Of a stretch of DNA of 64,000 nt, positions 1 to 64,000 are shown one piece after another. The DNA lies in NCBI GenBank assembly GCA_026986575.1, contig JALSOH010000004.1, positions 608,001-672,000 of the forward strand. The letters are read 5' to 3'. Numbering within the stretch: the stretch's first letter is position 1; each line of letters begins with the position of its first letter. Position numbers and translations under genes: made by a program. Below the pieces are notes generated by a model. That model was not told where the DNA came from. It did no database searches and was given only the letters and a program-made list of their open reading frames with translations. The stretch is from Thermoproteota archaeon. Its GTDB lineage: Archaea > Korarchaeota > Korarchaeia > Korarchaeales > Korarchaeaceae.

Positions 1-2
1 GC

Positions 3-1121
3 TCAGGCGGGGAGGTTGGGAGGGAGGCGGCTGAGAACTCCAAGGCGGCTCCAGAGGATCCAGATTTCAGAGGACTGCCCGATGCCAGAAAGGTGGACTA
101 CATCAGCGAACTCATGGATCCAAAGCTCAGGGACTTGGATTTGAACGACGCCGCTGACCTGTTCCTAGCGGCTGTGGAGTCTGCCCGTCTCTCGGACAAG
201 GTGATCTCAGTCTCCGGCAAGCTGGAGGTGTCCTACTCCAAGGTTGCAGTATTAAGCTCCAAAGGGGTCGATGTCGCCGAGGAGAGGACGTATCTGACCG
301 CTTACATCGAAGCGGCGAGCAAGGACGGTGATAGGAGGGGATCAGGCTTCGGTTTCGCCGATGGTAGGAGGTTGGATATGTTCGATCCCGAGAAGGTGGG
401 TAGAGAGGCTGGAGATCTGGCCATCAGGACCTTAGATGCCACCACCATAGGGGTGGAGGAGCTACCAGTGGTATTCCAGCCAAAGGCCCAGTTCACCCTG
501 ATCCCCTTCTTGGTGGGCCAGGCGGCCAACGCCGAGAACATGCAATACGGCAGGAGCTTCCTGACCAACAGGATAGGAGATCAGATAGCTAGGGAGGAGA
601 TAAGCATAGTCGACGACGGGCGCATTCCATGGCTCCCCGGCAGCTCAAGCTTCGACGCGGAGGGTATCCCCACCAGGAAGACTTACGTCATTGAAAATGG
701 TGTCTTCAAGTCACCGATACACAACTGGTACACAGCTATGAAGGAGGGCGTGGAGAGCACGGGCAACGCCTCCAGGGACCACACTAGGCCGCCGGCGATC
801 TCATCCCACACGGTCAGTATCGAGGCCCCGGCCCTGCAGATGAAGAAGGATGAGTTGCTCGACGTAAAGAGAGGGGTGCTGGTGGTCTATACAATGGACA
901 CTCCCAACCTGTCCACCGGGGAGTTCAGCGGGATGGCGGAGACGGCCTTCCTCATAGAGAACGGAGAGGTGACCAAGTCACTGAGGCAGACCAGCATGGG
1001 CTTCAGGGTCGAGGACTTCCTGAAGACCATGGATGCTGTCGGTGATGATGTGGAGACTTTGATGGGATTCAAGGGTGGCTCCGTCAGGGTGAGGATTAAG
1101 GTAGCGGGTCCGGGTGCCTGA
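3..1121 (+). CDS. TldD/PmbA family metalloprotease (PmbA-like), 5'-truncated by window edge
   Basis: Frame is open from base 3. Motifs SFDAEGIPT, STGNASR, NLSTGEFSG and FLIENGEV are typical of the TldD/PmbA C-terminal domain. Confidence 0.9.
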   Translation, partial: SGGEVGREAAENSKAAPEDPDFRGLPDARKVDYISELMDPKLRDLDLNDAADLFLAAVESARLSDKVISVSGKLEVSYSKVAVLSSKGVDVAEERTYLTAYIEAASKDGDRRGSGFGFADGRRLDMFDPEKVGREAGDLAIRTLDATTIGVEELPVVFQPKAQFTLIPFLVGQAANAENMQYGRSFLTNRIGDQIAREEISIVDDGRIPWLPGSSSFDAEGIPTRKTYVIENGVFKSPIHNWYTAMKEGVESTGNASRDHTRPPAISSHTVSIEAPALQMKKDELLDVKRGVLVVYTMDTPNLSTGEFSGMAETAFLIENGEVTKSLRQTSMGFRVEDFLKTMDAVGDDVETLMGFKGGSVRVRIKVAGPGA

Positions 1122-2638
1122 TGATTCTAGTGGTGAACTTCGGTGGGCAGTACGCCCACCTCATAACCCGTAGGATAAGGGACATAGGCGTCTACGCCGA
1201 GATAATTCCCTACACGGAGATCTCACCATCCACCATAGAGGAGAAGAAACCAAAAGCCCTCATTCTGTCGGGAGGTCCCAGCAGCGTTTACGAGCCTTCA
1301 GCTCCCAAGATAGGGAGCTGGATCTTGGAGATGGATATTCCGGTCTTAGGGATATGCTACGGGTTCCAGCTGATAGCCCACATGATGGGGGGCGAGGTGA
1401 GGCGCTCCAAGGGCGAGTACGGCCCCACCAAGGTGAAGGTGCTGGAAAGGGAGGGGCTGTTCGCTGGCTGGGGAGAGGAGGAGCTCGTCTGGATGAGCCA
1501 CTCCGATCACATTGCTAGGGTTCCTGAGGGATTCGTGGTGACCGCATTATCCGAAAATGGGTATGTGGCGGCCTTCAGGCACGAGGAAAAGCCCATATAC
1601 GGCGTCCAGTTTCATCCGGAGGTCAAACACACTCCCAAAGGTAAACTCCTCCTCGAGAACTTCGCGGCAATGTCGAGAGCCGAGAAGAACTGGAGCCCCG
1701 AGAGGATGGTCCAGCTGATAGATGAATACCTGAGGAGAGAACTAGCTGATTGTAAGAGCATTCTCTCCGCCGTGAGCGGTGGGGTCGACTCCACCGTGGC
1801 CACAGTACTCGTCAGTAGGATAGCTGGGGACCGTCTGACCTCGATATTCGTAAACCACGGGCTTTTACGTAAAGACGAGGAGAAGGAGGTCCTCAACCTA
1901 CTAAGGGGACTTGGAATAAATCCTATATACGTTAACGCCTCTGAAGAATTCCTCTTCGCCTTGAAGGGTGTCGAGGACTGCGAGACGAAGAGGAAGATAA
2001 TCGGGGAGAAGTTCGTGGAGGTCTTCTCTAGGGCGCTTGAGGGTAGGAGATTCGATTGCCTAGTGCAGGGAACCCTCTATCCCGATGTCATAGAGAGCGG
2101 TGGGGAGGTAGGAGCTGATAGGATAAAGAGCCATCACAACGTCGCAGCGCTACCTGAGTGGCTTGAAGCCAAGGTGGTGGAACCCCTGAGGTACCTCTAC
2201 AAGGACGAGGTTCGATCTCTCGCTAGGCACCTCGGATTACCTGATTGGGTTGCTGAAAGACATCCGTTCCCCGGACCGGGCTTGGGTGTACGAATAATCG
2301 GCGAGGTGACCGAGGACAAGTTGAGGATAGTTAGGGAGGCTTCAGCCATAGTGGAGGGTGTCTTGAGGGAGAGGGGGCTCTACTCAAAGGCATGGCAGGC
2401 GTTCGCTGTAGTAGGAGATGATAGGTGGGTTGGGGTGAAGGGAGACGCCAGGGTAGAGGGTTACATCGTCACAGTGAGAATTGTAGAGAGCGAGGACGCG
2501 ATGACCGCGGACTGGCTGAAGTTGCCTCCTGATGTTTTAAACGAGATAGCTAGGAGGATAACCTCGGAGATACCGGAAGTCACCATGGTGACTTACTCGA
2601 TCACTACCAAGCCCCCGAGCACTATAGAACCTTGTTGA
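1121..2638 (+). CDS. guaA: GMP synthase (glutamine-hydrolysing), fused GATase + ATP-PPase
   Basis: LGICYG nucleophile, QFHPEV, SGGVDST, IKSHHNV, HPFPGPGL, KPPSTIE. Confidence 0.97.
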   Translation: MILVVNFGGQYAHLITRRIRDIGVYAEIIPYTEISPSTIEEKKPKALILSGGPSSVYEPSAPKIGSWILEMDIPVLGICYGFQLIAHMMGGEVRRSKGEYGPTKVKVLEREGLFAGWGEEELVWMSHSDHIARVPEGFVVTALSENGYVAAFRHEEKPIYGVQFHPEVKHTPKGKLLLENFAAMSRAEKNWSPERMVQLIDEYLRRELADCKSILSAVSGGVDSTVATVLVSRIAGDRLTSIFVNHGLLRKDEEKEVLNLLRGLGINPIYVNASEEFLFALKGVEDCETKRKIIGEKFVEVFSRALEGRRFDCLVQGTLYPDVIESGGEVGADRIKSHHNVAALPEWLEAKVVEPLRYLYKDEVRSLARHLGLPDWVAERHPFPGPGLGVRIIGEVTEDKLRIVREASAIVEGVLRERGLYSKAWQAFAVVGDDRWVGVKGDARVEGYIVTVRIVESEDAMTADWLKLPPDVLNEIARRITSEIPEVTMVTYSITTKPPSTIEPC

Positions 2639-2681
2639 CCTCCTGAGAAATTTATCTATCTTTCCCACCTTGCTTGGTGGG

Positions 2682-2819
2682 ATGAAGGTGAAGGTAAGAG
2701 TGGATTCCAAGGGGAGGATCCTCCTCCCCAAGGAAGTCAGAGAGGAGCTGGGAGATGTCATTTTGATCGAGAAAACGGATGAAGGGTACATCCTCAAGAG
2801 GGTGAGGGATCCTTCTTAG
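2682..2819 (+). pseudogene. AbrB/MazE/SpoVT-type antitoxin (VapB), apparently frameshift-truncated
   Basis: My translation is MKVKVRVDSKGRILLPKEVREELGDVILIEKTDEGYILKRV, with the AbrB signature VDSKGRILLPKEVR. A plausible C-terminus continues in another frame to ~2908. Confidence 0.7.
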
Positions 2820-2908
2820 AAGGGTTCAAAGAGATAATCTCATCGGAGCCTTCACGCGAGGAAAAACCCAGAACTGGCCTCTCTCCAAGATTAAGGGTAT
2901 ATGGGTGA

Positions 2909-3345
2909 GTGATCGTTGGTCTTGATTCTAGCATCCTCTGCTATTCCCTAGATCCTGCATATCCCGAGTATAGGTTCGTTAAGGACCTGCTGCTGAACCT
3001 CTCTCCAGATAACCTAGTAGCTGTGAACACCCCACGGTGATTCACGAGGCGTACCATGCCTTGGTCTCTGGTCAGAATGGGTTCCAAGAGGGGCCTCTAG
3101 GAGGCTCGGACTACTACCAAAGCACCCATATGTGAAATTTCTGGATCAAGCAAAGGAAATTACATCAATAGGTTCGAGGATAGCTGTCGAGTACGGACTG
3201 GGGGGGAGGGACTCGCTCATTCTAGCCAATTTTATTTTCAATCCAATCATATACCTTCATTTTACACGCATGACTCAGAAATCCTCTCTCTGAGGAAGGT
3301 AAATTGGAAGGGATGGACGCTGACACCCTCGGATCCAGTAACACT
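2909..3345 (+). pseudogene. PIN-domain toxin (VapC), multiply frameshifted
   Basis: Fragments across frames: MIVGLDSSILCYSLDPAYPE...; PTVIHEAYHAL; IAVEYGLGGRDSLILANF. These match the PIN acidic-residue pattern (D, E, D). Directly follows the AbrB gene. End coordinate approximate. Confidence 0.75.
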
Positions 3346-3465
3346 CGGAGATCAGGCGTTGCAATAAACTGAATGAGCCGGATTGGCGATAGAGCGCTTC
3401 ACATCTCTGAAATATCTTTTTAAGTTCCATTAGAGGGAACCTCAAAATCTTCCAACGAATTCCTG

Positions 3466-5535
3466 ATGCTCAATGGAGGTGATCAAGTGGAGGTCGTAGA
3501 GCTCGTCCCCTCCATTATAGGCATAGTGGGGATGGTCTTCGTCGCTTTGATCTACTACCTAGTCACGAAAGAGGATCCAGGAACCCCTGAGATGGTCGCT
3601 ATAGCTTCCTACATACAGGAGGGCGCCAATGCATACCTGAAGAGGCAGTTCTACACGATAATAGTGTTCATCGTGATAATAGCGGCCATTCTGGGAATTT
3701 TGCAGGGAGCAATACCCGCGGCCTCGTTCATAGCTGGAGCGGTGCTCTCTCTTATAGCCGCTTACATCGGAATGAACGCCGCTGTTAGGGCTAACGTGAG
3801 GACCACGAATGCAGCAAGGACCTCTCCCAAGAAAGCGCTGAAGATAGCCTTCTGGGGCGGCTCAATCATGGGACTATCCGTGGTGAGCCTGAGCGTCCTT
3901 GGAATAGGTCTCCTCTACTTGGCGATAAGGGCCTTCTTTCCCACCGCAGCTCCCGAGCAGCTGGAGGCTGCCCTCCACACGATAGTCCCCTTCGGCATGG
4001 GAGCAAGCCTGGCCGCCCTGTTCGCGCAATTAGGGGGAGGTATCTACACCAAGGCCGCCGACATCGCAGCCGACTTGGTGGGCAAGGTAGAGGCCGGGAT
4101 TCCGGAGGACGATCCTAGGAACCCAGCCGTCATCGCTGACCAGGTAGGTGACAACGTGGGAGACTGCGCCGGCAGAGGCGCGGATCTCTTCGAGTCCTTC
4201 TCAGACAACATAATCGGCATGATGATTTTGGGCGTGGCCTTTTACGCCCTATACGGGTTCAAGGGGATAATGTTCCCCCTGCTGGCCGAATCCTTGGGGG
4301 TCATCTCCACCATAGTTGCCATATTCCTCATCAGAGAGAACGTGAAGAATCCGATAACGGCTATAAACTTCTCCCTACTCGTGGCCGGCGTGCTGAACTT
4401 CCTTTTCTTCTACGTACTGGCCGTGAACTATCTGGGCAGGATAGAGGTATTCTACGCGGCGGTACTAGGGCTGGTAGCTAGCTTGGTGGTGGGCGTACTG
4501 ATCCAGTACTACACGGGAACCGGATACAGGCCGGTCAAATACATAGCGGAGTCTGCCAAGTTCGGTCCGGCCTTGGACGTGATAGCAGGGCTCGCCGTCG
4601 GGCTGGAGAGCGCATTCCTACCCCTTATAGTGATAGGCGCCGTGGTGTCCTTGGCCTTCGTAATAGATGGGCTATACGGTATAGCAGCAGCCACTGCCGG
4701 CATACTCTCCACCACCGGGATAATAATGGCGGCTGACACCTTCGGGCCCATCTCTGATAACGCTGCGGGAATAGCCGAGATGTCGGGTCTAAGCAAGGAG
4801 GTGAGAGAGGGATTGGATCTGCTGGACGCCGTCGGTAACACGACCAAGGCCATAACCAAGGGATACGCGATGGCCTGTGCCCTCCTCTCCGCGTTCGTAC
4901 TATTTGCCGCCTATCTAACGGCTGCCGGACTCAAGACGTATCTCTTCCACGATAAGGTGATAAACGCAGCTCAGACCGGCGTAGAACTCGCGGATCCCCT
5001 TATACTGGTTGGCGTGATCCTTGGATCCACGCTGGCCTACCTCTTCTCTGCGCTTGCAATGCAGGCCGTCGGTAAGACTGCTAACAAGATGGTCGATGAG
5101 GTAAGGAGGCAGTTCAGGGAGATACCCGGCTTACTGGAGGGTAAGGCTAAACCAGATTACGCCAGGGCCGTGGACATATCCACCAAACACGCGTTGAAGG
5201 AGATGATCTTCCCGACGCTGATAACATTCCTAGCACCCATAGTAATAGGCCTCCTCTTCGGAAGGAAGCCGCTGGGTTCCTTCGTCGTTGGAGCGACGAT
5301 AGCAGGTGGGCTCCTAGCGATCTTCATGATAAACGCCGGAGGCGCCTTGGACAACGCTAAGAAGCTGATAGAATCCGGCTTATTCGGGGGAAAGGGATCT
5401 GACGCTCACAAAGCTGCTGTGGTCGGGGACACCGTGGGTGATCCGCTCAAGGATACCGCCGGACCATCCTTGCACATATTCGTCAAGTTGGTCACGATAG
5501 TCGCTCTGACGTTCGTGGCCTTCTTCCCACCATGA
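3466..5535 (+). CDS. hppA: Membrane-integral pyrophosphatase, K+-independent H+-pumping type
   Basis: GGGIYTKAADIAADLVGKVEAGIPEDDPRNP, DNVGDCAG and GDTVGDPLKD motifs. GNTTKA carries Lys at the K+-dependence determinant. Confidence 0.95.
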   Translation: MLNGGDQVEVVELVPSIIGIVGMVFVALIYYLVTKEDPGTPEMVAIASYIQEGANAYLKRQFYTIIVFIVIIAAILGILQGAIPAASFIAGAVLSLIAAYIGMNAAVRANVRTTNAARTSPKKALKIAFWGGSIMGLSVVSLSVLGIGLLYLAIRAFFPTAAPEQLEAALHTIVPFGMGASLAALFAQLGGGIYTKAADIAADLVGKVEAGIPEDDPRNPAVIADQVGDNVGDCAGRGADLFESFSDNIIGMMILGVAFYALYGFKGIMFPLLAESLGVISTIVAIFLIRENVKNPITAINFSLLVAGVLNFLFFYVLAVNYLGRIEVFYAAVLGLVASLVVGVLIQYYTGTGYRPVKYIAESAKFGPALDVIAGLAVGLESAFLPLIVIGAVVSLAFVIDGLYGIAAATAGILSTTGIIMAADTFGPISDNAAGIAEMSGLSKEVREGLDLLDAVGNTTKAITKGYAMACALLSAFVLFAAYLTAAGLKTYLFHDKVINAAQTGVELADPLILVGVILGSTLAYLFSALAMQAVGKTANKMVDEVRRQFREIPGLLEGKAKPDYARAVDISTKHALKEMIFPTLITFLAPIVIGLLFGRKPLGSFVVGATIAGGLLAIFMINAGGALDNAKKLIESGLFGGKGSDAHKAAVVGDTVGDPLKDTAGPSLHIFVKLVTIVALTFVAFFPP

Positions 5536-5610
5536 GCTTTTTCTACCTCCTTCTCATCTTTTCAGAATCTCCCGCCCTTTCCTAAGTGAACTAGTACTGA
5601 CTGGCTAGTG

Positions 5611-5669
5611 CAAAAATGAGGGAGCCCCTTGACTCCCCTTCGCATGGGATCGGTCGGAACGGGCCCTCA
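5611..5669 (-). terminator. Long GC-rich hairpin followed by T5, downstream of SUI1
   Basis: Minus strand reads TGAGGGCCC...TCCC-ATGCGAA-GGGGA...GGGCTCCCTCA-TTTTT, between convergent genes. Confidence 0.4.
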
Positions 5670-5990
5670 CTCTACCTCTATCTGTTCCTCCGGTATACCC
5701 CACTTCTCCTTCAGTAGCTTGGCCACCTTGTACCTATGGTCTCCCTGCAACAACACGTATCCATCCTTGTACGTGCCACCACACGCCAGTATACGCTTCA
5801 TTTCCTTCAAGAACGATTTCATGGTTTCCTTCGAGAACGGTAGGTTCTCGATTATGGTGACATCCCTTCCTCTCCTTCTCTCGGTTCTTATCCTCACGGG
5901 TCTGAGTTCCTTCTCGACTTCCTCCCAAGAGAAAAGCTCGATCGGGAGGCCAGTTACCGGATCCCTCAATCTCTCGTCGAACGCAACCAT
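5667..5990 (-). CDS. sui1: Translation initiation factor aIF1/SUI1
   Basis: ERRRGRDVTIIE, MKRILACGGTYKDG, LLQGDHR. Confidence 0.93.
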   Translation of the reverse strand: MVAFDERLRDPVTGLPIELFSWEEVEKELRPVRIRTERRRGRDVTIIENLPFSKETMKSFLKEMKRILACGGTYKDGYVLLQGDHRYKVAKLLKEKWGIPEEQIEVE

Positions 5991-6072
5991 TCCAAGCTAT
6001 TCCGTCGCTGGGTGATATATAAAAACATATGGTCGGGATGAGAAGGTCCCCTCTGATCCGAGAATGGTCGAA

Positions 6073-6498
6073 TCAGAAGAGACCAACTATGTTGCTGGCG
6101 GAATCCATCCACCACTTGTTATACTCATCCCTCTTCTTCTCTAACTCCTCATCCGAGTAGAAGGCGAACCTCACATCGTCAGGTGACCTGAAGATCTCTA
6201 GGGTCTTGAGTACCTCTACATCCCAGACCAGCCCGATGACTTGGGTCTTGAGCCAGTCGAGGGGGTTCTCCCCTTGGGGGGCGAGCTTGGAGGGCCAGTC
6301 CACCCTCCCCTTGAACTTGAGGTGGTATCTCCCATTCTCAATCTTCAGCCCCTCAACCTTGAATCCGTCTAAATCCAATCTTCCCTCCTTTACTTCCTCT
6401 ATAGATGCACCTAGTCTCCCCAGAAAGGACCTCAGCTGATCTTCGTCCTTGAATACGAGTTCCCCTTCCACTTCAACTTCAGAACTCATGCTGATCAC
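6073..6498 (-). CDS. Hypothetical protein
   Basis: 141-aa ORF with typical codon usage and an upstream TATA-like element. No motif recognised. Confidence 0.65.
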   Translation of the reverse strand: MISMSSEVEVEGELVFKDEDQLRSFLGRLGASIEEVKEGRLDLDGFKVEGLKIENGRYHLKFKGRVDWPSKLAPQGENPLDWLKTQVIGLVWDVEVLKTLEIFRSPDDVRFAFYSDEELEKKRDEYNKWWMDSASNIVGLF

Positions 6499-6539
6499 AG
6501 CCTAATAGAGGAATAAAAGGTTTGATGATCCCCTAGAAC

Positions 6540-7451
6540 TCATAAGAGGATCCTGAGCAAGCCATCCACGGCGATACCGAGGAAAGCCATACCTTCCACA
6601 GGGCTGGCTGTCTTGTACATTCTCTTAGCTCCCTCTATCGTCGGGTTCTTGGCATATAAGAGGGACCTGTACAGGAGCAGCAAGGTGGAGGGCAGGGAAA
6701 TGATCAGGAAGACTGGACCGAACGGTCCAACTATGGAGAGAGCCAGTTCGCTGGCCATCATGATGACTACGGAGACCACGATGATCTTGGCGGTCCTCTC
6801 CACTCCTACTACTACCGGGAGCATTGGGACCCCAGCTGCCCGGTAATCCTCCACGTGATAGATGGCTATATACCATATGTGCGCTGGGATCCAAGTTATG
6901 GTGATCAGGGCTATGAGTAAAGCTGGAATCTCCAGCACTCCCCTAGCTGCGGCCCAACCAGCAAGTGAAGGGGCGGCACCGGCTACTCCACCGAATACTA
7001 TGGATAGGGGCGTCCTCCTCTTGGTCCAGAGCGTGTACACGATGAGATCGAATACGACTCCCAAGGAGGTGGAGAAGGCCGTCCATGGGTTGATCAGGTA
7101 TGCAACGGCTACTCCAAGTAAGAATAAGAGTATGCCGAAGGACAAAGCTTCGCTCCTGCTGACCCTACCCGCTGGGATTGGTCGCTGCTTGGTCCTCCCC
7201 ATTATGGAGTCTATGTCCGCATCCAAGGCCATGTTCACTGCCGTTGTCCCCGAGATCGATAGGACCATGGCGGCCGTGAGAAGCGTGAGTATATCTAGTC
7301 TGTAGCCCCCAGCACCTATGTAAGTGAATACGGAAGTTAGCAGTAAGAGAAATGTCTGTTTGGGCTTGGTCAGGCATACATAGTCTGAGATCCTGCTGGA
7401 TAGCTTGGATACAGTCCTCGCTTCCATACCGGAGGGTTGAGAAATGCCCAC
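6540..7451 (-). CDS. cyoE: Protoheme IX farnesyltransferase (heme O synthase)
   Basis: LTKPK, NMALDADIDSIMGRTKQRPIPAG, YTLWTKRRT, WIPAHIW, EDYRAAGVPMLPVV. Confidence 0.95.
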   Translation of the reverse strand: MGISQPSGMEARTVSKLSSRISDYVCLTKPKQTFLLLLTSVFTYIGAGGYRLDILTLLTAAMVLSISGTTAVNMALDADIDSIMGRTKQRPIPAGRVSRSEALSFGILLFLLGVAVAYLINPWTAFSTSLGVVFDLIVYTLWTKRRTPLSIVFGGVAGAAPSLAGWAAARGVLEIPALLIALITITWIPAHIWYIAIYHVEDYRAAGVPMLPVVVGVERTAKIIVVSVVIMMASELALSIVGPFGPVFLIISLPSTLLLLYRSLLYAKNPTIEGAKRMYKTASPVEGMAFLGIAVDGLLRILL

Positions 7452-7547
7452 CTAATAACTTTGTGAATCAGGTCGCATATCGTCCGGTCCAGTCAAGGGA
7501 CCGTGAGGCGGACACAGACAAGAAGAAGTAAAAATTAGGGATAGGGG

Positions 7548-8642
7548 TCAAGGCCTGAAGGCGTAGAGTTTCTCCACCTCTCTGGTTACAGGCTCTCCCT
7601 CAACTATCTCGTTATCCACACTCACTACCATCCCACCGAACGGTATAACCGGATTCACATACTCCACAGTAAACCCAGACACGGCCATTTTCCAGTCTGG
7701 ATACTTCAACGCGTACTTCATTACTAGGGTGCCCTTCACATATCTCTTCCCCACAGGATGAACGATAGATCGGGGAATGTCTTTACCTCCGATCCTCCAA
7801 GTGGTCCTGTTGTCCACAGACTCCATCTTGAATGCGATGAATACTAGAGGCTCCTTAGGATTGGCCTTCCCTGGCTCAGGACATTTCTCGATACTTGCAT
7901 TAACTTTGTCGTCTATGAGCTGAACGGTTCTGCAGAAATGAGGCCTTCCTAGGTGATCGAGCAGGTTAACCTCCACGGTGGTGTAGTTGACGCCTAAGTA
8001 AATGTAGGTTCTCGTCCTAGTTACATTATAGAGGATCGCCTCGTTCTCCTCGACCTCGCCTAGGACCCTCCATTCATCCGTCCCCCAAGGTATGGGCTGA
8101 TATATCTTCTTCTCCTTGTCGTAGTTATACCTCTCGACGTAGTATATAGCGAAAGAGCTATTGCTTAGAGCGATCTCGTAGCCAGCCCTCATCCACAAGC
8201 GAGTTATCCCCAAAAGGGTCCAGTCCTTGAAGAAGAAGGCAGAGGCCTCAAGGGTCTCCTTCCTAGTGTGGCCGGCTAGAACGACTATATCCCTCCCACC
8301 TTTGAAGATGGACACCAAAAACGTCCTAGGTTCCCGTATGAGGGTGGTCGAGTTCTGCGGGGGTATATAGTTGGAGGAGATGTTTCCAACCCCATCGTAA
8401 GCCTCAGGACCGCCGAGGATCAGGATTACCTCGTAGTTCTTGAGTGCTTCTTTGAAGTCACTAGGCCCCATTATCTTATACTCCACGCTCGAATTGGTGA
8501 GTATCTCCCCTATGAACTGGGCGGTGGGCATATCAGCATCGTTGCTGATTATGGCCACCTTAGGGGCCTTCTCACCGACCGCTTGGTTGAAGGCCACTGG
8601 GAGCACAAGCAGAGCGATTAGAATGGCGACTGCGTATCTCAT
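7548..8642 (-). CDS. Secreted protein with N-terminal S-layer/CWB2-like module
   Basis: Signal peptide. ILILGGPEA...VVLAGHTRKET module aligns by eye with ORF 26947-27450. Confidence 0.75.
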   Translation of the reverse strand: MRYAVAILIALLVLPVAFNQAVGEKAPKVAIISNDADMPTAQFIGEILTNSSVEYKIMGPSDFKEALKNYEVILILGGPEAYDGVGNISSNYIPPQNSTTLIREPRTFLVSIFKGGRDIVVLAGHTRKETLEASAFFFKDWTLLGITRLWMRAGYEIALSNSSFAIYYVERYNYDKEKKIYQPIPWGTDEWRVLGEVEENEAILYNVTRTRTYIYLGVNYTTVEVNLLDHLGRPHFCRTVQLIDDKVNASIEKCPEPGKANPKEPLVFIAFKMESVDNRTTWRIGGKDIPRSIVHPVGKRYVKGTLVMKYALKYPDWKMAVSGFTVEYVNPVIPFGGMVVSVDNEIVEGEPVTREVEKLYAFRP

Positions 8643-8689
8643 CTCGCAACCTCTCCACCTCGACTTAAAGAGCTTTACGCGTCGCTCGG

Positions 8690-10006
8690 CTACATCCCCT
8701 TTATACTCAGCTCGATGAGCTTCTTTATCTCGTTGGCGTATTCGAACGGTATGTCCCTCACCACGGGTTCGAAGAATCCGAGCACTATCATAGTGATGGC
8801 CTCCTCCTCACTGAGCCCCCTGCTCATCAGATAGAAGAGCTTGTCCTCAGCGACCTTCCCCACGTAGGCCTCATGGCCAAGTTCGGAGTCTATCTCATCG
8901 CTCCTCAACGCAGGTATCGTCTCGCTCGAAGCCTCTGGTGACAGGAGCAGAGAGTCACATTGAACGAATCCACTGGAGCCTTTGGCGCCCTGAACGATCT
9001 CCACCTTCCCGTAGAAGTTGGTGGAGCCCCTATCTTTGGCTACGCTTTTACTAATCACTTGACTCTTCGTGTTTGGAGCTAGATGCCTTATCACCACGCC
9101 AGCATCGTGCCTCTCCTCACCCTTCACGAAGGAGAGACCAACGTTTCTAGCCGAGGACCCCTCACCTCTCAGGTGGATGACTGGCCTCACGGCAGTGTGC
9201 TTGCTCCCCATCAGGGATTCTACCCACTCTATCTTCGCACGGCTCATGGCGACGCCCCTCTTGGTGGGGAGGTTGATCACATGGTTCGCCCAGTTCTGCA
9301 TGGTCGTTATCCTCACCTCTGCTCCGGGATAGGCCCAGACCTCAGTGACGCCGTAGTGCAGAGCTTCCCTTATGTAGGAAGGGGCGGAGCACCCTTCGAT
9401 GTAGTGAACCTTAGCTCCCTCCTCAGCCACTACTATGGTGTGATCGGCCTGAGCGATGGGGAGGGACCTCATCACGAATAGGGCGCTTATGGGGAACGGA
9501 ACCTCAACCCCCTCGGGCACGTATATGAAGGTGCCACCCGCCCAGAGGGCGTAGTGTAGGGCCAGGATCTTGTTCTCCTCAGGGCCGGCGAGTCTGGCGA
9601 AGTAACTCCTCACCAGATCCTCGTGCTCCCTTATGGCCCTGTCTATGGGCATAGCTATAACTCCGAGGGACCTGAGCTGATCGGAGAACGTCTGGTACAC
9701 GATGGAGGAGTCCACTTGGACCTGCATCCCCGCTAACATCTCCATTTCCTCCTCTGGTATGCCTAGGGCCTCCAGAGTCTCCCTGATCTCCTGCGGCAGT
9801 TCCTCAAGCTTCTCCGCCTTCTCCGCCGGGGAAAAATATTCCAAGGACTCGAAGTCCACCTTCACGTGTCGGGCATGTTCGGGCATGTCTAGCTTGAAGA
9901 AGAGTCTCGCCGACCTCTCCCTCACCTCCCTCAACCAGTCAGGCTCCCCCAGCTCCTTGGATATCTGTCTGGCCTTACTTACTAGGAACTCCTCCGTCAG
10001 GCTCAC
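8690..10006 (-). CDS. sufB: Fe-S cluster assembly protein SufB
   Basis: HYIEGCSAP, FVQCDSLL, HEAYVGKVAEDKLFYLMSRGL. Confidence 0.93.
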   Translation of the reverse strand: MSLTEEFLVSKARQISKELGEPDWLREVRERSARLFFKLDMPEHARHVKVDFESLEYFSPAEKAEKLEELPQEIRETLEALGIPEEEMEMLAGMQVQVDSSIVYQTFSDQLRSLGVIAMPIDRAIREHEDLVRSYFARLAGPEENKILALHYALWAGGTFIYVPEGVEVPFPISALFVMRSLPIAQADHTIVVAEEGAKVHYIEGCSAPSYIREALHYGVTEVWAYPGAEVRITTMQNWANHVINLPTKRGVAMSRAKIEWVESLMGSKHTAVRPVIHLRGEGSSARNVGLSFVKGEERHDAGVVIRHLAPNTKSQVISKSVAKDRGSTNFYGKVEIVQGAKGSSGFVQCDSLLLSPEASSETIPALRSDEIDSELGHEAYVGKVAEDKLFYLMSRGLSEEEAITMIVLGFFEPVVRDIPFEYANEIKKLIELSIKGM

Positions 10007-10752
10007 CTGATCACCACCTCGAACCCGCTCTCCTGAATCCTCTCAAAGAGGTCGCCTCCGCCGCTGGCCACGATCCTACCGTCGTACATCACATGGACCC
10101 TATCCACCTTCAAGTGCCTGTACAGTCCCCCCGTGTGAGTTATGAGCAAGAGGGTGATACCCTCTTGCAGGGCCCTGTCGAGCAGCCTTCCAATGATGTT
10201 CAGGGAGTCCACATCCACTCCTGAGTCAGGCTCGTCCAGTATAGCAAGCTTAGGCCTGAGGGCGAACATCTGCAGGATCTCGAATTTCTTCTTCTCTCCT
10301 CCAGAGAATCCCACGTTTATCTCCCTATCCAAGAATCCCTCATTGAATCCGAGGGCCTCCAAGTAGGGTCCGAGCTTCTCCGTCACGAACTCAACCACAT
10401 GCTCCCTCAGCGGGGTCAGAGGCTTTTCTCCAGTTCTCTTCTCGATGAGCTTCGCTAGATAATCGACCATGTTTAGACCCTCTATCTCCACGGGATTCTG
10501 GAATGCTAGAAATATACCTCTCCTAGCTCTCTCGTCTGGAGGGAGTGATGTGATGTCCCTACCCTCGAAGAAGATCTTCCCTCCCACCACCTCGTAGGCC
10601 GGATGGCCCGCCACAGCGAGGGCTAAGGTGGACTTCCCGGATCCGTTGGGGCCTATGATCAGATGAACCTGTCTCCCTTGAACCTCCAGATTAGCTCCCT
10701 TAATTATCTCCCTGTCCTCTACGCGGACCCTGAGTCCTTCAAGTCTCAGCAT
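10003..10752 (-). CDS. sufC: Fe-S cluster assembly ATPase SufC
   Basis: GPNGSGKST, IFLAFQNP, NVGFSGGEKK, ILDEPDSGVDVD. Confidence 0.95.
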   Translation of the reverse strand: MLRLEGLRVRVEDREIIKGANLEVQGRQVHLIIGPNGSGKSTLALAVAGHPAYEVVGGKIFFEGRDITSLPPDERARRGIFLAFQNPVEIEGLNMVDYLAKLIEKRTGEKPLTPLREHVVEFVTEKLGPYLEALGFNEGFLDREINVGFSGGEKKKFEILQMFALRPKLAILDEPDSGVDVDSLNIIGRLLDRALQEGITLLLITHTGGLYRHLKVDRVHVMYDGRIVASGGGDLFERIQESGFEVVIR

Positions 10753-10856
10753 TTTGGAACACCTTCCAGTCTAACCGAGGGCGACTTATTTTACCTTCAC
10801 CTATAGAACTATTGTTATGGATTCAACATTATAAAGTTGCGCAGACGAGGGGCGCG

Positions 10857-12179
10857 ATGAAGGGCCTCCCCCTCCTATTGCTCCTAGCTTCGTTCACCAT
10901 CCTACCCATGCTACACAGCGATGCACTACCCCTGATAGAGGTGTGGGTCGAGGACGCCTCGGCTAAACAGGTCGCGTTATCCAGCAAACTGATGGCATAC
11001 CTTAGTGAGAACGGAACTCTCGTGATCACGAGCGATCGTGGTAGGCTGGCGATCAGGGTGGGCGGAGGGAGGCTTATAGCCGGGAGGGATATATTCCTTC
11101 AAAAGGGAGACGCTCTCTACTTGGTCACCGCTACGGACCTCGAGAGAGTAATGGAATGCGGGAGATGCTTCTTCTACCCCTATTCCAAGGATAGGATCGC
11201 TGTAGTGGATTCCAAGGGTCTACTGCTGGTCTCAGATGGGGAGAAGAGGAGATTGCGAGTGAAGGGCACGGTCAGATGGTCCGACGACGGCCGGAGGCTC
11301 TCAGTGATATCAGGCGATGAGCTCCTCGTGGTGAACGCCTCCGGCTCTGTAGTATGGAGGAAGGACATGAACACTCAGCTCTTCGATGCTGAGCCAGATG
11401 ATCTAACTTACGTTTGCATGAAGGGATGCGAGGTGTACGCGATAAACGAAAGATCCTTCGTGGCTTGGACCAACAGGCTATGCAAGTGCTGCATCCCCGG
11501 CAAGCTCGATAAGTCGGGGAGTCTCCTCTTCGTGCTGGTTCAGGGGAAGGAGCTGGCAGTACTGAATACTAGCGATGGGAGGAGGATTCAGTCCCTGAGC
11601 CTAGAGGGGTACGAGATAGACGCCATCCCGGGGATCATAGCTGTTAGGGATGGGGAGGGAAGGATACATGTGATGGTGGACGCCAGCAGAGTGCATATCA
11701 AGGGGGAGAGCAGTGGCGTGCTCATCAGCTGGGATGTGCCCAGCTGGCTGAAGTACGGAGAGATCACAGTGGAACATCCTTGGGGCAAAGTAGCTATCCC
11801 GGTAGGCCCTGACAGCTTTGTGCCGATCCCAGCAAAGGGAGACGTCAACGTGACCTTGAGAGGTGCCTCTGGGGAGATCTCCCTTATCGTGAAAGTGAGA
11901 CCGCTAAATGTGACCGCTACGCCTTTCGGAGATATTCGTATCTCCGGAGACGGGATCTTCGAGGTCGAGGTCGATGGTAGGAGGTACGTTCCCCCTATCC
12001 GGGTGGATACCGGGTGGCTTCCTACGTACACCTTAAAGATCTACAACCACGGCGTGCTGGTAGCTGAACGCACCTCGTTTAACGCAAGACCGCTCCTAAT
12101 TATTGTGATCTCGATTATAGCCGTTCTTCTCTGGAAGCTTAGCTCCAGATCCTCAAGTCAAGGAAAGACCCCCGATTAA
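10857..12179 (+). CDS. Hypothetical secreted, membrane-anchored beta-rich protein
   Basis: Signal peptide from ATG 10857, beta-propeller-like middle, C-terminal TM helix. Confidence 0.65.
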   Translation: MKGLPLLLLLASFTILPMLHSDALPLIEVWVEDASAKQVALSSKLMAYLSENGTLVITSDRGRLAIRVGGGRLIAGRDIFLQKGDALYLVTATDLERVMECGRCFFYPYSKDRIAVVDSKGLLLVSDGEKRRLRVKGTVRWSDDGRRLSVISGDELLVVNASGSVVWRKDMNTQLFDAEPDDLTYVCMKGCEVYAINERSFVAWTNRLCKCCIPGKLDKSGSLLFVLVQGKELAVLNTSDGRRIQSLSLEGYEIDAIPGIIAVRDGEGRIHVMVDASRVHIKGESSGVLISWDVPSWLKYGEITVEHPWGKVAIPVGPDSFVPIPAKGDVNVTLRGASGEISLIVKVRPLNVTATPFGDIRISGDGIFEVEVDGRRYVPPIRVDTGWLPTYTLKIYNHGVLVAERTSFNARPLLIIVISIIAVLLWKLSSRSSSQGKTPD

Positions 12180-12208
12180 TCTTTATTTTGTCTCATTCGT
12201 TAAGGCCT

Positions 12209-12988
12209 ATGGAACTAGGATTGGCCGGTAAGCTGGCCGTTGTAACTGGAGGAAGCTCCGGTTTAGGTAAAGCTGCCGCTGCATCATTACTTAAGGAGGG
12301 CGCTAGGGTCCTGATTGCATCACGGACGGAGGAAAGGTTGAGGAAAGCCGTGAGCGATTTGTCGGGTCTGGGAGAGGTGGAGGCCCAAAGAACCGATCTG
12401 ATCAAATTAGAGGACATAGAATCCCTCTTTAGGAGATCCGAGGAGATGGGAGGGGCCGATATACTTGTGATCAGCTATGGAGGACCGAGAATAGCCAGAT
12501 TTCCCGATCTCAATGATGGAGATTGGTATCACGCCTATGAACTCTTGGTGATGAGCGTAGTCAGGCTTGCTAGGCTGTTTGGCTTCAGGATGAAGGAGAG
12601 GAGGTGGGGCAGGATAGTTCTGGTCACCTCGGTGGCAATCAAGGAGGTGAACATGAATATACCCCTCTCCACCAGCGTGAGGCTCTCCTTGGCTGGTCTC
12701 GTCAAGGTCCTATCGAGGGAGCTAGCCCCAGAGGTGAACGTTAATGCCGTCATGCCCGGCCATTTCATGACAGAGAGGCAGCGGGATCTCCTTAGATCGA
12801 GGGCAGCTGAGAGGGATCTGTCGCTTGAAGAAATGGAGATCGAGGCGGCAAGGGAGATACCTCTGGCCAGATTCGGAAGACCCGAGGAGCTGGGCGATGT
12901 GATCGCCTTCCTGGCGAGTGAGAGGGCGAGCTACATAACAGGCTCTCTCATACCCGTGGATGGGGGCCTGCTGTCCTGCACCCTGTGA
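12209..12988 (+). CDS. SDR family oxidoreductase
   Basis: VTGGSSGLG, NAVMPG, ASYITGSLIPVDGG. Catalytic YxxxK is replaced by SxxxR (atypical BKR-like subgroup). Confidence 0.9.
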   Translation: MELGLAGKLAVVTGGSSGLGKAAAASLLKEGARVLIASRTEERLRKAVSDLSGLGEVEAQRTDLIKLEDIESLFRRSEEMGGADILVISYGGPRIARFPDLNDGDWYHAYELLVMSVVRLARLFGFRMKERRWGRIVLVTSVAIKEVNMNIPLSTSVRLSLAGLVKVLSRELAPEVNVNAVMPGHFMTERQRDLLRSRAAERDLSLEEMEIEAAREIPLARFGRPEELGDVIAFLASERASYITGSLIPVDGGLLSCTL

Positions 12989-12992
12989 GGTG

Positions 12993-14033
12993 ATGAGTTT
13001 GTCGGAGTGGATAGGTCTCTTGGAGAAACTGTCAGTCGCAGCTGGCCCTCCCGGCTTCGAGGACGAGGTTCGGGAAATCTTGATAGAGGAGCTCAAGGAA
13101 AGCGTCGATCAGCTGTTCACCGATCCCTTCGGGAATCTGTACGCGGTGAAGAGGGGTAAGAGCGAGAGGAAGCTGATGATCGCCGCTCACATGGACGAGG
13201 TGGCTCTCATGGTCAGGTACTTGGAGCCAGATGGGTTCCTCAGGGTCACTAACTTGGGAGGACTCAATCCAGCCCAGCTTCTGTCTCAGAGAGTGCTCTT
13301 GCACGGGAGGAAGAAGCTCAGGGGAGTTATAGGGACCCTACCGGTCCACATGGGTAAGGAGGAGCCCCCAAAGATGGAGGATCTCTATGTAGATGTGGGA
13401 GCCACCAACAGGGAGCAGCTGGAAAAGCTAGGGGTCAGGCCCGGGACCCCTGTGACCTTCGATGTCCCCTTCATCCACCAAGAGGACACGGGAGTAGTGA
13501 TAGGGAAGGCGCTGGACGACAGACTGGGATGCCTCGTCTTGGCAGAATCCCTCAAGAGGATTAACGACCCCGATATGACAATCTACGGGGTGTTCACCTC
13601 ACAAGAGGAGAGGGGGATGAGGGGTGCAACAGTCGCGGTGAACAGGATCCAGCCGGATCTGGCGTTCGTGCTCGAGGGAACGATAGCGTCTGATGTACCG
13701 GGAGTTCCGGCCCATAAATACGTAACTGAGCTTGGAAAGGGGCCCGCCCTGAGGGTTATGGATAGGACTGTGATCGTGCAGAGGTGGCTCCTCGAGGAGA
13801 TGGTATCTAGGGCGGAGAAGCTCAGCATACCCCACCAGCTACAGCTCTCCCCAACGAGCGGGACTGATGCAGCTGCCATAAGTGTCGGGGGGAAGGGGAC
13901 TCCTGTTGGGATAGTATCAGTCCCAGCTAGGTATATTCACACGCCCTCAAGCCTCGCCCGAGTCGAGGATGTAGAGAACGCGTTGAAGCTGATGACCGAT
14001 CTAGCGAGATCGCCACCAGAGCCTAGATATTGA
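12993..14033 (+). CDS. M42 family aminopeptidase (TET)
   Basis: AAHMDEV, KALDDRLG, QEERGMRGA, GTDA, RYIHTP. Confidence 0.93.
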   Translation: MSLSEWIGLLEKLSVAAGPPGFEDEVREILIEELKESVDQLFTDPFGNLYAVKRGKSERKLMIAAHMDEVALMVRYLEPDGFLRVTNLGGLNPAQLLSQRVLLHGRKKLRGVIGTLPVHMGKEEPPKMEDLYVDVGATNREQLEKLGVRPGTPVTFDVPFIHQEDTGVVIGKALDDRLGCLVLAESLKRINDPDMTIYGVFTSQEERGMRGATVAVNRIQPDLAFVLEGTIASDVPGVPAHKYVTELGKGPALRVMDRTVIVQRWLLEEMVSRAEKLSIPHQLQLSPTSGTDAAAISVGGKGTPVGIVSVPARYIHTPSSLARVEDVENALKLMTDLARSPPEPRY

Positions 14034-15225
14034 GTAGAATCCTCTCCCGGAATACCATTCCCCTCCTCTTCATTTCATCTAAGAAGGGCATCGGATCGAT
14101 GACTTCCTCGGGATAGTGGACGCCGGGCAGGTTCAAGATCCCGAGCCCGATCCACTGAGCTGCTAAGGAGGCGGGACTTCCCACAAGCAGGGCCTGAGCG
14201 CTCACATTCCACCTTTCACTCCAGCTTATCAGTGCCTCTACTAAGATCTCCACTCTTAAACCTCCTCTCCAGCCCTTAGCGATAACCGCCATCACATCAT
14301 GATCATTTGGCTTGAGTTCTTTCTCCCTCAGGGATCCTAAGATTAGCTCCCTCACAACATCCCTCGGTATAATGCTCACATCTCCAAGCTTAATGGGTCG
14401 AGTTGACGTCAATCCTAAGTCGTGGAGCAACCTGTACTTCATCAGAAGATCTCTGGGAAAGGATAGCTTGTAATCGACGAACCTCAATCCCTTACTCCTG
14501 AAGGTCTCACCAAGGGAGTACACCTCGGGATGCTCGACGTAGTATAACTCCTGCTCTCCAACTGGATGGGGAAAAGACATGATCTCCCTGCCCGAGAAGG
14601 GGTCAACCAGCTCTATACTCCCGTCCCTCCACACCTCTACGGGCTGCTCCATTTCATCGAATATTGTGTCTAGGGAGTATGGAACCGGAAGCGGCACGCC
14701 CATCGAATCATAATCGTTTAGATCTATCCATCCCTCCCTCAAGAGGAGCGTATCAACCCTGTCGAGTTCCTCAACGGCCTTAGCAGCCATCACATTTATG
14801 AGCCCCGGGCTCCCACCCATCTCTAATAGAGCAATTAGACCTTTACTCCTGAACTGATGGTCCATTTCTCTCTGGACTAACAACGTCTCTACGTCATCTC
14901 CCAAGTCCAAGTAGTGGATCCCTGCCTCTAAAGCAGCCCTCATGACAACCGGTATTGTCGTATAGAGGGCTGCATCGATGACCACGTCTGTCTTGAACTT
15001 TTTGAGAGAGGATATCACCTCATCGAGCTTCGTGGCATCCAGCCTGGCATACCTCACCTCCTTGTACCTAGTTAGACTGCTCGCCTCATCTGCGACCCGG
15101 CGCGCCCTATCACCGTCAATGTCGGCAACTAGCACGGACTCAACATCCGGACTCATGAAATCATCGGCTAGGTCCAGCACTGCCGCTCTCCCCATCACGC
15201 CAGCTCCTATAACCGCAATTCTCAT
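14023..15225 (-). CDS. Saccharopine dehydrogenase family oxidoreductase
   Basis: IGAGVMG Rossmann motif, HYLDLG, MGGSPGLIN, VEHPEV. Confidence 0.85.
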   Translation of the reverse strand: MRIAVIGAGVMGRAAVLDLADDFMSPDVESVLVADIDGDRARRVADEASSLTRYKEVRYARLDATKLDEVISSLKKFKTDVVIDAALYTTIPVVMRAALEAGIHYLDLGDDVETLLVQREMDHQFRSKGLIALLEMGGSPGLINVMAAKAVEELDRVDTLLLREGWIDLNDYDSMGVPLPVPYSLDTIFDEMEQPVEVWRDGSIELVDPFSGREIMSFPHPVGEQELYYVEHPEVYSLGETFRSKGLRFVDYKLSFPRDLLMKYRLLHDLGLTSTRPIKLGDVSIIPRDVVRELILGSLREKELKPNDHDVMAVIAKGWRGGLRVEILVEALISWSERWNVSAQALLVGSPASLAAQWIGLGILNLPGVHYPEEVIDPMPFLDEMKRRGMVFRERILLNI

Positions 15226-15413
15226 CGTGCTTCTAACGCGGACTGGCTCATCGAATAATTAAAGGATTTTTACTTTAGGATGGCAGCGCGCGGGGTCTCA
15301 AATTTTCGGTCCTTGCTCTAAATTGATGAGTTCGGGTTGCAAAGGCGCGGAAGGGAGGAAACCTACTTTATAATTTGCTGTGTAAATCATAAAAATTAAT
15401 AATTATAATGATA

Positions 15414-15433
15414 TACGTTGTCAAAACAACGTA
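15414..15433. promoter_or_regulatory. Perfect inverted repeat operator TACGTTGT-N4-ACAACGTA abutting a TATA box
   Basis: 8-bp arms directly upstream of AACTTTAATTA, in an AT-rich spacer before ORF 15466. Confidence 0.6.
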
Positions 15434-15465
15434 AACTTTAATTAAATGATCTCCCGACTAACCGG

Positions 15466-17055
15466 GTGCTTATGCCGCTATCCGGAAAAAACCTAATTAA
15501 CCTAGTTCTCATCGTCTTAATAGTTGCTGTCGGTATCCTGACCTTCACGGGCTCGGCTGCACTGGGTGGAGAGCCGAAGCTGGACATCAAGGTGCATTAT
15601 AAAGAGCAGATAATATCGGCGGCCTACAAAGTTTATGGAAGACCGAGCCTGAAATTCTGGGTTGCCAAGACAGTCCTGAAGAACACGGGCGATGTGCCCG
15701 TGAGGAGCGTCAAGGTGAGTTACTATATAGAGGGATACACCTCTTGGTCGACTCCCACCGAATACGACGAGATACCACCAGGGAGCGCCGTGGTTGATAC
15801 CTACTACCCCAAGTTACCGAAAAAGGTGGCGGAGCTCACTTCCCCAGTCCCCACCAAGCTGTACATAAAGGTCACTTACGATAAGGGCGGGAGGACGGAG
15901 GAAGTAGTTCAGAGCAAGGATATAGAGATCCTAGGAGTTCACGACATAGTGTATTCATCAATACCGGCAGAGGAATCCCTGCTCACATTCCCTGATGTGT
16001 TCAGCAATGCTCCGCTTCTGGCCGCTTGGGTCACCCCGACTGATCCTGTAGTGAGGGAATTCTCCGACTTGGGGAACAAGCTAGCTGGAGGTGCTGGAGC
16101 ATCCCTATCTGATGAAGGAGCACTTAAAACAATGCAGGGCATATGGCAGGCTCTCTTGATAAGAGGAACAACCTATAAAACTGAACCAGAGGGTTTCTGG
16201 ACCGGAAAATATGCACAGTACGTCAAATTCCCCAGAGACACTATCCTAGATGGGGAGGGGACCTGCCTAGATCTGGCGATAATGTACGCAAGCCTAGTAG
16301 CTGCGCAGGGGCTTACCGATGTCTACATAATGCTGGTACCTGGTCATGCATTCCCCATCGTTAGGCTGCCGAAGAGCGGGGCAATGATACCGATTGAGAC
16401 CACAACCCTCAATCAAGGCGCCACATTCAAGCAAGCCGTGCAAACGGCGGTGTATAACTGGCAGCAGAAGTTCAGCAAGGGGCCTTACATCCCGATAAGC
16501 ATCAAGATATGGCAGGCTTCCGGAGTAACCCCACCAGAACTACCTTCCCTGCCACCAGATATACTGGAGAGGAAGGGGATCAAGCAAAAGATACTCGCGG
16601 TCATCAACAAGCTAGGTGGAGAACTCAGATCCTACTCTAACAATTACTTCTCCATAAGGTACCCATCATCTTGGAGCGAGGATAGTGGCACAGACGATGA
16701 GGGGAGCTACATCAGCTGGACCTATCCAGAAGACGAGGGGATGACCCTCTATATATCATGGACCCCCTTTCAAGGGTCTCTGAGCGACTACATTTCGTAT
16801 ATTGAGTCCCTGTACGACGAACAGAGGATGGGAATGCAGCAGGGCCAGATGGGCGCCTGTCCTTACGTGATAGCTTCCTATGCTTGGGAATACGAGGGTC
16901 AGCCGTGGATGAGCAATGAGATATACATACTCTGCAAAGGGGTTGGAATCCACCTATCCTTCCAAGCGGAGAAGCGTTACTGGGACGATGGGACGGCAAG
17001 CACTGTCTGGGACAGAGTGGCAAGCACATTTTACCCCATTGTGGCCGGAGGGTGA
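15466..17055 (+). CDS. Membrane-anchored transglutaminase-like (Cys-His-Glu) protein with Ig-like N-domain and PsbP-like C-domain
   Basis: N-terminal TM. GTCLDLA, LVPGHAFP and IPIETT triad. C-terminal YSNNYFSIRYPSSW is a PsbP-like start. Confidence 0.7.
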   Translation: MLMPLSGKNLINLVLIVLIVAVGILTFTGSAALGGEPKLDIKVHYKEQIISAAYKVYGRPSLKFWVAKTVLKNTGDVPVRSVKVSYYIEGYTSWSTPTEYDEIPPGSAVVDTYYPKLPKKVAELTSPVPTKLYIKVTYDKGGRTEEVVQSKDIEILGVHDIVYSSIPAEESLLTFPDVFSNAPLLAAWVTPTDPVVREFSDLGNKLAGGAGASLSDEGALKTMQGIWQALLIRGTTYKTEPEGFWTGKYAQYVKFPRDTILDGEGTCLDLAIMYASLVAAQGLTDVYIMLVPGHAFPIVRLPKSGAMIPIETTTLNQGATFKQAVQTAVYNWQQKFSKGPYIPISIKIWQASGVTPPELPSLPPDILERKGIKQKILAVINKLGGELRSYSNNYFSIRYPSSWSEDSGTDDEGSYISWTYPEDEGMTLYISWTPFQGSLSDYISYIESLYDEQRMGMQQGQMGACPYVIASYAWEYEGQPWMSNEIYILCKGVGIHLSFQAEKRYWDDGTASTVWDRVASTFYPIVAGG

Positions 17056-17059
17056 TGAC

Positions 17060-17761
17060 ATGAAGCTCAGAGCTTTGCTCTTGATCTTGACCATGCTCGT
17101 CCTGTGCAGTCCACTCCTTGCGAGCGCTCAGCCCATAGCGCTGGGGCAACCCACCAAGGGAATAGAACTCCCAGTAAAGCTAGAGATAGACGACATTCTG
17201 AACATGACCGTGATGGAGAACGGATTGGTCAAGGTGGATGAGGTCGTCAAGGCCACAGCCACAGGCTACCTGATACTGAAGCAGCAATATCCCCTGTCCT
17301 TCCTGTTCAAGAGGTTCATTGAGATGGACAAGGCCGATGTGGAGCTCGAAAACCTGACCGTTAACTTCGACGATGCCAACAGGAGGGTGACAGCCAGCTA
17401 TGTAGCCTTAGGAATGACCGCCAAGAAGATGGATAAGTGGGTTTTCTCCATGGAAGGTGACGCGAAACTCACTACTAGGGCTGGAAACACGCTTGTCTTC
17501 AGTAAGACATTCCCCATGCCCTTGGGTGGGAAAAAGAACATGGTAATAACAGTGCATCTCCCCGAGTCAGCCAGCGATGTATCCGTGACCTCAGAGGGAG
17601 GCTACACTAGGATCTACTACAGGCTCCCTTCTAGCGGATCCGGTGGTAATCTGATCCTCATGGGCATCTTAGGGGCTCTGATAGTTCTCCTAGTACTGAA
17701 CTTGGTACTAAAAGAGGGGCTACTAGGTCTTCTCAAGATGTTGAAGAGGGAAAAGGCCTGA
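17060..17761 (+). CDS. Hypothetical secreted protein with C-terminal TM anchor
   Basis: RBS GGAGGGTGA, signal peptide MKLRALLLIL..., ITVHLPESA beta-sandwich motif, C-terminal TM. Confidence 0.75.
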   Translation: MKLRALLLILTMLVLCSPLLASAQPIALGQPTKGIELPVKLEIDDILNMTVMENGLVKVDEVVKATATGYLILKQQYPLSFLFKRFIEMDKADVELENLTVNFDDANRRVTASYVALGMTAKKMDKWVFSMEGDAKLTTRAGNTLVFSKTFPMPLGGKKNMVITVHLPESASDVSVTSEGGYTRIYYRLPSSGSGGNLILMGILGALIVLLVLNLVLKEGLLGLLKMLKREKA

Positions 17762-17766
17762 GGATC

Positions 17767-20700
17767 TCATCCCCCCGAACCCGTTTTCTCCACCTTTATT
17801 TCACTCAATTCCACAATACCGTCACCATCATCCACCCACTTGAGAAGGGTCAATCTCTTATCGACCCCCCTATTGACTAACCAGAGCAGCCCCGCTCTAG
17901 TCCCGTACCTAGTTACCCCAGCGATCCTGTAGAAAGTGAAACCACCGCATTTTGTCCTCTCTATCAACGAGTAATCGATCTTACCGAAACTGGATATGTA
18001 GGTCCGATTTTCGACTCTGATACCCACAAACACGCCGTTATGCTTGATGAACTCAGTGCCTCCGCTTATAGACCAGCTTGGGTCCACGGCTGGACCACCT
18101 AGCCTGATGACCGCTCCGGATGAGGTGAAAGGAGCCTCCAATTTGGAGATCAGGTCGGCATTCATTGACCTATCTACCCCAAAAGCCGCGATATCTGCCC
18201 CCACAGGCTTAGAAGGACCACCTTCGTCCCCGACGAAGATGAGCAGGAAGGTCTCAGGGGTATTAATGTGACCAGACACGGGTTCCACCGCGAGCGAATC
18301 GAAGTAAAGCACCCATCCCTCTGATTGACTCACCTTCCCCTTCACATTCCCAACATTAACTAGGGAGAGTACCTCACACCCATTTCCGAATCTCTCCACT
18401 AGGACTCCCTCTGGAGCCTCCACGGCACCTCGAAGGAATCTGGACAAGGATTCAATATCGATCCTTCTACCGACTCTCAGCTCCTCAACTATCCTGCCTC
18501 TCTCATCAAGGACGCCAAGCTTCCCTACAACTAGGAGTTCGCCCCCATACGAGGCCAAGATTCCCCTAGCCTCGCTACTCAGGACCCTCAGCTCAGGAGC
18601 GATGAGTACATCGTACTGGGATAGCTCTGACTTGGAGGCCATTTCAATAGGGATCACGTCGAATTGAACGTGTTCCTCGGCTAGGACCCTGATTACCTCC
18701 CTGAAAGTCCTCATGTGAATTGTCCCCTCCACGTCGTAAGGGCCCGCTATGTAGGTGTCTACAAAGTCCCTCGTAAAGGAAGAGAAGAGCACTCCCACCC
18801 TGCTCCTCGTACTCCTCTTCACTCCCGAGAGCATCTTAACCAACCAGAAGGCCCGTTTCCTGAATTCAGCGCCCACACTTCCCGTCATCAGTCCGTTCGA
18901 GTTGGTCTCGAAGAAGCCGTTAGTTAGCGGGAGCAGGAGTCCGAGTTGCTTGGCGGAATCAGAAGCATCCCTCCCGTAGGTCAGAGGTATGATGATACCA
19001 TCTCGGACAGATCCTCTCTCATGCTTCAGCATCGCGTAAAAGTGGGCCCACTCCGAGAGAGTGGCATTGGAGAGACCCTCTTCCCAAGCTGGAGGGCCTA
19101 TCTCAGGAACGAGGACGATTGTCGGATTGTATCGCAGGAACACCGGATCGAATCCTAGCTCCGTAGCCCCAGCATCGCAGGCAGAACTCTCAACCAAGAG
19201 GGCCTTGCCGAGAGAGAAAGCCTCTTCGGCGACGGCGAGGACGAGGTCAAGCGCCATGTCGTGCCTCCATCTCAGCCACAGTGGGAACGAGGGATCGTCT
19301 GTGGAGCTCGGGGAAGACTCCCAATATTCCTCCTCGAATCCTTCCCTTCCCCAATCGGAAGCATCGGGCCACAGATCACTCATCTCCTCTGTCAAATACT
19401 CGGGGAGATGAGGAACATCTAGCCAAACACCGTCGGCCACTTCCAACAACTTCCTGACCCTGTCAATCAGGATTTCCCTATGTGGCGACAGGGGGGACAT
19501 CCAAAGATCGATTTCACCTCCCTCCACCCACGGAACATTCAGCTCCTCTCCGGTAACTACCAGCCTCCTTCCATCCAAGGAGACTTGGGCCCATTCCTCA
19601 TGGATAGGCTCGTCGCAAACGACCTCCAGAGCGGGAACGTAAACCACCACCCTCATACCCAAGGAGCGGGCCTCTCTGGTTATGGCTCTCACGGTCTCTA
19701 ATGCCTTGGAGAAGTCCCTATACAACATGTCACACGAACTGAGTCCTACATCCAGCTCCACCAAAGACACTCCCTGATCCTTCAGGGCAGAGATATCGAC
19801 ATCAGGAGATTCAGCGTACACTGAAACCACACGTGCTCCCTTCAACCAATTCGGGGCTTGATAATCCTTGACCCTTCTGAATTCATCGAATATGGCTCTC
19901 ATCAGCCCATATCTCTCCTCACCTACACCCTCCCAGAAGACGTATATGCCATCTGCTCCGGCGGATGCGATCCAAAAGGCCCTCTTCCTTGCTTCCTCCT
20001 CGCTCAACCCAGGCAGATCAGGCAAATACGTAGATGCCACTACCTTACTGGCTACCTGACGGGCCTTCCAAACGGTTTTGAAGTGCCTCAATCTGCTCTC
20101 ACTGGAAGGGATCATCACGTAGAGGGTTCCCGTTACTGCCGCTATACCGGAGAAGTCTATTCCATACGTCTCCAAGGGATCCCATATCAGGAGGTGAGGT
20201 CTCACCTCTATGCTAGGCCTCACCTCTCTTGCTGCCGAGGTGATAATCCTGATCAGCTCTGTAACCTGCTCGGCCCTCCACTTTACCCATTTCTCTCGTA
20301 TCTGGTCGTCCCCCTCGATGAACGATGCCCACTCCTCCGGAGAGTTTCCCTTTACCGTTACGCCGGTATCTCTCTCGAACGCTCTAACGGTAAACTCATC
20401 GTAGCTCGTCAGAAGGGATGTATTACTTCTCTCCAAGTAGACATCGGAGAACTGGAAGTTGTCGTTGATGTCAATGCCGTCGACGCCCAAGGCAGCCACT
20501 TCCCTCGCCACGCCTCTCAGTAGATCAATGCATTCCCTTTCCCTCACTATCCTCGATGGGGGGACTATTCTATGGAAGTAGTCGGCGGAGTAAAAATCGG
20601 AAGGTCTGCCGTTGGACAGAACGGCTATCCATTCCGGATGCTTCCTCAACCACACCTCGTGTGGGATATTTACCCATCCATAAACCCTCATTCCTAGCTT

Positions 20701-20988
20701 TCTCGCCTCCTCGATAGTTCTGAGAGTAGTATCTAGCATCTCGTCCCTTACTGGAAGCAAGTTAGATGGGTACAGGGCATACCCCTTTCCATCAACTAAA
20801 GTTACCAGTATGGCGTTGGCCCCCACATCCTTAAGTCTCCGGAGCGTTGGGGATGGATCGCAGGATGGGTCAGTGCAGGGATCATAGACCCCCAGCTCTA
20901 AACCCTCCACCTTGCTAGTGGAAATTCCGATCTGCACATGAAGGGCGAGCATGAGGAGAGCTAAGGTTAGAGCGCGTTTCGGGCTCAC
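17767..20988 (-). CDS. Secreted tandem glycoside-hydrolase-like protein (two GHL10/GH42-like TIM barrels + GH42 trimerisation-like domain + C-terminal surface module)
   Basis: Signal peptide. ARKLGMRVYGWV and GVDGIDIND in barrel 1, ARSLGMRVVVYV and ADGVWLDVP in barrel 2. EHVQFDVI...LSQYDVLIAP. Confidence 0.75.
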   Translation of the reverse strand: MSPKRALTLALLMLALHVQIGISTSKVEGLELGVYDPCTDPSCDPSPTLRRLKDVGANAILVTLVDGKGYALYPSNLLPVRDEMLDTTLRTIEEARKLGMRVYGWVNIPHEVWLRKHPEWIAVLSNGRPSDFYSADYFHRIVPPSRIVRERECIDLLRGVAREVAALGVDGIDINDNFQFSDVYLERSNTSLLTSYDEFTVRAFERDTGVTVKGNSPEEWASFIEGDDQIREKWVKWRAEQVTELIRIITSAAREVRPSIEVRPHLLIWDPLETYGIDFSGIAAVTGTLYVMIPSSESRLRHFKTVWKARQVASKVVASTYLPDLPGLSEEEARKRAFWIASAGADGIYVFWEGVGEERYGLMRAIFDEFRRVKDYQAPNWLKGARVVSVYAESPDVDISALKDQGVSLVELDVGLSSCDMLYRDFSKALETVRAITREARSLGMRVVVYVPALEVVCDEPIHEEWAQVSLDGRRLVVTGEELNVPWVEGGEIDLWMSPLSPHREILIDRVRKLLEVADGVWLDVPHLPEYLTEEMSDLWPDASDWGREGFEEEYWESSPSSTDDPSFPLWLRWRHDMALDLVLAVAEEAFSLGKALLVESSACDAGATELGFDPVFLRYNPTIVLVPEIGPPAWEEGLSNATLSEWAHFYAMLKHERGSVRDGIIIPLTYGRDASDSAKQLGLLLPLTNGFFETNSNGLMTGSVGAEFRKRAFWLVKMLSGVKRSTRSRVGVLFSSFTRDFVDTYIAGPYDVEGTIHMRTFREVIRVLAEEHVQFDVIPIEMASKSELSQYDVLIAPELRVLSSEARGILASYGGELLVVGKLGVLDERGRIVEELRVGRRIDIESLSRFLRGAVEAPEGVLVERFGNGCEVLSLVNVGNVKGKVSQSEGWVLYFDSLAVEPVSGHINTPETFLLIFVGDEGGPSKPVGADIAAFGVDRSMNADLISKLEAPFTSSGAVIRLGGPAVDPSWSISGGTEFIKHNGVFVGIRVENRTYISSFGKIDYSLIERTKCGGFTFYRIAGVTRYGTRAGLLWLVNRGVDKRLTLLKWVDDGDGIVELSEIKVEKTGSGG

Positions 20989-21065
20989 GGGCGGAGGTGC
21001 GTCATCATTTATATTAACGCGTTACTGGAGCGATATAACAATTGTAATTCAGCGGGGCGCGGAAC

Positions 21066-21764
21066 ATGCAGGCCCTGAGGGTTCCTAAAGAGAGTGGATT
21101 GTTATCTCTTTGGTTGGCTACCCTGATCTACGCCCTTCTAAAGGTCAGGACATGGAACTTCCTCGTCTTATCATCACTAGCTGGTTCAATAGCACTCCTC
21201 CTCATATCAGATGAGATCCTGAACCTAATAGCCAGTAAGAGGATCAAGAAACTTATTAAGCAGCTGTCAGTGGTCCTCATCTTCTATATCCCACTACTCT
21301 TAGTGTATCCAATGGTCCTCCTCTTAGGTCTCATTACGGTTCCCCTTGTCGCGATCATTTTCTTATCCACTTCTCCCAGTAGGGAGATCACCCATGGATC
21401 CACAATAGCGGGTTCCGCAGCCCTAGCAATGCACTCACCCATTTTGATAATCTCAGGAGGTGAACTCGATCTAGCCTATTTGCTCCTACCACCCCTCTAC
21501 TCGATCATGGCTACTAGTCACGCGTCGATAAGGGTCCTAGGTTGGGAATTAAAGGCCCTCCTCTCGGGAATAGTGGCTGGAGTAACACTTATCTCGATCA
21601 CTTTACCGTCTCCGAGCCTCGCGACTGTAATTCTAGTTGACATATCCAGCAGGCTGCTTCAGGAGATCACAGGACTATCTTCTAAGGTCAGGGTGAGAAC
21701 CTACGGATTCATCGAACTTGCAAGGTCCTGCCTCACGCTCGCTGTCTCGGCCATGATCGGTTGA
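21066..21764 (+). CDS. YwiC-like integral membrane protein
   Basis: N-terminal VPKESG and C-terminal YGFIEL resemble YwiC termini. Multiple TM helices. Confidence 0.5.
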   Translation: MQALRVPKESGLLSLWLATLIYALLKVRTWNFLVLSSLAGSIALLLISDEILNLIASKRIKKLIKQLSVVLIFYIPLLLVYPMVLLLGLITVPLVAIIFLSTSPSREITHGSTIAGSAALAMHSPILIISGGELDLAYLLLPPLYSIMATSHASIRVLGWELKALLSGIVAGVTLISITLPSPSLATVILVDISSRLLQEITGLSSKVRVRTYGFIELARSCLTLAVSAMIG

Positions 21765-21801
21765 GCGAAAGAAGGATAAGCTGTAAACAGGTGCTGTTTA
21801 T

Positions 21802-22530
21802 GTGATGTTCAGACGCCTTAGAGCATCGATCATCGTTCTCACTTTGGGGTACCTGTCAAACGGACTGATGTTCCTTTTGGGGTCTAGGAGAGAAGCTGAC
21901 ATAATTCTGCTGATCTCTCTAATTATCTCTCTGGCCCTCGCATCATCCGAGTGGAGTGGCGCACCCGCTTTATTCCTGTCTGGGTGCCTTGTGGGCTTCT
22001 TCATGGAGCTGATAGGAATTCATTGCGGGATTCCCTTCGGGGAGTACAGCTACCTTTCCTTCGAAGGGGCGAGTCTATGGGATGTGCCTATTCCTATAGC
22101 CCTGGCATGGGGCTTCTACCTTTACACGGCTTACCTCGCATCCCTCCCCATAGTTAAGAGAAACTGGAGGATCGCTTTCGCCTCCCTACTCATGGTGATA
22201 CTGGACATGGCCGTGGATCCAGTCATGGTAGAGCGTAGAGTATGGACATGGAAATCAGGCGGCCCGTGGTTTGGTATCCCGCTGTCGAACTTCCTAGGAT
22301 GGTTCGTCACGTCTGCTCTGGCCCTCAGCATATTCGAGCAATTGACTGGCTCATCACATCCCACATGGCGCTCTCGACAAGTCTACGCGCCGTATCTCGC
22401 TAGCTTCTTCCCCATAATGCTACTGTCTGGGTCGGAATCGATCTCTGCTGTGGTGATCTCTTTCTCTCTGGCTGTAATCCTGATGGTAGGGATGCATAAA
22501 ATCACTCAACGGGCCTTATCGCGCTCCTGA
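21802..22530 (+). CDS. Carotenoid biosynthesis protein (CruF/DUF422 hydratase family)
   Basis: ELIGIHCGIPFGEYSY, DMAVDPVM, WFGIPLSNFLGW. Confidence 0.85.
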   Translation: MMFRRLRASIIVLTLGYLSNGLMFLLGSRREADIILLISLIISLALASSEWSGAPALFLSGCLVGFFMELIGIHCGIPFGEYSYLSFEGASLWDVPIPIALAWGFYLYTAYLASLPIVKRNWRIAFASLLMVILDMAVDPVMVERRVWTWKSGGPWFGIPLSNFLGWFVTSALALSIFEQLTGSSHPTWRSRQVYAPYLASFFPIMLLSGSESISAVVISFSLAVILMVGMHKITQRALSRS

Positions 22531-24145
22531 ACTTCGATATGAGCTTGTCAGACCCCATCACTATTCCCACCGAAAGCAGGATGACCGATATGAAGGATAA
22601 GGGATTGGAGAATGTTAGCACGATCCCCCTCCTGAAGAACTCGTCGGCAATGCTGAGCATGGGAAGAACTGTCATGTAAAGTATGAGCACTCTAAGCAGG
22701 ATGCTGAACGCGGAAGAGATGCCTAACTCGCTTATCCTCCTTATGTCACTGGCCATCCTCTGGAAGATTATGTAAATGGCCGCTATTATGGAAGAGAACA
22801 GGGCTATGAGTATAACTTGATGGAAACCCACCCTGAGGTTGAAGAGGAAGGACAGCACGTAGGTTATGCTGATTATCAGGGCCAGCTGGTAGACATGGTA
22901 CTTGAAGTCCACATCCGCTATGAGGTTGTTTATGAGGTCGCTAACCTCCTCGTGGACCTTCAGTATGCTATCCATCAGGGGCTTGGGTGTTTTCAGCATT
23001 ATCGCGTTCACTATGGCATCAACCCTCTTGCTGATCACATTGAGAAAGGTCAGGTTGAACGCGTAGGCGAACATTGCACCTAGAGCGAGCTCGGTAGGGA
23101 GTTCAACGCCCTGAGCTAGGAGAGTCGCCAGCACAAGCAAGCCGAACTCTCCTGTATTGGCCAGAACGAGGCTCAGCCTCATCCCCCTTATGAACTCCAG
23201 CCCGCTGAGGAAACTAGCCGCGAACAGGGCGATGGCCCTGAACACATAGGCTAATATGGCTAGGGTGAATCCTATCGAGGCCGCCTTCGCGTAAACCCAG
23301 AAGATCTCAGCCGTGGTTGTCTCCAAGACATGGACTTCGTAAGGCAACGTCATCACGAAGCCCATGAGGGCCAAGGTCATCAGCCCCTCGAGCACCTCGA
23401 ACACGGGCTTGTCCATTCCTTGTATGGCCATGGATATGGCTCCGATGAACACAACTAGGGCCTCCGGTAGGTGAAGGAACTCGGATATGGAGATGAGTAT
23501 TAGCATGTAGAGGAGGACCGTCAGCAGCTTGGTGCTCTCACCAGCCCCCCTCACTATCCTGTCTATCCACCTCGCCAAGATCACCGTTATAGCTAGGACC
23601 ACGATACTCCAAGCGATAAGCCCGTAGACTGCTTCTCTAGAAAGACCTTCCAGCCCCAAGGTGAAGTAACCCACCGATGCTAGGAACACGGCCAAGGAAT
23701 CCTCTAGGATCGAGATGGCTATCCCATAGTTGGCCAGCTCCCTATCTACGCTTTTACCGTACTCATACGCGAAGGCCTCATTGGATGCTATCATTATTGC
23801 CGTGAGTGTTAGGGCGCCGGCTGGGTTCATCACCGTCCTCAAGAACCCGTAAAGAGTGAGAAGGATAGAGGCCTCGAAGAAGATGAAGAGGAGGAGCCTT
23901 TCCTTCTCCTTCCTCATGAAATCCACGTCTAACTCTACACCAGCTATGAACACCAGCAGAGCGAGGGCGAAAGGACTCAAATTTACTAGGAGGGTTGGTA
24001 TCTCGAGACCGAGGGCCTTCCCCACCAAGGAGCCTATCATCAAGGCTGGTAGTATAACGACTGGCCTTATCCTGCTGTAGGCCACAGCTATCAGCGATAC
24101 CACAGCCAAGTACAGTATGTGGGGAAGGGCCACCTCGGTCAGCAA
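22502..24145 (-). CDS. Cation:proton antiporter (CPA2/KefB-like) with extra C-terminal TM helices
   Basis: LLVFIAGVELD, ISILEDSLAV, LANTGEFGLLV. Confidence 0.8.
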   Translation of the reverse strand: MLTEVALPHILYLAVVSLIAVAYSRIRPVVILPALMIGSLVGKALGLEIPTLLVNLSPFALALLVFIAGVELDVDFMRKEKERLLLFIFFEASILLTLYGFLRTVMNPAGALTLTAIMIASNEAFAYEYGKSVDRELANYGIAISILEDSLAVFLASVGYFTLGLEGLSREAVYGLIAWSIVVLAITVILARWIDRIVRGAGESTKLLTVLLYMLILISISEFLHLPEALVVFIGAISMAIQGMDKPVFEVLEGLMTLALMGFVMTLPYEVHVLETTTAEIFWVYAKAASIGFTLAILAYVFRAIALFAASFLSGLEFIRGMRLSLVLANTGEFGLLVLATLLAQGVELPTELALGAMFAYAFNLTFLNVISKRVDAIVNAIMLKTPKPLMDSILKVHEEVSDLINNLIADVDFKYHVYQLALIISITYVLSFLFNLRVGFHQVILIALFSSIIAAIYIIFQRMASDIRRISELGISSAFSILLRVLILYMTVLPMLSIADEFFRRGIVLTFSNPLSFISVILLSVGIVMGSDKLISKFRSAIRPVE

Positions 24146-24166
24146 TTTTTACTCCCGTCGATTCAG

Positions 24167-24751
24167 CTAGATGGTCGATAAATAATGGTTACCTAGTTCC
24201 ATGCAGAGATCTAAGTATGCCCTGTACTTGAGCGGTATGGACAGCGAGGCAGGCTCGCTATTAACCACGTTGGACACGGAAGCACCGGGAGGAGGCGCGA
24301 ATATGGCTGCCTTTGAGACCTCCAACTCAGCCCCAGCGAACTCCACGATGAACTTCAGTTCTTTGAGCTCTTCCATAAGGGGCTTGAGGACGCTCTCAAC
24401 AGACGCGCTTCTGAGAAGGATCCTAGCTCTGAGTTCACCCTCCTCGATCTCTAATCCGACTATCTCATCTCCTCTCCTTTTGGCCAGCGACTTTAGATCC
24501 TTGAGTCTTCCCCTTTCCACGGACAAATTTAGCTCGAAGGTACCGTCTTCCAGATCAGATTCTCCGAGCTCTCTCAGGAGACCGATTCCCTCATAGGAAG
24601 ATTTAGCCTCCTCGAGAGCCTCTTTCAACAGGTTTTCCATGAAACTTGGGCTGATCACTACTGTAACCCGCGCCGAGGTGAAGTTCACCACGACCTCTTC
24701 CACCTCCGGCCTTTCCCAAAGACTTCTCGCAACTGATAGCAACTCTCTCAT
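24167..24751 (-). CDS. Hypothetical protein
   Basis: Overlaps upstream ORF by ATGA coupling. Acidic soluble protein. Confidence 0.7.
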   Translation of the reverse strand: MRELLSVARSLWERPEVEEVVVNFTSARVTVVISPSFMENLLKEALEEAKSSYEGIGLLRELGESDLEDGTFELNLSVERGRLKDLKSLAKRRGDEIVGLEIEEGELRARILLRSASVESVLKPLMEELKELKFIVEFAGAELEVSKAAIFAPPPGASVSNVVNSEPASLSIPLKYRAYLDLCMELGNHYLSTI

Positions 24752-25296
24752 GAGACAACCCCCTCCTCCTCGCCCCCATGCTCGTGTTCATGCTCATGCT
24801 CGGGTGAACATTCCTCTGCAGTCGAAATGTACACGGAGACCTCAACACACTCCTTCGTGAGCTCGTAACCAATGAGGGAAAACGTCTTCACCTCAGGTGG
24901 GAGTACCTTGGATATCAGATAGGCCATATGGATTGAAAAGGCACTTAGAGATCCTTTGGGATATATAAGGGCACCGAATTTATCATCTTTCAGCTCTAAA
25001 GTACCTATTACATCCTCGCTCTTCTTGACCACCTCGACTAAATCATCTAGTGAGCTCGGATCACCCTCAACGTATATCCAAGCATCAACGCCCTCCTCAT
25101 CCATTCCCCCCTCGGAGACTTTCCCATATCTCTTCTCCGCGTTACTGTATGACTCTCGAAGCACCTCCTTCATGTGGGTGATCTCCTCTCTAGGGAAGCG
25201 GATGGTGACTATGAAGAGGTCTGGGTCCTCTGGATCCCTAGATACTTTAGTAACTGGAGCGATTCCCTTGATGGCCTCTAGTATTTTGAGAAGCAT
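24748..25296 (-). CDS. Hypothetical protein with C-terminal EHEHEHEH tail
   Basis: Likely start ATG 25296, downstream of TATA-like TTTTAAG. His/Glu repeat tail. Confidence 0.7.
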   Translation of the reverse strand: MLLKILEAIKGIAPVTKVSRDPEDPDLFIVTIRFPREEITHMKEVLRESYSNAEKRYGKVSEGGMDEEGVDAWIYVEGDPSSLDDLVEVVKKSEDVIGTLELKDDKFGALIYPKGSLSAFSIHMAYLISKVLPPEVKTFSLIGYELTKECVEVSVYISTAEECSPEHEHEHEHGGEEEGVVS

Positions 25297-25369
25297 GGTC
25301 CATCCCTCCGGAGTGGCTGAACTTAAAAGTCCATCCACACATGGGAGCTGTATCAACCTTTAATATATC

Positions 25370-25639
25370 ATGCATCAGACCTTCCGGGTGGAGATGGCTA
25401 AGGTCGAGGTCTCTCAAGGAGTTTACGTAATATGCGAGATCAGGGAGGAGAACGGAGGTATCTTCCTCGAGTGCAGCCTTCGAAGACAGGGGAGACTGGG
25501 ATTGAAGCTTCACGAGAAGCTGAGGGACATGGAAGAGATCGAGGAGATAATGAAGAGACCTAGATGGCTGGGGGAGGAGTCCGATAGAGCTTTGAGAAGG
25601 GCGCTGTCCCTCCTACTTGGGAAGGTGAGGGAGAATTAG
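25370..25639 (+). CDS. Small hypothetical protein
   Basis: 89-aa ORF with typical codon usage. True start possibly ATG 25394. Confidence 0.6.
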   Translation: MHQTFRVEMAKVEVSQGVYVICEIREENGGIFLECSLRRQGRLGLKLHEKLRDMEEIEEIMKRPRWLGEESDRALRRALSLLLGKVREN

Positions 25640-25679
25640 CCTCAATCTCACCAAGCTGGACGTTCTGGATAAAATAGAC

Positions 25680-25922
25680 ATGGTGTGCGTGGGCGCCGAG
25701 AGGGTGGACGAGTACGAGGCCGAGGGATTTCTCCTGAGGGATGAGGAGGAATACATGGTCATCATAGTGGAAAGGGAAAATTTAGAGGGAAGGTTCCCGG
25801 CCGTCTGGATAGGTAAATTCTCTAACTTGGACGAGGCCAAGAATGCGCTCAGGGACATGCTCTACAACTTGGGTAGGCTGAACGACAGGGGATTCGGCTG
25901 TCACGAGGCGCCTCTGACCTGA
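25680..25922 (+). CDS. Small hypothetical protein
   Basis: 80-aa acidic ORF with typical codon usage. Confidence 0.5.
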   Translation: MVCVGAERVDEYEAEGFLLRDEEEYMVIIVERENLEGRFPAVWIGKFSNLDEAKNALRDMLYNLGRLNDRGFGCHEAPLT

Positions 25923-26944
25923 TCACCTGTTTCCAGTGAAATTAGGGCAACTCCCCTCTCCTTGAACGGCCATGGAATGGCACTGACTCCTGTAGGCTTA
26001 CCGATCCTCTCGAAAGCCTCTTCTCCCTGCTTGCTCATCCAGAGATCGGGAGCTGACGGGTAAATCGCGTAGAATCTCAGGATCCTCCTCCTCAACTTAG
26101 CTCCAAGCAGTGAGATCTTCCTCCTCCTACTCCAATCCCTTAACTCGTTGGATAGCTGATCCAAGACCTCCTCAAGGGAGGAGATTCTCGGCAGCTTGGC
26201 GCGTAAGAGCCTTCTCATGATAAGATAGATCTTCACTCTCAGCTCCCCGTAAATCTCACCAACGTCTTGAGCAAACCTCAGCAACTCCAAGCTCTCGGAC
26301 TTGGGAACGGGGAGATAGACGCAGAGACCCTCCCTCAGACGCAACATCTTCGATGAGACCTCCTCAGGTACATCAGACGATCTAAGAGGGAGGAAACCCT
26401 TGGCCGTGCCGCCGTACCCGAAGGGATAGAGGACCAACTTCACCAGAGCATTCAAGCTCTTCCTGCTGAGAAGGGGTTCTAATCCCAGTGACATGAGGTA
26501 AAAGGCTTCTCTGGAGCTTGATCCCCATCTGCTCGCGTAGTCCCTCATGTATTCCAAATAAAGCTCCCTCATGTCTTTTATAGGGATCCCTTCTCCCCAT
26601 CCAATGCGGTTAAGGAGCATCCAAGCTAGGGAGAAGAGGACCACATCTCTGAGCGGAGAGACCGCGTACCCCCTACCGACACCGAGTGGGCGTGGGGCAA
26701 CAGGTTTGATCAGACCCTCCCTTCCCAGCCTCTCTATCCTCCGGATGTTACCCTCCAAGGGGACTATCGGGGGGCCAGAGAGTATGAGGGCCTCTGTCAG
26801 GGATGTCTCAATATTTGGGGTCCAGAGTATCCCCTCACCTATGTCAGGAGAGAAGTCTCGAGGTGAGACTTCTCCTCCCCTCAGCAGGCGCTCCATCAGC
26901 AGGGCTAGCCTCTCCACTCCCGTCTCCCGGGAGCGAGAGGTCAT
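25901..26944 (-). CDS. Hypothetical basic, helical protein
   Basis: 347-aa ORF, 2 bp downstream of the preceding gene. No motif recognised. Confidence 0.65.
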   Translation of the reverse strand: MTSRSRETGVERLALLMERLLRGGEVSPRDFSPDIGEGILWTPNIETSLTEALILSGPPIVPLEGNIRRIERLGREGLIKPVAPRPLGVGRGYAVSPLRDVVLFSLAWMLLNRIGWGEGIPIKDMRELYLEYMRDYASRWGSSSREAFYLMSLGLEPLLSRKSLNALVKLVLYPFGYGGTAKGFLPLRSSDVPEEVSSKMLRLREGLCVYLPVPKSESLELLRFAQDVGEIYGELRVKIYLIMRRLLRAKLPRISSLEEVLDQLSNELRDWSRRRKISLLGAKLRRRILRFYAIYPSAPDLWMSKQGEEAFERIGKPTGVSAIPWPFKERGVALISLETGDQVRGAS

Positions 26945-26946
26945 GT

Positions 26947-27450
26947 TCAGCCACCCGCCGGGGTTCCCATTATAACCACAACGGGGCTAGGAGAGGAGAG
27001 TAAGGCATCCACTTGCTTCAATCCCTTCAGCAGAAAAGTATTGGCCGCCCTGTAGGTCCCGTATCTGTCATTGCCTGCCACGACGACCACGGGCTTCCTT
27101 CCAGGGCCTCTCTTGATGAAGTAGTAGGCGTAGTTCTTTCTCTCAAGTCTACTCTTCTCTTCAGGGGACAGAAGAGAAGAAGATATCTGGCCTATCCCCT
27201 CCGGAGCCTTATGCCCGCCCAACACTATAACGAACTGACCATATTCCAGCGCCTCACTGTACTCCTGTGGGGAGAAGATTCTCACCTCGAACCCCATGGC
27301 CTCCAGTACAGACTTCATACTCTCGGCAGTGGGCATGTCTATCGAGTTGGAGACTATGGCAACGGGTCCCGTGAGAGAAGAAGCTTGGATCAGGGCGAGG
27401 GACTGGGATAGGAGGATCGCGAGGGCCATCAACGCGAAGAGGTTTCTCAT
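26947..27450 (-). CDS. Small secreted stand-alone S-layer/CWB2-like domain protein
   Basis: Signal peptide MRNLFALM... VIVLGGHKA and VVVAGNDRYGT resemble the CWB2 motif RIxGxDRYET. Confidence 0.75.
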   Translation of the reverse strand: MRNLFALMALAILLSQSLALIQASSLTGPVAIVSNSIDMPTAESMKSVLEAMGFEVRIFSPQEYSEALEYGQFVIVLGGHKAPEGIGQISSSLLSPEEKSRLERKNYAYYFIKRGPGRKPVVVVAGNDRYGTYRAANTFLLKGLKQVDALLSSPSPVVVIMGTPAGG

Positions 27451-27550
27451 CGTTGATGAAAGTGAAGAGAGCCCTATTAAAGGTTTACCTGTCATTCGCA
27501 TTCATTACGATCGACAGAGCCCCCAGAAAACGTTAAATGTCCTCCTCGGG

Positions 27551-27628
27551 AGTTGAATGGGCCGATGATGATAATTCCTTAAACCAACTCGGGATGAGGT
27601 CTGACGGGCGGACTGAAGGCCCCCAACT
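27551..27628 (+). ncRNA. Box C/D 2'-O-methylation guide sRNA
   Basis: Box C ATGATGA (27565-71), C' GGATGA, box D CTGA (27613-16), terminal stem GGGCC/GGCCC plus AGTTG/CAACT. The D guide contains TGACGGGCGG, complementary to the universal 16S CCGCCCGUCA. Confidence 0.88.
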
Positions 27629-27634
27629 ATTAAG

Positions 27635-28156
27635 GTGATTCCGGTGGAAGGAACGTCCGAGGAACTGGGTAAACGCGAGGGGATAGCACTGGTCCCTGTA
27701 AGGAGGAGGGATAAGGAGATAAGGGATCTGTGGGAGATAGAGAAGATCTTGAGGAAGGCATTCGTATGCAGGATCGCGCTGTGCGAGGAGGATAAGCCCT
27801 ACTGCGTTCCCATGGTATACTGCTACGAGGGAGGCGTGATATACCTCCACTCCGCCAAGGAGGGAAGAAAGCTGGATGTGTTGAGGAGGAACAACAAGGT
27901 ATGCTTCGAGGTGGAGATGGATGTTGAGGTGGTCACAGAAGGAAAACCCTGCTATTGGACCTTGAGGTACAGGAGTGTCTTGGGGAGGGGGAGGGCGTAC
28001 ATAGTCGAGGACCCGAACGAGAAGAGGAAGGCCCTAGAGTGCATGGTGGATAGGGTCTCGCCCGGCTACAGGTACCACTTCACTGAGGAGGAGTTGGAGA
28101 GCGTCGTCGTAATAAGGATAGAAGTGGAGGAGTTGAGTGGAAAGGTATCCGAGTGA
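27635..28156 (+). CDS. Pyridoxamine 5'-phosphate oxidase / NimA-like flavin-binding protein
   Basis: VRRRDKEI, PYCVPMVY, YLHSAKEGRK, VCFEV, YRSVLGRG, ELSGK. Confidence 0.9.
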   Translation: MIPVEGTSEELGKREGIALVPVRRRDKEIRDLWEIEKILRKAFVCRIALCEEDKPYCVPMVYCYEGGVIYLHSAKEGRKLDVLRRNNKVCFEVEMDVEVVTEGKPCYWTLRYRSVLGRGRAYIVEDPNEKRKALECMVDRVSPGYRYHFTEEELESVVVIRIEVEELSGKVSE

Positions 28157-28240
28157 TCACATTTTTCGGCTGTATAGCAATCCTTTTTAATGATGGGGAT
28201 ATGCAGCGCGAGGTGATGCGTCTTTGCGGAGAGTAACTTC

Positions 28241-28630
28241 TTGGTAGTTGCGTACTCTCCTGATCCCCTCTCGATCCCTAGTGTGGCCTCCCGCAATGGG
28301 GGAAAGGTTCTCCTCTCACCTCAGGAAGTCTTTCAGTGGCATTCCTTGGAAGGAGCGTTGACGAACCACTGCGTTGTGAAGGTGGAAATCTTAGATGATG
28401 AGGGTTTGGAACACACCTACCTGTTGGCCTTCCCCTCTGAGAAGGGAGCACAGGACTTTCTAACGGATCTATCGACCGTCGCACACCTCAAAGCGGTGGT
28501 AGAGGTACCTTCCCAAGAGATCGATGCTCTAGCGCCGAAGTGGATCATCTTCAAGGTATCGAAGTACGGGGGAAGGGCACACTACAACATGGCGGAAAAA
28601 TGGATGGGAGCTCAGGAGATCTTGATGTAG
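28241..28630 (+). CDS. Hypothetical protein
   Basis: 129-aa ORF. Start uncertain because the RBS at ~28210 is out of frame. Confidence 0.5.
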   Translation: MVVAYSPDPLSIPSVASRNGGKVLLSPQEVFQWHSLEGALTNHCVVKVEILDDEGLEHTYLLAFPSEKGAQDFLTDLSTVAHLKAVVEVPSQEIDALAPKWIIFKVSKYGGRAHYNMAEKWMGAQEILM

Positions 28631-28647
28631 CTCCCTCGTAATCCTCT

Positions 28648-29640
28648 TTATTCCCCGAATATTAGCCTCCTGACTCGGCGGCCTACCTCCTCTATGGGAT
28701 GCTCCTCCACCCTCCTCATCAGCTCGTTGAATCTCTCCCCTCCGTTTCTATAGACCTTCACCCATTCCCTCGCGAACTCGCCGCTGACCACTCTCTCAGC
28801 GTATCTCCTCATCCTGTCCTTGACCCCGTCGTCCAGCACCTTGGGTCCGACGGTCAGTCCACCATACCTAGCGGTCACCGACACCCTCTCCAGCATCCCC
28901 TTCATGCCGTACCTCCATATCAGGTCCATTATCAGCTTAGCCTCGTTTAGCGCCTCGAAGTACGCCACCTCCGGCTGGTAGCCCATGTCCACCAAGGTCT
29001 CCCAGCCCTTCAGTATGAGTTCCATTAACCCGCCGACCAGCACATTCTGCTCACCTATCAGGTCCGTCTCCGTTTCCTCCGCGAAGGTCGTCTCTATGAC
29101 CCCGGCCCTCGTGGCGCCAATCCCCTTGGCTATGGCTAAGGCATATTCTAGGGCCATTCCCGAGCTATCTTGGTGAACAGCCACTAGGGCGGGTACCCCC
29201 TTACCCCTGAGGAACTCTTCCCTCACGGCTGCACCCGGAGCCTTCGGGGCCACCATCACGACATCCACGCTGCTCTTGGGCTTTATCAGTCCGTAGTGCA
29301 CGGTGAAGCCGTGTGCGAAGTCAACTACTGCCCCATCCTTGAGGTTGGGCTCCACCTCGTTCATCCACACGTCGGGCTGCACCATGTCAGGTAGGAGGTA
29401 TAGTATGACGTCCGCCTTGGAGACGGCTTCTCCCACCTCATACACCTCGAAACCCTCTTTTTCAGCCTTCTCCCATGATTTACCTCTCCTGACTCCCACA
29501 ATCACATCCATACCACTGTCTCTAAGGTTCAGGGCTTGCGCCCTCCCCTGTATTCCGTAGCCGACGACCGCCACCTTCTTCCCCACTAGGGGGTCTAGGC
29601 TGACATCCTCGTCCGTGTACATCTTGGCCATTCCAATCAC
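28648..29640 (-). CDS. ilvC: Ketol-acid reductoisomerase
   Basis: [41 protein letters not shown]. Confidence 0.97.
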
Positions 29641-29641
29641 C

Positions 29642-29920
29642 TCACGGCAGCACCACTTCGGTGAGGGGATCCTCGAACTCCACCCTCCTCGGCCTCGGCT
29701 CCACCGACAGCACTTCCGGCAAGGCGGACATCTTCTTCATGACCCACTCCACTTCCTCCGCCCTACCTTCGAGCTCCATACAGGCCACGGCATGCTCATC
29801 CTCGAACTTGGCTTCCATGCCTCTGTAGACCACCTTTCCCCTCCTAGCTATATTCAGGACACGAGTCAACTGATCCAGACCTCCGAACACCTTCACACAC
29901 AACTTGGTCTCGACCCACAT
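29642..29920 (-). CDS. Acetolactate synthase regulatory subunit (single ACT domain)
   Basis: Lies between ilvB and ilv[15 protein letters not shown]...[14 protein letters not shown] pattern. RBS GGAGGTGA before ATG 29920. Confidence 0.8.
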
Positions 29921-29925
29921 GCTGA

Positions 29926-31650
29926 TCACCTCCACTCGAGGCTCACATCCATTCCCGGGGGCAGTATCGCCTGGGTGAGCCACTTCCCAGGCTGAACCCA
30001 CGGGAGGACCACATCCCTCTCATTATCCAAAAGAACATCCAGTATGAGGGGCTCGTTATTCCTGACAGCCCATTTCACTTGCTTCTCAAGGTCATCGTAA
30101 CTCTCAGGCCTCTTGTACTCGATATTGTAGGCGTCAGCCACCTTGGCGAAGTCCGGATTCTCCTTGAACTCCGTGGCTATGATCCTCCTATCGTAAAGGT
30201 ACATCTGCCACTGCTTCACCAGCATGAGAGCCCTGTTATCGAAGATCAACTCGATGAAGGGCAGATCGTAGTCTCTGACCAGCGAGAGGTTGTTCAAAGT
30301 CATCTGGAATGAGCCGTCGCCGTCAATGCAGACCACCTGCCTGTCCCTAGCAGCGAGCTTCGCCCCCAGCGCGGCGGGGATGCCGAAGCCCATGGTCCCC
30401 AGTCCAGCCGATGTTACGAACGTGCCGGGCACGAGGACATCCCAGTGGATCTCCGCCCACATCTGATGTCCTCCGACTCCTGTGACCGTTATGGTATCAT
30501 TGGGAACGGATCTCCTGATGGTCTTCAGGACCCTCCACGGAACTAGCCCGTTGAACTCTTTCTCCCACTCATTTATCGACCTCTCGAATTCCCTCCTTAT
30601 GTGATGGAGCCATGAAACGTACTCCTCTCTCCCCTTAGACTCCACGGATTTAATGACGTCGAGGAGCATCCTAAGTGCGATTCTAGCATCTCCCCTTATA
30701 GCTACGGCTGAGGGGAGGTTCTTTCCAAGCTCACTAGCGTCCAAATCTATGTGTATGATTTTCTTTTCCCTCATCTCGTCGAACCTACCCACGGTCCTGT
30801 CCGAGAACCTAGTTCCCACGGCAAGCACTACGTCTGCGTTGGCGAGAGCAGCGTCAGCCTCAGCTCTACCATGCATCCCAGCTGGACCCATCACTAGAGG
30901 ATGATTGAACGGCACCGAGTTCTTCCCTGGGAGCGTTGTGACCACAGGGGCGAGCATGTACTCAGCCAACCTCAGCACCTCCTCCCAGGCATTAGCCCAG
31001 TATACACCGCCACCGACGAGTATCACGGGCCTCTCAGCCTTCTTGAGTAGCTCAGCTGCCTTCCTAACATCGCCCGAGCTTGGTTCGACTGGTGAGTATT
31101 TGCTGAAATCCACAGGCATGAGCTCCCCGTTCCACTCAACCTTCTTAGTCACTTGGATGTCCCTCGGGAGGTCCACGAGAGTCGGACCAGGTCTTCCCAT
31201 ACTAGCGACCTTGTAGGCAGTTGCGATAGCAGGTAAGACCTCATCAGGCTTCTTAACTTGGTACACGAACTTAGTTATGGGGGCCACGACGCCAAACATG
31301 TCCGTTTCTTGGAACGCGTCTCTACCGAACACTTCAGTAGCTACCTGCCCGGTGAGGGCCATCACAGGGGAGGAATCCATGTAGGCGTTCGCTATCCCGG
31401 TCACCAGATTCGTGGCCCCGGGTCCGGATGTGGCCACCATGACTCCGGGCTTCCTAGAAATTCTCCCGTATGCGTCGGCTGCGTGGGCCGCCCCCTGCTC
31501 GTGCTTGAACATGACGACCTCAATCTCGTCCTTGTACGGGTAAAGGGCATCATAGAGAGGCATTATGGAGCCGCCAATCACACCCATGAGGGTGCTCACA
31601 CCTAATTCCGGTAAAAGAGACGCAATCGCGTCAACGACGCGATCACTCAC
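29926..31650 (-). CDS. ilvB: Acetolactate synthase large subunit
   Basis: KHEQGAAHAADAY, TSGPGATN, DAFQE, GLGTMGFG, IDGDGSF...N TPP motif. Confidence 0.97.
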   Translation of the reverse strand: MSDRVVDAIASLLPELGVSTLMGVIGGSIMPLYDALYPYKDEIEVVMFKHEQGAAHAADAYGRISRKPGVMVATSGPGATNLVTGIANAYMDSSPVMALTGQVATEVFGRDAFQETDMFGVVAPITKFVYQVKKPDEVLPAIATAYKVASMGRPGPTLVDLPRDIQVTKKVEWNGELMPVDFSKYSPVEPSSGDVRKAAELLKKAERPVILVGGGVYWANAWEEVLRLAEYMLAPVVTTLPGKNSVPFNHPLVMGPAGMHGRAEADAALANADVVLAVGTRFSDRTVGRFDEMREKKIIHIDLDASELGKNLPSAVAIRGDARIALRMLLDVIKSVESKGREEYVSWLHHIRREFERSINEWEKEFNGLVPWRVLKTIRRSVPNDTITVTGVGGHQMWAEIHWDVLVPGTFVTSAGLGTMGFGIPAALGAKLAARDRQVVCIDGDGSFQMTLNNLSLVRDYDLPFIELIFDNRALMLVKQWQMYLYDRRIIATEFKENPDFAKVADAYNIEYKRPESYDDLEKQVKWAVRNNEPLILDVLLDNERDVVLPWVQPGKWLTQAILPPGMDVSLEWR

Positions 31651-31688
31651 TGGAGACCTGCTAGTTGGATCAACAATCCCACCCTATA

Positions 31689-31709
31689 GAGGTTTGGGCT
31701 CCAAACCTC
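31689..31709. promoter_or_regulatory. Perfect palindrome GAGGTTTGG-GCT-CCAAACCTC between ilvB TATA box and start
   Basis: 9-bp arms. Minus-strand TATA (CTTTATATTTA) at ~31713-31723. Confidence 0.65.
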
Positions 31710-31900
31710 GTGTAAATATAAAGATTACTACTCAGCACCGCATGAGCTGCTGCATCTTCGAGATACAAGGTATATCCTCCAGCTTTGTATAATGAAATCA
31801 CATTTACGAATGATGAGAGTAAGAGCCTGATTCTCACGACTATGAGGATTTAAGGACGAAACCGTCCACCTCTCATTTAGCAGGTATCCTCATTTCCCCA

Positions 31901-32353
31901 CGCGATGGTATCTTCAAGCAGGCTGTCACCCTGAATTTCGAGAAGTTACGTTTCAAAATAGCGATCATGCTTTTGGAAGTCGATACCATTGAGGATTTAA
32001 GGGAGATAGCGAGTAGGTTCGAGGGCTGTCCAACTATTTCAAGGGAGGGGTTCCCTTAACTTGATCGCGGTCATGGTTGTGGAGAACGAGGAGGTCCCGA
32101 ACTCAATAACGGGTACTTGCATGATCAGGGCATACAAAGGGAGTAAGGAGGAGCGAGATAGTGGAAATAGCTGAGCCCCTAGTGAATCCCTACCTCCCAA
32201 TAAAGGTGCCTAGGGATGGATATAGAATCGGCTCCTTGCAGTGCAGAATGCTTCTCATGTCCGAGGTATGTAGAGGAATCGTGCCCTGGATGTCCCAGCT
32301 TCTTGGGATACAGGAAGGCCGCTTTCGCTTACCGTGACGGGGATGGAATCTAA
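31901..32353 (+). pseudogene. Lrp/AsnC-family regulator with Cys-rich C-terminus, HTH lost, >=3 frameshifts
   Basis: Fragments: LNFEKLRFKIAIMLLEV..RFEGCP; NLIAVMVVEN; GVRRSEIVEI..NPYLPI; APCSAECFSCPRYVEESCPGCP. Confidence 0.7.
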
Positions 32354-32409
32354 TGTATCATTGTACCGCTGGAAATCTCTTTATAACGCGACACCGGCTC
32401 CCCCTAGCT

Positions 32410-33003
32410 ATGGGGAGGCTTCTCAAGCTTTGGGGACTAACGGGCCTTATTTCCCTTGCCGTAGCTCTGACCACCATATTCTTATGCTGGTACTTGAATC
32501 CTTGGTTCGACTTCTGGAGGGATGCGTTCAGCGATTTCGGGGTCTCTAGAGCCTGCTGCCCATGGCTCTACAATTATGGGCTGATTGCCTCCGCATTCTT
32601 CCTCTCGATCTACTCCCTGTTTATACTCAGGGTATCTAGAAGAAAGCTGGAATCTTTCTCAAGCGGTCTCCTCTTCACAGCCTCCATCTTCTTGGCTCTC
32701 ATAGGAGTGTTCCCTGGAGGGACGAGGCCCCACACTTTTGTATCTACATGGTTCTTCGTCCAAGCGTTCATGAGTTTGACCGTCTTGGGCGTCGCCCTCA
32801 TCGTTGATGGACATGCTAAGGGGATGTTTGTGGCCCTTATATCTGGCTTGGCGCCTATCTTGGCTATATTAGTGGATTTGACGGTAAGATAGCCTTCGGC
32901 TGCTGTTGCCGAGGCTGTCGGGATCCTGATAATTGGAGTGTCTGTCTTCACGATCACTCCTCATTACTTGAACATCACGGACGGAAATGAATGTCCCCCC
33001 TAG
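32410..33003 (+). pseudogene. DUF998 membrane protein interrupted by in-frame TAG at 32890
   Basis: NPWFDFWRDAFSDFG, LALIGVFP, HTFVSTWFF. The frame continues 36 codons past the TAG (PSAAVAEAVGILII...), giving a final TM helix. Confidence 0.7.
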
Positions 33004-33216
33004 AAGAATACTAGGATCTCTCCAAGAGCACTTCCATCCGAGTCCGATTAGGTTCCCCAGACGGTAACTTGAGGAGGAATAACTAATTAGACTATTTTGG
33101 GGAGATAGACCAAACACGAATCAGTCATCCTAAGATATAGAATCAGGGATATGTCTCCGTTTCAGAATGATCGATAATGTATTAGCAATGAGCCACATCC
33201 AGCTATCGGGGGGCAT

Positions 33217-33870
33217 ATGGGTAGGAGGACTATCATCGCAATACTCTTCGCCCCATTCATGCTCAACCTGATCGCCTCGTTTCTCATATACTCAATGGTG
33301 CCACATAATATCTGGAGTTTGAACCCAGAAGAGGCGATGAAAGAGCTTTACGTCCTCATATGGAGCTACCAATCCCTCTTCATGATAGCGATCCAGGTGT
33401 CCTTCGGGCTAGCCCTGTTCACTAGAACTAGAGTAGCATACGACCTGAGGAGAGGAGATGTATTGCTGATCGCTTCATTGGTACTATTAGCAGAACTCTT
33501 ATTCTTTATGGAGAACGCTATTCAGCCCTACGGATATGAGTGGTTCCTAGATGTGATACGCAGGATCCCCGCGTGGGCCAAGTACATGAATTTCCTAGTG
33601 GCTCCATTTACCGCCGGCATATTCGAGGAGATCATATGGAGGGGATTTGGAATAGAGAGCTTGGAAAGATTCACTTCAGAGAGAAAAGCGGTCCTAGTCC
33701 AGGCCATAGCCTTTGCACTGTGGCACATATCCCCTATACACGCGATCTTCGTGTTCTTCATAGGTCTGGCCTATGGCTTTGCTTTCGTTAAGAGGAGAAG
33801 CTTGGCCCCTCTGATAATCGCCCATGTTCTGACGGACTTGATGGGGTTCTCCGTATTCATTTTCGCATGA
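33217..33870 (+). CDS. CPBP (CAAX/Abi) intramembrane metalloprotease
   Basis: EEIIWRG, FALWH, IIAHVLTD. Confidence 0.9.
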   Translation: MGRRTIIAILFAPFMLNLIASFLIYSMVPHNIWSLNPEEAMKELYVLIWSYQSLFMIAIQVSFGLALFTRTRVAYDLRRGDVLLIASLVLLAELLFFMENAIQPYGYEWFLDVIRRIPAWAKYMNFLVAPFTAGIFEEIIWRGFGIESLERFTSERKAVLVQAIAFALWHISPIHAIFVFFIGLAYGFAFVKRRSLAPLIIAHVLTDLMGFSVFIFA

Positions 33871-33930
33871 AAGATGCATCGTGGATGAGTATCTATTTCC
33901 ATCAAGGGGGTGAAGTATAACATCTCCTAG

Positions 33931-35250
33931 CTAGCTAGTATAGAAGCCACTGGATGGCTGAACTTCACTCCTCAATCCCATGACCCATTTCCAGAATGGA
34001 ATGATCTCAAATCCTTTCTCATCACCCTCTTGATCCCACGTAAAGACGGAAACCTCCTTACAAGCTAATTTCTCCTTAGCTCTCGCTAAAGAACCGAGCT
34101 CTCTCTTTCTCTGTTCAGAATCTCCCGGAACCAACTCCCAAGTTACTTGCAGACATCTCTCTATCCTCCCCGCTCGATCCGTTAGGATAAAATCCACCTC
34201 TCCTTTGGAATCCTCCCAATAAAATAGGTTCTCTCCCTCCCTGTACCCCCTCCTCCTGAGCTCTAGGAATACCAAGCTCTCCAAGAGCCTTCCTCTACCA
34301 GCCTTACCCAAGTATAAGCCATTATCAACTAGATATATCTTTGGAACGCTTCCCAAAACCGTCTTATACGTGGGGGAGTACTTTGGGAGAGTGAAGACGA
34401 TCATGGCATCCTTCAAGTACTCTAAATACTGGTAGACAGTGTTCTTACTTATCTTGATCCCCATTGACTTAAAGTAGCGGTACAGCGCATGTACCGATAG
34501 CTTTGTAGAGGATCTAATAGCATTCAGTAGCACCCTGAGAGCCCTGATGTTCCTTATCCTCCACCTCTCCACAATATCCCTAGCGACCGTCACCTCCCAT
34601 ATCTCTCTGAGTATCTTTTCCTTCTGCTTCGGCTCTAATACGGCTTCCGGGTAGCCTCCCCATTCCATATATTCCCTCACGAGTGATAAGATCTTAGATT
34701 TCATCAAGGACGAAACTGGCTCCCTCCTCATCTCAAATCCCCTAGCTGCTAGGAACTCCCTAAAGGAGAAAGGAAGGAGCTCTACTGTTATGGATCTTCC
34801 CCTAAGATGAGTTGCCACCTCGAGTGATAGGAGTTTTGAGGAGGACCCAGTAACGACGACCCTAGCCCCTCTATCGAGAAGATTCCTCACTGCCCTCTCC
34901 CATCCCTCAACACTTTGGACCTCATCTAGGAGAACCCAACGGGAGCTGATAGTAGGGTAAAGCTCTAAATGGAGGAGATATAACTCAATTAGATCCTTCC
35001 ACGTCGATTCGCTTAATCTATAATCCTCTAAGTTTACGTAGAGTACAGATTCTCTAGGGTTCTCCTTGGATAAGTCAGAGATTGCCTGAAATAAAAGGTA
35101 GGTTTTCCCGGCTCTTCTAGGGCCTACGACTGCTATAGCTCTATTCACACTCATTTTAAGGGGCAGGGAGACCTCCCTTCTCACTAGGTCAGGCGGCCTC
35201 AGCTCAACGGAATCTGCTAATACCTCCTCTAGGACGGATCTGCTGACCAC
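33931..35250 (-). CDS. AAA_14/DUF4143 ATP-binding protein with HTH and PD-(D/E)xK-like tail
   Basis: GPRRAGKT, LLDEVQ, VTGSSS, GGYPE, KIYLVDNG, GEVDF. Confidence 0.92.
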   Translation of the reverse strand: MVSRSVLEEVLADSVELRPPDLVRREVSLPLKMSVNRAIAVVGPRRAGKTYLLFQAISDLSKENPRESVLYVNLEDYRLSESTWKDLIELYLLHLELYPTISSRWVLLDEVQSVEGWERAVRNLLDRGARVVVTGSSSKLLSLEVATHLRGRSITVELLPFSFREFLAARGFEMRREPVSSLMKSKILSLVREYMEWGGYPEAVLEPKQKEKILREIWEVTVARDIVERWRIRNIRALRVLLNAIRSSTKLSVHALYRYFKSMGIKISKNTVYQYLEYLKDAMIVFTLPKYSPTYKTVLGSVPKIYLVDNGLYLGKAGRGRLLESLVFLELRRRGYREGENLFYWEDSKGEVDFILTDRAGRIERCLQVTWELVPGDSEQRKRELGSLARAKEKLACKEVSVFTWDQEGDEKGFEIIPFWKWVMGLRSEVQPSSGFYTS

Positions 35251-35257
35251 AATATCC

Positions 35258-35309
35258 CCCTATATGGAGGGAAATTTATCATATAATCTTTCCCTATATA
35301 GAGGGAAAT
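35258..35309. promoter_or_regulatory. Two copies of an 18-bp near-palindromic operator CCCTATAT(G/A)GAGGGAAAT
   Basis: 35258-35275 and 35292-35309, 17/18 identical, 34-bp spacing, immediately upstream of the AAA_14 gene. Confidence 0.7.
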
Positions 35310-35587
35310 ACAGACTAGGCTACTCAGCTAACGCGGACTTAACCTTGGTACACCAACAAGTAGCCACGAGACCGAATATGCAATGCGGCTGGCAGTGAAG
35401 TGGCCTTTCCTTGATGCTATTGATGGAACGCTTCGAAATCGCACAGCAGTACTCGCTCTCAGGATAAATACTCTAAGTGCTGCGACGTGATTCCTCATCG
35501 AGGCGTTCATCAACTTTGACAATCCTTGAGTCAACGTAACCGGCGCATCCCGAGAAGGAGATCCTATCCCCCAGCTGGTGCAGCCCA

Positions 35588-35983
35588 TCACTCATGGGAG
35601 TGATAACCAATGGTCTCCATTAAGCACCTGCCCCATATCACATTTATCCCGGCCTTCAAGCACTCTTTAATTACTTCTTCATCCTCAGAGCCCGGTTGAA
35701 ACCATATCATCTTTATTCCCATCCGTATTGCATCTCTCACCACCTCCCTGGCCACAGCGGGGGGAACAACGAGATCCACTAGATCGGGCTTTTCTGGTAG
35801 ACTTTTCAGATCAGGATAAGCTTTATCACCGTCTATTTCCCCAGCTCTAGGGTTCACCGGATATACTTTCCTGTAATATCTCTTGAAAAATCTGTAGAGC
35901 TTGTAACCCCACTTCTTCGGGTTCCTAGATGCCCCTACCACGGCGACTGTGTTCTCCCTCCTCAGAAAAGGCTCTAAGTTCAA
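35588..35983 (-). CDS. CoA-binding protein (YccU-like)
   Basis: VAVVGASRNP, VYPVNP, IWFQPG, RCLM. Confidence 0.92.
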   Translation of the reverse strand: MNLEPFLRRENTVAVVGASRNPKKWGYKLYRFFKRYYRKVYPVNPRAGEIDGDKAYPDLKSLPEKPDLVDLVVPPAVAREVVRDAIRMGIKMIWFQPGSEDEEVIKECLKAGINVIWGRCLMETIGYHSHE

Positions 35984-35992
35984 GTGATCACC

Positions 35993-37429
35993 TCACTCGA
36001 GTTCCTTCAGGATCTTCTTGACCGTTTTCAGCCTCTTCTCCAGAGCCTTTATCTCCCTCTGGAGCCTCCATATCCTCCATTTAACGGCCATCCTCCTCAA
36101 CGGGTTGACCCTCTTAGATGAAAGTGCCTCCACGATGTTCCTCCTGTCCTCTATCGCCGCCTCCAATACGAGGCTCGCCTCCACGGCTTCTCTCCTATAG
36201 GGCTCCAAGTCTTCCTCTAAGAGACCGAGCTCTTTCTCGTACTCTTCCTTGAGCATCTGATATACCGCCTCATCCATGACCTCCTTCCTGCCCTCCAAGG
36301 TGCTGAGCAAGTCCCTCATTTCATTCCTCCTCTTAACCAAGTCCTTAACTACATCTGACCTCAGTCTGGCCGGAGGTAGGGACCATATCTCAGGAGATCT
36401 GACTGAAATCCTCTTAGTTCCTCTTTCCTTAGCCTTGACTCTAGATTTGGAGGTTCTCTTTACGACGTTCCTCTTCTCACTTCTTCCTCTTCTCTCCTCT
36501 CCCTCTATCTTCTCCTCTGTCACCTCATCCTTCAACTTCCTTCCTGCATCCTCGGTCTCGGATACGGTGATCTCCGTCTGGATCGAGAGGAACCTGACTA
36601 CCTCTTGCAAGCTGGGAGGAGGTCTTGGCTTGGGATTCGGGGTGGAACCTAGGTGGGCGCTCTTGACACTGCCTACTTTCACGAAGCCGGGCTTGAAGGT
36701 GAAGGGTCCCTCCACATAAGCCACTCCCCTCTCGAGGCTGCTTATCCTAGAGGCCACGTCCTTGTTGAGCCCTAGATACTGGACCACAGCGGACAGGTCC
36801 CTGATGTACTCTACCCTCAGGATGATCTTGTTCTCAGCCTGACTGAGCAAAGTCTTCGAAACCAGCTGAGGCCTCTGGGTCGAGAACATGAGACCTATGC
36901 CCTTCTTTCTCCCCCTGGTTGCCAGCGTATTCAGCCACGTTAGCGTGCTCATCGCCCCCTTGCCCAAGGTGCTGCCAGCTCCTTTCTCAGGAGCTAGCTC
37001 CTTGGCCTCATCCACCACGACCAGAAACCCATCGGAGCTTCCTATCTTCATCAGACCCTCGATGATCCCAGCTGCTAACTTAGTAGAAGTATCCGGCTTG
37101 TACTTGGACATGTCGAGGATGAAGCTGACTCCCTTGACAGCCACCTGAGCTAATCTACTCGGGGAGGCCTTCGTGAGGTCTACATCCCCATCAGGAGATA
37201 TAATCAGCATGTCGAACACATCAGCTAGGGAGGTGTGCTCCCCCTCCGGGTCTATGATGCCTACGGGATAGCCTCTCTCTAGTAGCTCCTCCACCACCTT
37301 CCTTATAGTCCAAGACTTACCGTAACCGGTTTTGGCTATGACAGCGGTTCTTCCGGTCACAAGCTCGGCTATTTTCAATTTAAATTCTCTGCTGCTGTCG
37401 ACTTCTTGTCCTAGTACTATAGTATCCAT
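35993..37429 (-). CDS. HerA/DUF87-like P-loop ATPase with C-terminal coiled coil
   Basis: AKTGYGKS, IIDPEGEH, VVDEAKELAP, RGRKKGIGLMFSTQRP. Confidence 0.85.
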   Translation of the reverse strand: MDTIVLGQEVDSSREFKLKIAELVTGRTAVIAKTGYGKSWTIRKVVEELLERGYPVGIIDPEGEHTSLADVFDMLIISPDGDVDLTKASPSRLAQVAVKGVSFILDMSKYKPDTSTKLAAGIIEGLMKIGSSDGFLVVVDEAKELAPEKGAGSTLGKGAMSTLTWLNTLATRGRKKGIGLMFSTQRPQLVSKTLLSQAENKIILRVEYIRDLSAVVQYLGLNKDVASRISSLERGVAYVEGPFTFKPGFVKVGSVKSAHLGSTPNPKPRPPPSLQEVVRFLSIQTEITVSETEDAGRKLKDEVTEEKIEGEERRGRSEKRNVVKRTSKSRVKAKERGTKRISVRSPEIWSLPPARLRSDVVKDLVKRRNEMRDLLSTLEGRKEVMDEAVYQMLKEEYEKELGLLEEDLEPYRREAVEASLVLEAAIEDRRNIVEALSSKRVNPLRRMAVKWRIWRLQREIKALEKRLKTVKKILKELE

Positions 37430-37613
37430 CGTAAGCCAATTCTTCTTGGGGATATATAAGAGGACTGCTACTAAGGTTAAGACAAGAGGATCAAATAAAA
37501 TTAGATCCTCCTAAGTTAACTTCGTGAACTACCAGTTTCGCGTAACGATTTTAAGTTATACCATGCGTCAAGATATTACAACGATGGGATCTCCCATCTA
37601 GGGAGGCCTGAAT

Positions 37614-39566
37614 ATGAGGAAGATGTTCTGGTTACCGATCCTGTCCATAGCCGCGCTAACATTGGCGTTTGCTTTACTGCCAGTGCTAGCCAATCCAAGC
37701 GGAGTGGGTTTCGGAGACGCTCAGAGCGTTGAGGCAACCGCACAAGAAGCTTTAGCCAAGGTGAGTCCGGAAACGAAAGCCTGTTTGAATTGCCACGCGG
37801 ACCCCAACACGGTCAAGATGCAGATCCCGTATTACGACTGGTTGAGGAGCAAACACGCATGGCATACTCCAGATGAGCTGGAAGCTTATTACAGGGATAT
37901 CTTTGGGGAGGACGCCCACCTGGCCAGTAAGTTCAAGGGATATCCTTACGTGGTTGGTTGCTATGAATGCCATGGTATGTTCGCCGATTCTGATAGGGCT
38001 GATGTCGTAGAACATAACGGCTTCAAGATAGTCGTTGATGTAACCCCGAAAGACTGTCAACAGTGTCACTACAAAGAGACCAAAGAAATGAGTTGGAGCA
38101 AGCATTCTTTCGCTGCTCTGAATGCAAATCTCAAGCCTTGGTATACCCTAGTGCTTCAAAAGACTTACGGGGACGCTGCCAAAGCCGAATATGATAAGAT
38201 TTTCAAAGATGTGGTCGAATGGCCCTTCTACAAGAAGTATGCTGAGGACTTCTACAATGGAGATGAGAAAGCTGTAAACGCCAGTAAATACTACTTCTAC
38301 GGGGATAAGTTCAAATTCCTCACAGGACTTTACCCGTCCCACGGCATGCTGACCCATGCGGTCACCAATTTTACCGCTAACTACTTAGGAGTAGATTACC
38401 ACTTCATAATGGAGCATCCCAAGTACAACAACAGCTACGTTTACCTAGCATGTATGGAGTGTCATGGTAGTGCTGTTCTCCCAGCCAAGCCCAATGCGAT
38501 AGTAGGTCTCGATGCACCATATGCCAAGGTATATGGAACTCCCGATATGGTGCTGCTTGGATGGCCTAACAATGGGGCCGGCAGGATAAATCCCGATGGA
38601 AGTTTGGGAAGCTGTGCTACGTGTCACACCAGACATACTTTCAGCATCTCCGAGGCGAGGAAGCCCCATACTTGTGGTCAGTGTCATTTAGGGTACGATC
38701 ATCCACAGATAGAGATATATGAGGAGAGCAAACACGGAAACATCTACGACTCGGAAGGAGAGGAATGGAATTGGAGTAACCTGCCATGGAGACCAGGAAT
38801 AGACTTCAGAGCCCCGACATGCGCTACCTGTCACATGAGCCACTTGGTCGATAAGAATGGTAAGGTGATAGTAGCAGGTACTCACGACTTAGGAGCTAGG
38901 CTGACTTGGGAAATTCAGGCCAAATGGAGCTTTGGACAGACTTATTATCCAGATCCATTGAACTCCGGCTTCGCGAAGAAGAGACCGGACTGGAAGAATC
39001 CACTTACAATGGGTAATGCTGCTCTCTCATCCCCTGATAATCCGAGAGGAAGGATGATGAGTGTATGCAAGACATGCCACTCAAGCGACTGGGTATACTC
39101 CTACTTCACATGGTACGACAGTGTGAACATGGATTATAACATAACGTGGAACTACGCTCTCTCATTACTCAAGAAGGCCTATAAAGAGGGCATCCAAGTT
39201 AACAGAGCCGGGGAAATAATAATGAACAGGAAAGCCCTTCCGGGAGATCTGGACGAGTACATGGAGATAATGACCTACTACATATGGCACCACGAGGGTC
39301 GGAGGTGGAGGATGGGAGCCTCCATGATGGGCCCCGACTACACACACTGGCTCGGAATAGTCGACACGGTCATGGATAAGCTGGGAAGAATGACTACTTA
39401 CTATGAGACACAGCTCAAGATGAAACAGCTCGAGAGTAAGATAGAGAAGATGTCAGGGACTGGAATAGGCACAGGAGTTAACATGTTCACCTTCATAGCT
39501 ACCGTGCTCTCACTAGTTGCGATAGTCTTAGTCCTCATCGACATCTTGGTAAGGAGAAGGAAGTAA
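37614..39566 (+). CDS. Octaheme c-type cytochrome, hydroxylamine oxidoreductase (HAO) family, membrane-anchored
   Basis: Signal peptide and 8 CxxCH motifs (CLNCH, CYECH, CQQCH, CMECH, CATCH, CGQCH, CATCH, CKTCH). GRINPDGSLGSC, GYDHPQIEIY, WHHEGRR..MGPDYTHW. C-terminal TM + RRRK. Confidence 0.93.
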   Translation: MRKMFWLPILSIAALTLAFALLPVLANPSGVGFGDAQSVEATAQEALAKVSPETKACLNCHADPNTVKMQIPYYDWLRSKHAWHTPDELEAYYRDIFGEDAHLASKFKGYPYVVGCYECHGMFADSDRADVVEHNGFKIVVDVTPKDCQQCHYKETKEMSWSKHSFAALNANLKPWYTLVLQKTYGDAAKAEYDKIFKDVVEWPFYKKYAEDFYNGDEKAVNASKYYFYGDKFKFLTGLYPSHGMLTHAVTNFTANYLGVDYHFIMEHPKYNNSYVYLACMECHGSAVLPAKPNAIVGLDAPYAKVYGTPDMVLLGWPNNGAGRINPDGSLGSCATCHTRHTFSISEARKPHTCGQCHLGYDHPQIEIYEESKHGNIYDSEGEEWNWSNLPWRPGIDFRAPTCATCHMSHLVDKNGKVIVAGTHDLGARLTWEIQAKWSFGQTYYPDPLNSGFAKKRPDWKNPLTMGNAALSSPDNPRGRMMSVCKTCHSSDWVYSYFTWYDSVNMDYNITWNYALSLLKKAYKEGIQVNRAGEIIMNRKALPGDLDEYMEIMTYYIWHHEGRRWRMGASMMGPDYTHWLGIVDTVMDKLGRMTTYYETQLKMKQLESKIEKMSGTGIGTGVNMFTFIATVLSLVAIVLVLIDILVRRRK

Positions 39567-39631
39567 GTGAGAATGAGCTAACTTCCCAACCAAACATTAT
39601 TTTTTATTTCGTCGCACGAGGGGTCTCCTCA

Positions 39632-40678
39632 ATGAGAAAGTCAGTAGTGGCATTGGCTGTCATATCGTTGGTAGATGCTGTTACTCTGTGGATTTCTCAG
39701 GTACTAGGTCCATTCCCATCAGTCGTTCCGTTAGGAAACCCGACAGCTTACAGAAACCTATATGTGCATGTCCCCATCTCAGTATCTACGTATTTCCTAT
39801 TCACATTAGGCTTCCTTCTAGCGCTTGCGTACCTTCTAAAAGGAAGAAGCTGGATGGAAGAGACGGCCCACTCATTCATTGTAGCAGGTCTCGTGATGGG
39901 ATTCTCCACTCTAGTAACTGGGATGGTATGGGCATCAGAGTCGTGGGGCTCCCCTTGGAATTGGGATCCGAGAGAGACAGGAGTTCTCTTCATGTTCCTT
40001 GCCTTCCTCGTCTATCTAGCTGTCAGATCGAGCATAAAGGATCCTGACATAAAGCCTAGGATCTCAATGGCATTTGCCGTAGCTGCCTACGCAACGATCC
40101 CTTTAAGCTTCTTAGTTCCCTATCTAATGCCCAGTCTCCACCCTATCATGCCAGAGACTAGCATGTTCATAAAAGGGGGGCTTACTCCCCTGATCTTTGG
40201 AGGCAGGATTATCCTAGTCCTATTGGAAGGCGTACTTCTAGCTCTTCTCATGAGATCTGGAGGCGTGAGGAGTGCGAAATTGGCAGTAATTCCCGTCGTT
40301 CTGTTGGCAGTGCTGCTTGTAGCAATGCAACTACCCCCTAACTTGGCGGGAAGTGCAAGTGGGGCATTTAAGGTCCAAGTGATCTCGGGTAATATGGAGA
40401 ACGGAACCCTGTACCTGAGGGTAAGGTCCTCCCAAGGATCTTACAACCTCATCTATAGAGGGAAGCCACCGATAAACCCACTTTTCGTCGTGTTTAGAGG
40501 TGAGAGGAAGCTGACCTTGGAGAAGCACTGGCTGCTGGTGGAGGGCAGGGTTGAGGACAGTACGATAGTGGCCAGCAAGCTGAAACTCATACCTTACTGG
40601 GGGAATTCTGTGAACTCCTTGATATACGGGCTAACCCTTTTCACCCTAGCCTACTTGGCAGGGAGGGAGAGGCGATGA
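39632..40678 (+). CDS. ccmC: Cytochrome c biogenesis protein CcmC with C-terminal extension
   Basis: YVHVP, WWD motif WGSPWNWDPRET, SLHP. Confidence 0.92.
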   Translation: MRKSVVALAVISLVDAVTLWISQVLGPFPSVVPLGNPTAYRNLYVHVPISVSTYFLFTLGFLLALAYLLKGRSWMEETAHSFIVAGLVMGFSTLVTGMVWASESWGSPWNWDPRETGVLFMFLAFLVYLAVRSSIKDPDIKPRISMAFAVAAYATIPLSFLVPYLMPSLHPIMPETSMFIKGGLTPLIFGGRIILVLLEGVLLALLMRSGGVRSAKLAVIPVVLLAVLLVAMQLPPNLAGSASGAFKVQVISGNMENGTLYLRVRSSQGSYNLIYRGKPPINPLFVVFRGERKLTLEKHWLLVEGRVEDSTIVASKLKLIPYWGNSVNSLIYGLTLFTLAYLAGRERR

Positions 40679-41088
40679 AAGGAGTGATATTAGCAGCATC
40701 AATCGCTTTGGTGGTCCTCTTAGTGGGGTATTTGGCCATAACCTCAAGCTCTTATGAGCAGGTATCCCAGCTCTCCAAATACACGAAACCTACGGTGGTC
40801 ACGGTTAGGGCCCTAGTGGCCGACATAGAGACCCTACCCGAGAAGGACTTGATACTCTTCGTGTTGAAGGACGAGAACGGGAGCAAGATATACGCCTTCT
40901 ACGGTCTTACCAGATTTATCAGTCAGTACGGCGCTCCACCATCTCACTCAACGGTGGAGCAGGAGGTCATCATGAGGGGAACGTTCTACCCCAAGAAGAT
41001 GGGGGATGTACTGGGGAGGATGGAGATAAAGGAGATTTTACAGGGATGTCATAAGGCCTATGAGGCTCCACCAGCCACGGGTGGTTAA
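40675..41088 (+). CDS. ccmE: Heme chaperone CcmE, CxxxY (System I*) variant
   Basis: N-terminal TM, OB-like domain, ILQGCHKAY. Confidence 0.8.
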   Translation: MKGVILAASIALVVLLVGYLAITSSSYEQVSQLSKYTKPTVVTVRALVADIETLPEKDLILFVLKDENGSKIYAFYGLTRFISQYGAPPSHSTVEQEVIMRGTFYPKKMGDVLGRMEIKEILQGCHKAYEAPPATGG

Positions 41089-41718
41089 GTGCTATTGGAG
41101 TTCAGGGATGTGTGGAAGAGCTTTGGGAGCGGGTACGTAATAAGGGAGATAACGCTCACTCTCGGAGAAGGAGAGATGATAGCCATAGTGGGCCCCAACG
41201 GTTCCGGCAAAACCACCATTCTGAGGCTCGCCTCGGGCCTCATAGCCCCTTCGAGAGGAGAGGTCCTGGTGAGAGGAAAGGATGCTAGAAGTCCAGCTGC
41301 TAAGGCCCTCCTCGGTTACGTTCCACACTCCCCACCACTCTATGGAGACTTGACCGTTTGGGAGAACCTAGTATACTACGCTGGCCTCTATGGGTATGCT
41401 GACCTGTCTAAGGTGGACTCCATCCTGGCGGAGCTTGGCTTGGACGCCTTCTTGAACCGAAGGGTCGCTGAGTTGAGCTACGGGTGGAGGAAGAGGGTAG
41501 ACTTGGTGAGGGCTCTTCTCCACGATCCACCTCTGCTCCTCATTGATGAACCGTTTTCTGGATTGGATGACGCTGGAAGGAGGTGGTTAATTGAGTTCCT
41601 CATTCAATCGGTGTCAGCTGGCAAGACAGTGGTCATTACATCGCCAAGGGCTGATGTAGAACTGGGAGCTACGGTGTACGAGATCCAGGGGGGAAAGCTA
41701 AATGCTGTTACAGGTTAA
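41089..41718 (+). CDS. ccmA: Heme ABC exporter ATPase CcmA
   Basis: GPNGSGKT, LSYGWRKR, LLIDEPFSGLD, plus operon context. Confidence 0.85.
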   Translation: MLLEFRDVWKSFGSGYVIREITLTLGEGEMIAIVGPNGSGKTTILRLASGLIAPSRGEVLVRGKDARSPAAKALLGYVPHSPPLYGDLTVWENLVYYAGLYGYADLSKVDSILAELGLDAFLNRRVAELSYGWRKRVDLVRALLHDPPLLLIDEPFSGLDDAGRRWLIEFLIQSVSAGKTVVITSPRADVELGATVYEIQGGKLNAVTG

Positions 41719-42346
41719 GAGAATCCTATGGAAGGATCTGAAGCTTGAGGCTAAGAACCTGCCGGAGCTGGGTGGAGCAGCCATATTTTCTGTAGCATCA
41801 TCCAGTCTACTAGGCTTCTCTATGAGCAGATTACCAGTTGAGGATCCCTTACCCCTAGCTGGAACTGGCCTCATGCTCATTGCGCTTTTCCTCTCGGTTT
41901 TCACGTCAGTCATGACTGTCGTGAGGGAGGAGGATTTGGGCACATTGGATGGGGTCAGAATGTCGCCTGTTGAACCGGTAACCTTCTTCTTGGCTAAGCT
42001 CCTACTAACCTTCTTCCTACTGGAGACCCTGATCACGCTGTCCTTCTTGACTACCTTGGGCTTGTCAGGCTGGACGGAGGGAGCGGTTTACCTCTATTCC
42101 CTCGTGGCCTCCTCAGGAGTTTATCTGGCGTCAATATCTGCTCTCTCCTCAGCTATTTCAGTCTACTTGAGAGCAAGAGGAGTTCTCCTACCGACGATTA
42201 TCCTCGTGCTGAGTCTCCCAATAATCCAAGAGACCCTCTCATTCCTGACCTCTGGGGATTACTCCCGTACCGTTATCTTGGCAGTTTCGGGTCTCCTATT
42301 CTCCCTGATCGCCTCTTGGTTGGCTGGTTACATTCTGGAGGTGTGA
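41702..42346 (+). CDS. ccmB: Heme exporter permease CcmB
   Basis: WKDLKLE, REEDLGTLDG, LLPTIILVLSLP. Confidence 0.88.
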   Translation: MLLQVKRILWKDLKLEAKNLPELGGAAIFSVASSSLLGFSMSRLPVEDPLPLAGTGLMLIALFLSVFTSVMTVVREEDLGTLDGVRMSPVEPVTFFLAKLLLTFFLLETLITLSFLTTLGLSGWTEGAVYLYSLVASSGVYLASISALSSAISVYLRARGVLLPTIILVLSLPIIQETLSFLTSGDYSRTVILAVSGLLFSLIASWLAGYILEV

Positions 42347-42349
42347 ACT

Positions 42350-43417
42350 ATGAGGGTAAGCTATCAGAGCATCTTGGCCATCGTAATCGTGTTGACATCC
42401 GTAGGCCTCGGCCTCTTAGTCTCGTTCGGCGGCAAGAGTGCAGCCGTACGGGTCTCCGCAGGAGGGATAGATAGGCGGCTTAAGGAAGGAGTAGTAGCTG
42501 TCATGTTCTGGAGCGAGACCTGCTCATCCTGTGAGTTGATGAAGCCCTACTGGATGGTGGTGGAGAAGTCTCCACCTGAAGGAATCCGGGTAGTGGATGT
42601 GCCTCTCGTTCCCGGAGAGACTGACCGGCTCTTCATGGAGTACGGGATCACGGAGACCCCTACCTTCCTAGTCCTCAGGGACGGTGCGGTGGTGGCTAAG
42701 ATCGTGGGCCCGGTCCAGTCCGAGGACCCGGCCCTTTATTTCAGGGAGTGGATCGAATCGGCCGCTAAAATGACGGGTACCTCTAACGAGCAGGTCTCTG
42801 GATGGGGACCGGCCACCCTAGCCCTGCTTCCCATTTTGGGCGCACTAGTCGCTTTATCTCCATGCTCAGCGCCCATAGTCGCTGCTTACGCAACTATGGG
42901 AAGGGTAAGAGGAAAGGGAGATTACGCGGTCTGTTTAGGCTCCTCATTTGTCGGTACCATGGTCCTCGGTTCAATGATGGTCCTCGCAGCTTCCTTCGTG
43001 GCGGGCCTCATCAAAGGGTTGACCTTCGCCCTAGCTGTGGCTGTCATACTGTTTGGTTCGCTCACGATCTTTACTGCCTCTGAATCATGCCCCTTACCGG
43101 GCCAGAGGGTGAGAGGGTTACTATCATCCGGTCTTCCAGCAGCATGCTTTAGTTTCGGCTTGGTATCTTTCCAGTGCAGCCTACCGTTGCTCGCTGGCTA
43201 CATAGCACTCATAAGCGCAACCAGAGATGTGCTCGCAGGGGTTACGGGTGTAGCTCTACTCGCGCTGGGCATGGCAACAGCACTAGTCATCTCCCTTTAC
43301 CTAGCGAGGAGGGCGACAAGCGTATTCTCCAAAGTCATGAAGAATCCTGCTTGGCTAGAGAGAGTAAGTGGGGGCGTACTTGTGGCCTTGGGCATATATC
43401 TCTTACTTATGGGGTGA
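42350..43417 (+). CDS. Thioredoxin (CcmG-like) fused to CcdA/DsbD-beta thiol-redox transporter
   Basis: WSETCSSC and YGITETPT, followed by a TM domain with LSPCSAP and FQCSLP. Confidence 0.85.
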   Translation: MRVSYQSILAIVIVLTSVGLGLLVSFGGKSAAVRVSAGGIDRRLKEGVVAVMFWSETCSSCELMKPYWMVVEKSPPEGIRVVDVPLVPGETDRLFMEYGITETPTFLVLRDGAVVAKIVGPVQSEDPALYFREWIESAAKMTGTSNEQVSGWGPATLALLPILGALVALSPCSAPIVAAYATMGRVRGKGDYAVCLGSSFVGTMVLGSMMVLAASFVAGLIKGLTFALAVAVILFGSLTIFTASESCPLPGQRVRGLLSSGLPAACFSFGLVSFQCSLPLLAGYIALISATRDVLAGVTGVALLALGMATALVISLYLARRATSVFSKVMKNPAWLERVSGGVLVALGIYLLLMG

Positions 43418-43421
43418 ACTT

Positions 43422-46400
43422 ATGCACTACACAGGATTTATAGCCTTTTTGGGCGGTGTGATCCTCCTTGCCGATATTGCATACTCCTCTATCAAGGAGA
43501 AGGTAACCAAGCTTGGAATCGTATCATATTTAGTCCTCCTCGTCAATTGGTTCCTTTACGTAAGGGCCTTCGTGACTCAGGATTACACCCTCAAGCCCGT
43601 CTACGAAACATCCTCTATGGGACTTCCCCTCATATTCAAGATAGCCTCAAGTTGGTCCAGCGGTGGTGGTAGCCTTTTCCTCCTAACCACAGTCTTAACT
43701 TTCGTCGCCCTTATTCACAGAAGATATCATAAGGACCTTATACTGTCTACAGGTTATGGTGCACTGATACTCACATCGCTAGCATTGGCCTTCCTTAATG
43801 GAGCTTTCGAATCCTTCCCTATTAAGGTGGCCACTGGAATGGGGCTCAACCCTTTACTTAAGAGCCCTTGGATATACCCTCACCCCCTCTCCACTTTCAC
43901 AGCCTATGCATTAATCGCGGCCTCGGCGGCTTCGCTTTATAGCGGGCATGAAAAAGCTAGTGAGCTCTTGGCTAGGGCCGGTTGGCTCCTGTTGACCTTA
44001 GGAATAGCAATAGGTGGATATTGGAGCTATGTGACCTTCGGGTGGGGCGGCTACTGGGCTTGGGATCCAGTAGAAACGGCTGAACTTACTCCATGGCTTG
44101 CTCTAACGGCCTCTTTCCACGTGAAATCCCTTGACAGGAAGCTCTCATACGCTACTCAGATGACTGCCGCGGGAAGCGTCTATCTAGCCATATTAGTCAC
44201 GAGAGTTGGTATATCTCCCCTCCACAGCTTCGCCTCTCCTCAATCCCTAACGAGTGCGCTGACACTAATGCTGACCTTCCTCTTCATAGCTGAGGGAGTA
44301 AGGGGAGGATACAGGAGGTTGGGATCCGAGATAGGCAAGGTGATCAATAGCCCTTACAAGACGGGACTCACCTTATCTTACTTCTCCCTATTCATGATGT
44401 TCTTGGTGCTCTTTTCGGTACTCGCGGTGGGATCCATAGGCAGTACTTTGGGAATGAGTATCGATGTCCCTCAGATGGACTCAGGAATAGATTTCTTCCA
44501 CCCCATTCTCTTTCCATTCGCCCTCCTACTCATGGTATCCCTCCCGATGTGCACCTTGGGGGCGAGATTGGGATGGAGGGAGATACTGGGGTTAATAGAG
44601 GGCCTCTCAATAGTATCTGCCATCCTGCTCTATTTGACCTTCAGGAGGGACATCATCTGGTCACCATCGAGCTCGCTCACTACGAACTTAATTATATCGA
44701 TACTGCTCCCCTTCACAGTAGCTGGCCTCTTCTCTGGACTGGCGGCTCTCTACATCTACGCTAGGGACAGATTAAGTACTATGTCCTCCGTATCGCTGCT
44801 ACACGCTGCCATGGCCCTAACGATGCTCGGCATACTTATGAGCGGGCCCTTCGCTTATAACAGGTCCTACTTTAAGGATGTGATCCTTCCCTACGGTCAT
44901 AGGCTGGATATAGACGGATTGGGGGTGGAACTTAAGGGATACGAGTACAGCCTCTACGGCGGCAAGGTGGACGTCTACACCCCATATGTCGGGAAGTCGG
45001 ACATATACAAGAGAGCAAGCCTCATCATGCTCTCCTTAGCGATTAACTTCGGTGATGCCCTACGGGAGATGAAGGCGGGAGAGAAGCGGCTGGAAGAAGC
45101 GGGCATCTTGGGAATCTACAGAAGCCTTAAGGGGGGTGTTAAGATGGCTGGAAGCTACAGAGCCAATGCCAGTGCTGTCCTAACGGAAGTGACTAATGCA
45201 TCCAAGGAATCAAAGGACCTCGGTGAGGTATCTGTTTCCGTCTCAGATCCCATGATAGCGGCCTTCTTAGGTGCTAGCGGTAATGAGACCACCCTTAGGA
45301 TTATGGTTGTGGGAAACGTAACCCTTAGAGGGGACTTGGCTGAGATGAGAGCCTCTCCCACTGTTATGGTGAATCTCACGTTCCAGAGACCACTCCTCCT
45401 GACCGTCCCTAACGGAACTGTGGAGATAGGGAGGGCATCATTGGTATTCTTTGACATGCTGAAGCAAGGTCACTCTCTACCCCGGAACCTCAATGGTATA
45501 ATAGTAGCTCCAAACTCAACTCTCGTAATAGAGAAGGGCGTGTATCGCGGGGAGAGAGATGTAGATGTACCGGCAACTATGAGGGGAAGGGATGTGGTCC
45601 TGTATGTGGCGTTCACCCAAGGAACCATCTCATCTGACATTCTGAAAATACTAGAAGATCACGGTCTGTCCAGACTGCTCACCAACGGGACATTCACCTC
45701 TAAGCTGCTGAGTGACCTGCTTCCGGGGAACTGCAAGGAACTCATCCACGAGCGTCAAGAGGAGGCTATCAACTGCCTAGGATACCTTCCAATACCAAAG
45801 GAGCTGCCAGAGGGTGCAAAGCTCTCCCTCACGCTTGAGGCTGGAGGATCGAAGGAGCTGTTGGAGATAAGGTTCGACGCCAACGGCGAGGCTCAGGGCA
45901 TCCACGGTCTTGTCGCTCACGTGCTGACCCTACCTAGCGGTCTGGGCGACCTGTACATGGTGTTCCATCCTCCCGTCGTCAAGGACAAGAAATGGAGCAT
46001 AGGCTTCCACGAGCTAATGGTTTACTACCTTCACGAATCGTTCAGGGGGCTTAACGAGGAGCAGAAGCTTGCCTTAGCTTCTCTCTTCGCCTCCTCCTAC
46101 TTGGGTCAGTCCGTCCAGGAGGAGATGATGATCCCCTACACGTTGGACCTCTACGACTTGGCCCAAAGCTTCGACCCCTCTAACTCGACCCTCATGACCT
46201 CAGGCGCGTTCCTCCAAGTGAAGGTGATACCGTACGTCCAGTTGCTGTGGTGGGGGATAATCCTAATGGTCCTTTCAGAGCTCTACCTGATTATAGAGGG
46301 GCTGAGGAGATCCAAAACGACCTCAGCTCCCAAGGAACAGCAGACCGACTTGGGCCGGGAGCCAGAGGGAGATGGGAATGGTGAGCCCGGGGAGGGATCT

Positions 46401-46433
46401 CCCAGCCCTGTAAAGGGTCCAGAGAGTCAGTAA
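43422..46433 (+). CDS. ccmF: Cytochrome c synthetase CcmF with large extracytoplasmic insertion
   Basis: GLNPLL, YPHP, WSYVTFGWGGYWAWDPVE, SPLHSFA, LLHAA, C-terminal PYVQLLWWG. Confidence 0.92.
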   Translation: MHYTGFIAFLGGVILLADIAYSSIKEKVTKLGIVSYLVLLVNWFLYVRAFVTQDYTLKPVYETSSMGLPLIFKIASSWSSGGGSLFLLTTVLTFVALIHRRYHKDLILSTGYGALILTSLALAFLNGAFESFPIKVATGMGLNPLLKSPWIYPHPLSTFTAYALIAASAASLYSGHEKASELLARAGWLLLTLGIAIGGYWSYVTFGWGGYWAWDPVETAELTPWLALTASFHVKSLDRKLSYATQMTAAGSVYLAILVTRVGISPLHSFASPQSLTSALTLMLTFLFIAEGVRGGYRRLGSEIGKVINSPYKTGLTLSYFSLFMMFLVLFSVLAVGSIGSTLGMSIDVPQMDSGIDFFHPILFPFALLLMVSLPMCTLGARLGWREILGLIEGLSIVSAILLYLTFRRDIIWSPSSSLTTNLIISILLPFTVAGLFSGLAALYIYARDRLSTMSSVSLLHAAMALTMLGILMSGPFAYNRSYFKDVILPYGHRLDIDGLGVELKGYEYSLYGGKVDVYTPYVGKSDIYKRASLIMLSLAINFGDALREMKAGEKRLEEAGILGIYRSLKGGVKMAGSYRANASAVLTEVTNASKESKDLGEVSVSVSDPMIAAFLGASGNETTLRIMVVGNVTLRGDLAEMRASPTVMVNLTFQRPLLLTVPNGTVEIGRASLVFFDMLKQGHSLPRNLNGIIVAPNSTLVIEKGVYRGERDVDVPATMRGRDVVLYVAFTQGTISSDILKILEDHGLSRLLTNGTFTSKLLSDLLPGNCKELIHERQEEAINCLGYLPIPKELPEGAKLSLTLEAGGSKELLEIRFDANGEAQGIHGLVAHVLTLPSGLGDLYMVFHPPVVKDKKWSIGFHELMVYYLHESFRGLNEEQKLALASLFASSYLGQSVQEEMMIPYTLDLYDLAQSFDPSNSTLMTSGAFLQVKVIPYVQLLWWGIILMVLSELYLIIEGLRRSKTTSAPKEQQTDLGREPEGDGNGEPGEGSPSPVKGPESQ

Positions 46434-47090
46434 GATACCCGCATTAAGGGCTGTCAGGGGTAAGATAGATAGGTATATGGGAAGAGACCTGAATGAGACC
46501 GCTGCAGCCATGGAATAGCAGAACACATCCCCCACCCCCATAGAGACATCTCCGTGGAACACCATTAGGGGATCTAAGGGGTCCTCTTGGGAGACCATCA
46601 GAAGCTCGCTCAACGGTCCCCTGAAGACCGAATAAGCATCGTATAGGGCGAGACCTCCGAGAAGGAAGTATATGAAGAGGTCGTTAAAGAAGACCACGAA
46701 GAGATATGCAAGTGAAGCTGATAGGAGCGACTTAGCCAAATTACCTATTAGGTCTCTTCTAAAGCTCAGCCAGGCGATTAAGACGGATAGGAGCAGCTCT
46801 AGGGGCCAGGGAAATGATATGAAGGCGCTTATAAGAGTACCCAGAGAGATAAGCGTCGAATAAACGAAGAAGACACCGGTCATGATCCGTATCAGCCGAA
46901 CCATCTTTCTCCTGACTAGGTAAACCATCAGGACGGCCATACCGAATACCAGCACTATGTAGGCTAGGGAGAGGCCAGCAGACTCTTGAACAGATAGTTC
47001 GACTTCTGGCTGGGGTCTAGTGCTTAACACCACTAGTCCAGCAAATATCTCGGCCAGAAGAGGCCAGAGAATAACAGAATATCTCTTCAC
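46323..47090 (-). CDS. Presenilin/SPP-like intramembrane aspartyl protease (PSH)
   Basis: LALYDAYSV, MGVGD, LPGL. Confidence 0.88.
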   Translation of the reverse strand: MKRYSVILWPLLAEIFAGLVVLSTRPQPEVELSVQESAGLSLAYIVLVFGMAVLMVYLVRRKMVRLIRIMTGVFFVYSTLISLGTLISAFISFPWPLELLLSVLIAWLSFRRDLIGNLAKSLLSASLAYLFVVFFNDLFIYFLLGGLALYDAYSVFRGPLSELLMVSQEDPLDPLMVFHGDVSMGVGDVFCYSMAAAVSFRSLPIYLSILPLTALNAGILLTLWTLYRAGRSLPGLTIPISLWLPAQVGLLFLGS

Positions 47091-47197
47091 CGCTAACCTC
47101 CTACCTCCCGATTACCTGTCCACTTGATGACCACAACTGGCCAAGAGGTTTAAATTTCTTTACAAGTGAGTAGGAGCTGACAGGGTGCTTAAAAATA

Positions 47198-48208
47198 TTG
47201 AAGGAGGAGGTAGTGGCTGCCGAAAACCTCAGAAAAAGCTATGAAACCTACCTTAGGAGGGGGCTATTTAATAGGGAGAAGAAGGTCGTGGAGGCTCTGA
47301 AGGGAGTTTCCTTCCGCATATACCGAGGCGAGGTATTCGGGCTGCTCGGACCCAATGGAGCTGGGAAGACGACTACTGTGAAGATACTCAGTACCCTCCT
47401 CCTGCCTGATTCGGGAAAGGCCACGGTCTTGGGATACGATGTCGTCAAGGAAGCCGTTGAGGTGAGGAGGAGGATAGGTGTCTCTCTAACAGTAGAAAAG
47501 GGGTTCTTCTGGAAGCTGACAGGAAGGGAGAACCTGATGTACTTCGGAATGCTTTACGGCATGGATGGAGCAGAACTCAAACAGAGGGTTCAGAAGATGC
47601 TGGAGCTAGTTGGACTGGAGGAGCTGGGTTCATCGGATAAGCTCTATGAGGAATACTCTCTCGGTATGAAAGCTAGGCTGAGCATAGCCAGAGCCCTGCT
47701 CACCGATCCCGAGCTGCTGATACTAGACGAGCCCACCCTAGGACTGGATCCCCCGTCGGCAAGGCTGTTGAGAGAGCTCCTGATAAAGGTGGCCCATCAA
47801 GAGGGGAAAACCGTCCTGATAACGACACATAACATGTTTGAAGTAGAGATAGTGTGCGATAGACTGGCCATAATAAACGAAGGAATTATAGTGGCCATGG
47901 ACACGGTAGATGGCTTGAAGGATCTCGTATCCGAGGAGATAACCCTCGAGATGCTGGTGGTGCTGCCAGCTAGGGTCAGCCTCAAACAGCTCAGGGAGGA
48001 GATATCCGAAGTAGTATCTAGCAGGGTGGAGGTCGATCCGACGGAGGAAGGCACTAGGATCAGGGTGGTCATGAGGCCCTTAGAGAAGGAGCAGGCCACT
48101 CAAGAGATGCTCAGAAGGTTACATTCCATGGGATGCTCCGTGAGGAGGATAGAGGTGAAGGAGCCCACCCTAGAGGACGTCTTCATCGAACTCACGGGGG
48201 GGAAGTGA
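47198..48208 (+). CDS. ABC exporter ATP-binding protein (DrrA-like)
   Basis: GPNGAGKTT, YSLGMK, LDEPTLGLD, EPTLEDVF. Confidence 0.93.
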   Translation: MKEEVVAAENLRKSYETYLRRGLFNREKKVVEALKGVSFRIYRGEVFGLLGPNGAGKTTTVKILSTLLLPDSGKATVLGYDVVKEAVEVRRRIGVSLTVEKGFFWKLTGRENLMYFGMLYGMDGAELKQRVQKMLELVGLEELGSSDKLYEEYSLGMKARLSIARALLTDPELLILDEPTLGLDPPSARLLRELLIKVAHQEGKTVLITTHNMFEVEIVCDRLAIINEGIIVAMDTVDGLKDLVSEEITLEMLVVLPARVSLKQLREEISEVVSSRVEVDPTEEGTRIRVVMRPLEKEQATQEMLRRLHSMGCSVRRIEVKEPTLEDVFIELTGGK

Positions 48209-48209
48209 G

Positions 48210-49022
48210 ATGGGCCTGTGGACCCTCCTGAAATCGGGGCTGATTCTGGACATATACTTCTTCAAGAACAACAGGGCTCAGCTGGTCTCGATGTTTGCCT
48301 GGCCTTACATACTCCTGACGCTCATGCTCGGCATGGGTTTCTTATTCGGATCCGCGGAGACCTTCAAGTCCAACGTGGGAGTCGAGGCGGATCCCGTGGT
48401 GTTCTTCGTCGCCTCCACGCTGATAGCAATGGCCTCCTTGTCGGTCATGTGGGAGGTCGGGGGCACGGTCCTCTACCACAGGTGGATAGGGACCCTCCCT
48501 TACATGCTGATCGCCCCCTATAGGACTTCAGTAACGCTGGTGATGTCCTACATACCCAGGTATCTTCTGTGGTCCTTCATGCAGCTCGCTGAATTCGTCC
48601 CCGTGCTCATATGGAGAGAGGGCCTAGTTGGAGGACTGTCCGACACGCTGGTGATGGGTTTGGCCATCGTCGTAGGGATGTTGCCCCTTCTGGGGTTCGC
48701 AGCGATATTCGGTTCCTTTCTTCTTACGATAAAGGAGGAGACTAACGTGCTCAGCTGGCTCAACCCCATAATTCTGATACTGTCGGGAGCCTTCTACCCT
48801 GCCTATCTCTTCCCGATCTGGGCCAGGTTCCTCTCCATTCTCCTGCCGACCACCTATACGTTCGAACTCGCCCGTCTCTCATCACTACTTGGGGCGCCGA
48901 AACTCGCTGAAATGACATTCCTGATAGCCGTGTTGCTGGGAATGTCCTTCCTTTACAACGCTCTGTCATTCACCCTCATGGGTAAGGCTGAGAGGAGGGC
49001 CCTGAAGAGCGGGGCGGTGTGA
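48210..49022 (+). CDS. ABC-2 type permease
   Basis: About 6 TM helices, ILSGAFYP, LPTTY. Confidence 0.85.
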   Translation: MGLWTLLKSGLILDIYFFKNNRAQLVSMFAWPYILLTLMLGMGFLFGSAETFKSNVGVEADPVVFFVASTLIAMASLSVMWEVGGTVLYHRWIGTLPYMLIAPYRTSVTLVMSYIPRYLLWSFMQLAEFVPVLIWREGLVGGLSDTLVMGLAIVVGMLPLLGFAAIFGSFLLTIKEETNVLSWLNPIILILSGAFYPAYLFPIWARFLSILLPTTYTFELARLSSLLGAPKLAEMTFLIAVLLGMSFLYNALSFTLMGKAERRALKSGAV

Positions 49023-49025
49023 TCC

Positions 49026-49814
49026 ATGTGGGTGAAGGTGAAGGCGGTAATCTGGCTCCACACCTTGAGGCTGTGGAGGTACGGGATGAGTTTCATCAAC
49101 ATGATACTCTCTCAAGTACTCTGGATCCTCTTATTCATAATGGGCGTCCTCCTGTTCGTACCTTCCGAGCACCTGACCGTTGCACTGAGGATGGCCTACT
49201 GGACCATTGCAGCCTGGAGCGTCATATCCAGCTTCTCCTCACTCGTTGGGGGATGGACCTCCTTCTTCATTCTCATGGGAATGGTAGAGGAGCACCTGCT
49301 CAGGAACACTTCTCCCTTCACCACGATCATCGGAAGGGTCCTCACGGGGACCACAGTTTCTTTCGCCATAATAATAGCAATGGGCTACGCCTTCGGCTGG
49401 ATATTTGGTAGGGTTCTCATGACCGTCGAATGGCCATCTCTGATGCTCTCAGCCTTCGCTCTGCTTATCGTGGAGAGTCTCTCCTATGCCCTCTCAATCT
49501 CGGCCACTTCCATGAGGACGAGCATATCCGAGCAGTTCTTGGAGATACTCAACTTCGGAATAATCGGGCTGCTGATAGTTCCCGTTAGTGTCCTGCCTGA
49601 GTACGCCAGGCTGATCTACCTAGCGATCCCGTATGTAGCGCCCACCTACATGATCAAGGTTTCCGTGGGTGGTGAGAATCCCATCCTCATGAGGGAAGCC
49701 GTGTTGATAAGCGTTGTCGAGTCGATATTGATGGCCTTCATAGCACTCAGACTCATAAGATCCGTGGAGGAGCATATAAGGAGGAATGGGGTTAGAGCGG
49801 TTGGTTTCTGGTGA
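49026..49814 (+). CDS. ABC-2 type permease
   Basis: About 6 TM helices, PVSVLP..IPY, operon context. Confidence 0.8.
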   Translation: MWVKVKAVIWLHTLRLWRYGMSFINMILSQVLWILLFIMGVLLFVPSEHLTVALRMAYWTIAAWSVISSFSSLVGGWTSFFILMGMVEEHLLRNTSPFTTIIGRVLTGTTVSFAIIIAMGYAFGWIFGRVLMTVEWPSLMLSAFALLIVESLSYALSISATSMRTSISEQFLEILNFGIIGLLIVPVSVLPEYARLIYLAIPYVAPTYMIKVSVGGENPILMREAVLISVVESILMAFIALRLIRSVEEHIRRNGVRAVGFW

Positions 49815-49850
49815 TGTAAAACGCTTTAAATCCCAGATGGGTGATGGGAT

Positions 49851-50327
49851 ATGTCAGAGCTGACTGAGGGTTCTGAAGCACCTGATTTCTGCCTGCCCGA
49901 TCAAGACGGACAGGAGGTCTGCCTGAGTGAGTACAGGGGTAAGTGGGTGATCTTGTACTTCTACCCAAAGGACAACACGCGTGGGTGCACTCAGGAAGCC
50001 AAGGACTTCACCACCTTAATTGAGGAGTTCGAGAGACTCGGAGCCGTTATACTTGGAGTGAGCCCGGACTCTGTGAGGAGTCATAAGAGGTTCCAAGAGA
50101 AGCACGGACTAAGGGTCAGGCTCCTCAGCGATCCGGAGAAGGAGGTGATACGGAAGTACGGAGCATGGGGGAAGAAGAAAATGGCAGGCAGGGAGTACTT
50201 CGGGGTGATCAGGAGCACCTTCCTCATTGACCCCGAAGGCACGGTGAGGAAGGTTTGGCCCAAGGTCAAGGTGAAGGGGCACGCTGAAGAGGTCTTAAAC
50301 ACCCTTAAATCCCTCATTTCTTCCTAG
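49851..50327 (+). CDS. bcp: Peroxiredoxin BCP (thioredoxin-dependent thiol peroxidase)
   Basis: LYFYPKDNTRGCTQEA, RSTFLID, GHAEEV. Confidence 0.95.
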   Translation: MSELTEGSEAPDFCLPDQDGQEVCLSEYRGKWVILYFYPKDNTRGCTQEAKDFTTLIEEFERLGAVILGVSPDSVRSHKRFQEKHGLRVRLLSDPEKEVIRKYGAWGKKKMAGREYFGVIRSTFLIDPEGTVRKVWPKVKVKGHAEEVLNTLKSLISS

Positions 50328-50892
50328 CCACTAAGAGGTAGCTCCCCATGCTCCCCTCCCTAGCCTCCTCTATTACCAAACCCAAGCCCTCAACTATATC
50401 CTTTGCCTCATTTAATGAGTAGAAGTCCGAGGAGATGCCGAACAGCCTCTCAATCACTCTCAACAGCTTGGTCGTAAGCTTGCTCCCATCGAAATCGAAC
50501 ACCGCTAGCAACCCACCTTTTCTGAGGACCCTCACTCCTTCCCTTAGGGCCTCGATCTTCTTGGGTATGTGGTGGAGGGAATCGAAGAAGTAAACGAGAT
50601 CGAAGTAGGAATCCCTGAAGGGGAGACTGGAGGCATCTCCCACGACGACGTGGACTCTCGAGGAGCCCAGTCTCCCCCATGCCTTCTCGGCCATCGCTCC
50701 CTCAATCTCTAAAAGGAAAGCCTCGTTCACGTGGGGGGATATCAGCTCGGCAGCTATTCCGTAGCCAGCCCCGACATCGAGGACCCTCCCCGCTCTCCTC
50801 TCCCTAACCAATTCCACTAGGGGCGTGTAGAATCCCTTCACCTTAGGTGTGGAGTAAACCAGCCTATACGCCAAGGGCTCCCTGTCTCTCAT
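50314..50892 (-). CDS. Class I SAM-dependent methyltransferase
   Basis: VLDVGAGYG, GDASSLPF, SLHH, RVLRKGG. Confidence 0.9.
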   Translation of the reverse strand: MRDREPLAYRLVYSTPKVKGFYTPLVELVRERRAGRVLDVGAGYGIAAELISPHVNEAFLLEIEGAMAEKAWGRLGSSRVHVVVGDASSLPFRDSYFDLVYFFDSLHHIPKKIEALREGVRVLRKGGLLAVFDFDGSKLTTKLLRVIERLFGISSDFYSLNEAKDIVEGLGLVIEEAREGSMGSYLLVARKK

Positions 50893-52264
50893 GGCTACCC
50901 CACCACCAGAGCGCTAGCGAGGCGGAGGCGAACTCCCTGACATCATCGTATGTCGGTATGCCCGCCTCCTCCAGCAAGGACCTCTTATCCCTTGTGTAGC
51001 GGCCGCCCGCTGCGAAAACTAGCAGGGGCTTACCGGCAGCATCGAACCGGGAAAGGACCTCTGCAAAATCGTCTTCCAGCGGGGAATCTTGGAAGACAAC
51101 GAATACCCCCAGCAAACCGACCTCCTCTGACTTAGCCAGTACCTCCAAGGCGTTAAGGTAGTCGGAAGTGTTGGCGCTCCCCGTGAGGTCTATCACGAAG
51201 TCGCCCACCAAGACGTAAGGAGGAAGCGAGCCCCTGAGCTCCTCCTTCGTGTCCTCGCTCAGCTGGGCAATGGGAACTCTCCTCATCACCAGTTCGTCTG
51301 CGGCCATGACGCATGGTCCGGCGCCGTTGGTTACCATGACGACCCCACCACCCTTCATCGCCGGCTGCTTGGCCAAGGCCTTTACAGCGGCGTAGAGCTC
51401 ACCGAAGGAGTCGACCAGCAGGGCACCTGCCTGTCTTAAGGCAGATGAGGCCACCTCGTGCTTGGCCACCATTCTACCAGTGTGCGATACTGCAGCCAAA
51501 GAACCTTTCTCCGTTCTGCTAGCCTTGTAAACGACCACTGGCTTACCCGCATTCCTCACTGCTTCCATGAGCTCCCTTCCTCTAGTGAAGCTCTCCACGT
51601 AAACCCCGATGACGTGGGTTTTCGGATCCCCCGCGAAGTATGATATGAGGTCGGCCTCATCCACGTCTGCCCTGTTTCCCAAGCTCACCATCTTGCTAAC
51701 GCCTAGATGATCCTCAGCCGCCCAGTCCAAGAAGGTGGCTCCAAAGGTACCACTCTGGCTAAGGAAAGCCACGACTCCAGGGCCAGGCCTACCCATCCTC
51801 TCATGAGGCTGAAATGAAGTGTCTACCATGCTGTACCCGTCGAACACGCCTATGCAGTTAGGGCCAATTATCCTGATCCCACCCTCCTTGGCCAGCCTCA
51901 CGACCTCCCTCTCCATTCTCTTTCCCTCCGACCCGGCCTCGCCGAAGCCGCCCGATATTATGACTACTGCCTTGACACCCTTCTTCAGGCAGTCCTTCAT
52001 CGCGTCAACGACCGAGGGGGCAGGTAACGTTATGACAGCCAAGTCGACCTCATCCGGAACATCGAGGAGGGAAGGATACGTCTTGAGGCCTAGGATCTCG
52101 CCAGCTCGAGGATTCACAGGGTAGACCTTTCCCAAGTATCCCGTCATCAGGAGGCTCCTCAGAGATTCGTGGCCTATCTTGCCCGGCTTGGAAGAAGCTC
52201 CTATAAGGGCTACAGTCCTAGGCCTGAAGAAGTAGTCCAAGGAGGGGTCCGCTCTTCGCATCAT
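50864..52264 (-). CDS. acdA: Acetate/acyl-CoA ligase (ADP-forming) alpha subunit
   Basis: IGAS, SGGFGE, GPNCIG, SQSG, SHTG (phospho-His), TNGAG. Confidence 0.9.
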   Translation of the reverse strand: MMRRADPSLDYFFRPRTVALIGASSKPGKIGHESLRSLLMTGYLGKVYPVNPRAGEILGLKTYPSLLDVPDEVDLAVITLPAPSVVDAMKDCLKKGVKAVVIISGGFGEAGSEGKRMEREVVRLAKEGGIRIIGPNCIGVFDGYSMVDTSFQPHERMGRPGPGVVAFLSQSGTFGATFLDWAAEDHLGVSKMVSLGNRADVDEADLISYFAGDPKTHVIGVYVESFTRGRELMEAVRNAGKPVVVYKASRTEKGSLAAVSHTGRMVAKHEVASSALRQAGALLVDSFGELYAAVKALAKQPAMKGGGVVMVTNGAGPCVMAADELVMRRVPIAQLSEDTKEELRGSLPPYVLVGDFVIDLTGSANTSDYLNALEVLAKSEEVGLLGVFVVFQDSPLEDDFAEVLSRFDAAGKPLLVFAAGGRYTRDKRSLLEEAGIPTYDDVREFASASLALWWWGSHERQGALGV

Positions 52265-52369
52265 GTGATCGACCCGACTACACGTAAAAACGTAGCATCC
52301 AGCGACTTCACAGGGATCTCACGGGATTAAGGTTAAACCTTTCCTCGTTAATGTTAGAGCGATCTAAGA

Positions 52370-55300
52370 ATGCGGGACCTGTCGAAGCCCCAATCAATAT
52401 TCCTGATCTCCATACTCCTAGTCTCATATCTCGCGATCATTAGCCATTATGCTCCCCTCTCGACCGCTCACGTCAACCTGCCTGTGACAATAGTTGAGGA
52501 CAGCTTCTCTTCAAGCGAGAGAACCTATCAGCGATTTGATTTGACGACGGAAGTGTATGATGCTGGGACTGTCGGGAATTCTCAAGTGGATGTGGATGAA
52601 GCGAACGGCTGGCTGGTGTTCACGGGGTTCAACGAGGAGAATGCTGGTAATCCAAAGAAAGACGAGCCTATTGCCGTATTGAAGGCATATCAGGAACCGG
52701 ATGGCTTTCCCCATTACCTGAGACTCCCCTACAACTACACGATGTCTGTGGACTTTTCACTACCTTCTGGGAGTAAAGGCCACTTCTACGTTCTGCCTAG
52801 ATACGGCTCTGTGGCCAATAAATATGAGGTGGCCGTGGACACGGATTTCAATAACTTGGTCTTTAATGTGGTCCTCTCAGGTGAATGGAGGGAGCTCAAA
52901 ATCTCTCCTCTAGGATTTGATATAGTGGAGGGCAGGTGGTACAGGCTTCAGGTCATGGTGCTGTGGATCACTGACCCATCAACTGGCGATAAAACGAACC
53001 GCATAATAGCTACGGTCACGGACCTCGCTGATCCCGTCAACACGCATAGCGACGAGATCATCGACGCCTCTATCCCCCCATCGGCTCACAACGGGCTTGC
53101 CATCTTGGGCTTCCACCCGACGGAAGACTTCACAGTGCTGGCCGATAACCTCAGAGTAGACGCTCAGATGGAGAAAGTGGGCGAGGAGCCCGATGAGAGC
53201 CTCACCCCGAGCGACTTGGATGTGAGGGAGATATGGGTGCTCCATGACGACAGACTCTTCATCATGGTAAGGACCGCTGGCTCTATAGTAAGGGATCCAT
53301 CCGCGACCAAGTACTGGTCGGTGGAGCTGGACGCCGATAAGGACAGCCTAGCGTCGCTCTCATGGTTCAGAGACTATCTCATCGTCTTCAGCTTGGGACC
53401 TGATGGAACGGAGCAAGCCCACCTCTACGACGGGCTCGGGAATTGGATCTCCCAAGTGCAGATTGTGGGCGGAGGGGAGTCATCAGATGCTTTGATAGTG
53501 GGTATTCCGCTCGGACAACTCCCTCTCCTCTCGGAATCCTTCCTCATCTACTCGTACACTGAGCTAGGGGCTAGTGTGATAGACAGGTTCCCAGAGAGCT
53601 CTGCGATGACCGGAGATTTCCTCACTTATCCCGTTGAGGAGCCACCAGTGGATTGGAAGGCCAATGTGGCCGATGTGTCCGGGGACGCCTCACCCTCCTA
53701 TTTGGACATCACCGATTTCAAGGCAGGACTCACCTCCGATCAGTTGATCTTCAAGATCAAGGTGTCGGGAATCCTGCCTTGGTACGGCGGCTCCCCCGTT
53801 GGCACTTACTGGATCTTCATGGACACGGACGGGGATGCGACCACGGGATATTCAGTGGCGGGCATAGGAGCTGACTACATGGTGGAGTATCACTTGGGGT
53901 ACGCTCCGAAGTTGTATGAGAACACTGGAGCTGGCTGGTCTTGGTCTTTAGTTGGAAGGTGCGAACTCATCCACAATCCTGGAGGGGGTAGTGAGATCTT
54001 TCTATCCGTGCCTCGACACATGATATCCGATCTCCATAGAGAGCTCACTTCGGTGGCCGGATCCGGACAGTCAGGCTCACTCTTGGACTATACGGATGCT
54101 CTGACCATAACTTTAGTGTATAATGCCGAATACTCTGATGCTGAGATTCCGGTTGACACGAGTGGCAAGGAAATAGATGTTGTAGGTGAGGCCACAGGAT
54201 CTCCCGGATCTTATGACTTCGCCGGATGGTATACTAACACAGTGGCCTTTGATCCTGACACGAAGACTGCCGCCGTGGCTTGGGTCAGGAAAGACGCTGA
54301 TAGCTACGGAAATGACATCATATACTTGGAGATAGTGAAGATGGGCTCGAAGAACGCTTCATTAATCGTGAAATACGTGGGAAAGGCCTCTAGCATTGAC
54401 AGCATAGACTCCTTAATCATGGGTGGGGGTAGAATCCTCATAACTTGGACCTACTACACTTCATCCACAAAGACCAATGTGCGTGCCGCCCTTTACGACT
54501 TGGATGGCAATTACATCTGGAGCGGCGATGTAAGAGACACTACCTACTTCGAAGAGTATAGCAGATCCTGTTACGTACCAGGAGAGGGTAAATTCCTCGT
54601 AATCTGGTACTCCAGCGATGGCAGGAAGGTGGAAGGCAGGTGGTTAACTCCGGACGGGAGCATGGGCTCCCCGTTCTACATCACCTCTACTGGAGGCCTA
54701 TCCTATACTCAAGCTGATCTCATGCTCTGCGTGGGTGGCGGTAGCAAGGCCCTAGTGGTCTACCGATACCTCGATGGAGGTGGAGACCTAGGCCTCTCCG
54801 CAAGACTAGTTGACAGCTCGGGAGTGTCCGGCTACATCACACTCTATGACGATAACACAAAGGAGGAGATACCGGGGATAAGCGGGGCCTATCTGGAGTA
54901 TGAAGGGAACGGCTACTTCCTCGTGCCCTTTCTCTCCGGCAGCGAGGTCAGGTACGCCGTGGTCAAGGATGATGGGGCTGTGGTCTCCAACGACAGGAGA
55001 TTAACCGTCAACGGAAGGGAGCCCTATGCGATAAGTATGGAGGACAGGTTCGTGATCTCCTACATATATTTGAATGATGATCCCGAGGGAGACCCGAGAA
55101 TAGCGAACATAAATCCGGAGACGTGGGCCTATCACATAAGGGTGATAGACAGCGATTCAACCCAAATAGCTAGGCATCCGCTGGTGGCCTACGACTCCCT
55201 CAACGATCGGATAGTCTACCTGTGGACTTCCGGTTCCTCCAGCGATTACGAGGTGGCGTATGCGATCATAGATCCTCGGGACAGTCCAGGGAAGTATCCA

Positions 55301-58075
55301 ACCGTGGAAGAGAAGGGGACGCTCCTCTCGATGGGCGGCAATCAGATCGCCGACGGTCTGGCGGTGGTATCCAAGGACGAGTACCTAGCTGTCTATAGGG
55401 ACGACAGCTACGGAGTACAGGAGTTGATGTCGTACGTAAGGTTACCGGAGAAGGAAAATCTTTTAGATGCTTTTCTGATTGAACTGCCTGAGCAAGGCGA
55501 TTACTACAAGAGCATCTTGGAGGGCCTCATAGATGAAGCCTCGTCCAAGATATACGTGGCCGTTGCTTTCATAGATTACGAGGATATCCTGAAGAAGCTG
55601 GTGGAGGCCCATAACAGGGGGGTCGATGTCAAGGTCATAATGGACGACAGCCCGGGTAATTCTGACGCCCTCGATTACCTCCGCACTTACGGGGTCGAGG
55701 CGGTAGACGACTCCTCACTGGGTGATCCCACTCACATAATGCACGATAAGTTCATAGTGATAGATGGAAGGAAGCTGCTTGTATCCACGGTGAACCTCAT
55801 AGAGGACGACTTTTTCAGAAACAACAACACAGCTTTCGTGGTATCGAGCAGAATAGCAGCTTACTACTACGAGAAGGAGTTCCTCCAGATGTGGAATGGA
55901 GGGTCTGGTAAGTTCGGGATAGAGAAGACCGAAAGCAACGACTTCATTTCATCCACCACCTATTCCGGCAGGCAGCTGATGTTTCAGGGGCTCTTCACCC
56001 CACAGGAGTTCGGAGATAGGGGAAGGATACCGAATGTCTTGGCTGGATACGTGAAGAGGGCTTCGAAGCTCAGGTTCGCATCCTACATATTCACCACCAG
56101 CGGATGGGTCTCACCGCTCTACGATTCGATAGTCCACATGATCGACGGCGGTGGAAGCGTCGTAGGTGTGTTTGACGAGCTCCTCAACCTTCACAATAGG
56201 GGTAGGCGCATCTACGACCTGATAGATGGGGGAGTCCCCGTTTACGTCGACACGCACAAGTACAAGATGCATGCGAAGCTCTTCGTCGTTGATGATAGAC
56301 TCGCAGCTCTAGGCAGCTGGAACCCGACAAAATCAGCCACTACAGTGCACGACGAGAACATTCTCGTGATAATGGACGACAGCCCTGACGGGTTCGCCTC
56401 CAGATTGAGCGATTGGGTGGACGAGATGGCGTCAGATCCGGAGCACTTCGCTCTGATAACCCCAACATCCACCTACAGGGTGCCCCACCTCCTTATAACC
56501 GAGGTCATGTTCATGCCCGATTCAACCGGCAGCCCCGATGGCGAGTGGGTGGAGATATACAATCCTACCGGTGAAGATGTGGATCTGACGAACTACCTTA
56601 TAGGCGACTCGGAAACCTTGGTAGGCACAGCCCCCTACGATGATGAGAGCCTCTACAGGTTCCCATCCGGCGCGGTGATACAAGCTGGCAGGAGGATAGT
56701 GGTGGCCTACAAGGCAGCCGAATTCGAGTCCACCTATGGATATAAACCAGATTTCGAGTTGATTGACACCGATTCATCGGTTCCCGACCTGTCCCCGTAT
56801 GATCCAACTAATTACGGTAGCTCATGGAACTTGGACGATACTGGTGATGAGGTGCTACTGATTGAGCTGCAGGAAGGCGGCTTCCTACAAATAATCAGCG
56901 CCGTGTGGTACGGTTCCTCCACCTACTTGGATGGTCCAGTGGATACCTCGACTCTAGTCCCGGGCCAGACGATCCAGAGGTCCCTAGAGGATCGAGATGC
57001 CGCCTATGCCTCCACCGTCTTCGTGATTGCCAACCCAGCCCTGCCCTACGCTAAGCTCTTCTTAACGGTTCAAGACCCATCAGGGGACTCCTTGGCCTGC
57101 CAGGTGCACGTAACTTCCTCATGGGGAATTGATACCTACGCTAGTGACGGAGACTCACTTCAGGTGACTCCCGGGGATCGGCTAGCTCTCTCCGCGCAGG
57201 ATTGCTTTGGGTACTCCTTCCTGAGATGGGAGGGATATGTCAGCGACACCACTCCCCATATCTCATTTGAGATGCCGGATCACGACGTTGAGGAGACCGC
57301 AGTGTACAGCACAAAGAGCTACGAACTTAACATAAGGGTGATCAACGATAAAGGCTCTTCCCTGCCCTGCACCGTAGATATATCGGTAAACGGAGTGCCA
57401 GCCGGCTCGTTCGGTGATGGGGACTCCCTAGCAGTTCAGGAGGGAGCTGAAGTCAAGGTATCTCCGTCGGAATGCAGCGGATACTCATTTGATCACTGGG
57501 AGCTCGATGGAACCGAGCTGGATGAGGTCAGCCCGACATTCACTATGACGGGGGGTATGACCTTGAAGGCGATCTTCACTAGATCCCCCACGAGGAGAAC
57601 TATCGCCCCTAAAGCTTGGTACGCGTTGATATTCCCGGAGAAGTTCAGGTACGTGGCTAAGGGAGCGGACCTAGAGATGAACATGGATATCCTCTCCAAG
57701 ACAGCCGGACCGTCGCTGCCTGGCCAGAAGAGTATGTTGATAATATTGGGAGGCCCCGATGTCGTTCCTTACAACTGGAGGACTATTGGCGCGAGTTTCC
57801 TGAAGGACAGAGGTAGCTTCGTGGGGTTAGAGTTCAGATCAAAGGCCTACATCGCCGCATTCGGTGAAGTAGATTACGCCATCATCTACGTGGATCGGGA
57901 CAACATGGTGATAAGGATTGCTGGGATTACCAGGTACGGTACTAGGGCAGGTCTGATGTACTTAATGGAGCACCCTGACCTCCTGAGTGCTTCCGGTATC
58001 TATCTGATAAGATGGGAGGACCTCGACGGGGATAGTGACGTGAGCTTGAGCGAGATAAACCTCCTCTCTCCCTAA
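52370..58075 (+). CDS. 1901-aa secreted multidomain protein with two PLD (HKD) nuclease domains, lamin-tail domain and C-terminal surface module
   Basis: Signal peptide. MHDKFIVID and MHAKLFVVD. LLITEVMF..GEWVEIYNP (LTD). GYSFxxWE repeats. LGGP..AGITRYGT tail. Confidence 0.85.
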   Translation: MRDLSKPQSIFLISILLVSYLAIISHYAPLSTAHVNLPVTIVEDSFSSSERTYQRFDLTTEVYDAGTVGNSQVDVDEANGWLVFTGFNEENAGNPKKDEPIAVLKAYQEPDGFPHYLRLPYNYTMSVDFSLPSGSKGHFYVLPRYGSVANKYEVAVDTDFNNLVFNVVLSGEWRELKISPLGFDIVEGRWYRLQVMVLWITDPSTGDKTNRIIATVTDLADPVNTHSDEIIDASIPPSAHNGLAILGFHPTEDFTVLADNLRVDAQMEKVGEEPDESLTPSDLDVREIWVLHDDRLFIMVRTAGSIVRDPSATKYWSVELDADKDSLASLSWFRDYLIVFSLGPDGTEQAHLYDGLGNWISQVQIVGGGESSDALIVGIPLGQLPLLSESFLIYSYTELGASVIDRFPESSAMTGDFLTYPVEEPPVDWKANVADVSGDASPSYLDITDFKAGLTSDQLIFKIKVSGILPWYGGSPVGTYWIFMDTDGDATTGYSVAGIGADYMVEYHLGYAPKLYENTGAGWSWSLVGRCELIHNPGGGSEIFLSVPRHMISDLHRELTSVAGSGQSGSLLDYTDALTITLVYNAEYSDAEIPVDTSGKEIDVVGEATGSPGSYDFAGWYTNTVAFDPDTKTAAVAWVRKDADSYGNDIIYLEIVKMGSKNASLIVKYVGKASSIDSIDSLIMGGGRILITWTYYTSSTKTNVRAALYDLDGNYIWSGDVRDTTYFEEYSRSCYVPGEGKFLVIWYSSDGRKVEGRWLTPDGSMGSPFYITSTGGLSYTQADLMLCVGGGSKALVVYRYLDGGGDLGLSARLVDSSGVSGYITLYDDNTKEEIPGISGAYLEYEGNGYFLVPFLSGSEVRYAVVKDDGAVVSNDRRLTVNGREPYAISMEDRFVISYIYLNDDPEGDPRIANINPETWAYHIRVIDSDSTQIARHPLVAYDSLNDRIVYLWTSGSSSDYEVAYAIIDPRDSPGKYPTVEEKGTLLSMGGNQIADGLAVVSKDEYLAVYRDDSYGVQELMSYVRLPEKENLLDAFLIELPEQGDYYKSILEGLIDEASSKIYVAVAFIDYEDILKKLVEAHNRGVDVKVIMDDSPGNSDALDYLRTYGVEAVDDSSLGDPTHIMHDKFIVIDGRKLLVSTVNLIEDDFFRNNNTAFVVSSRIAAYYYEKEFLQMWNGGSGKFGIEKTESNDFISSTTYSGRQLMFQGLFTPQEFGDRGRIPNVLAGYVKRASKLRFASYIFTTSGWVSPLYDSIVHMIDGGGSVVGVFDELLNLHNRGRRIYDLIDGGVPVYVDTHKYKMHAKLFVVDDRLAALGSWNPTKSATTVHDENILVIMDDSPDGFASRLSDWVDEMASDPEHFALITPTSTYRVPHLLITEVMFMPDSTGSPDGEWVEIYNPTGEDVDLTNYLIGDSETLVGTAPYDDESLYRFPSGAVIQAGRRIVVAYKAAEFESTYGYKPDFELIDTDSSVPDLSPYDPTNYGSSWNLDDTGDEVLLIELQEGGFLQIISAVWYGSSTYLDGPVDTSTLVPGQTIQRSLEDRDAAYASTVFVIANPALPYAKLFLTVQDPSGDSLACQVHVTSSWGIDTYASDGDSLQVTPGDRLALSAQDCFGYSFLRWEGYVSDTTPHISFEMPDHDVEETAVYSTKSYELNIRVINDKGSSLPCTVDISVNGVPAGSFGDGDSLAVQEGAEVKVSPSECSGYSFDHWELDGTELDEVSPTFTMTGGMTLKAIFTRSPTRRTIAPKAWYALIFPEKFRYVAKGADLEMNMDILSKTAGPSLPGQKSMLIILGGPDVVPYNWRTIGASFLKDRGSFVGLEFRSKAYIAAFGEVDYAIIYVDRDNMVIRIAGITRYGTRAGLMYLMEHPDLLSASGIYLIRWEDLDGDSDVSLSEINLLSP

Positions 58076-58336
58076 TCTCTTCACTTAGTACAGCAAAGCT
58101 GACTCCTGTTATAAGATCTTAGTGATGTAGGATATAGTGGTCCTAATCTGGGTACACGGAGTGAGGTAAAGGCTGATAATAGCGGCAATAGCAAGCCGAG
58201 GGTCATTCCGGCAGCACAATCAGAAACGGCACTAACGAGGCTATCGATCAGGATAGAACTTCTCAGGGCGTTACTCTCCATACTCTCACTGTTGTTGATC
58301 CCCATGGCAAGAAGAAAGATTTCGAGGAGGGATAGG

Positions 58337-58759
58337 TCAGTACTCCACTATCCTCTTCAATTTCTTAGCGGCTTGCACCCATGAAACTACCTGCTTCTTG
58401 GTTGGAAGCCTTCTGACGAGCCTTTTCTTCTCATTAACCTTCACTAGCTCCTCATACAGGTTCTCCGGGTTCCTCCTAGCTAATTCGACCACTGTATCGA
58501 CGCCAGCCTGCTCGAGGAGGTCAGAGTACTCCTCGCCCACTCCCGGAATCCTAAATAGATCCGCCCTGTTGACCCACTCGAGGACCTTCTTCTCGGATAC
58601 GCCCAATGCCTTGGCGAGTCTCCTCCTGTCAGACCTCTTGGCCCCCGCCTTGAGTAAGTCATCAACGGACTTCACTCCTATTTCCTTTAGTTTTTTGGCG
58701 TACACGTTGCCTATGCCCTCTATCGCCTCTATAGGGTAGTTCAATCGTCTTCTGGGCAT
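58337..58759 (-). CDS. DUF4332 HhH-domain protein
   Basis: IEGIG, WVNRADLFRIPGVGEEYSDLLEQAGVDTVVELARRNP. Confidence 0.9.
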   Translation of the reverse strand: MPRRRLNYPIEAIEGIGNVYAKKLKEIGVKSVDDLLKAGAKRSDRRRLAKALGVSEKKVLEWVNRADLFRIPGVGEEYSDLLEQAGVDTVVELARRNPENLYEELVKVNEKKRLVRRLPTKKQVVSWVQAAKKLKRIVEY

Positions 58760-58845
58760 GAGAACACCTAAAGGATGAAGACAGGTATACTAATAAAGTT
58801 TCCACACGGAAATTCCTGCTGCTCTTAGAAGATTTTTCCTCAGAC

Positions 58846-58975
58846 GCCGAAGCCACTAAAGTGGTTGGCATGCGCAACCGTCGTGGTTCGGCACGGATCG
58901 TTGCCCAGGCACCAGTTACCCCCGAGTACCCAAGGGTTTGGATTCCATCCCTGCTGACACCTTTTAGGCGCTGGT
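58846..58975 (-). ncRNA. Candidate structured non-coding RNA
   Basis: Long hairpin GCCGAA...TTCGGC with inner GGTTG/CAACC, and a second domain closed by ACCAG/CTGGT. G-U pairs favour the minus strand. Confidence 0.35.
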
Positions 58976-59027
58976 AAAACTTTGGAATTAGGCTCGATTC
59001 TCAGATCCGCTGAAACCTTTATCCTAA

Positions 59028-60380
59028 TTGATGCCTCCTAGTGGCCGGGAGGGTATATTGAGAATCACCTATGACAGGGGAACCTTACTGATAGAGGGAG
59101 TCAGCAAGCTCCCGCATTGCAGATATGATCCTAGGGTCGGTAAATTAAGGACTCTCGCCTACAGATACAGGGAACTAAAGGAGCTCCTAACTCATGCAAC
59201 CGATCAAGTTCTCGATCCCCTTCCTCCCCCGGATTTGACCGAGAAGGTGACTCTAAGACCCTATCAGGAGGATGCCCTTAACTCTTGGTTGCGGAAGAGG
59301 AGGGGGATAATAGTCCTCCCTACGGGAGCAGGCAAGACGTACATAGCGCTTAAGGCGATGGAAATACTGAGAGAGCCGACTCTAATCATCGTTCCTACCC
59401 TTCCGCTGCTCGAACAGTGGAAAGATTTGATTGAATCGATCTACGGTATAAAGGTCGGTGCGGTAGGCGGGGGAAGCCAAGATCTGAGGTCTGTTACTGT
59501 GATAACGTACGACTCAGCATACATCAGGGCCTCTGAGCTGGGAAACAAGTTCACCTTCTTAGTATTCGATGAAGTGCATCACTTGGCAGCTGAAGCCTAC
59601 ATAGAGATCGCAGAGTATTCTGCGGCGCCCTTCAGGATGGGGCTGACTGCCACGCTTGAGAGGGAGGATGGGAGGCACGTACTTCTCTTCCCCTTAGTGG
59701 GCGGTGTGGTTTATCAGATCTCCCCCAAAGAGTTGGCTGGCGATCACCTAGCCGAGTTCGACACGATCAGAATAAAGGTGGATCTGACGGATGAGGAGAG
59801 GGATAGATACGAGACATTGATTATGGAATACAAGAAGGCACTCAGGCAGGCCGGGATAACCATGAGGTCGCTCGAGGATTTCAGGAAACTTGTTATGAGG
59901 AGTACATCGAACAAAGCAGCTAGAAGGGCCTTACTTGCATGGAATGAGGCTAGAAAAATAGCTATAAACTCAAAGAGTAAGCTAAATGTCCTTGAGAGTC
60001 TATTAGAGAGTCACAGGGACGACAAGGTGATTATTTTTACAGAATACAACGAGATGGCCGAGGAAATAAGTAGGAGGTACCTGATACCTCTGATAACCCA
60101 CAGGACGAGTCAGAGGGAGAGGAATCGCATCTTGGACTCCTTTAGAGTGGGCTCGGTCACGAAGATAGTGACTTCGAAGATCCTAGACGAGGGTATAGAT
60201 GTGCCCGACGCCAGAGTGGGTATAGTGCTCGGAGGCACTGGCAGCAGGAGAGAGTTCATACAGAGGCTGGGCAGGATCCTCAGGAAGAGGGAGGGAAAGA
60301 GAGCCGTTCTCTACGAGGTGATATCAAAAGGAACTTCTGAGGTCAGGATATCTAGCAGGAGGAGGAAGGGATTAAGCTGA
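59028..60380 (+). CDS. xpb: XPB/Rad25-like SF2 helicase
   Basis: LRPYQ, LPTGAGKT, DEVHH, LTATLEREDG (RED motif), QRLGRILR. Confidence 0.93.
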   Translation: MMPPSGREGILRITYDRGTLLIEGVSKLPHCRYDPRVGKLRTLAYRYRELKELLTHATDQVLDPLPPPDLTEKVTLRPYQEDALNSWLRKRRGIIVLPTGAGKTYIALKAMEILREPTLIIVPTLPLLEQWKDLIESIYGIKVGAVGGGSQDLRSVTVITYDSAYIRASELGNKFTFLVFDEVHHLAAEAYIEIAEYSAAPFRMGLTATLEREDGRHVLLFPLVGGVVYQISPKELAGDHLAEFDTIRIKVDLTDEERDRYETLIMEYKKALRQAGITMRSLEDFRKLVMRSTSNKAARRALLAWNEARKIAINSKSKLNVLESLLESHRDDKVIIFTEYNEMAEEISRRYLIPLITHRTSQRERNRILDSFRVGSVTKIVTSKILDEGIDVPDARVGIVLGGTGSRREFIQRLGRILRKREGKRAVLYEVISKGTSEVRISSRRRKGLS

Positions 60381-61897
60381 TGCTTCCCTCCCAGCTGTTG
60401 AGGGCTAGGGTCAGGAAATCGGTGCTGCTTCCCCTCTGGGCAAGGGGTACTGAGGAAGAGATCGAGCTTGCTAGGGAACTGATAGCCGCATTCCAGCTGG
60501 GGGGAAGGCTCAGCGAGATACACGAGAGAGTCGAGGAGATAGAGGGGATGTACGAACTCTTGGGGGTGGACTATAGGTTTGTCAGGGGATTGGCTCTCCT
60601 CCTCGAGAGAATGAGCCAGTTCAGGAGACCCGAAACCGTCATAGAACCGGAGAAGGCGAGAGAGGTGGTGTTTCGGCTGGTCAATGTTAAATACAGTGGT
60701 TTCGTTACCGAGGAAATTAGGGATCAGGCACTGGAGGAGGCTGCCTTGGAGTTAGGGATCTCCAAGGAAGACTTAGAGGACAGCTTGTGGGCCGACTCAG
60801 ACGATTTTCAAGTGCTGATCTCTGGGCCTGAGATATCTCCTGAGGATCTCCTCAGAAAATACAACCTCTCGCTGCTCCAGACATCTCTCTTCAAGGCCCT
60901 ACACCTCAGGATAGAGACTAGGGCGACAGGATGGGAGGTTAAGGGGTTCCTCAGGGCGCTCAAGCGATTGGGCCTTATGTACACGGCGGAACGGTTTGAG
61001 AGGGGCGTGGCAATAGAGGTAAGCGGCCCCGCCTCTATACTCAAGATGACCACTAGGTACGGTACGTCCTTGGCCAAGCTGATCCCCCATGTAGTCTCTA
61101 TGTCCCACTGGAGAATCTCGGCCGAGATCTCTAGGAACAAGAGGGTGCTCTCGCTGAGATTGGATTCCAGAGCTAGGGACTTGTTCCCGAAAGGAGGCGT
61201 TGAGGAGCCCCAGTACGACAGCTCCCTCGAGAGGAGGTTCGCCTCGATAGCCGAGGCCGGCGGTTGGAGGGCCATCAGAGAGCCAGAACCCCTAGTAGCT
61301 GGGCGTTCCATCCTCATACCGGATTTCTTACTGGTGAATGGACCAGCTAAGGTTTATGTAGAGGTCATGGGCTTCTGGACCCCAGAATACATCGAGAAGA
61401 AGATCAAGAAGTTGTCCCTCTTGAAAGAACCCATACTTATCTTGGCGAGGAAGGACCTCCTTTGCTCCAGAACAGAGAACCTGCCGAAAGATGTCTTATA
61501 CATCGAGGGGCGCATCGACAAGGTGGCCCTACTGAGGAAACTCAACGAACTGGAGAGGAGGGCTATAGAAGAGATCGCACTATCGGATCGCGATCTCGAT
61601 GGAGATATCGTGGATCTCAGGTCTCTAGCGAAGAAGAGGGGTATGAGGATTGATCAGCTGAAGAGGACCCTCTCGTTGGAGAGATATGAGGTATTGGGGA
61701 ACTATGCGGTCCGGAAAGAGGTGCTGGAGTCGCTTAAGAATAGGAAACTTCCGAGAAAGGTCAAGGAGCTGAAGGCAATGCTCAGGGAGGAGGGCTTACC
61801 CGAGGATGTGGCCTTACCCTTGGCGTCGGCCTTGGGCTATGAAGTTGTGTGGCACGGGCTGGACGAGGACGAGGCCGAGCTGTACCCAGCGGATTGA
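60380..61897 (+). CDS. bax1: Bax1 (DUF790) endonuclease, XPB partner
   Basis: MLPSQLLR, YNLSLLQT, RYGTSLAKLIP, YDSSLE, IPDF, VEVMGFWTPEY. Coupled to xpb. Confidence 0.9.
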   Translation: MLPSQLLRARVRKSVLLPLWARGTEEEIELARELIAAFQLGGRLSEIHERVEEIEGMYELLGVDYRFVRGLALLLERMSQFRRPETVIEPEKAREVVFRLVNVKYSGFVTEEIRDQALEEAALELGISKEDLEDSLWADSDDFQVLISGPEISPEDLLRKYNLSLLQTSLFKALHLRIETRATGWEVKGFLRALKRLGLMYTAERFERGVAIEVSGPASILKMTTRYGTSLAKLIPHVVSMSHWRISAEISRNKRVLSLRLDSRARDLFPKGGVEEPQYDSSLERRFASIAEAGGWRAIREPEPLVAGRSILIPDFLLVNGPAKVYVEVMGFWTPEYIEKKIKKLSLLKEPILILARKDLLCSRTENLPKDVLYIEGRIDKVALLRKLNELERRAIEEIALSDRDLDGDIVDLRSLAKKRGMRIDQLKRTLSLERYEVLGNYAVRKEVLESLKNRKLPRKVKELKAMLREEGLPEDVALPLASALGYEVVWHGLDEDEAELYPAD

Positions 61898-61912
61898 GAG
61901 GAAACTTTTTAT

Positions 61913-62785
61913 ATGTCCCATTTAGGTTGGGACTGTGATGCCCTTGGAACGGACTCAGTCCTCTTAGTGGTCGATCATCCCAGACTAGAGGAGAAACTCA
62001 TTTACAACTCCTTGAGAGAAAAGGGCCTTGAAGTGGGGATCTTGAACGTGACGTCAACTCCACTACCGATAAACGGGGTGAGGGTTCCGGGGGTAGCTCT
62101 CATAAGAACAGTGGGGATGTTCAGGGGAGTCAGATCGTCTGCCGTGCTGGAATCCATGGGTTCTCACTCCATAAACAGCAGTTCGACGATAATGACCTGC
62201 GGGGACAAGGTGCTTACCTATTCAGCCCTCTCCAAACTCGGGATACCGATCCCCAAGAGCCTGCTGGCGCTGGGAAGGGACGCGGCTCTCAAGGCCTACG
62301 GGGAGTTCCAAGGCGTGGTCGTGGATAAGCCGCCCTTAGGCAGCTGGGGAAGGATGGTTTCACTCGTTAAGAGCGCGGAGATGGCGGCACAGATCGCTGA
62401 CGCGAGGGGGATGATGTCCAGCAGCGTGAGGGGGCACGTCATCCAGGAATACGTCGAGACCGGAGGTAGGGACATAAGGTGCCTCGTCTTGGGCGACAGG
62501 ATGATTGGGTGCATGGAGAGGATGGCGTCCAGAGGCTGGAAGAGCAACGTGGCGCTGGGAGGGACGGTAAGACACATCAAGGTGACTAGCGAGATAGAAG
62601 AGCTTTCCTTGAAGGCAGCGGAGGCTGTGAAGGGGGAATTCGTGGCTGTGGATCTTCTCTCCAACGAGGAGATTTTAGTGAATGAGGTCAACGGAATCCC
62701 CGAGTTCAAGGGCTTCATAAAAGCTACCGGAATCGACGTAGCCATGGAGCTCGCCTCGTACGTGTGGGAGGTGCTCAGGTCTTGA
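61913..62785 (+). CDS. lysX: LysX/ArgX ATP-grasp ligase
   Basis: TCGDKVLT, KPPLGSWGRMV, WKSNVALGG, NEVNGIPEFKG. Confidence 0.9.
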   Translation: MSHLGWDCDALGTDSVLLVVDHPRLEEKLIYNSLREKGLEVGILNVTSTPLPINGVRVPGVALIRTVGMFRGVRSSAVLESMGSHSINSSSTIMTCGDKVLTYSALSKLGIPIPKSLLALGRDAALKAYGEFQGVVVDKPPLGSWGRMVSLVKSAEMAAQIADARGMMSSSVRGHVIQEYVETGGRDIRCLVLGDRMIGCMERMASRGWKSNVALGGTVRHIKVTSEIEELSLKAAEAVKGEFVAVDLLSNEEILVNEVNGIPEFKGFIKATGIDVAMELASYVWEVLRS

Positions 62786-63804
62786 GAGTGGCCGTTTTCG
62801 GAGCTTCAGGCTATACGGGTGGGGAGCTTCTGAGGATCTTGGTCTCCCATCCGGCTTTCACTGTGACTGTGATCACATCTAGGGAGTACGCGGGTAAGCC
62901 GGTCTACATGGCGCATCCCCACCTGAAGGGGCTCCTTTCGCTGAAGTTCGTCAAGCTGGAGGAGGCCTTAAACAGGGAGTTCGATTACGCGCTCCTCGCC
63001 CTCCCTCACGGCATCTCCAAGGATGTGATCCCCTCCCTGCTTGAGAAGGGGATCGGGGTAGTCGATCTGGGGGCCGATTTCAGGCTGAAGGACCCGTCCC
63101 TCTATGAGACGTGGTACGGGTGGAAGCATCCGAATCCCGAACTGCTGGAAGAGGCGGTTTACGGACTGCCCGAGCTGCACAGGGACGAGATAAGGGATGC
63201 AAGGCTCGTAGCCTCACCGGGGTGCAACGCGACAGCCACGATACTGGCCTCCGCTCCCCTAGTTAAGCTGGGGGCGAGGAAGGTGCTAGCGGATGTCAAG
63301 GTCGGCAGCAGCGAAGCAGGATCCAAGCCATCGAGGGGAACCCACCATCCAGAGAGGAGTGGCGCCATAAGACCCTACTCAGCCTCGGGACACAGGCATC
63401 AGGTGGAGGCATCCCAAGAGCTCTCTCTGCTCGTGGGGGAGGAGGTGAGGGTCAGCATGGTACCCCACTCCGTCGGTTCCGTCAGGGGAGCCTTTGCCAG
63501 CGCGCACGCGGAGCTGGAGGTGGACGAGGGCGAGCTGTGGAGGGCATTCGCCAGGTTCTACTCCAATGAACCCTTCGTCAGGGTCATGCAGAGGGGATCA
63601 TACCCGAACGTGAAGAACGTGCTGGGAAGCAACTTCGCTGACGTGGGGTTCGCATCAGATCCCTCACTTCCTAGGGCATCGGGGTTCGCGGCGATAGACA
63701 ACCTCATGAAGGGGGCGGCGGGGCAGGCCATCCAGTCCCTCAACCTGATGGCCGGCTTGGAGGAGACCACAGGACTGATGTACCCCCCACTCAGTCCAGC
63801 GTAG
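62782..63804 (+). CDS. lysY: [LysW]-aminoadipyl/glutamyl-phosphate reductase
   Basis: GASGYTGGE, SPGCNATA, HHPER, IDNLMKGAAGQA. Confidence 0.92.
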   Translation: MRVAVFGASGYTGGELLRILVSHPAFTVTVITSREYAGKPVYMAHPHLKGLLSLKFVKLEEALNREFDYALLALPHGISKDVIPSLLEKGIGVVDLGADFRLKDPSLYETWYGWKHPNPELLEEAVYGLPELHRDEIRDARLVASPGCNATATILASAPLVKLGARKVLADVKVGSSEAGSKPSRGTHHPERSGAIRPYSASGHRHQVEASQELSLLVGEEVRVSMVPHSVGSVRGAFASAHAELEVDEGELWRAFARFYSNEPFVRVMQRGSYPNVKNVLGSNFADVGFASDPSLPRASGFAAIDNLMKGAAGQAIQSLNLMAGLEETTGLMYPPLSPA

Positions 63805-63812
63805 GTGGTGGC

Positions 63813-64000
63813 ATGATAGTCGTGAAGGTGGGAGGGAGGACCCTCGACAACTTCCCCTCCATAGCCGAGGACTTGGGGAGACATCAGCCGTTCGTGCTGG
63901 TTCACGGCGGGGGCGATCTGGTCACCGAGTACTCAAAGAGGATGGGAGTGGAGCCCAAGATAGTGGTATCGCCCTCAGGTATAAGGAGCAGGTACACCGA
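63813..64000 (+). CDS. lysZ: [LysW]-aminoadipate/glutamate kinase, 3'-truncated by window edge
   Basis: My translation: MIVVKVGG...VLVHGGGDLVTEY...VSPSGIRSRYT. Confidence 0.88.
   Translation, partial: MIVVKVGGRTLDNFPSIAEDLGRHQPFVLVHGGGDLVTEYSKRMGVEPKIVVSPSGIRSRYT

Follow-up and report, generated by a model that had tools for sequence, protein, structure and literature searches.

The cytochrome gene and the six genes behind it in the DNA considered here (a stretch of 64,000 nucleotides from a hot-vent archaeon, referred to as the window) are probably best explained, taken as a whole, as encoding a membrane-anchored cytochrome of the reductive type within the HAO/IhOCC family, matured by a streamlined System I that is encoded downstream. 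Every part of this module is of a known kind; the archaeal group in which it occurs was not previously known for it. Unless otherwise stated, the features described below lie on the + strand.

The cytochrome gene (37614..39566) encodes a protein of 650 amino acids that matches PF13447 with 85 bits (cut-off 21.9). The protein contains exactly eight CxxCH motifs, beginning at C57, C116, C148, C280, C334, C354, C403, and C485, and these account for all 16 of its cysteines. When the complete genome (1.91 Mb) was scanned in all six frames, no more than three ORFs had two or more such motifs (eight, six, and two, respectively), and the eight-motif ORF is therefore not a product of chance. The 24 cysteines and histidines of the motifs are invariant in 46 diverse members of the family, and the order and spacing of the motifs are those of the family. 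Besides the eight motif histidines, H81, H134, H164, H341, H374, H424, and H559/H560 are conserved, a count consistent with seven bis-His haems and one open (five-coordinate) haem. The pair Asp362-His363 (38697..38702), within the motif LGYDH, aligns with the active-site pair D267-H268 of NeHAO, and neither residue varies among the 20 archaeal homologues.

As read from the translation, the protein begins with a predicted Sec-type signal peptide of about 26 amino acids (aa 1-26; 37614..37691) that ends in VLA, and it closes with a predicted transmembrane anchor (approximately aa 624-646; 39483..39551) followed by RRRK. Most of the full-length homologues taken from related loci have a comparable hydrophobic tail. 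In the homologues the anchor is preceded by a stalk, helical or coiled-coil, that varies greatly in length, so that the proteins total from 650 to about 880 amino acids. The preliminary description of this DNA had called the protein an octaheme HAO-family cytochrome on the grounds of its signal peptide, motifs, Asp-His pair, and C-terminal anchor, and the family and structural matches agree with that assignment. An AlphaFold2 model built from a 20-sequence alignment had a pLDDT of 48, too poor for superposition on NeHAO.

The closest solved structure is that of IhOCC (4QO5). When the PDB was searched with a 46-sequence profile, 4QO5 was matched with an E value of 2.5e-118 (chain residues 6-511), 6H5L with 8.1e-61, and NeHAO (1FGJ) with 1.8e-60. 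The single sequence gave 4.8e-61 for 4QO5 and 2.6e-17 for NeHAO. The counterpart of the cross-link loop of NeHAO is Y576-T577-H578-W579 (39339..39350), which the profile alignment pairs with W465, T466, Y467, and T468 of NeHAO. The column of Tyr467 is thus occupied by His578 and not by a tyrosine, the nearest being Tyr576, two residues away. Only the 46-sequence profile reached Tyr467 of NeHAO; alignments with the single sequence or with a 20-sequence profile ended before it, and alignments to Kuenenia HOX and HDH never reached the C-termini, even with the 46-sequence profile. The mapping is that of a sequence-profile alignment, and on it the position asked about in the preliminary description, that of Tyr467, has no tyrosine. 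The histidine at the cross-link column favours an enzyme of the reductive type, with no cross-link to the haem. According to PMC8042395, absence of the tyrosine goes together with reductive catalysis (HAOr makes NO from nitrite; for the epsilon-HAOs the substrates reduced are nitrite and hydroxylamine), while the oxidative, P460-type HAO and HDH are marked by a P460 absorbance at 463-475 nm and by SDS-stable trimers. IhOCC is described in PMC9250108 as a P460-free octaheme nitrite reductase.

The window protein resembles IhOCC in its eight CxxCH motifs in the same order, in having no tyrosine at the cross-link column, and in coming from an archaeal hyperthermophile. It differs in that IhOCC has Asp-Val in place of Asp-His and is without an insertion of approximately 100 amino acids between haems 3 and 4 (aa 181-278 of the window protein, lying between aligned blocks). 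A Pfam search of the insertion (nt 38100-38450) gave no match. Furthermore, the solved chain of IhOCC has 521 amino acids, as compared to 650 for the window protein with its stalk and anchor. Ignicoccus hospitalis has a second HAO-like octahaem cytochrome, ABU82535.1 (638 aa), distinct from the 4QO5 chain (E 2.5e-80) and presumably the product of Igni_1359. It is 42% identical to the window protein over 641 columns and has in common with it both the insertion and the segment MMGPDY.HW. Its orthologues are Pyrde_0496 of Pyrodictium delaneyi and Pyrfu_1334 of Pyrolobus fumarii, and all three fall in the sister clade described below. The Pyrodictiaceae proteins have a coiled-coil stalk about 200 amino acids longer than that of the window protein.

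With NeHAO (1FGJ, 4FAS) the protein shares the fold family, the Asp-His pair (Asp267-His268), and the C-terminal helices, and the two can be aligned to chain residue 504. However, the place of His578 is taken in NeHAO by Tyr467, NeHAO is a soluble protein with no anchor, and the similarity found with a single sequence is confined to blocks. Kustc0458/HAOr of Kuenenia (6H5L) and epsilon-Hao are alike in lacking the cross-link tyrosine and in keeping Asp-His (GPDH in 6H5L). The reductive HAOs reduce nitrite, hydroxylamine, and NO in vitro, and HAOr has the dihaem protein Kustc0457 as its partner (PMC8042395); no such gene lies beside the window cytochrome. The C-terminal MGPDYTHW had been taken as a sign of the epsilon-Hao type. 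The likeness itself stands, since MMGPDY.HW is common to the window protein and to bacterial proteins of approximately 460 amino acids that are named hydroxylamine oxidoreductase or dehydrogenase by their sources and are putatively epsilon-Hao, but these proteins are not as long as the window protein and stand apart from it in the tree, in a clade of their own.

Behind the cytochrome gene come ccmC, ccmE, ccmA, ccmB, a thioredoxin-CcdA fusion, and ccmF, all co-directional and abutting or overlapping, with the identities and order that had been proposed from inspection. The cytochrome gene and ccmC are separated by a 65-bp spacer with a T-rich tract (39597..39610) that is possibly a terminator and/or a TATA-like element. 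The product of ccmC (39632..40678; 348 aa; PF01578, 91 bits) has a C-terminal extension behind a core that contains H46, WGSPWNWD, and H170; the two histidines, which flank the WWD domain, are invariant in an alignment of 15 sequences. The next gene, ccmE (40675..41088), encodes 137 amino acids with an N-terminal anchor and the motif CHKAY (aa 125-129; nt 41047-41061). It found nothing significant in Pfam or NCBIfam (chance-level rows only, at E up to 10) and no match among PDB sequences at E up to 10. Language-model features score 0.91 to clusters of archaeal CcmE (PF03100), to which all 30 hits belong. Its identity as CcmE would appear to follow from this score together with position in the operon, size, anchor, and the CxxxY motif.

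The ABC transporter genes are ccmA (41089..41718), which encodes the ATPase (TIGR01189, 132.3 bits; cut-off 131.6), and ccmB (41702..42346), which encodes the permease (PF03379, 26.1 bits; cut-off 24.9). The gene after them (42350..43417) encodes a fusion of an anchored thioredoxin (PF00085, 34 bits; CSSC at nt 42521-42532) with a membrane domain resembling CcdA. This domain has a weak match to DsbD_TM (PF02683), below the cut-off (E 0.09, 12.5 bits), over profile positions 6-214 of 219, and its translation contains two cysteines in P-C-x-x-P-like contexts (SPCSAP and QCSLP). The last gene, ccmF, is listed as 1021 amino acids (43368..46433) with WGGYWAWD at nt 44043-44066. It matches PF01578 as well as the nrfE/CcmF subfamily model TIGR00353 over aa 64-500, the latter with 112 bits, below the model's cut-off. 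Matches to its relatives start at residues 2-19 and a stop codon lies just 5', and the ATG at 43422 is the probable start. The large C-terminal region (nt 44868-46250) found no match in Pfam. There was no match to Rfam families anywhere in the window. Among the sequencing runs listed, four DNA runs contain the stretch or a part of it, two of these being possible sources, and no RNA run does.

The preliminary description assigned these genes to System I*, and the set fits that assignment: CcmE has the CxxxY motif, and CcmH (PF03918) was not found in the genome, which is 99.7% complete, by a search that was positive in four control genomes. In Methanosarcina acetivorans, also an archaeon, CcmABCEF is sufficient and the cysteine of CxxxY is required for haem binding (PMC9084895). 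The archaeal streamlined System I of that organism and System I* of Desulfovibrio (PMC3601427, PMC9084895) likewise have CxxxY in CcmE and no CcmH, and, like the window, they have CcmA, CcmB, CcmC, and CcmF together with a reductant pathway, putatively of the CcmG/CcdA type in the window. The arrangement differs, in that the genes form one operon in the window and are spread over four loci in M. acetivorans (PMC9084895). Three further differences from the known systems are that CcmF is one protein of 1021 amino acids rather than split, that thioredoxin and the CcdA-like domain are fused, and that CcmC has a predicted OB fold.

This last feature is an observation in its own right. The extension of CcmC is predicted to hold an OB-fold domain (40325..40597) between two extra transmembrane helices, in an AlphaFold2 model with a pLDDT of 85. 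The best structural match to the modelled domain is CcmE of E. coli (1SR3; Z 9.0, 78 residues aligned), with CcmE of D. vulgaris (2KCT) at Z 8.7, and both tie with other OB folds; CcmE in 8CE8 is at rank 8 in a Foldseek search. BLASTP of the extension against CcmE gave no match, its profile found nothing credible in the PDB, and the language-model feature search gave no usable match. On the model, then, CcmC appears to bear a fused, CcmE-like OB-fold domain. A 2011 review gives no variants of CcmC (PMC3601427).

The module is a presence/absence (insertion/deletion) difference between two conserved genes that lie outside it: to the left, a gene for a HerA-like ATPase (35993..37429, - strand; PF01935), and to the right, a gene for a membrane protein of 255 amino acids (46323..47090, - strand), which has a weak match to the presenilin family (E 1.5e-5, below the cut-off) and is found at the empty sites of two related genomes, G012 and G020. 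In G012 the HerA-like and membrane-protein genes adjoin, 64 bp apart. Of the 38 genomes of the order, 8 have the octaheme cytochrome, and these belong to a single genus. Proteins in the 90% cluster of the window cytochrome carry the label Candidatus Korarchaeota in their source. In the tree, the window cytochrome belongs to a separate and deep clade (stem length 0.55), sister to one formed by Pyrodictiaceae, Desulfurococcales, and Ignicoccus that includes proteins of cultured species; the pattern is that of a deep sister clade and not of a recent import. Marks of a mobile element are absent: the region 37300-46600 has no flanking direct repeats, only short pairs of low identity, and GC across the module is 0.47-0.53, inside the range of the window and without anomaly. 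The suggestion of a possible transfer of the module is not supported by these results.

The claim that the ccm operon is dedicated to the octaheme cytochrome is not supported either. It is the only ccm set of the genome, where the only two genes matching PF01578 are the ccmC and ccmF of the window, and there are two further c-type cytochromes, a surface-type hexahaem-DOMON protein and a split-Soret dihaem cytochrome, which it must also serve. Of 26 related loci, 15 have cytochrome genes and ccm genes together; the 20 that come from other orders contribute 10 of these. In G012, G008, and G031, however, the same operon lacks an octaheme gene and is preceded by genes for a split-Soret dihaem cytochrome and for a cytochrome b. 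The slot before ccmC is thus occupied by different cytochromes in related genomes.

As noted at the outset of the work, no quinol dehydrogenase gene adjoins the module. A search of the genome for donors found no NapC/NrfH, and the only candidate was the split-Soret dihaem cytochrome with its cytochrome b. This pair was not found in three other holders of the octaheme cytochrome, G016 and G017 (both 98% complete) and G011 (86%), and two more, G021 and G024, have it only as fragments. Four molybdopterin hits were found in the genome, none of them recognisable as a nitrate reductase equivalog, so there is no evident source of nitrite inside the cell. The hits belong to an FDH-N-like enzyme, to one like Psr that shows in-frame stops, and to an enzyme of 655 amino acids that fell into no class. 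The molybdoenzyme of 1210 amino acids encoded upstream of the window might be read as NarG, but it is FDH-N-like, and its neighbours are FeS, cytochrome b, FdhE, and FdhD genes. Similarly, a PF00115 hit that might be read as NorB is an oxidase-type subunit I, with subunit II beside it. The genome also encodes an Isp-type NiFe hydrogenase and a haem-copper oxidase.

How the module would work may be put as follows. The cytochrome would be exported, and its C-terminal helix would hold it to the outside of the cytoplasmic membrane. CcmABC would put haem on the cysteine of CcmE, CcmF would join it to the CxxCH motifs without CcmH, and the thioredoxin-CcdA fusion would hold the motif cysteines reduced. 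Electrons would pass through the seven bis-His haems to the five-coordinate catalytic haem, where a small nitrogen oxyanion or oxide (nitrite, hydroxylamine, or NO) would be reduced. Since the Asp-His pair is kept and the tyrosine of the P460 cross-link is missing, the direction would be reductive, as in IhOCC, epsilon-Hao, and Kuenenia HAOr. I infer the direction of catalysis, the substrate, the trimeric state, and the electron donor, and the reduction of nitrite or hydroxylamine at the cell surface, put forward in the preliminary description, would likewise be carried over from relatives.

The cytochrome might instead be concerned mainly with electron transfer and not with the reduction of N-oxides, as a membrane-tethered haem wire from a periplasmic-side hydrogenase or the quinol pool to another reductase or to an acceptor at or beyond the cell surface, for example Fe(III) minerals. 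I regard this as possible, if unlikely. For Igni_0955 and Igni_1359 of Ignicoccus, reduction by the native hydrogenase is reported, and a relay has been proposed (PMC4429474). Relatives of the cytochrome occur in the iron reducers P. delaneyi (Pyrde_0496) and Geoglobus ahangari, and Pyrde_0496 was found in haem-stained bands of P. delaneyi grown on ferrihydrite as well as on nitrate, although the cytochrome enriched on ferrihydrite was another one, Pyrde_0784 (PMC8105010). The widely varying stalks of the homologues would suit a wire, as would the Isp-type hydrogenase and the surface-type hexahaem-DOMON cytochrome of the genome. A pure wire, however, would have no need of the Asp-His pair that is invariant in the archaeal relatives, and the conserved histidines would fit one haem left open.

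Conceivably the substrate of the open haem is a compound of sulfur (sulfite, polysulfide, thiosulfate, or tetrathionate), in an organism with relatives that subsist on sulfur and hydrogen; I consider this improbable. Ignicoccus and Hyperthermus, both of which hold relatives of the cytochrome, are sulfur reducers. The stops in the Psr-like molybdoenzyme mean that another reductase of sulfur compounds could help, and two sulfur-reductase-like genes have been grouped with Pyrde_0496 as a putative complex (PMC8105010). On the other hand, MccA and OTR, the octaheme enzymes known to act on sulfur compounds, belong to other structural clades with the open haem in an N-terminal module (PMC9250108), and the PDB searches gave for their families either no match or one far below the matches to HAO and IhOCC. 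An oxidative, P460-type enzyme, with Tyr576 cross-linked to haem and hydroxylamine or hydrazine oxidised, seems very improbable. It is true that this tyrosine lies just ahead of the cross-link column and that alignments of loops may slip, that the Asp-His pair occurs in oxidative enzymes too, and that the haem-copper oxidase could accept the electrons. But Tyr576 is paired with Trp465 of NeHAO at high posterior values, and its column has Tyr in only 14 of 20 family members, with Phe in the other six and Trp in NeHAO and in IhOCC, the latter P460-free (PMC9250108). Moreover, the CxxCH scan found no other multihaem ORF fit to be a c554-like partner.

Returning to the anchored, reductive-type cytochrome, neither the module nor the comparison of operons nor the OB domain overturns current understanding. 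The protein would be a useful natural variant for questions of substrate and direction in the HAO family, since it joins an IhOCC-like architecture to the true HAO Asp-His pair, missing in IhOCC. The OB domain on CcmC is relevant to how an archaeal System I operates without CcmD and CcmH. No paper on c-type-cytochrome respiration in this archaeal class was found among the titles and abstract openings listed in full-text searches of the literature; the module, together with the hydrogenase, the FDH-N-like enzyme, and the haem-copper oxidase, suggests such respiration in some vent members of the class. Very tentatively, a sub-lineage of this small class may have gained an HAO-type cytochrome that came to head a pre-existing ccm operon and displaced the split-Soret/cytochrome b client to another locus, with the OB domain of CcmC perhaps a built-in element for haem handover in place of the missing CcmD or CcmH. 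If this is true, the vent archaea acquired a new terminal reductase, for nitrite, hydroxylamine, NO, or minerals.

The octaheme cytochrome gene (37614 to 39566, forward strand) encodes a protein of 650 amino acids with exactly eight CxxCH motifs, within which all 16 of its cysteines lie. Read from the translation, the protein begins with a predicted Sec signal that ends VLA and closes with a hydrophobic helix followed by RRRK, and it matches Pfam PF13447 at 85 bits. The window covers positions 608001 to 672000 of contig C4 of the source genome (1.91 Mb in 11 contigs, rated 99.7% complete), and a six-frame scan of that whole genome found only three ORFs with at least two CxxCH motifs, having 8, 6, and 2 of them.

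Downstream lie six genes in the same direction, the first 65 bp away and the others abutting or overlapping. The gene for CcmC is recognized by PF01578 and the motif WGSPWNWD, those for CcmA and CcmB by TIGR01189 and PF03379, respectively, each over its cut-off. The candidate for CcmE, an anchored protein of 137 amino acids ending in CHKAY, found no match to the sequence models of Pfam and NCBIfam or to PDB sequences; by language-model features it falls among archaeal CcmE clusters (score 0.91, 30 of 30 matches in the set). The Trx-CcdA protein consists of an anchored thioredoxin with CSSC and a multi-span domain, the match to DsbD_TM being weak but end to end. The motifs, the Pfam and TIGR models, and the feature placement of CcmE confirm the preliminary description of the locus as a cytochrome gene with ccm genes behind it.

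The last gene encodes CcmF (1021 amino acids, motif WGGYWAWD), whose true start is likely the ATG at 43422 rather than the listed GTG at 43368. After its core comes a region of about 460 amino acids (approximately residues 501 to 961; 44868 to 46250, forward strand) with no Pfam match. CcmH was not found in the 99.7%-complete genome, and the region could be a stand-in for the missing CcmH/CcmI. It is conserved in relatives, where tblastn matches extend to around residue 980.

The CcmC proteins of these archaea (15 of 15) are about 350 to 390 amino acids long and carry an extra helix, a domain of about 75 to 100 amino acids, and a final helix. In the window the domain occupies residues 232 to 322 (40325 to 40597, forward strand), between two extra transmembrane helices, and its roughly 90 residues are predicted by AlphaFold2 to form an OB fold (pLDDT 85). 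Structurally the model comes closest to the CcmE of E. coli (1SR3; Z 9.0, rmsd 3.0 over 78 aligned residues), with D. vulgaris CcmE at Z 8.7; to within one Z unit, these scores tie with those of the OB folds of RPA, SSB, and tRNA synthetases. The domain is without the CxxxY tail of System I* CcmE. Within the extension, H299 is near-invariant and Y332 invariant in the 15 CcmC sequences. No CcmC variants are given in a review from 2011 (PMC3601427), and among the papers listed by a full-text literature search none was on a CcmC with such an OB fusion.

The operon had been taken to be the cytochrome's own, dedicated to its maturation, and this is not borne out. The only PF01578 matches in the genome are ccmC and ccmF, i.e., there is a sole ccm system, which must serve all three c-type cytochromes. 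One of the other two is a hexaheme-DOMON protein of 499 amino acids (contig C1, 40463 to 41959; locus L066, 9464 to 10963), with six CxxCH motifs, a DOMON domain, a Thr/Ser-rich linker, and a C-terminal anchor, which may be a surface electron-transfer protein. Its matches within the order cover the DOMON part alone (residues 233 to 422), the heme part being found in the source genome only. The other is a split-Soret-like diheme cytochrome c with a Tat signal, adjoined by an FdnI-like cytochrome b (contig C9, 252975 to 255104; locus L067, 8976 to 11104; also in loci L058, L062, and L063). In three related genomes from which the octaheme gene is absent (G012, of the same genus, and G008 and G031, of other genera of the family), the ccm operon lies behind the diheme cytochrome and cytochrome b, the pair standing immediately before ccmC, where the window has the octaheme gene; the TrxCcdA match is missing from G031. 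In 15 of 26 related loci the cytochrome gene is nonetheless linked to ccm genes, and among the 20 of these loci that come from other orders it is so in 10.

The module was also thought to be possibly transferred. Among the 38 genomes of the order, 8 have the octaheme gene, and each of these belongs to the source genus; across 30 genomes of the class, the gene occurs in one of seven genera. In the order, ccmF occurs in 11 of the 38 genomes and in three of six genera. In the source sub-clade the module sits between the gene for a HerA-like ATPase and that for a membrane protein of 255 amino acids. These flanking genes are only 64 bp apart in G012 (locus L057), the site being empty, and they enclose the gene for a 451-amino-acid ATPase in G020 (L056, 9981 to 11336); in G018 (L059) the site holds a peroxiredoxin-like gene and TrxCcdA-ccmF, the cytochrome being with ccmCEAB on another contig. 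Neither flanking repeats nor a GC anomaly was found at the module, nor an integrase among the proteins scanned between 33.2 and 52.3 kb. Together with the distribution and the site, this describes a module that is present or absent as a polymorphism at a variable location. Nothing here indicates a recent transfer, and it is plausible that the genus gained the cytochrome long ago. The octaheme protein is 81% to 83% identical to that of G018 (loci L006/L033 and L059), as compared to 58% for CcmC, 52% to 53% for CcmF, and 53% to 55% for the HerA-like protein. This higher conservation could come from strong constraint or from exchange within the genus.

Against 1.84 billion representative proteins, the octaheme cytochrome found 881 matches at E ≤ 0.001, among which the full-length ones make up only three other clusters at 50% identity. 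Named relatives come from Pyrolobus fumarii (Pyrfu_1334), Hyperthermus butylicus, Pyrodictium delaneyi (Pyrde_0496), Pyrofollis japonicus, Geoglobus ahangari, and Ignicoccus hospitalis, the last a protein of 638 amino acids, 42% identical over its full length, that differs from the 4QO5 chain of IhOCC, the I. hospitalis octaheme cytochrome. All 38 homologous ORFs from the loci have the Asp-His motif, and they have eight CxxCH motifs, or seven in the six rows where the ORF is cut at the locus edge. A quick maximum-likelihood tree, built from 46 rows with SH-aLRT support only, makes the clade of the octaheme cytochrome (5 rows, support 100) sister to a Pyrodictiaceae/Desulfurococcales/Ignicoccus clade (17 rows, support 100), with support 99 for their union; the Geoglobus group and bacterial proteins of about 460 amino acids fall outside both. 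This kind of cytochrome is already known, since Kletzin et al. (2015) give 11 hits for an archaeal "hydroxylamine oxidoreductase" cluster and include the two HAO-like Ignicoccus octaheme cytochromes (PMC4429474). Members of the 90% cluster of the octaheme cytochrome are labelled Candidatus Korarchaeota by source, and a full-text literature search, judged by titles and the starts of abstracts, found nothing on c-type cytochromes or HAO-like proteins in that group.

The nearest solved structure is 4QO5 (E 4.8e-61 with the single sequence; E 2.5e-118 with a 46-sequence profile, over chain residues 6 to 511), and the next PDB matches are the Kuenenia HAOr Kustc0458 (6H5L) and Nitrosomonas HAO (NeHAO; 1FGJ, 4FAS). 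The AlphaFold2 model of the cytochrome (pLDDT 48) is too poor for superposition, and the cross-link position was mapped by sequence alignment. Asp267-His268 of NeHAO aligns with D362-H363, a pair kept without change by all 20 archaeal relatives, whereas IhOCC has Asp-Val at this site, so that the pocket of the protein resembles those of true HAOs more than the pocket of IhOCC does. The C-terminal loop of NeHAO, reached by the broad profile alone, reads NPGgWTYTEGW in that alignment, with Y at chain position 467. Y576, T577, H578, and G581 align with W465, T466, Y467, and G470 of NeHAO (posterior values 9); in the first three of these columns IhOCC has W, T, T and Kustc0458 V, S, W. The residue aligned with Tyr467, whose identity the preliminary description had proposed to check, is then His578 and no tyrosine. 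The Tyr576 column has Trp in NeHAO and IhOCC and, among the 20 archaeal relatives, Tyr in 14 and Phe in 6, and the presence of Phe argues against a covalent role for Tyr576. The lack of the cross-link tyrosine is associated with reductive catalysis (PMC8042395), and IhOCC is described as missing P460 (PMC9250108).

A search of the genome for NapC or NrfH, proposed at the outset as possible donors, found neither, and no nitrate reductase equivalog was recognized. The genome does encode an Isp-type NiFe hydrogenase, an FDH-N-like enzyme, a Psr-like enzyme with in-frame stops, an unclassified molybdoenzyme of 655 amino acids, and a heme-copper oxidase. The hydrogenase cluster (contig C4, 589785 to 606000; L068), with small and large subunits, a TmcC/HmcE-like membrane anchor, an HdrD-like FeS protein, and maturation genes, lies just upstream of the window and is adjoined by genes for the FDH-N-like molybdoenzyme (1210 amino acids), FeS protein, cytochrome b, FdhE, and FdhD. 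The polysulfide-reductase-like genes (contig C4, 800880 to 804370; L069) look disrupted, the molybdopterin subunit being two ORFs split by TAA and NrfD having an in-frame TGA; they could be pseudogenes, assembly errors, or cases of recoding. The window also contains an ORF of 1901 amino acids (52370 to 58072, forward strand), in which two PLD-like domains are accompanied by a lamin-tail domain and an InlB B-repeat-like domain; its product is probably a giant nuclease/phosphodiesterase, either secreted or at the cell surface.

Judged by gene content, the split-Soret/cytochrome b pair is the sole candidate for a quinol-linked donor. It cannot, by its distribution, be an obligatory partner, since it was not found in three genomes that hold the cytochrome (G016, G017, and G011) and only as fragments in two more (G021 and G024). 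The relatives allow more than one role for the octaheme cytochrome: the Ignicoccus proteins are reported to be reduced by hydrogenase (PMC4429474), and Pyrde_0496 was detected in nitrate-grown as well as ferrihydrite-grown cells (PMC8105010). The protein thus joins the archaeal octaheme cytochromes of the IhOCC/HAO type as a new member whose maturation is by the archaeal streamlined System I, and going by its aligned residues it most likely belongs to the reductive type.
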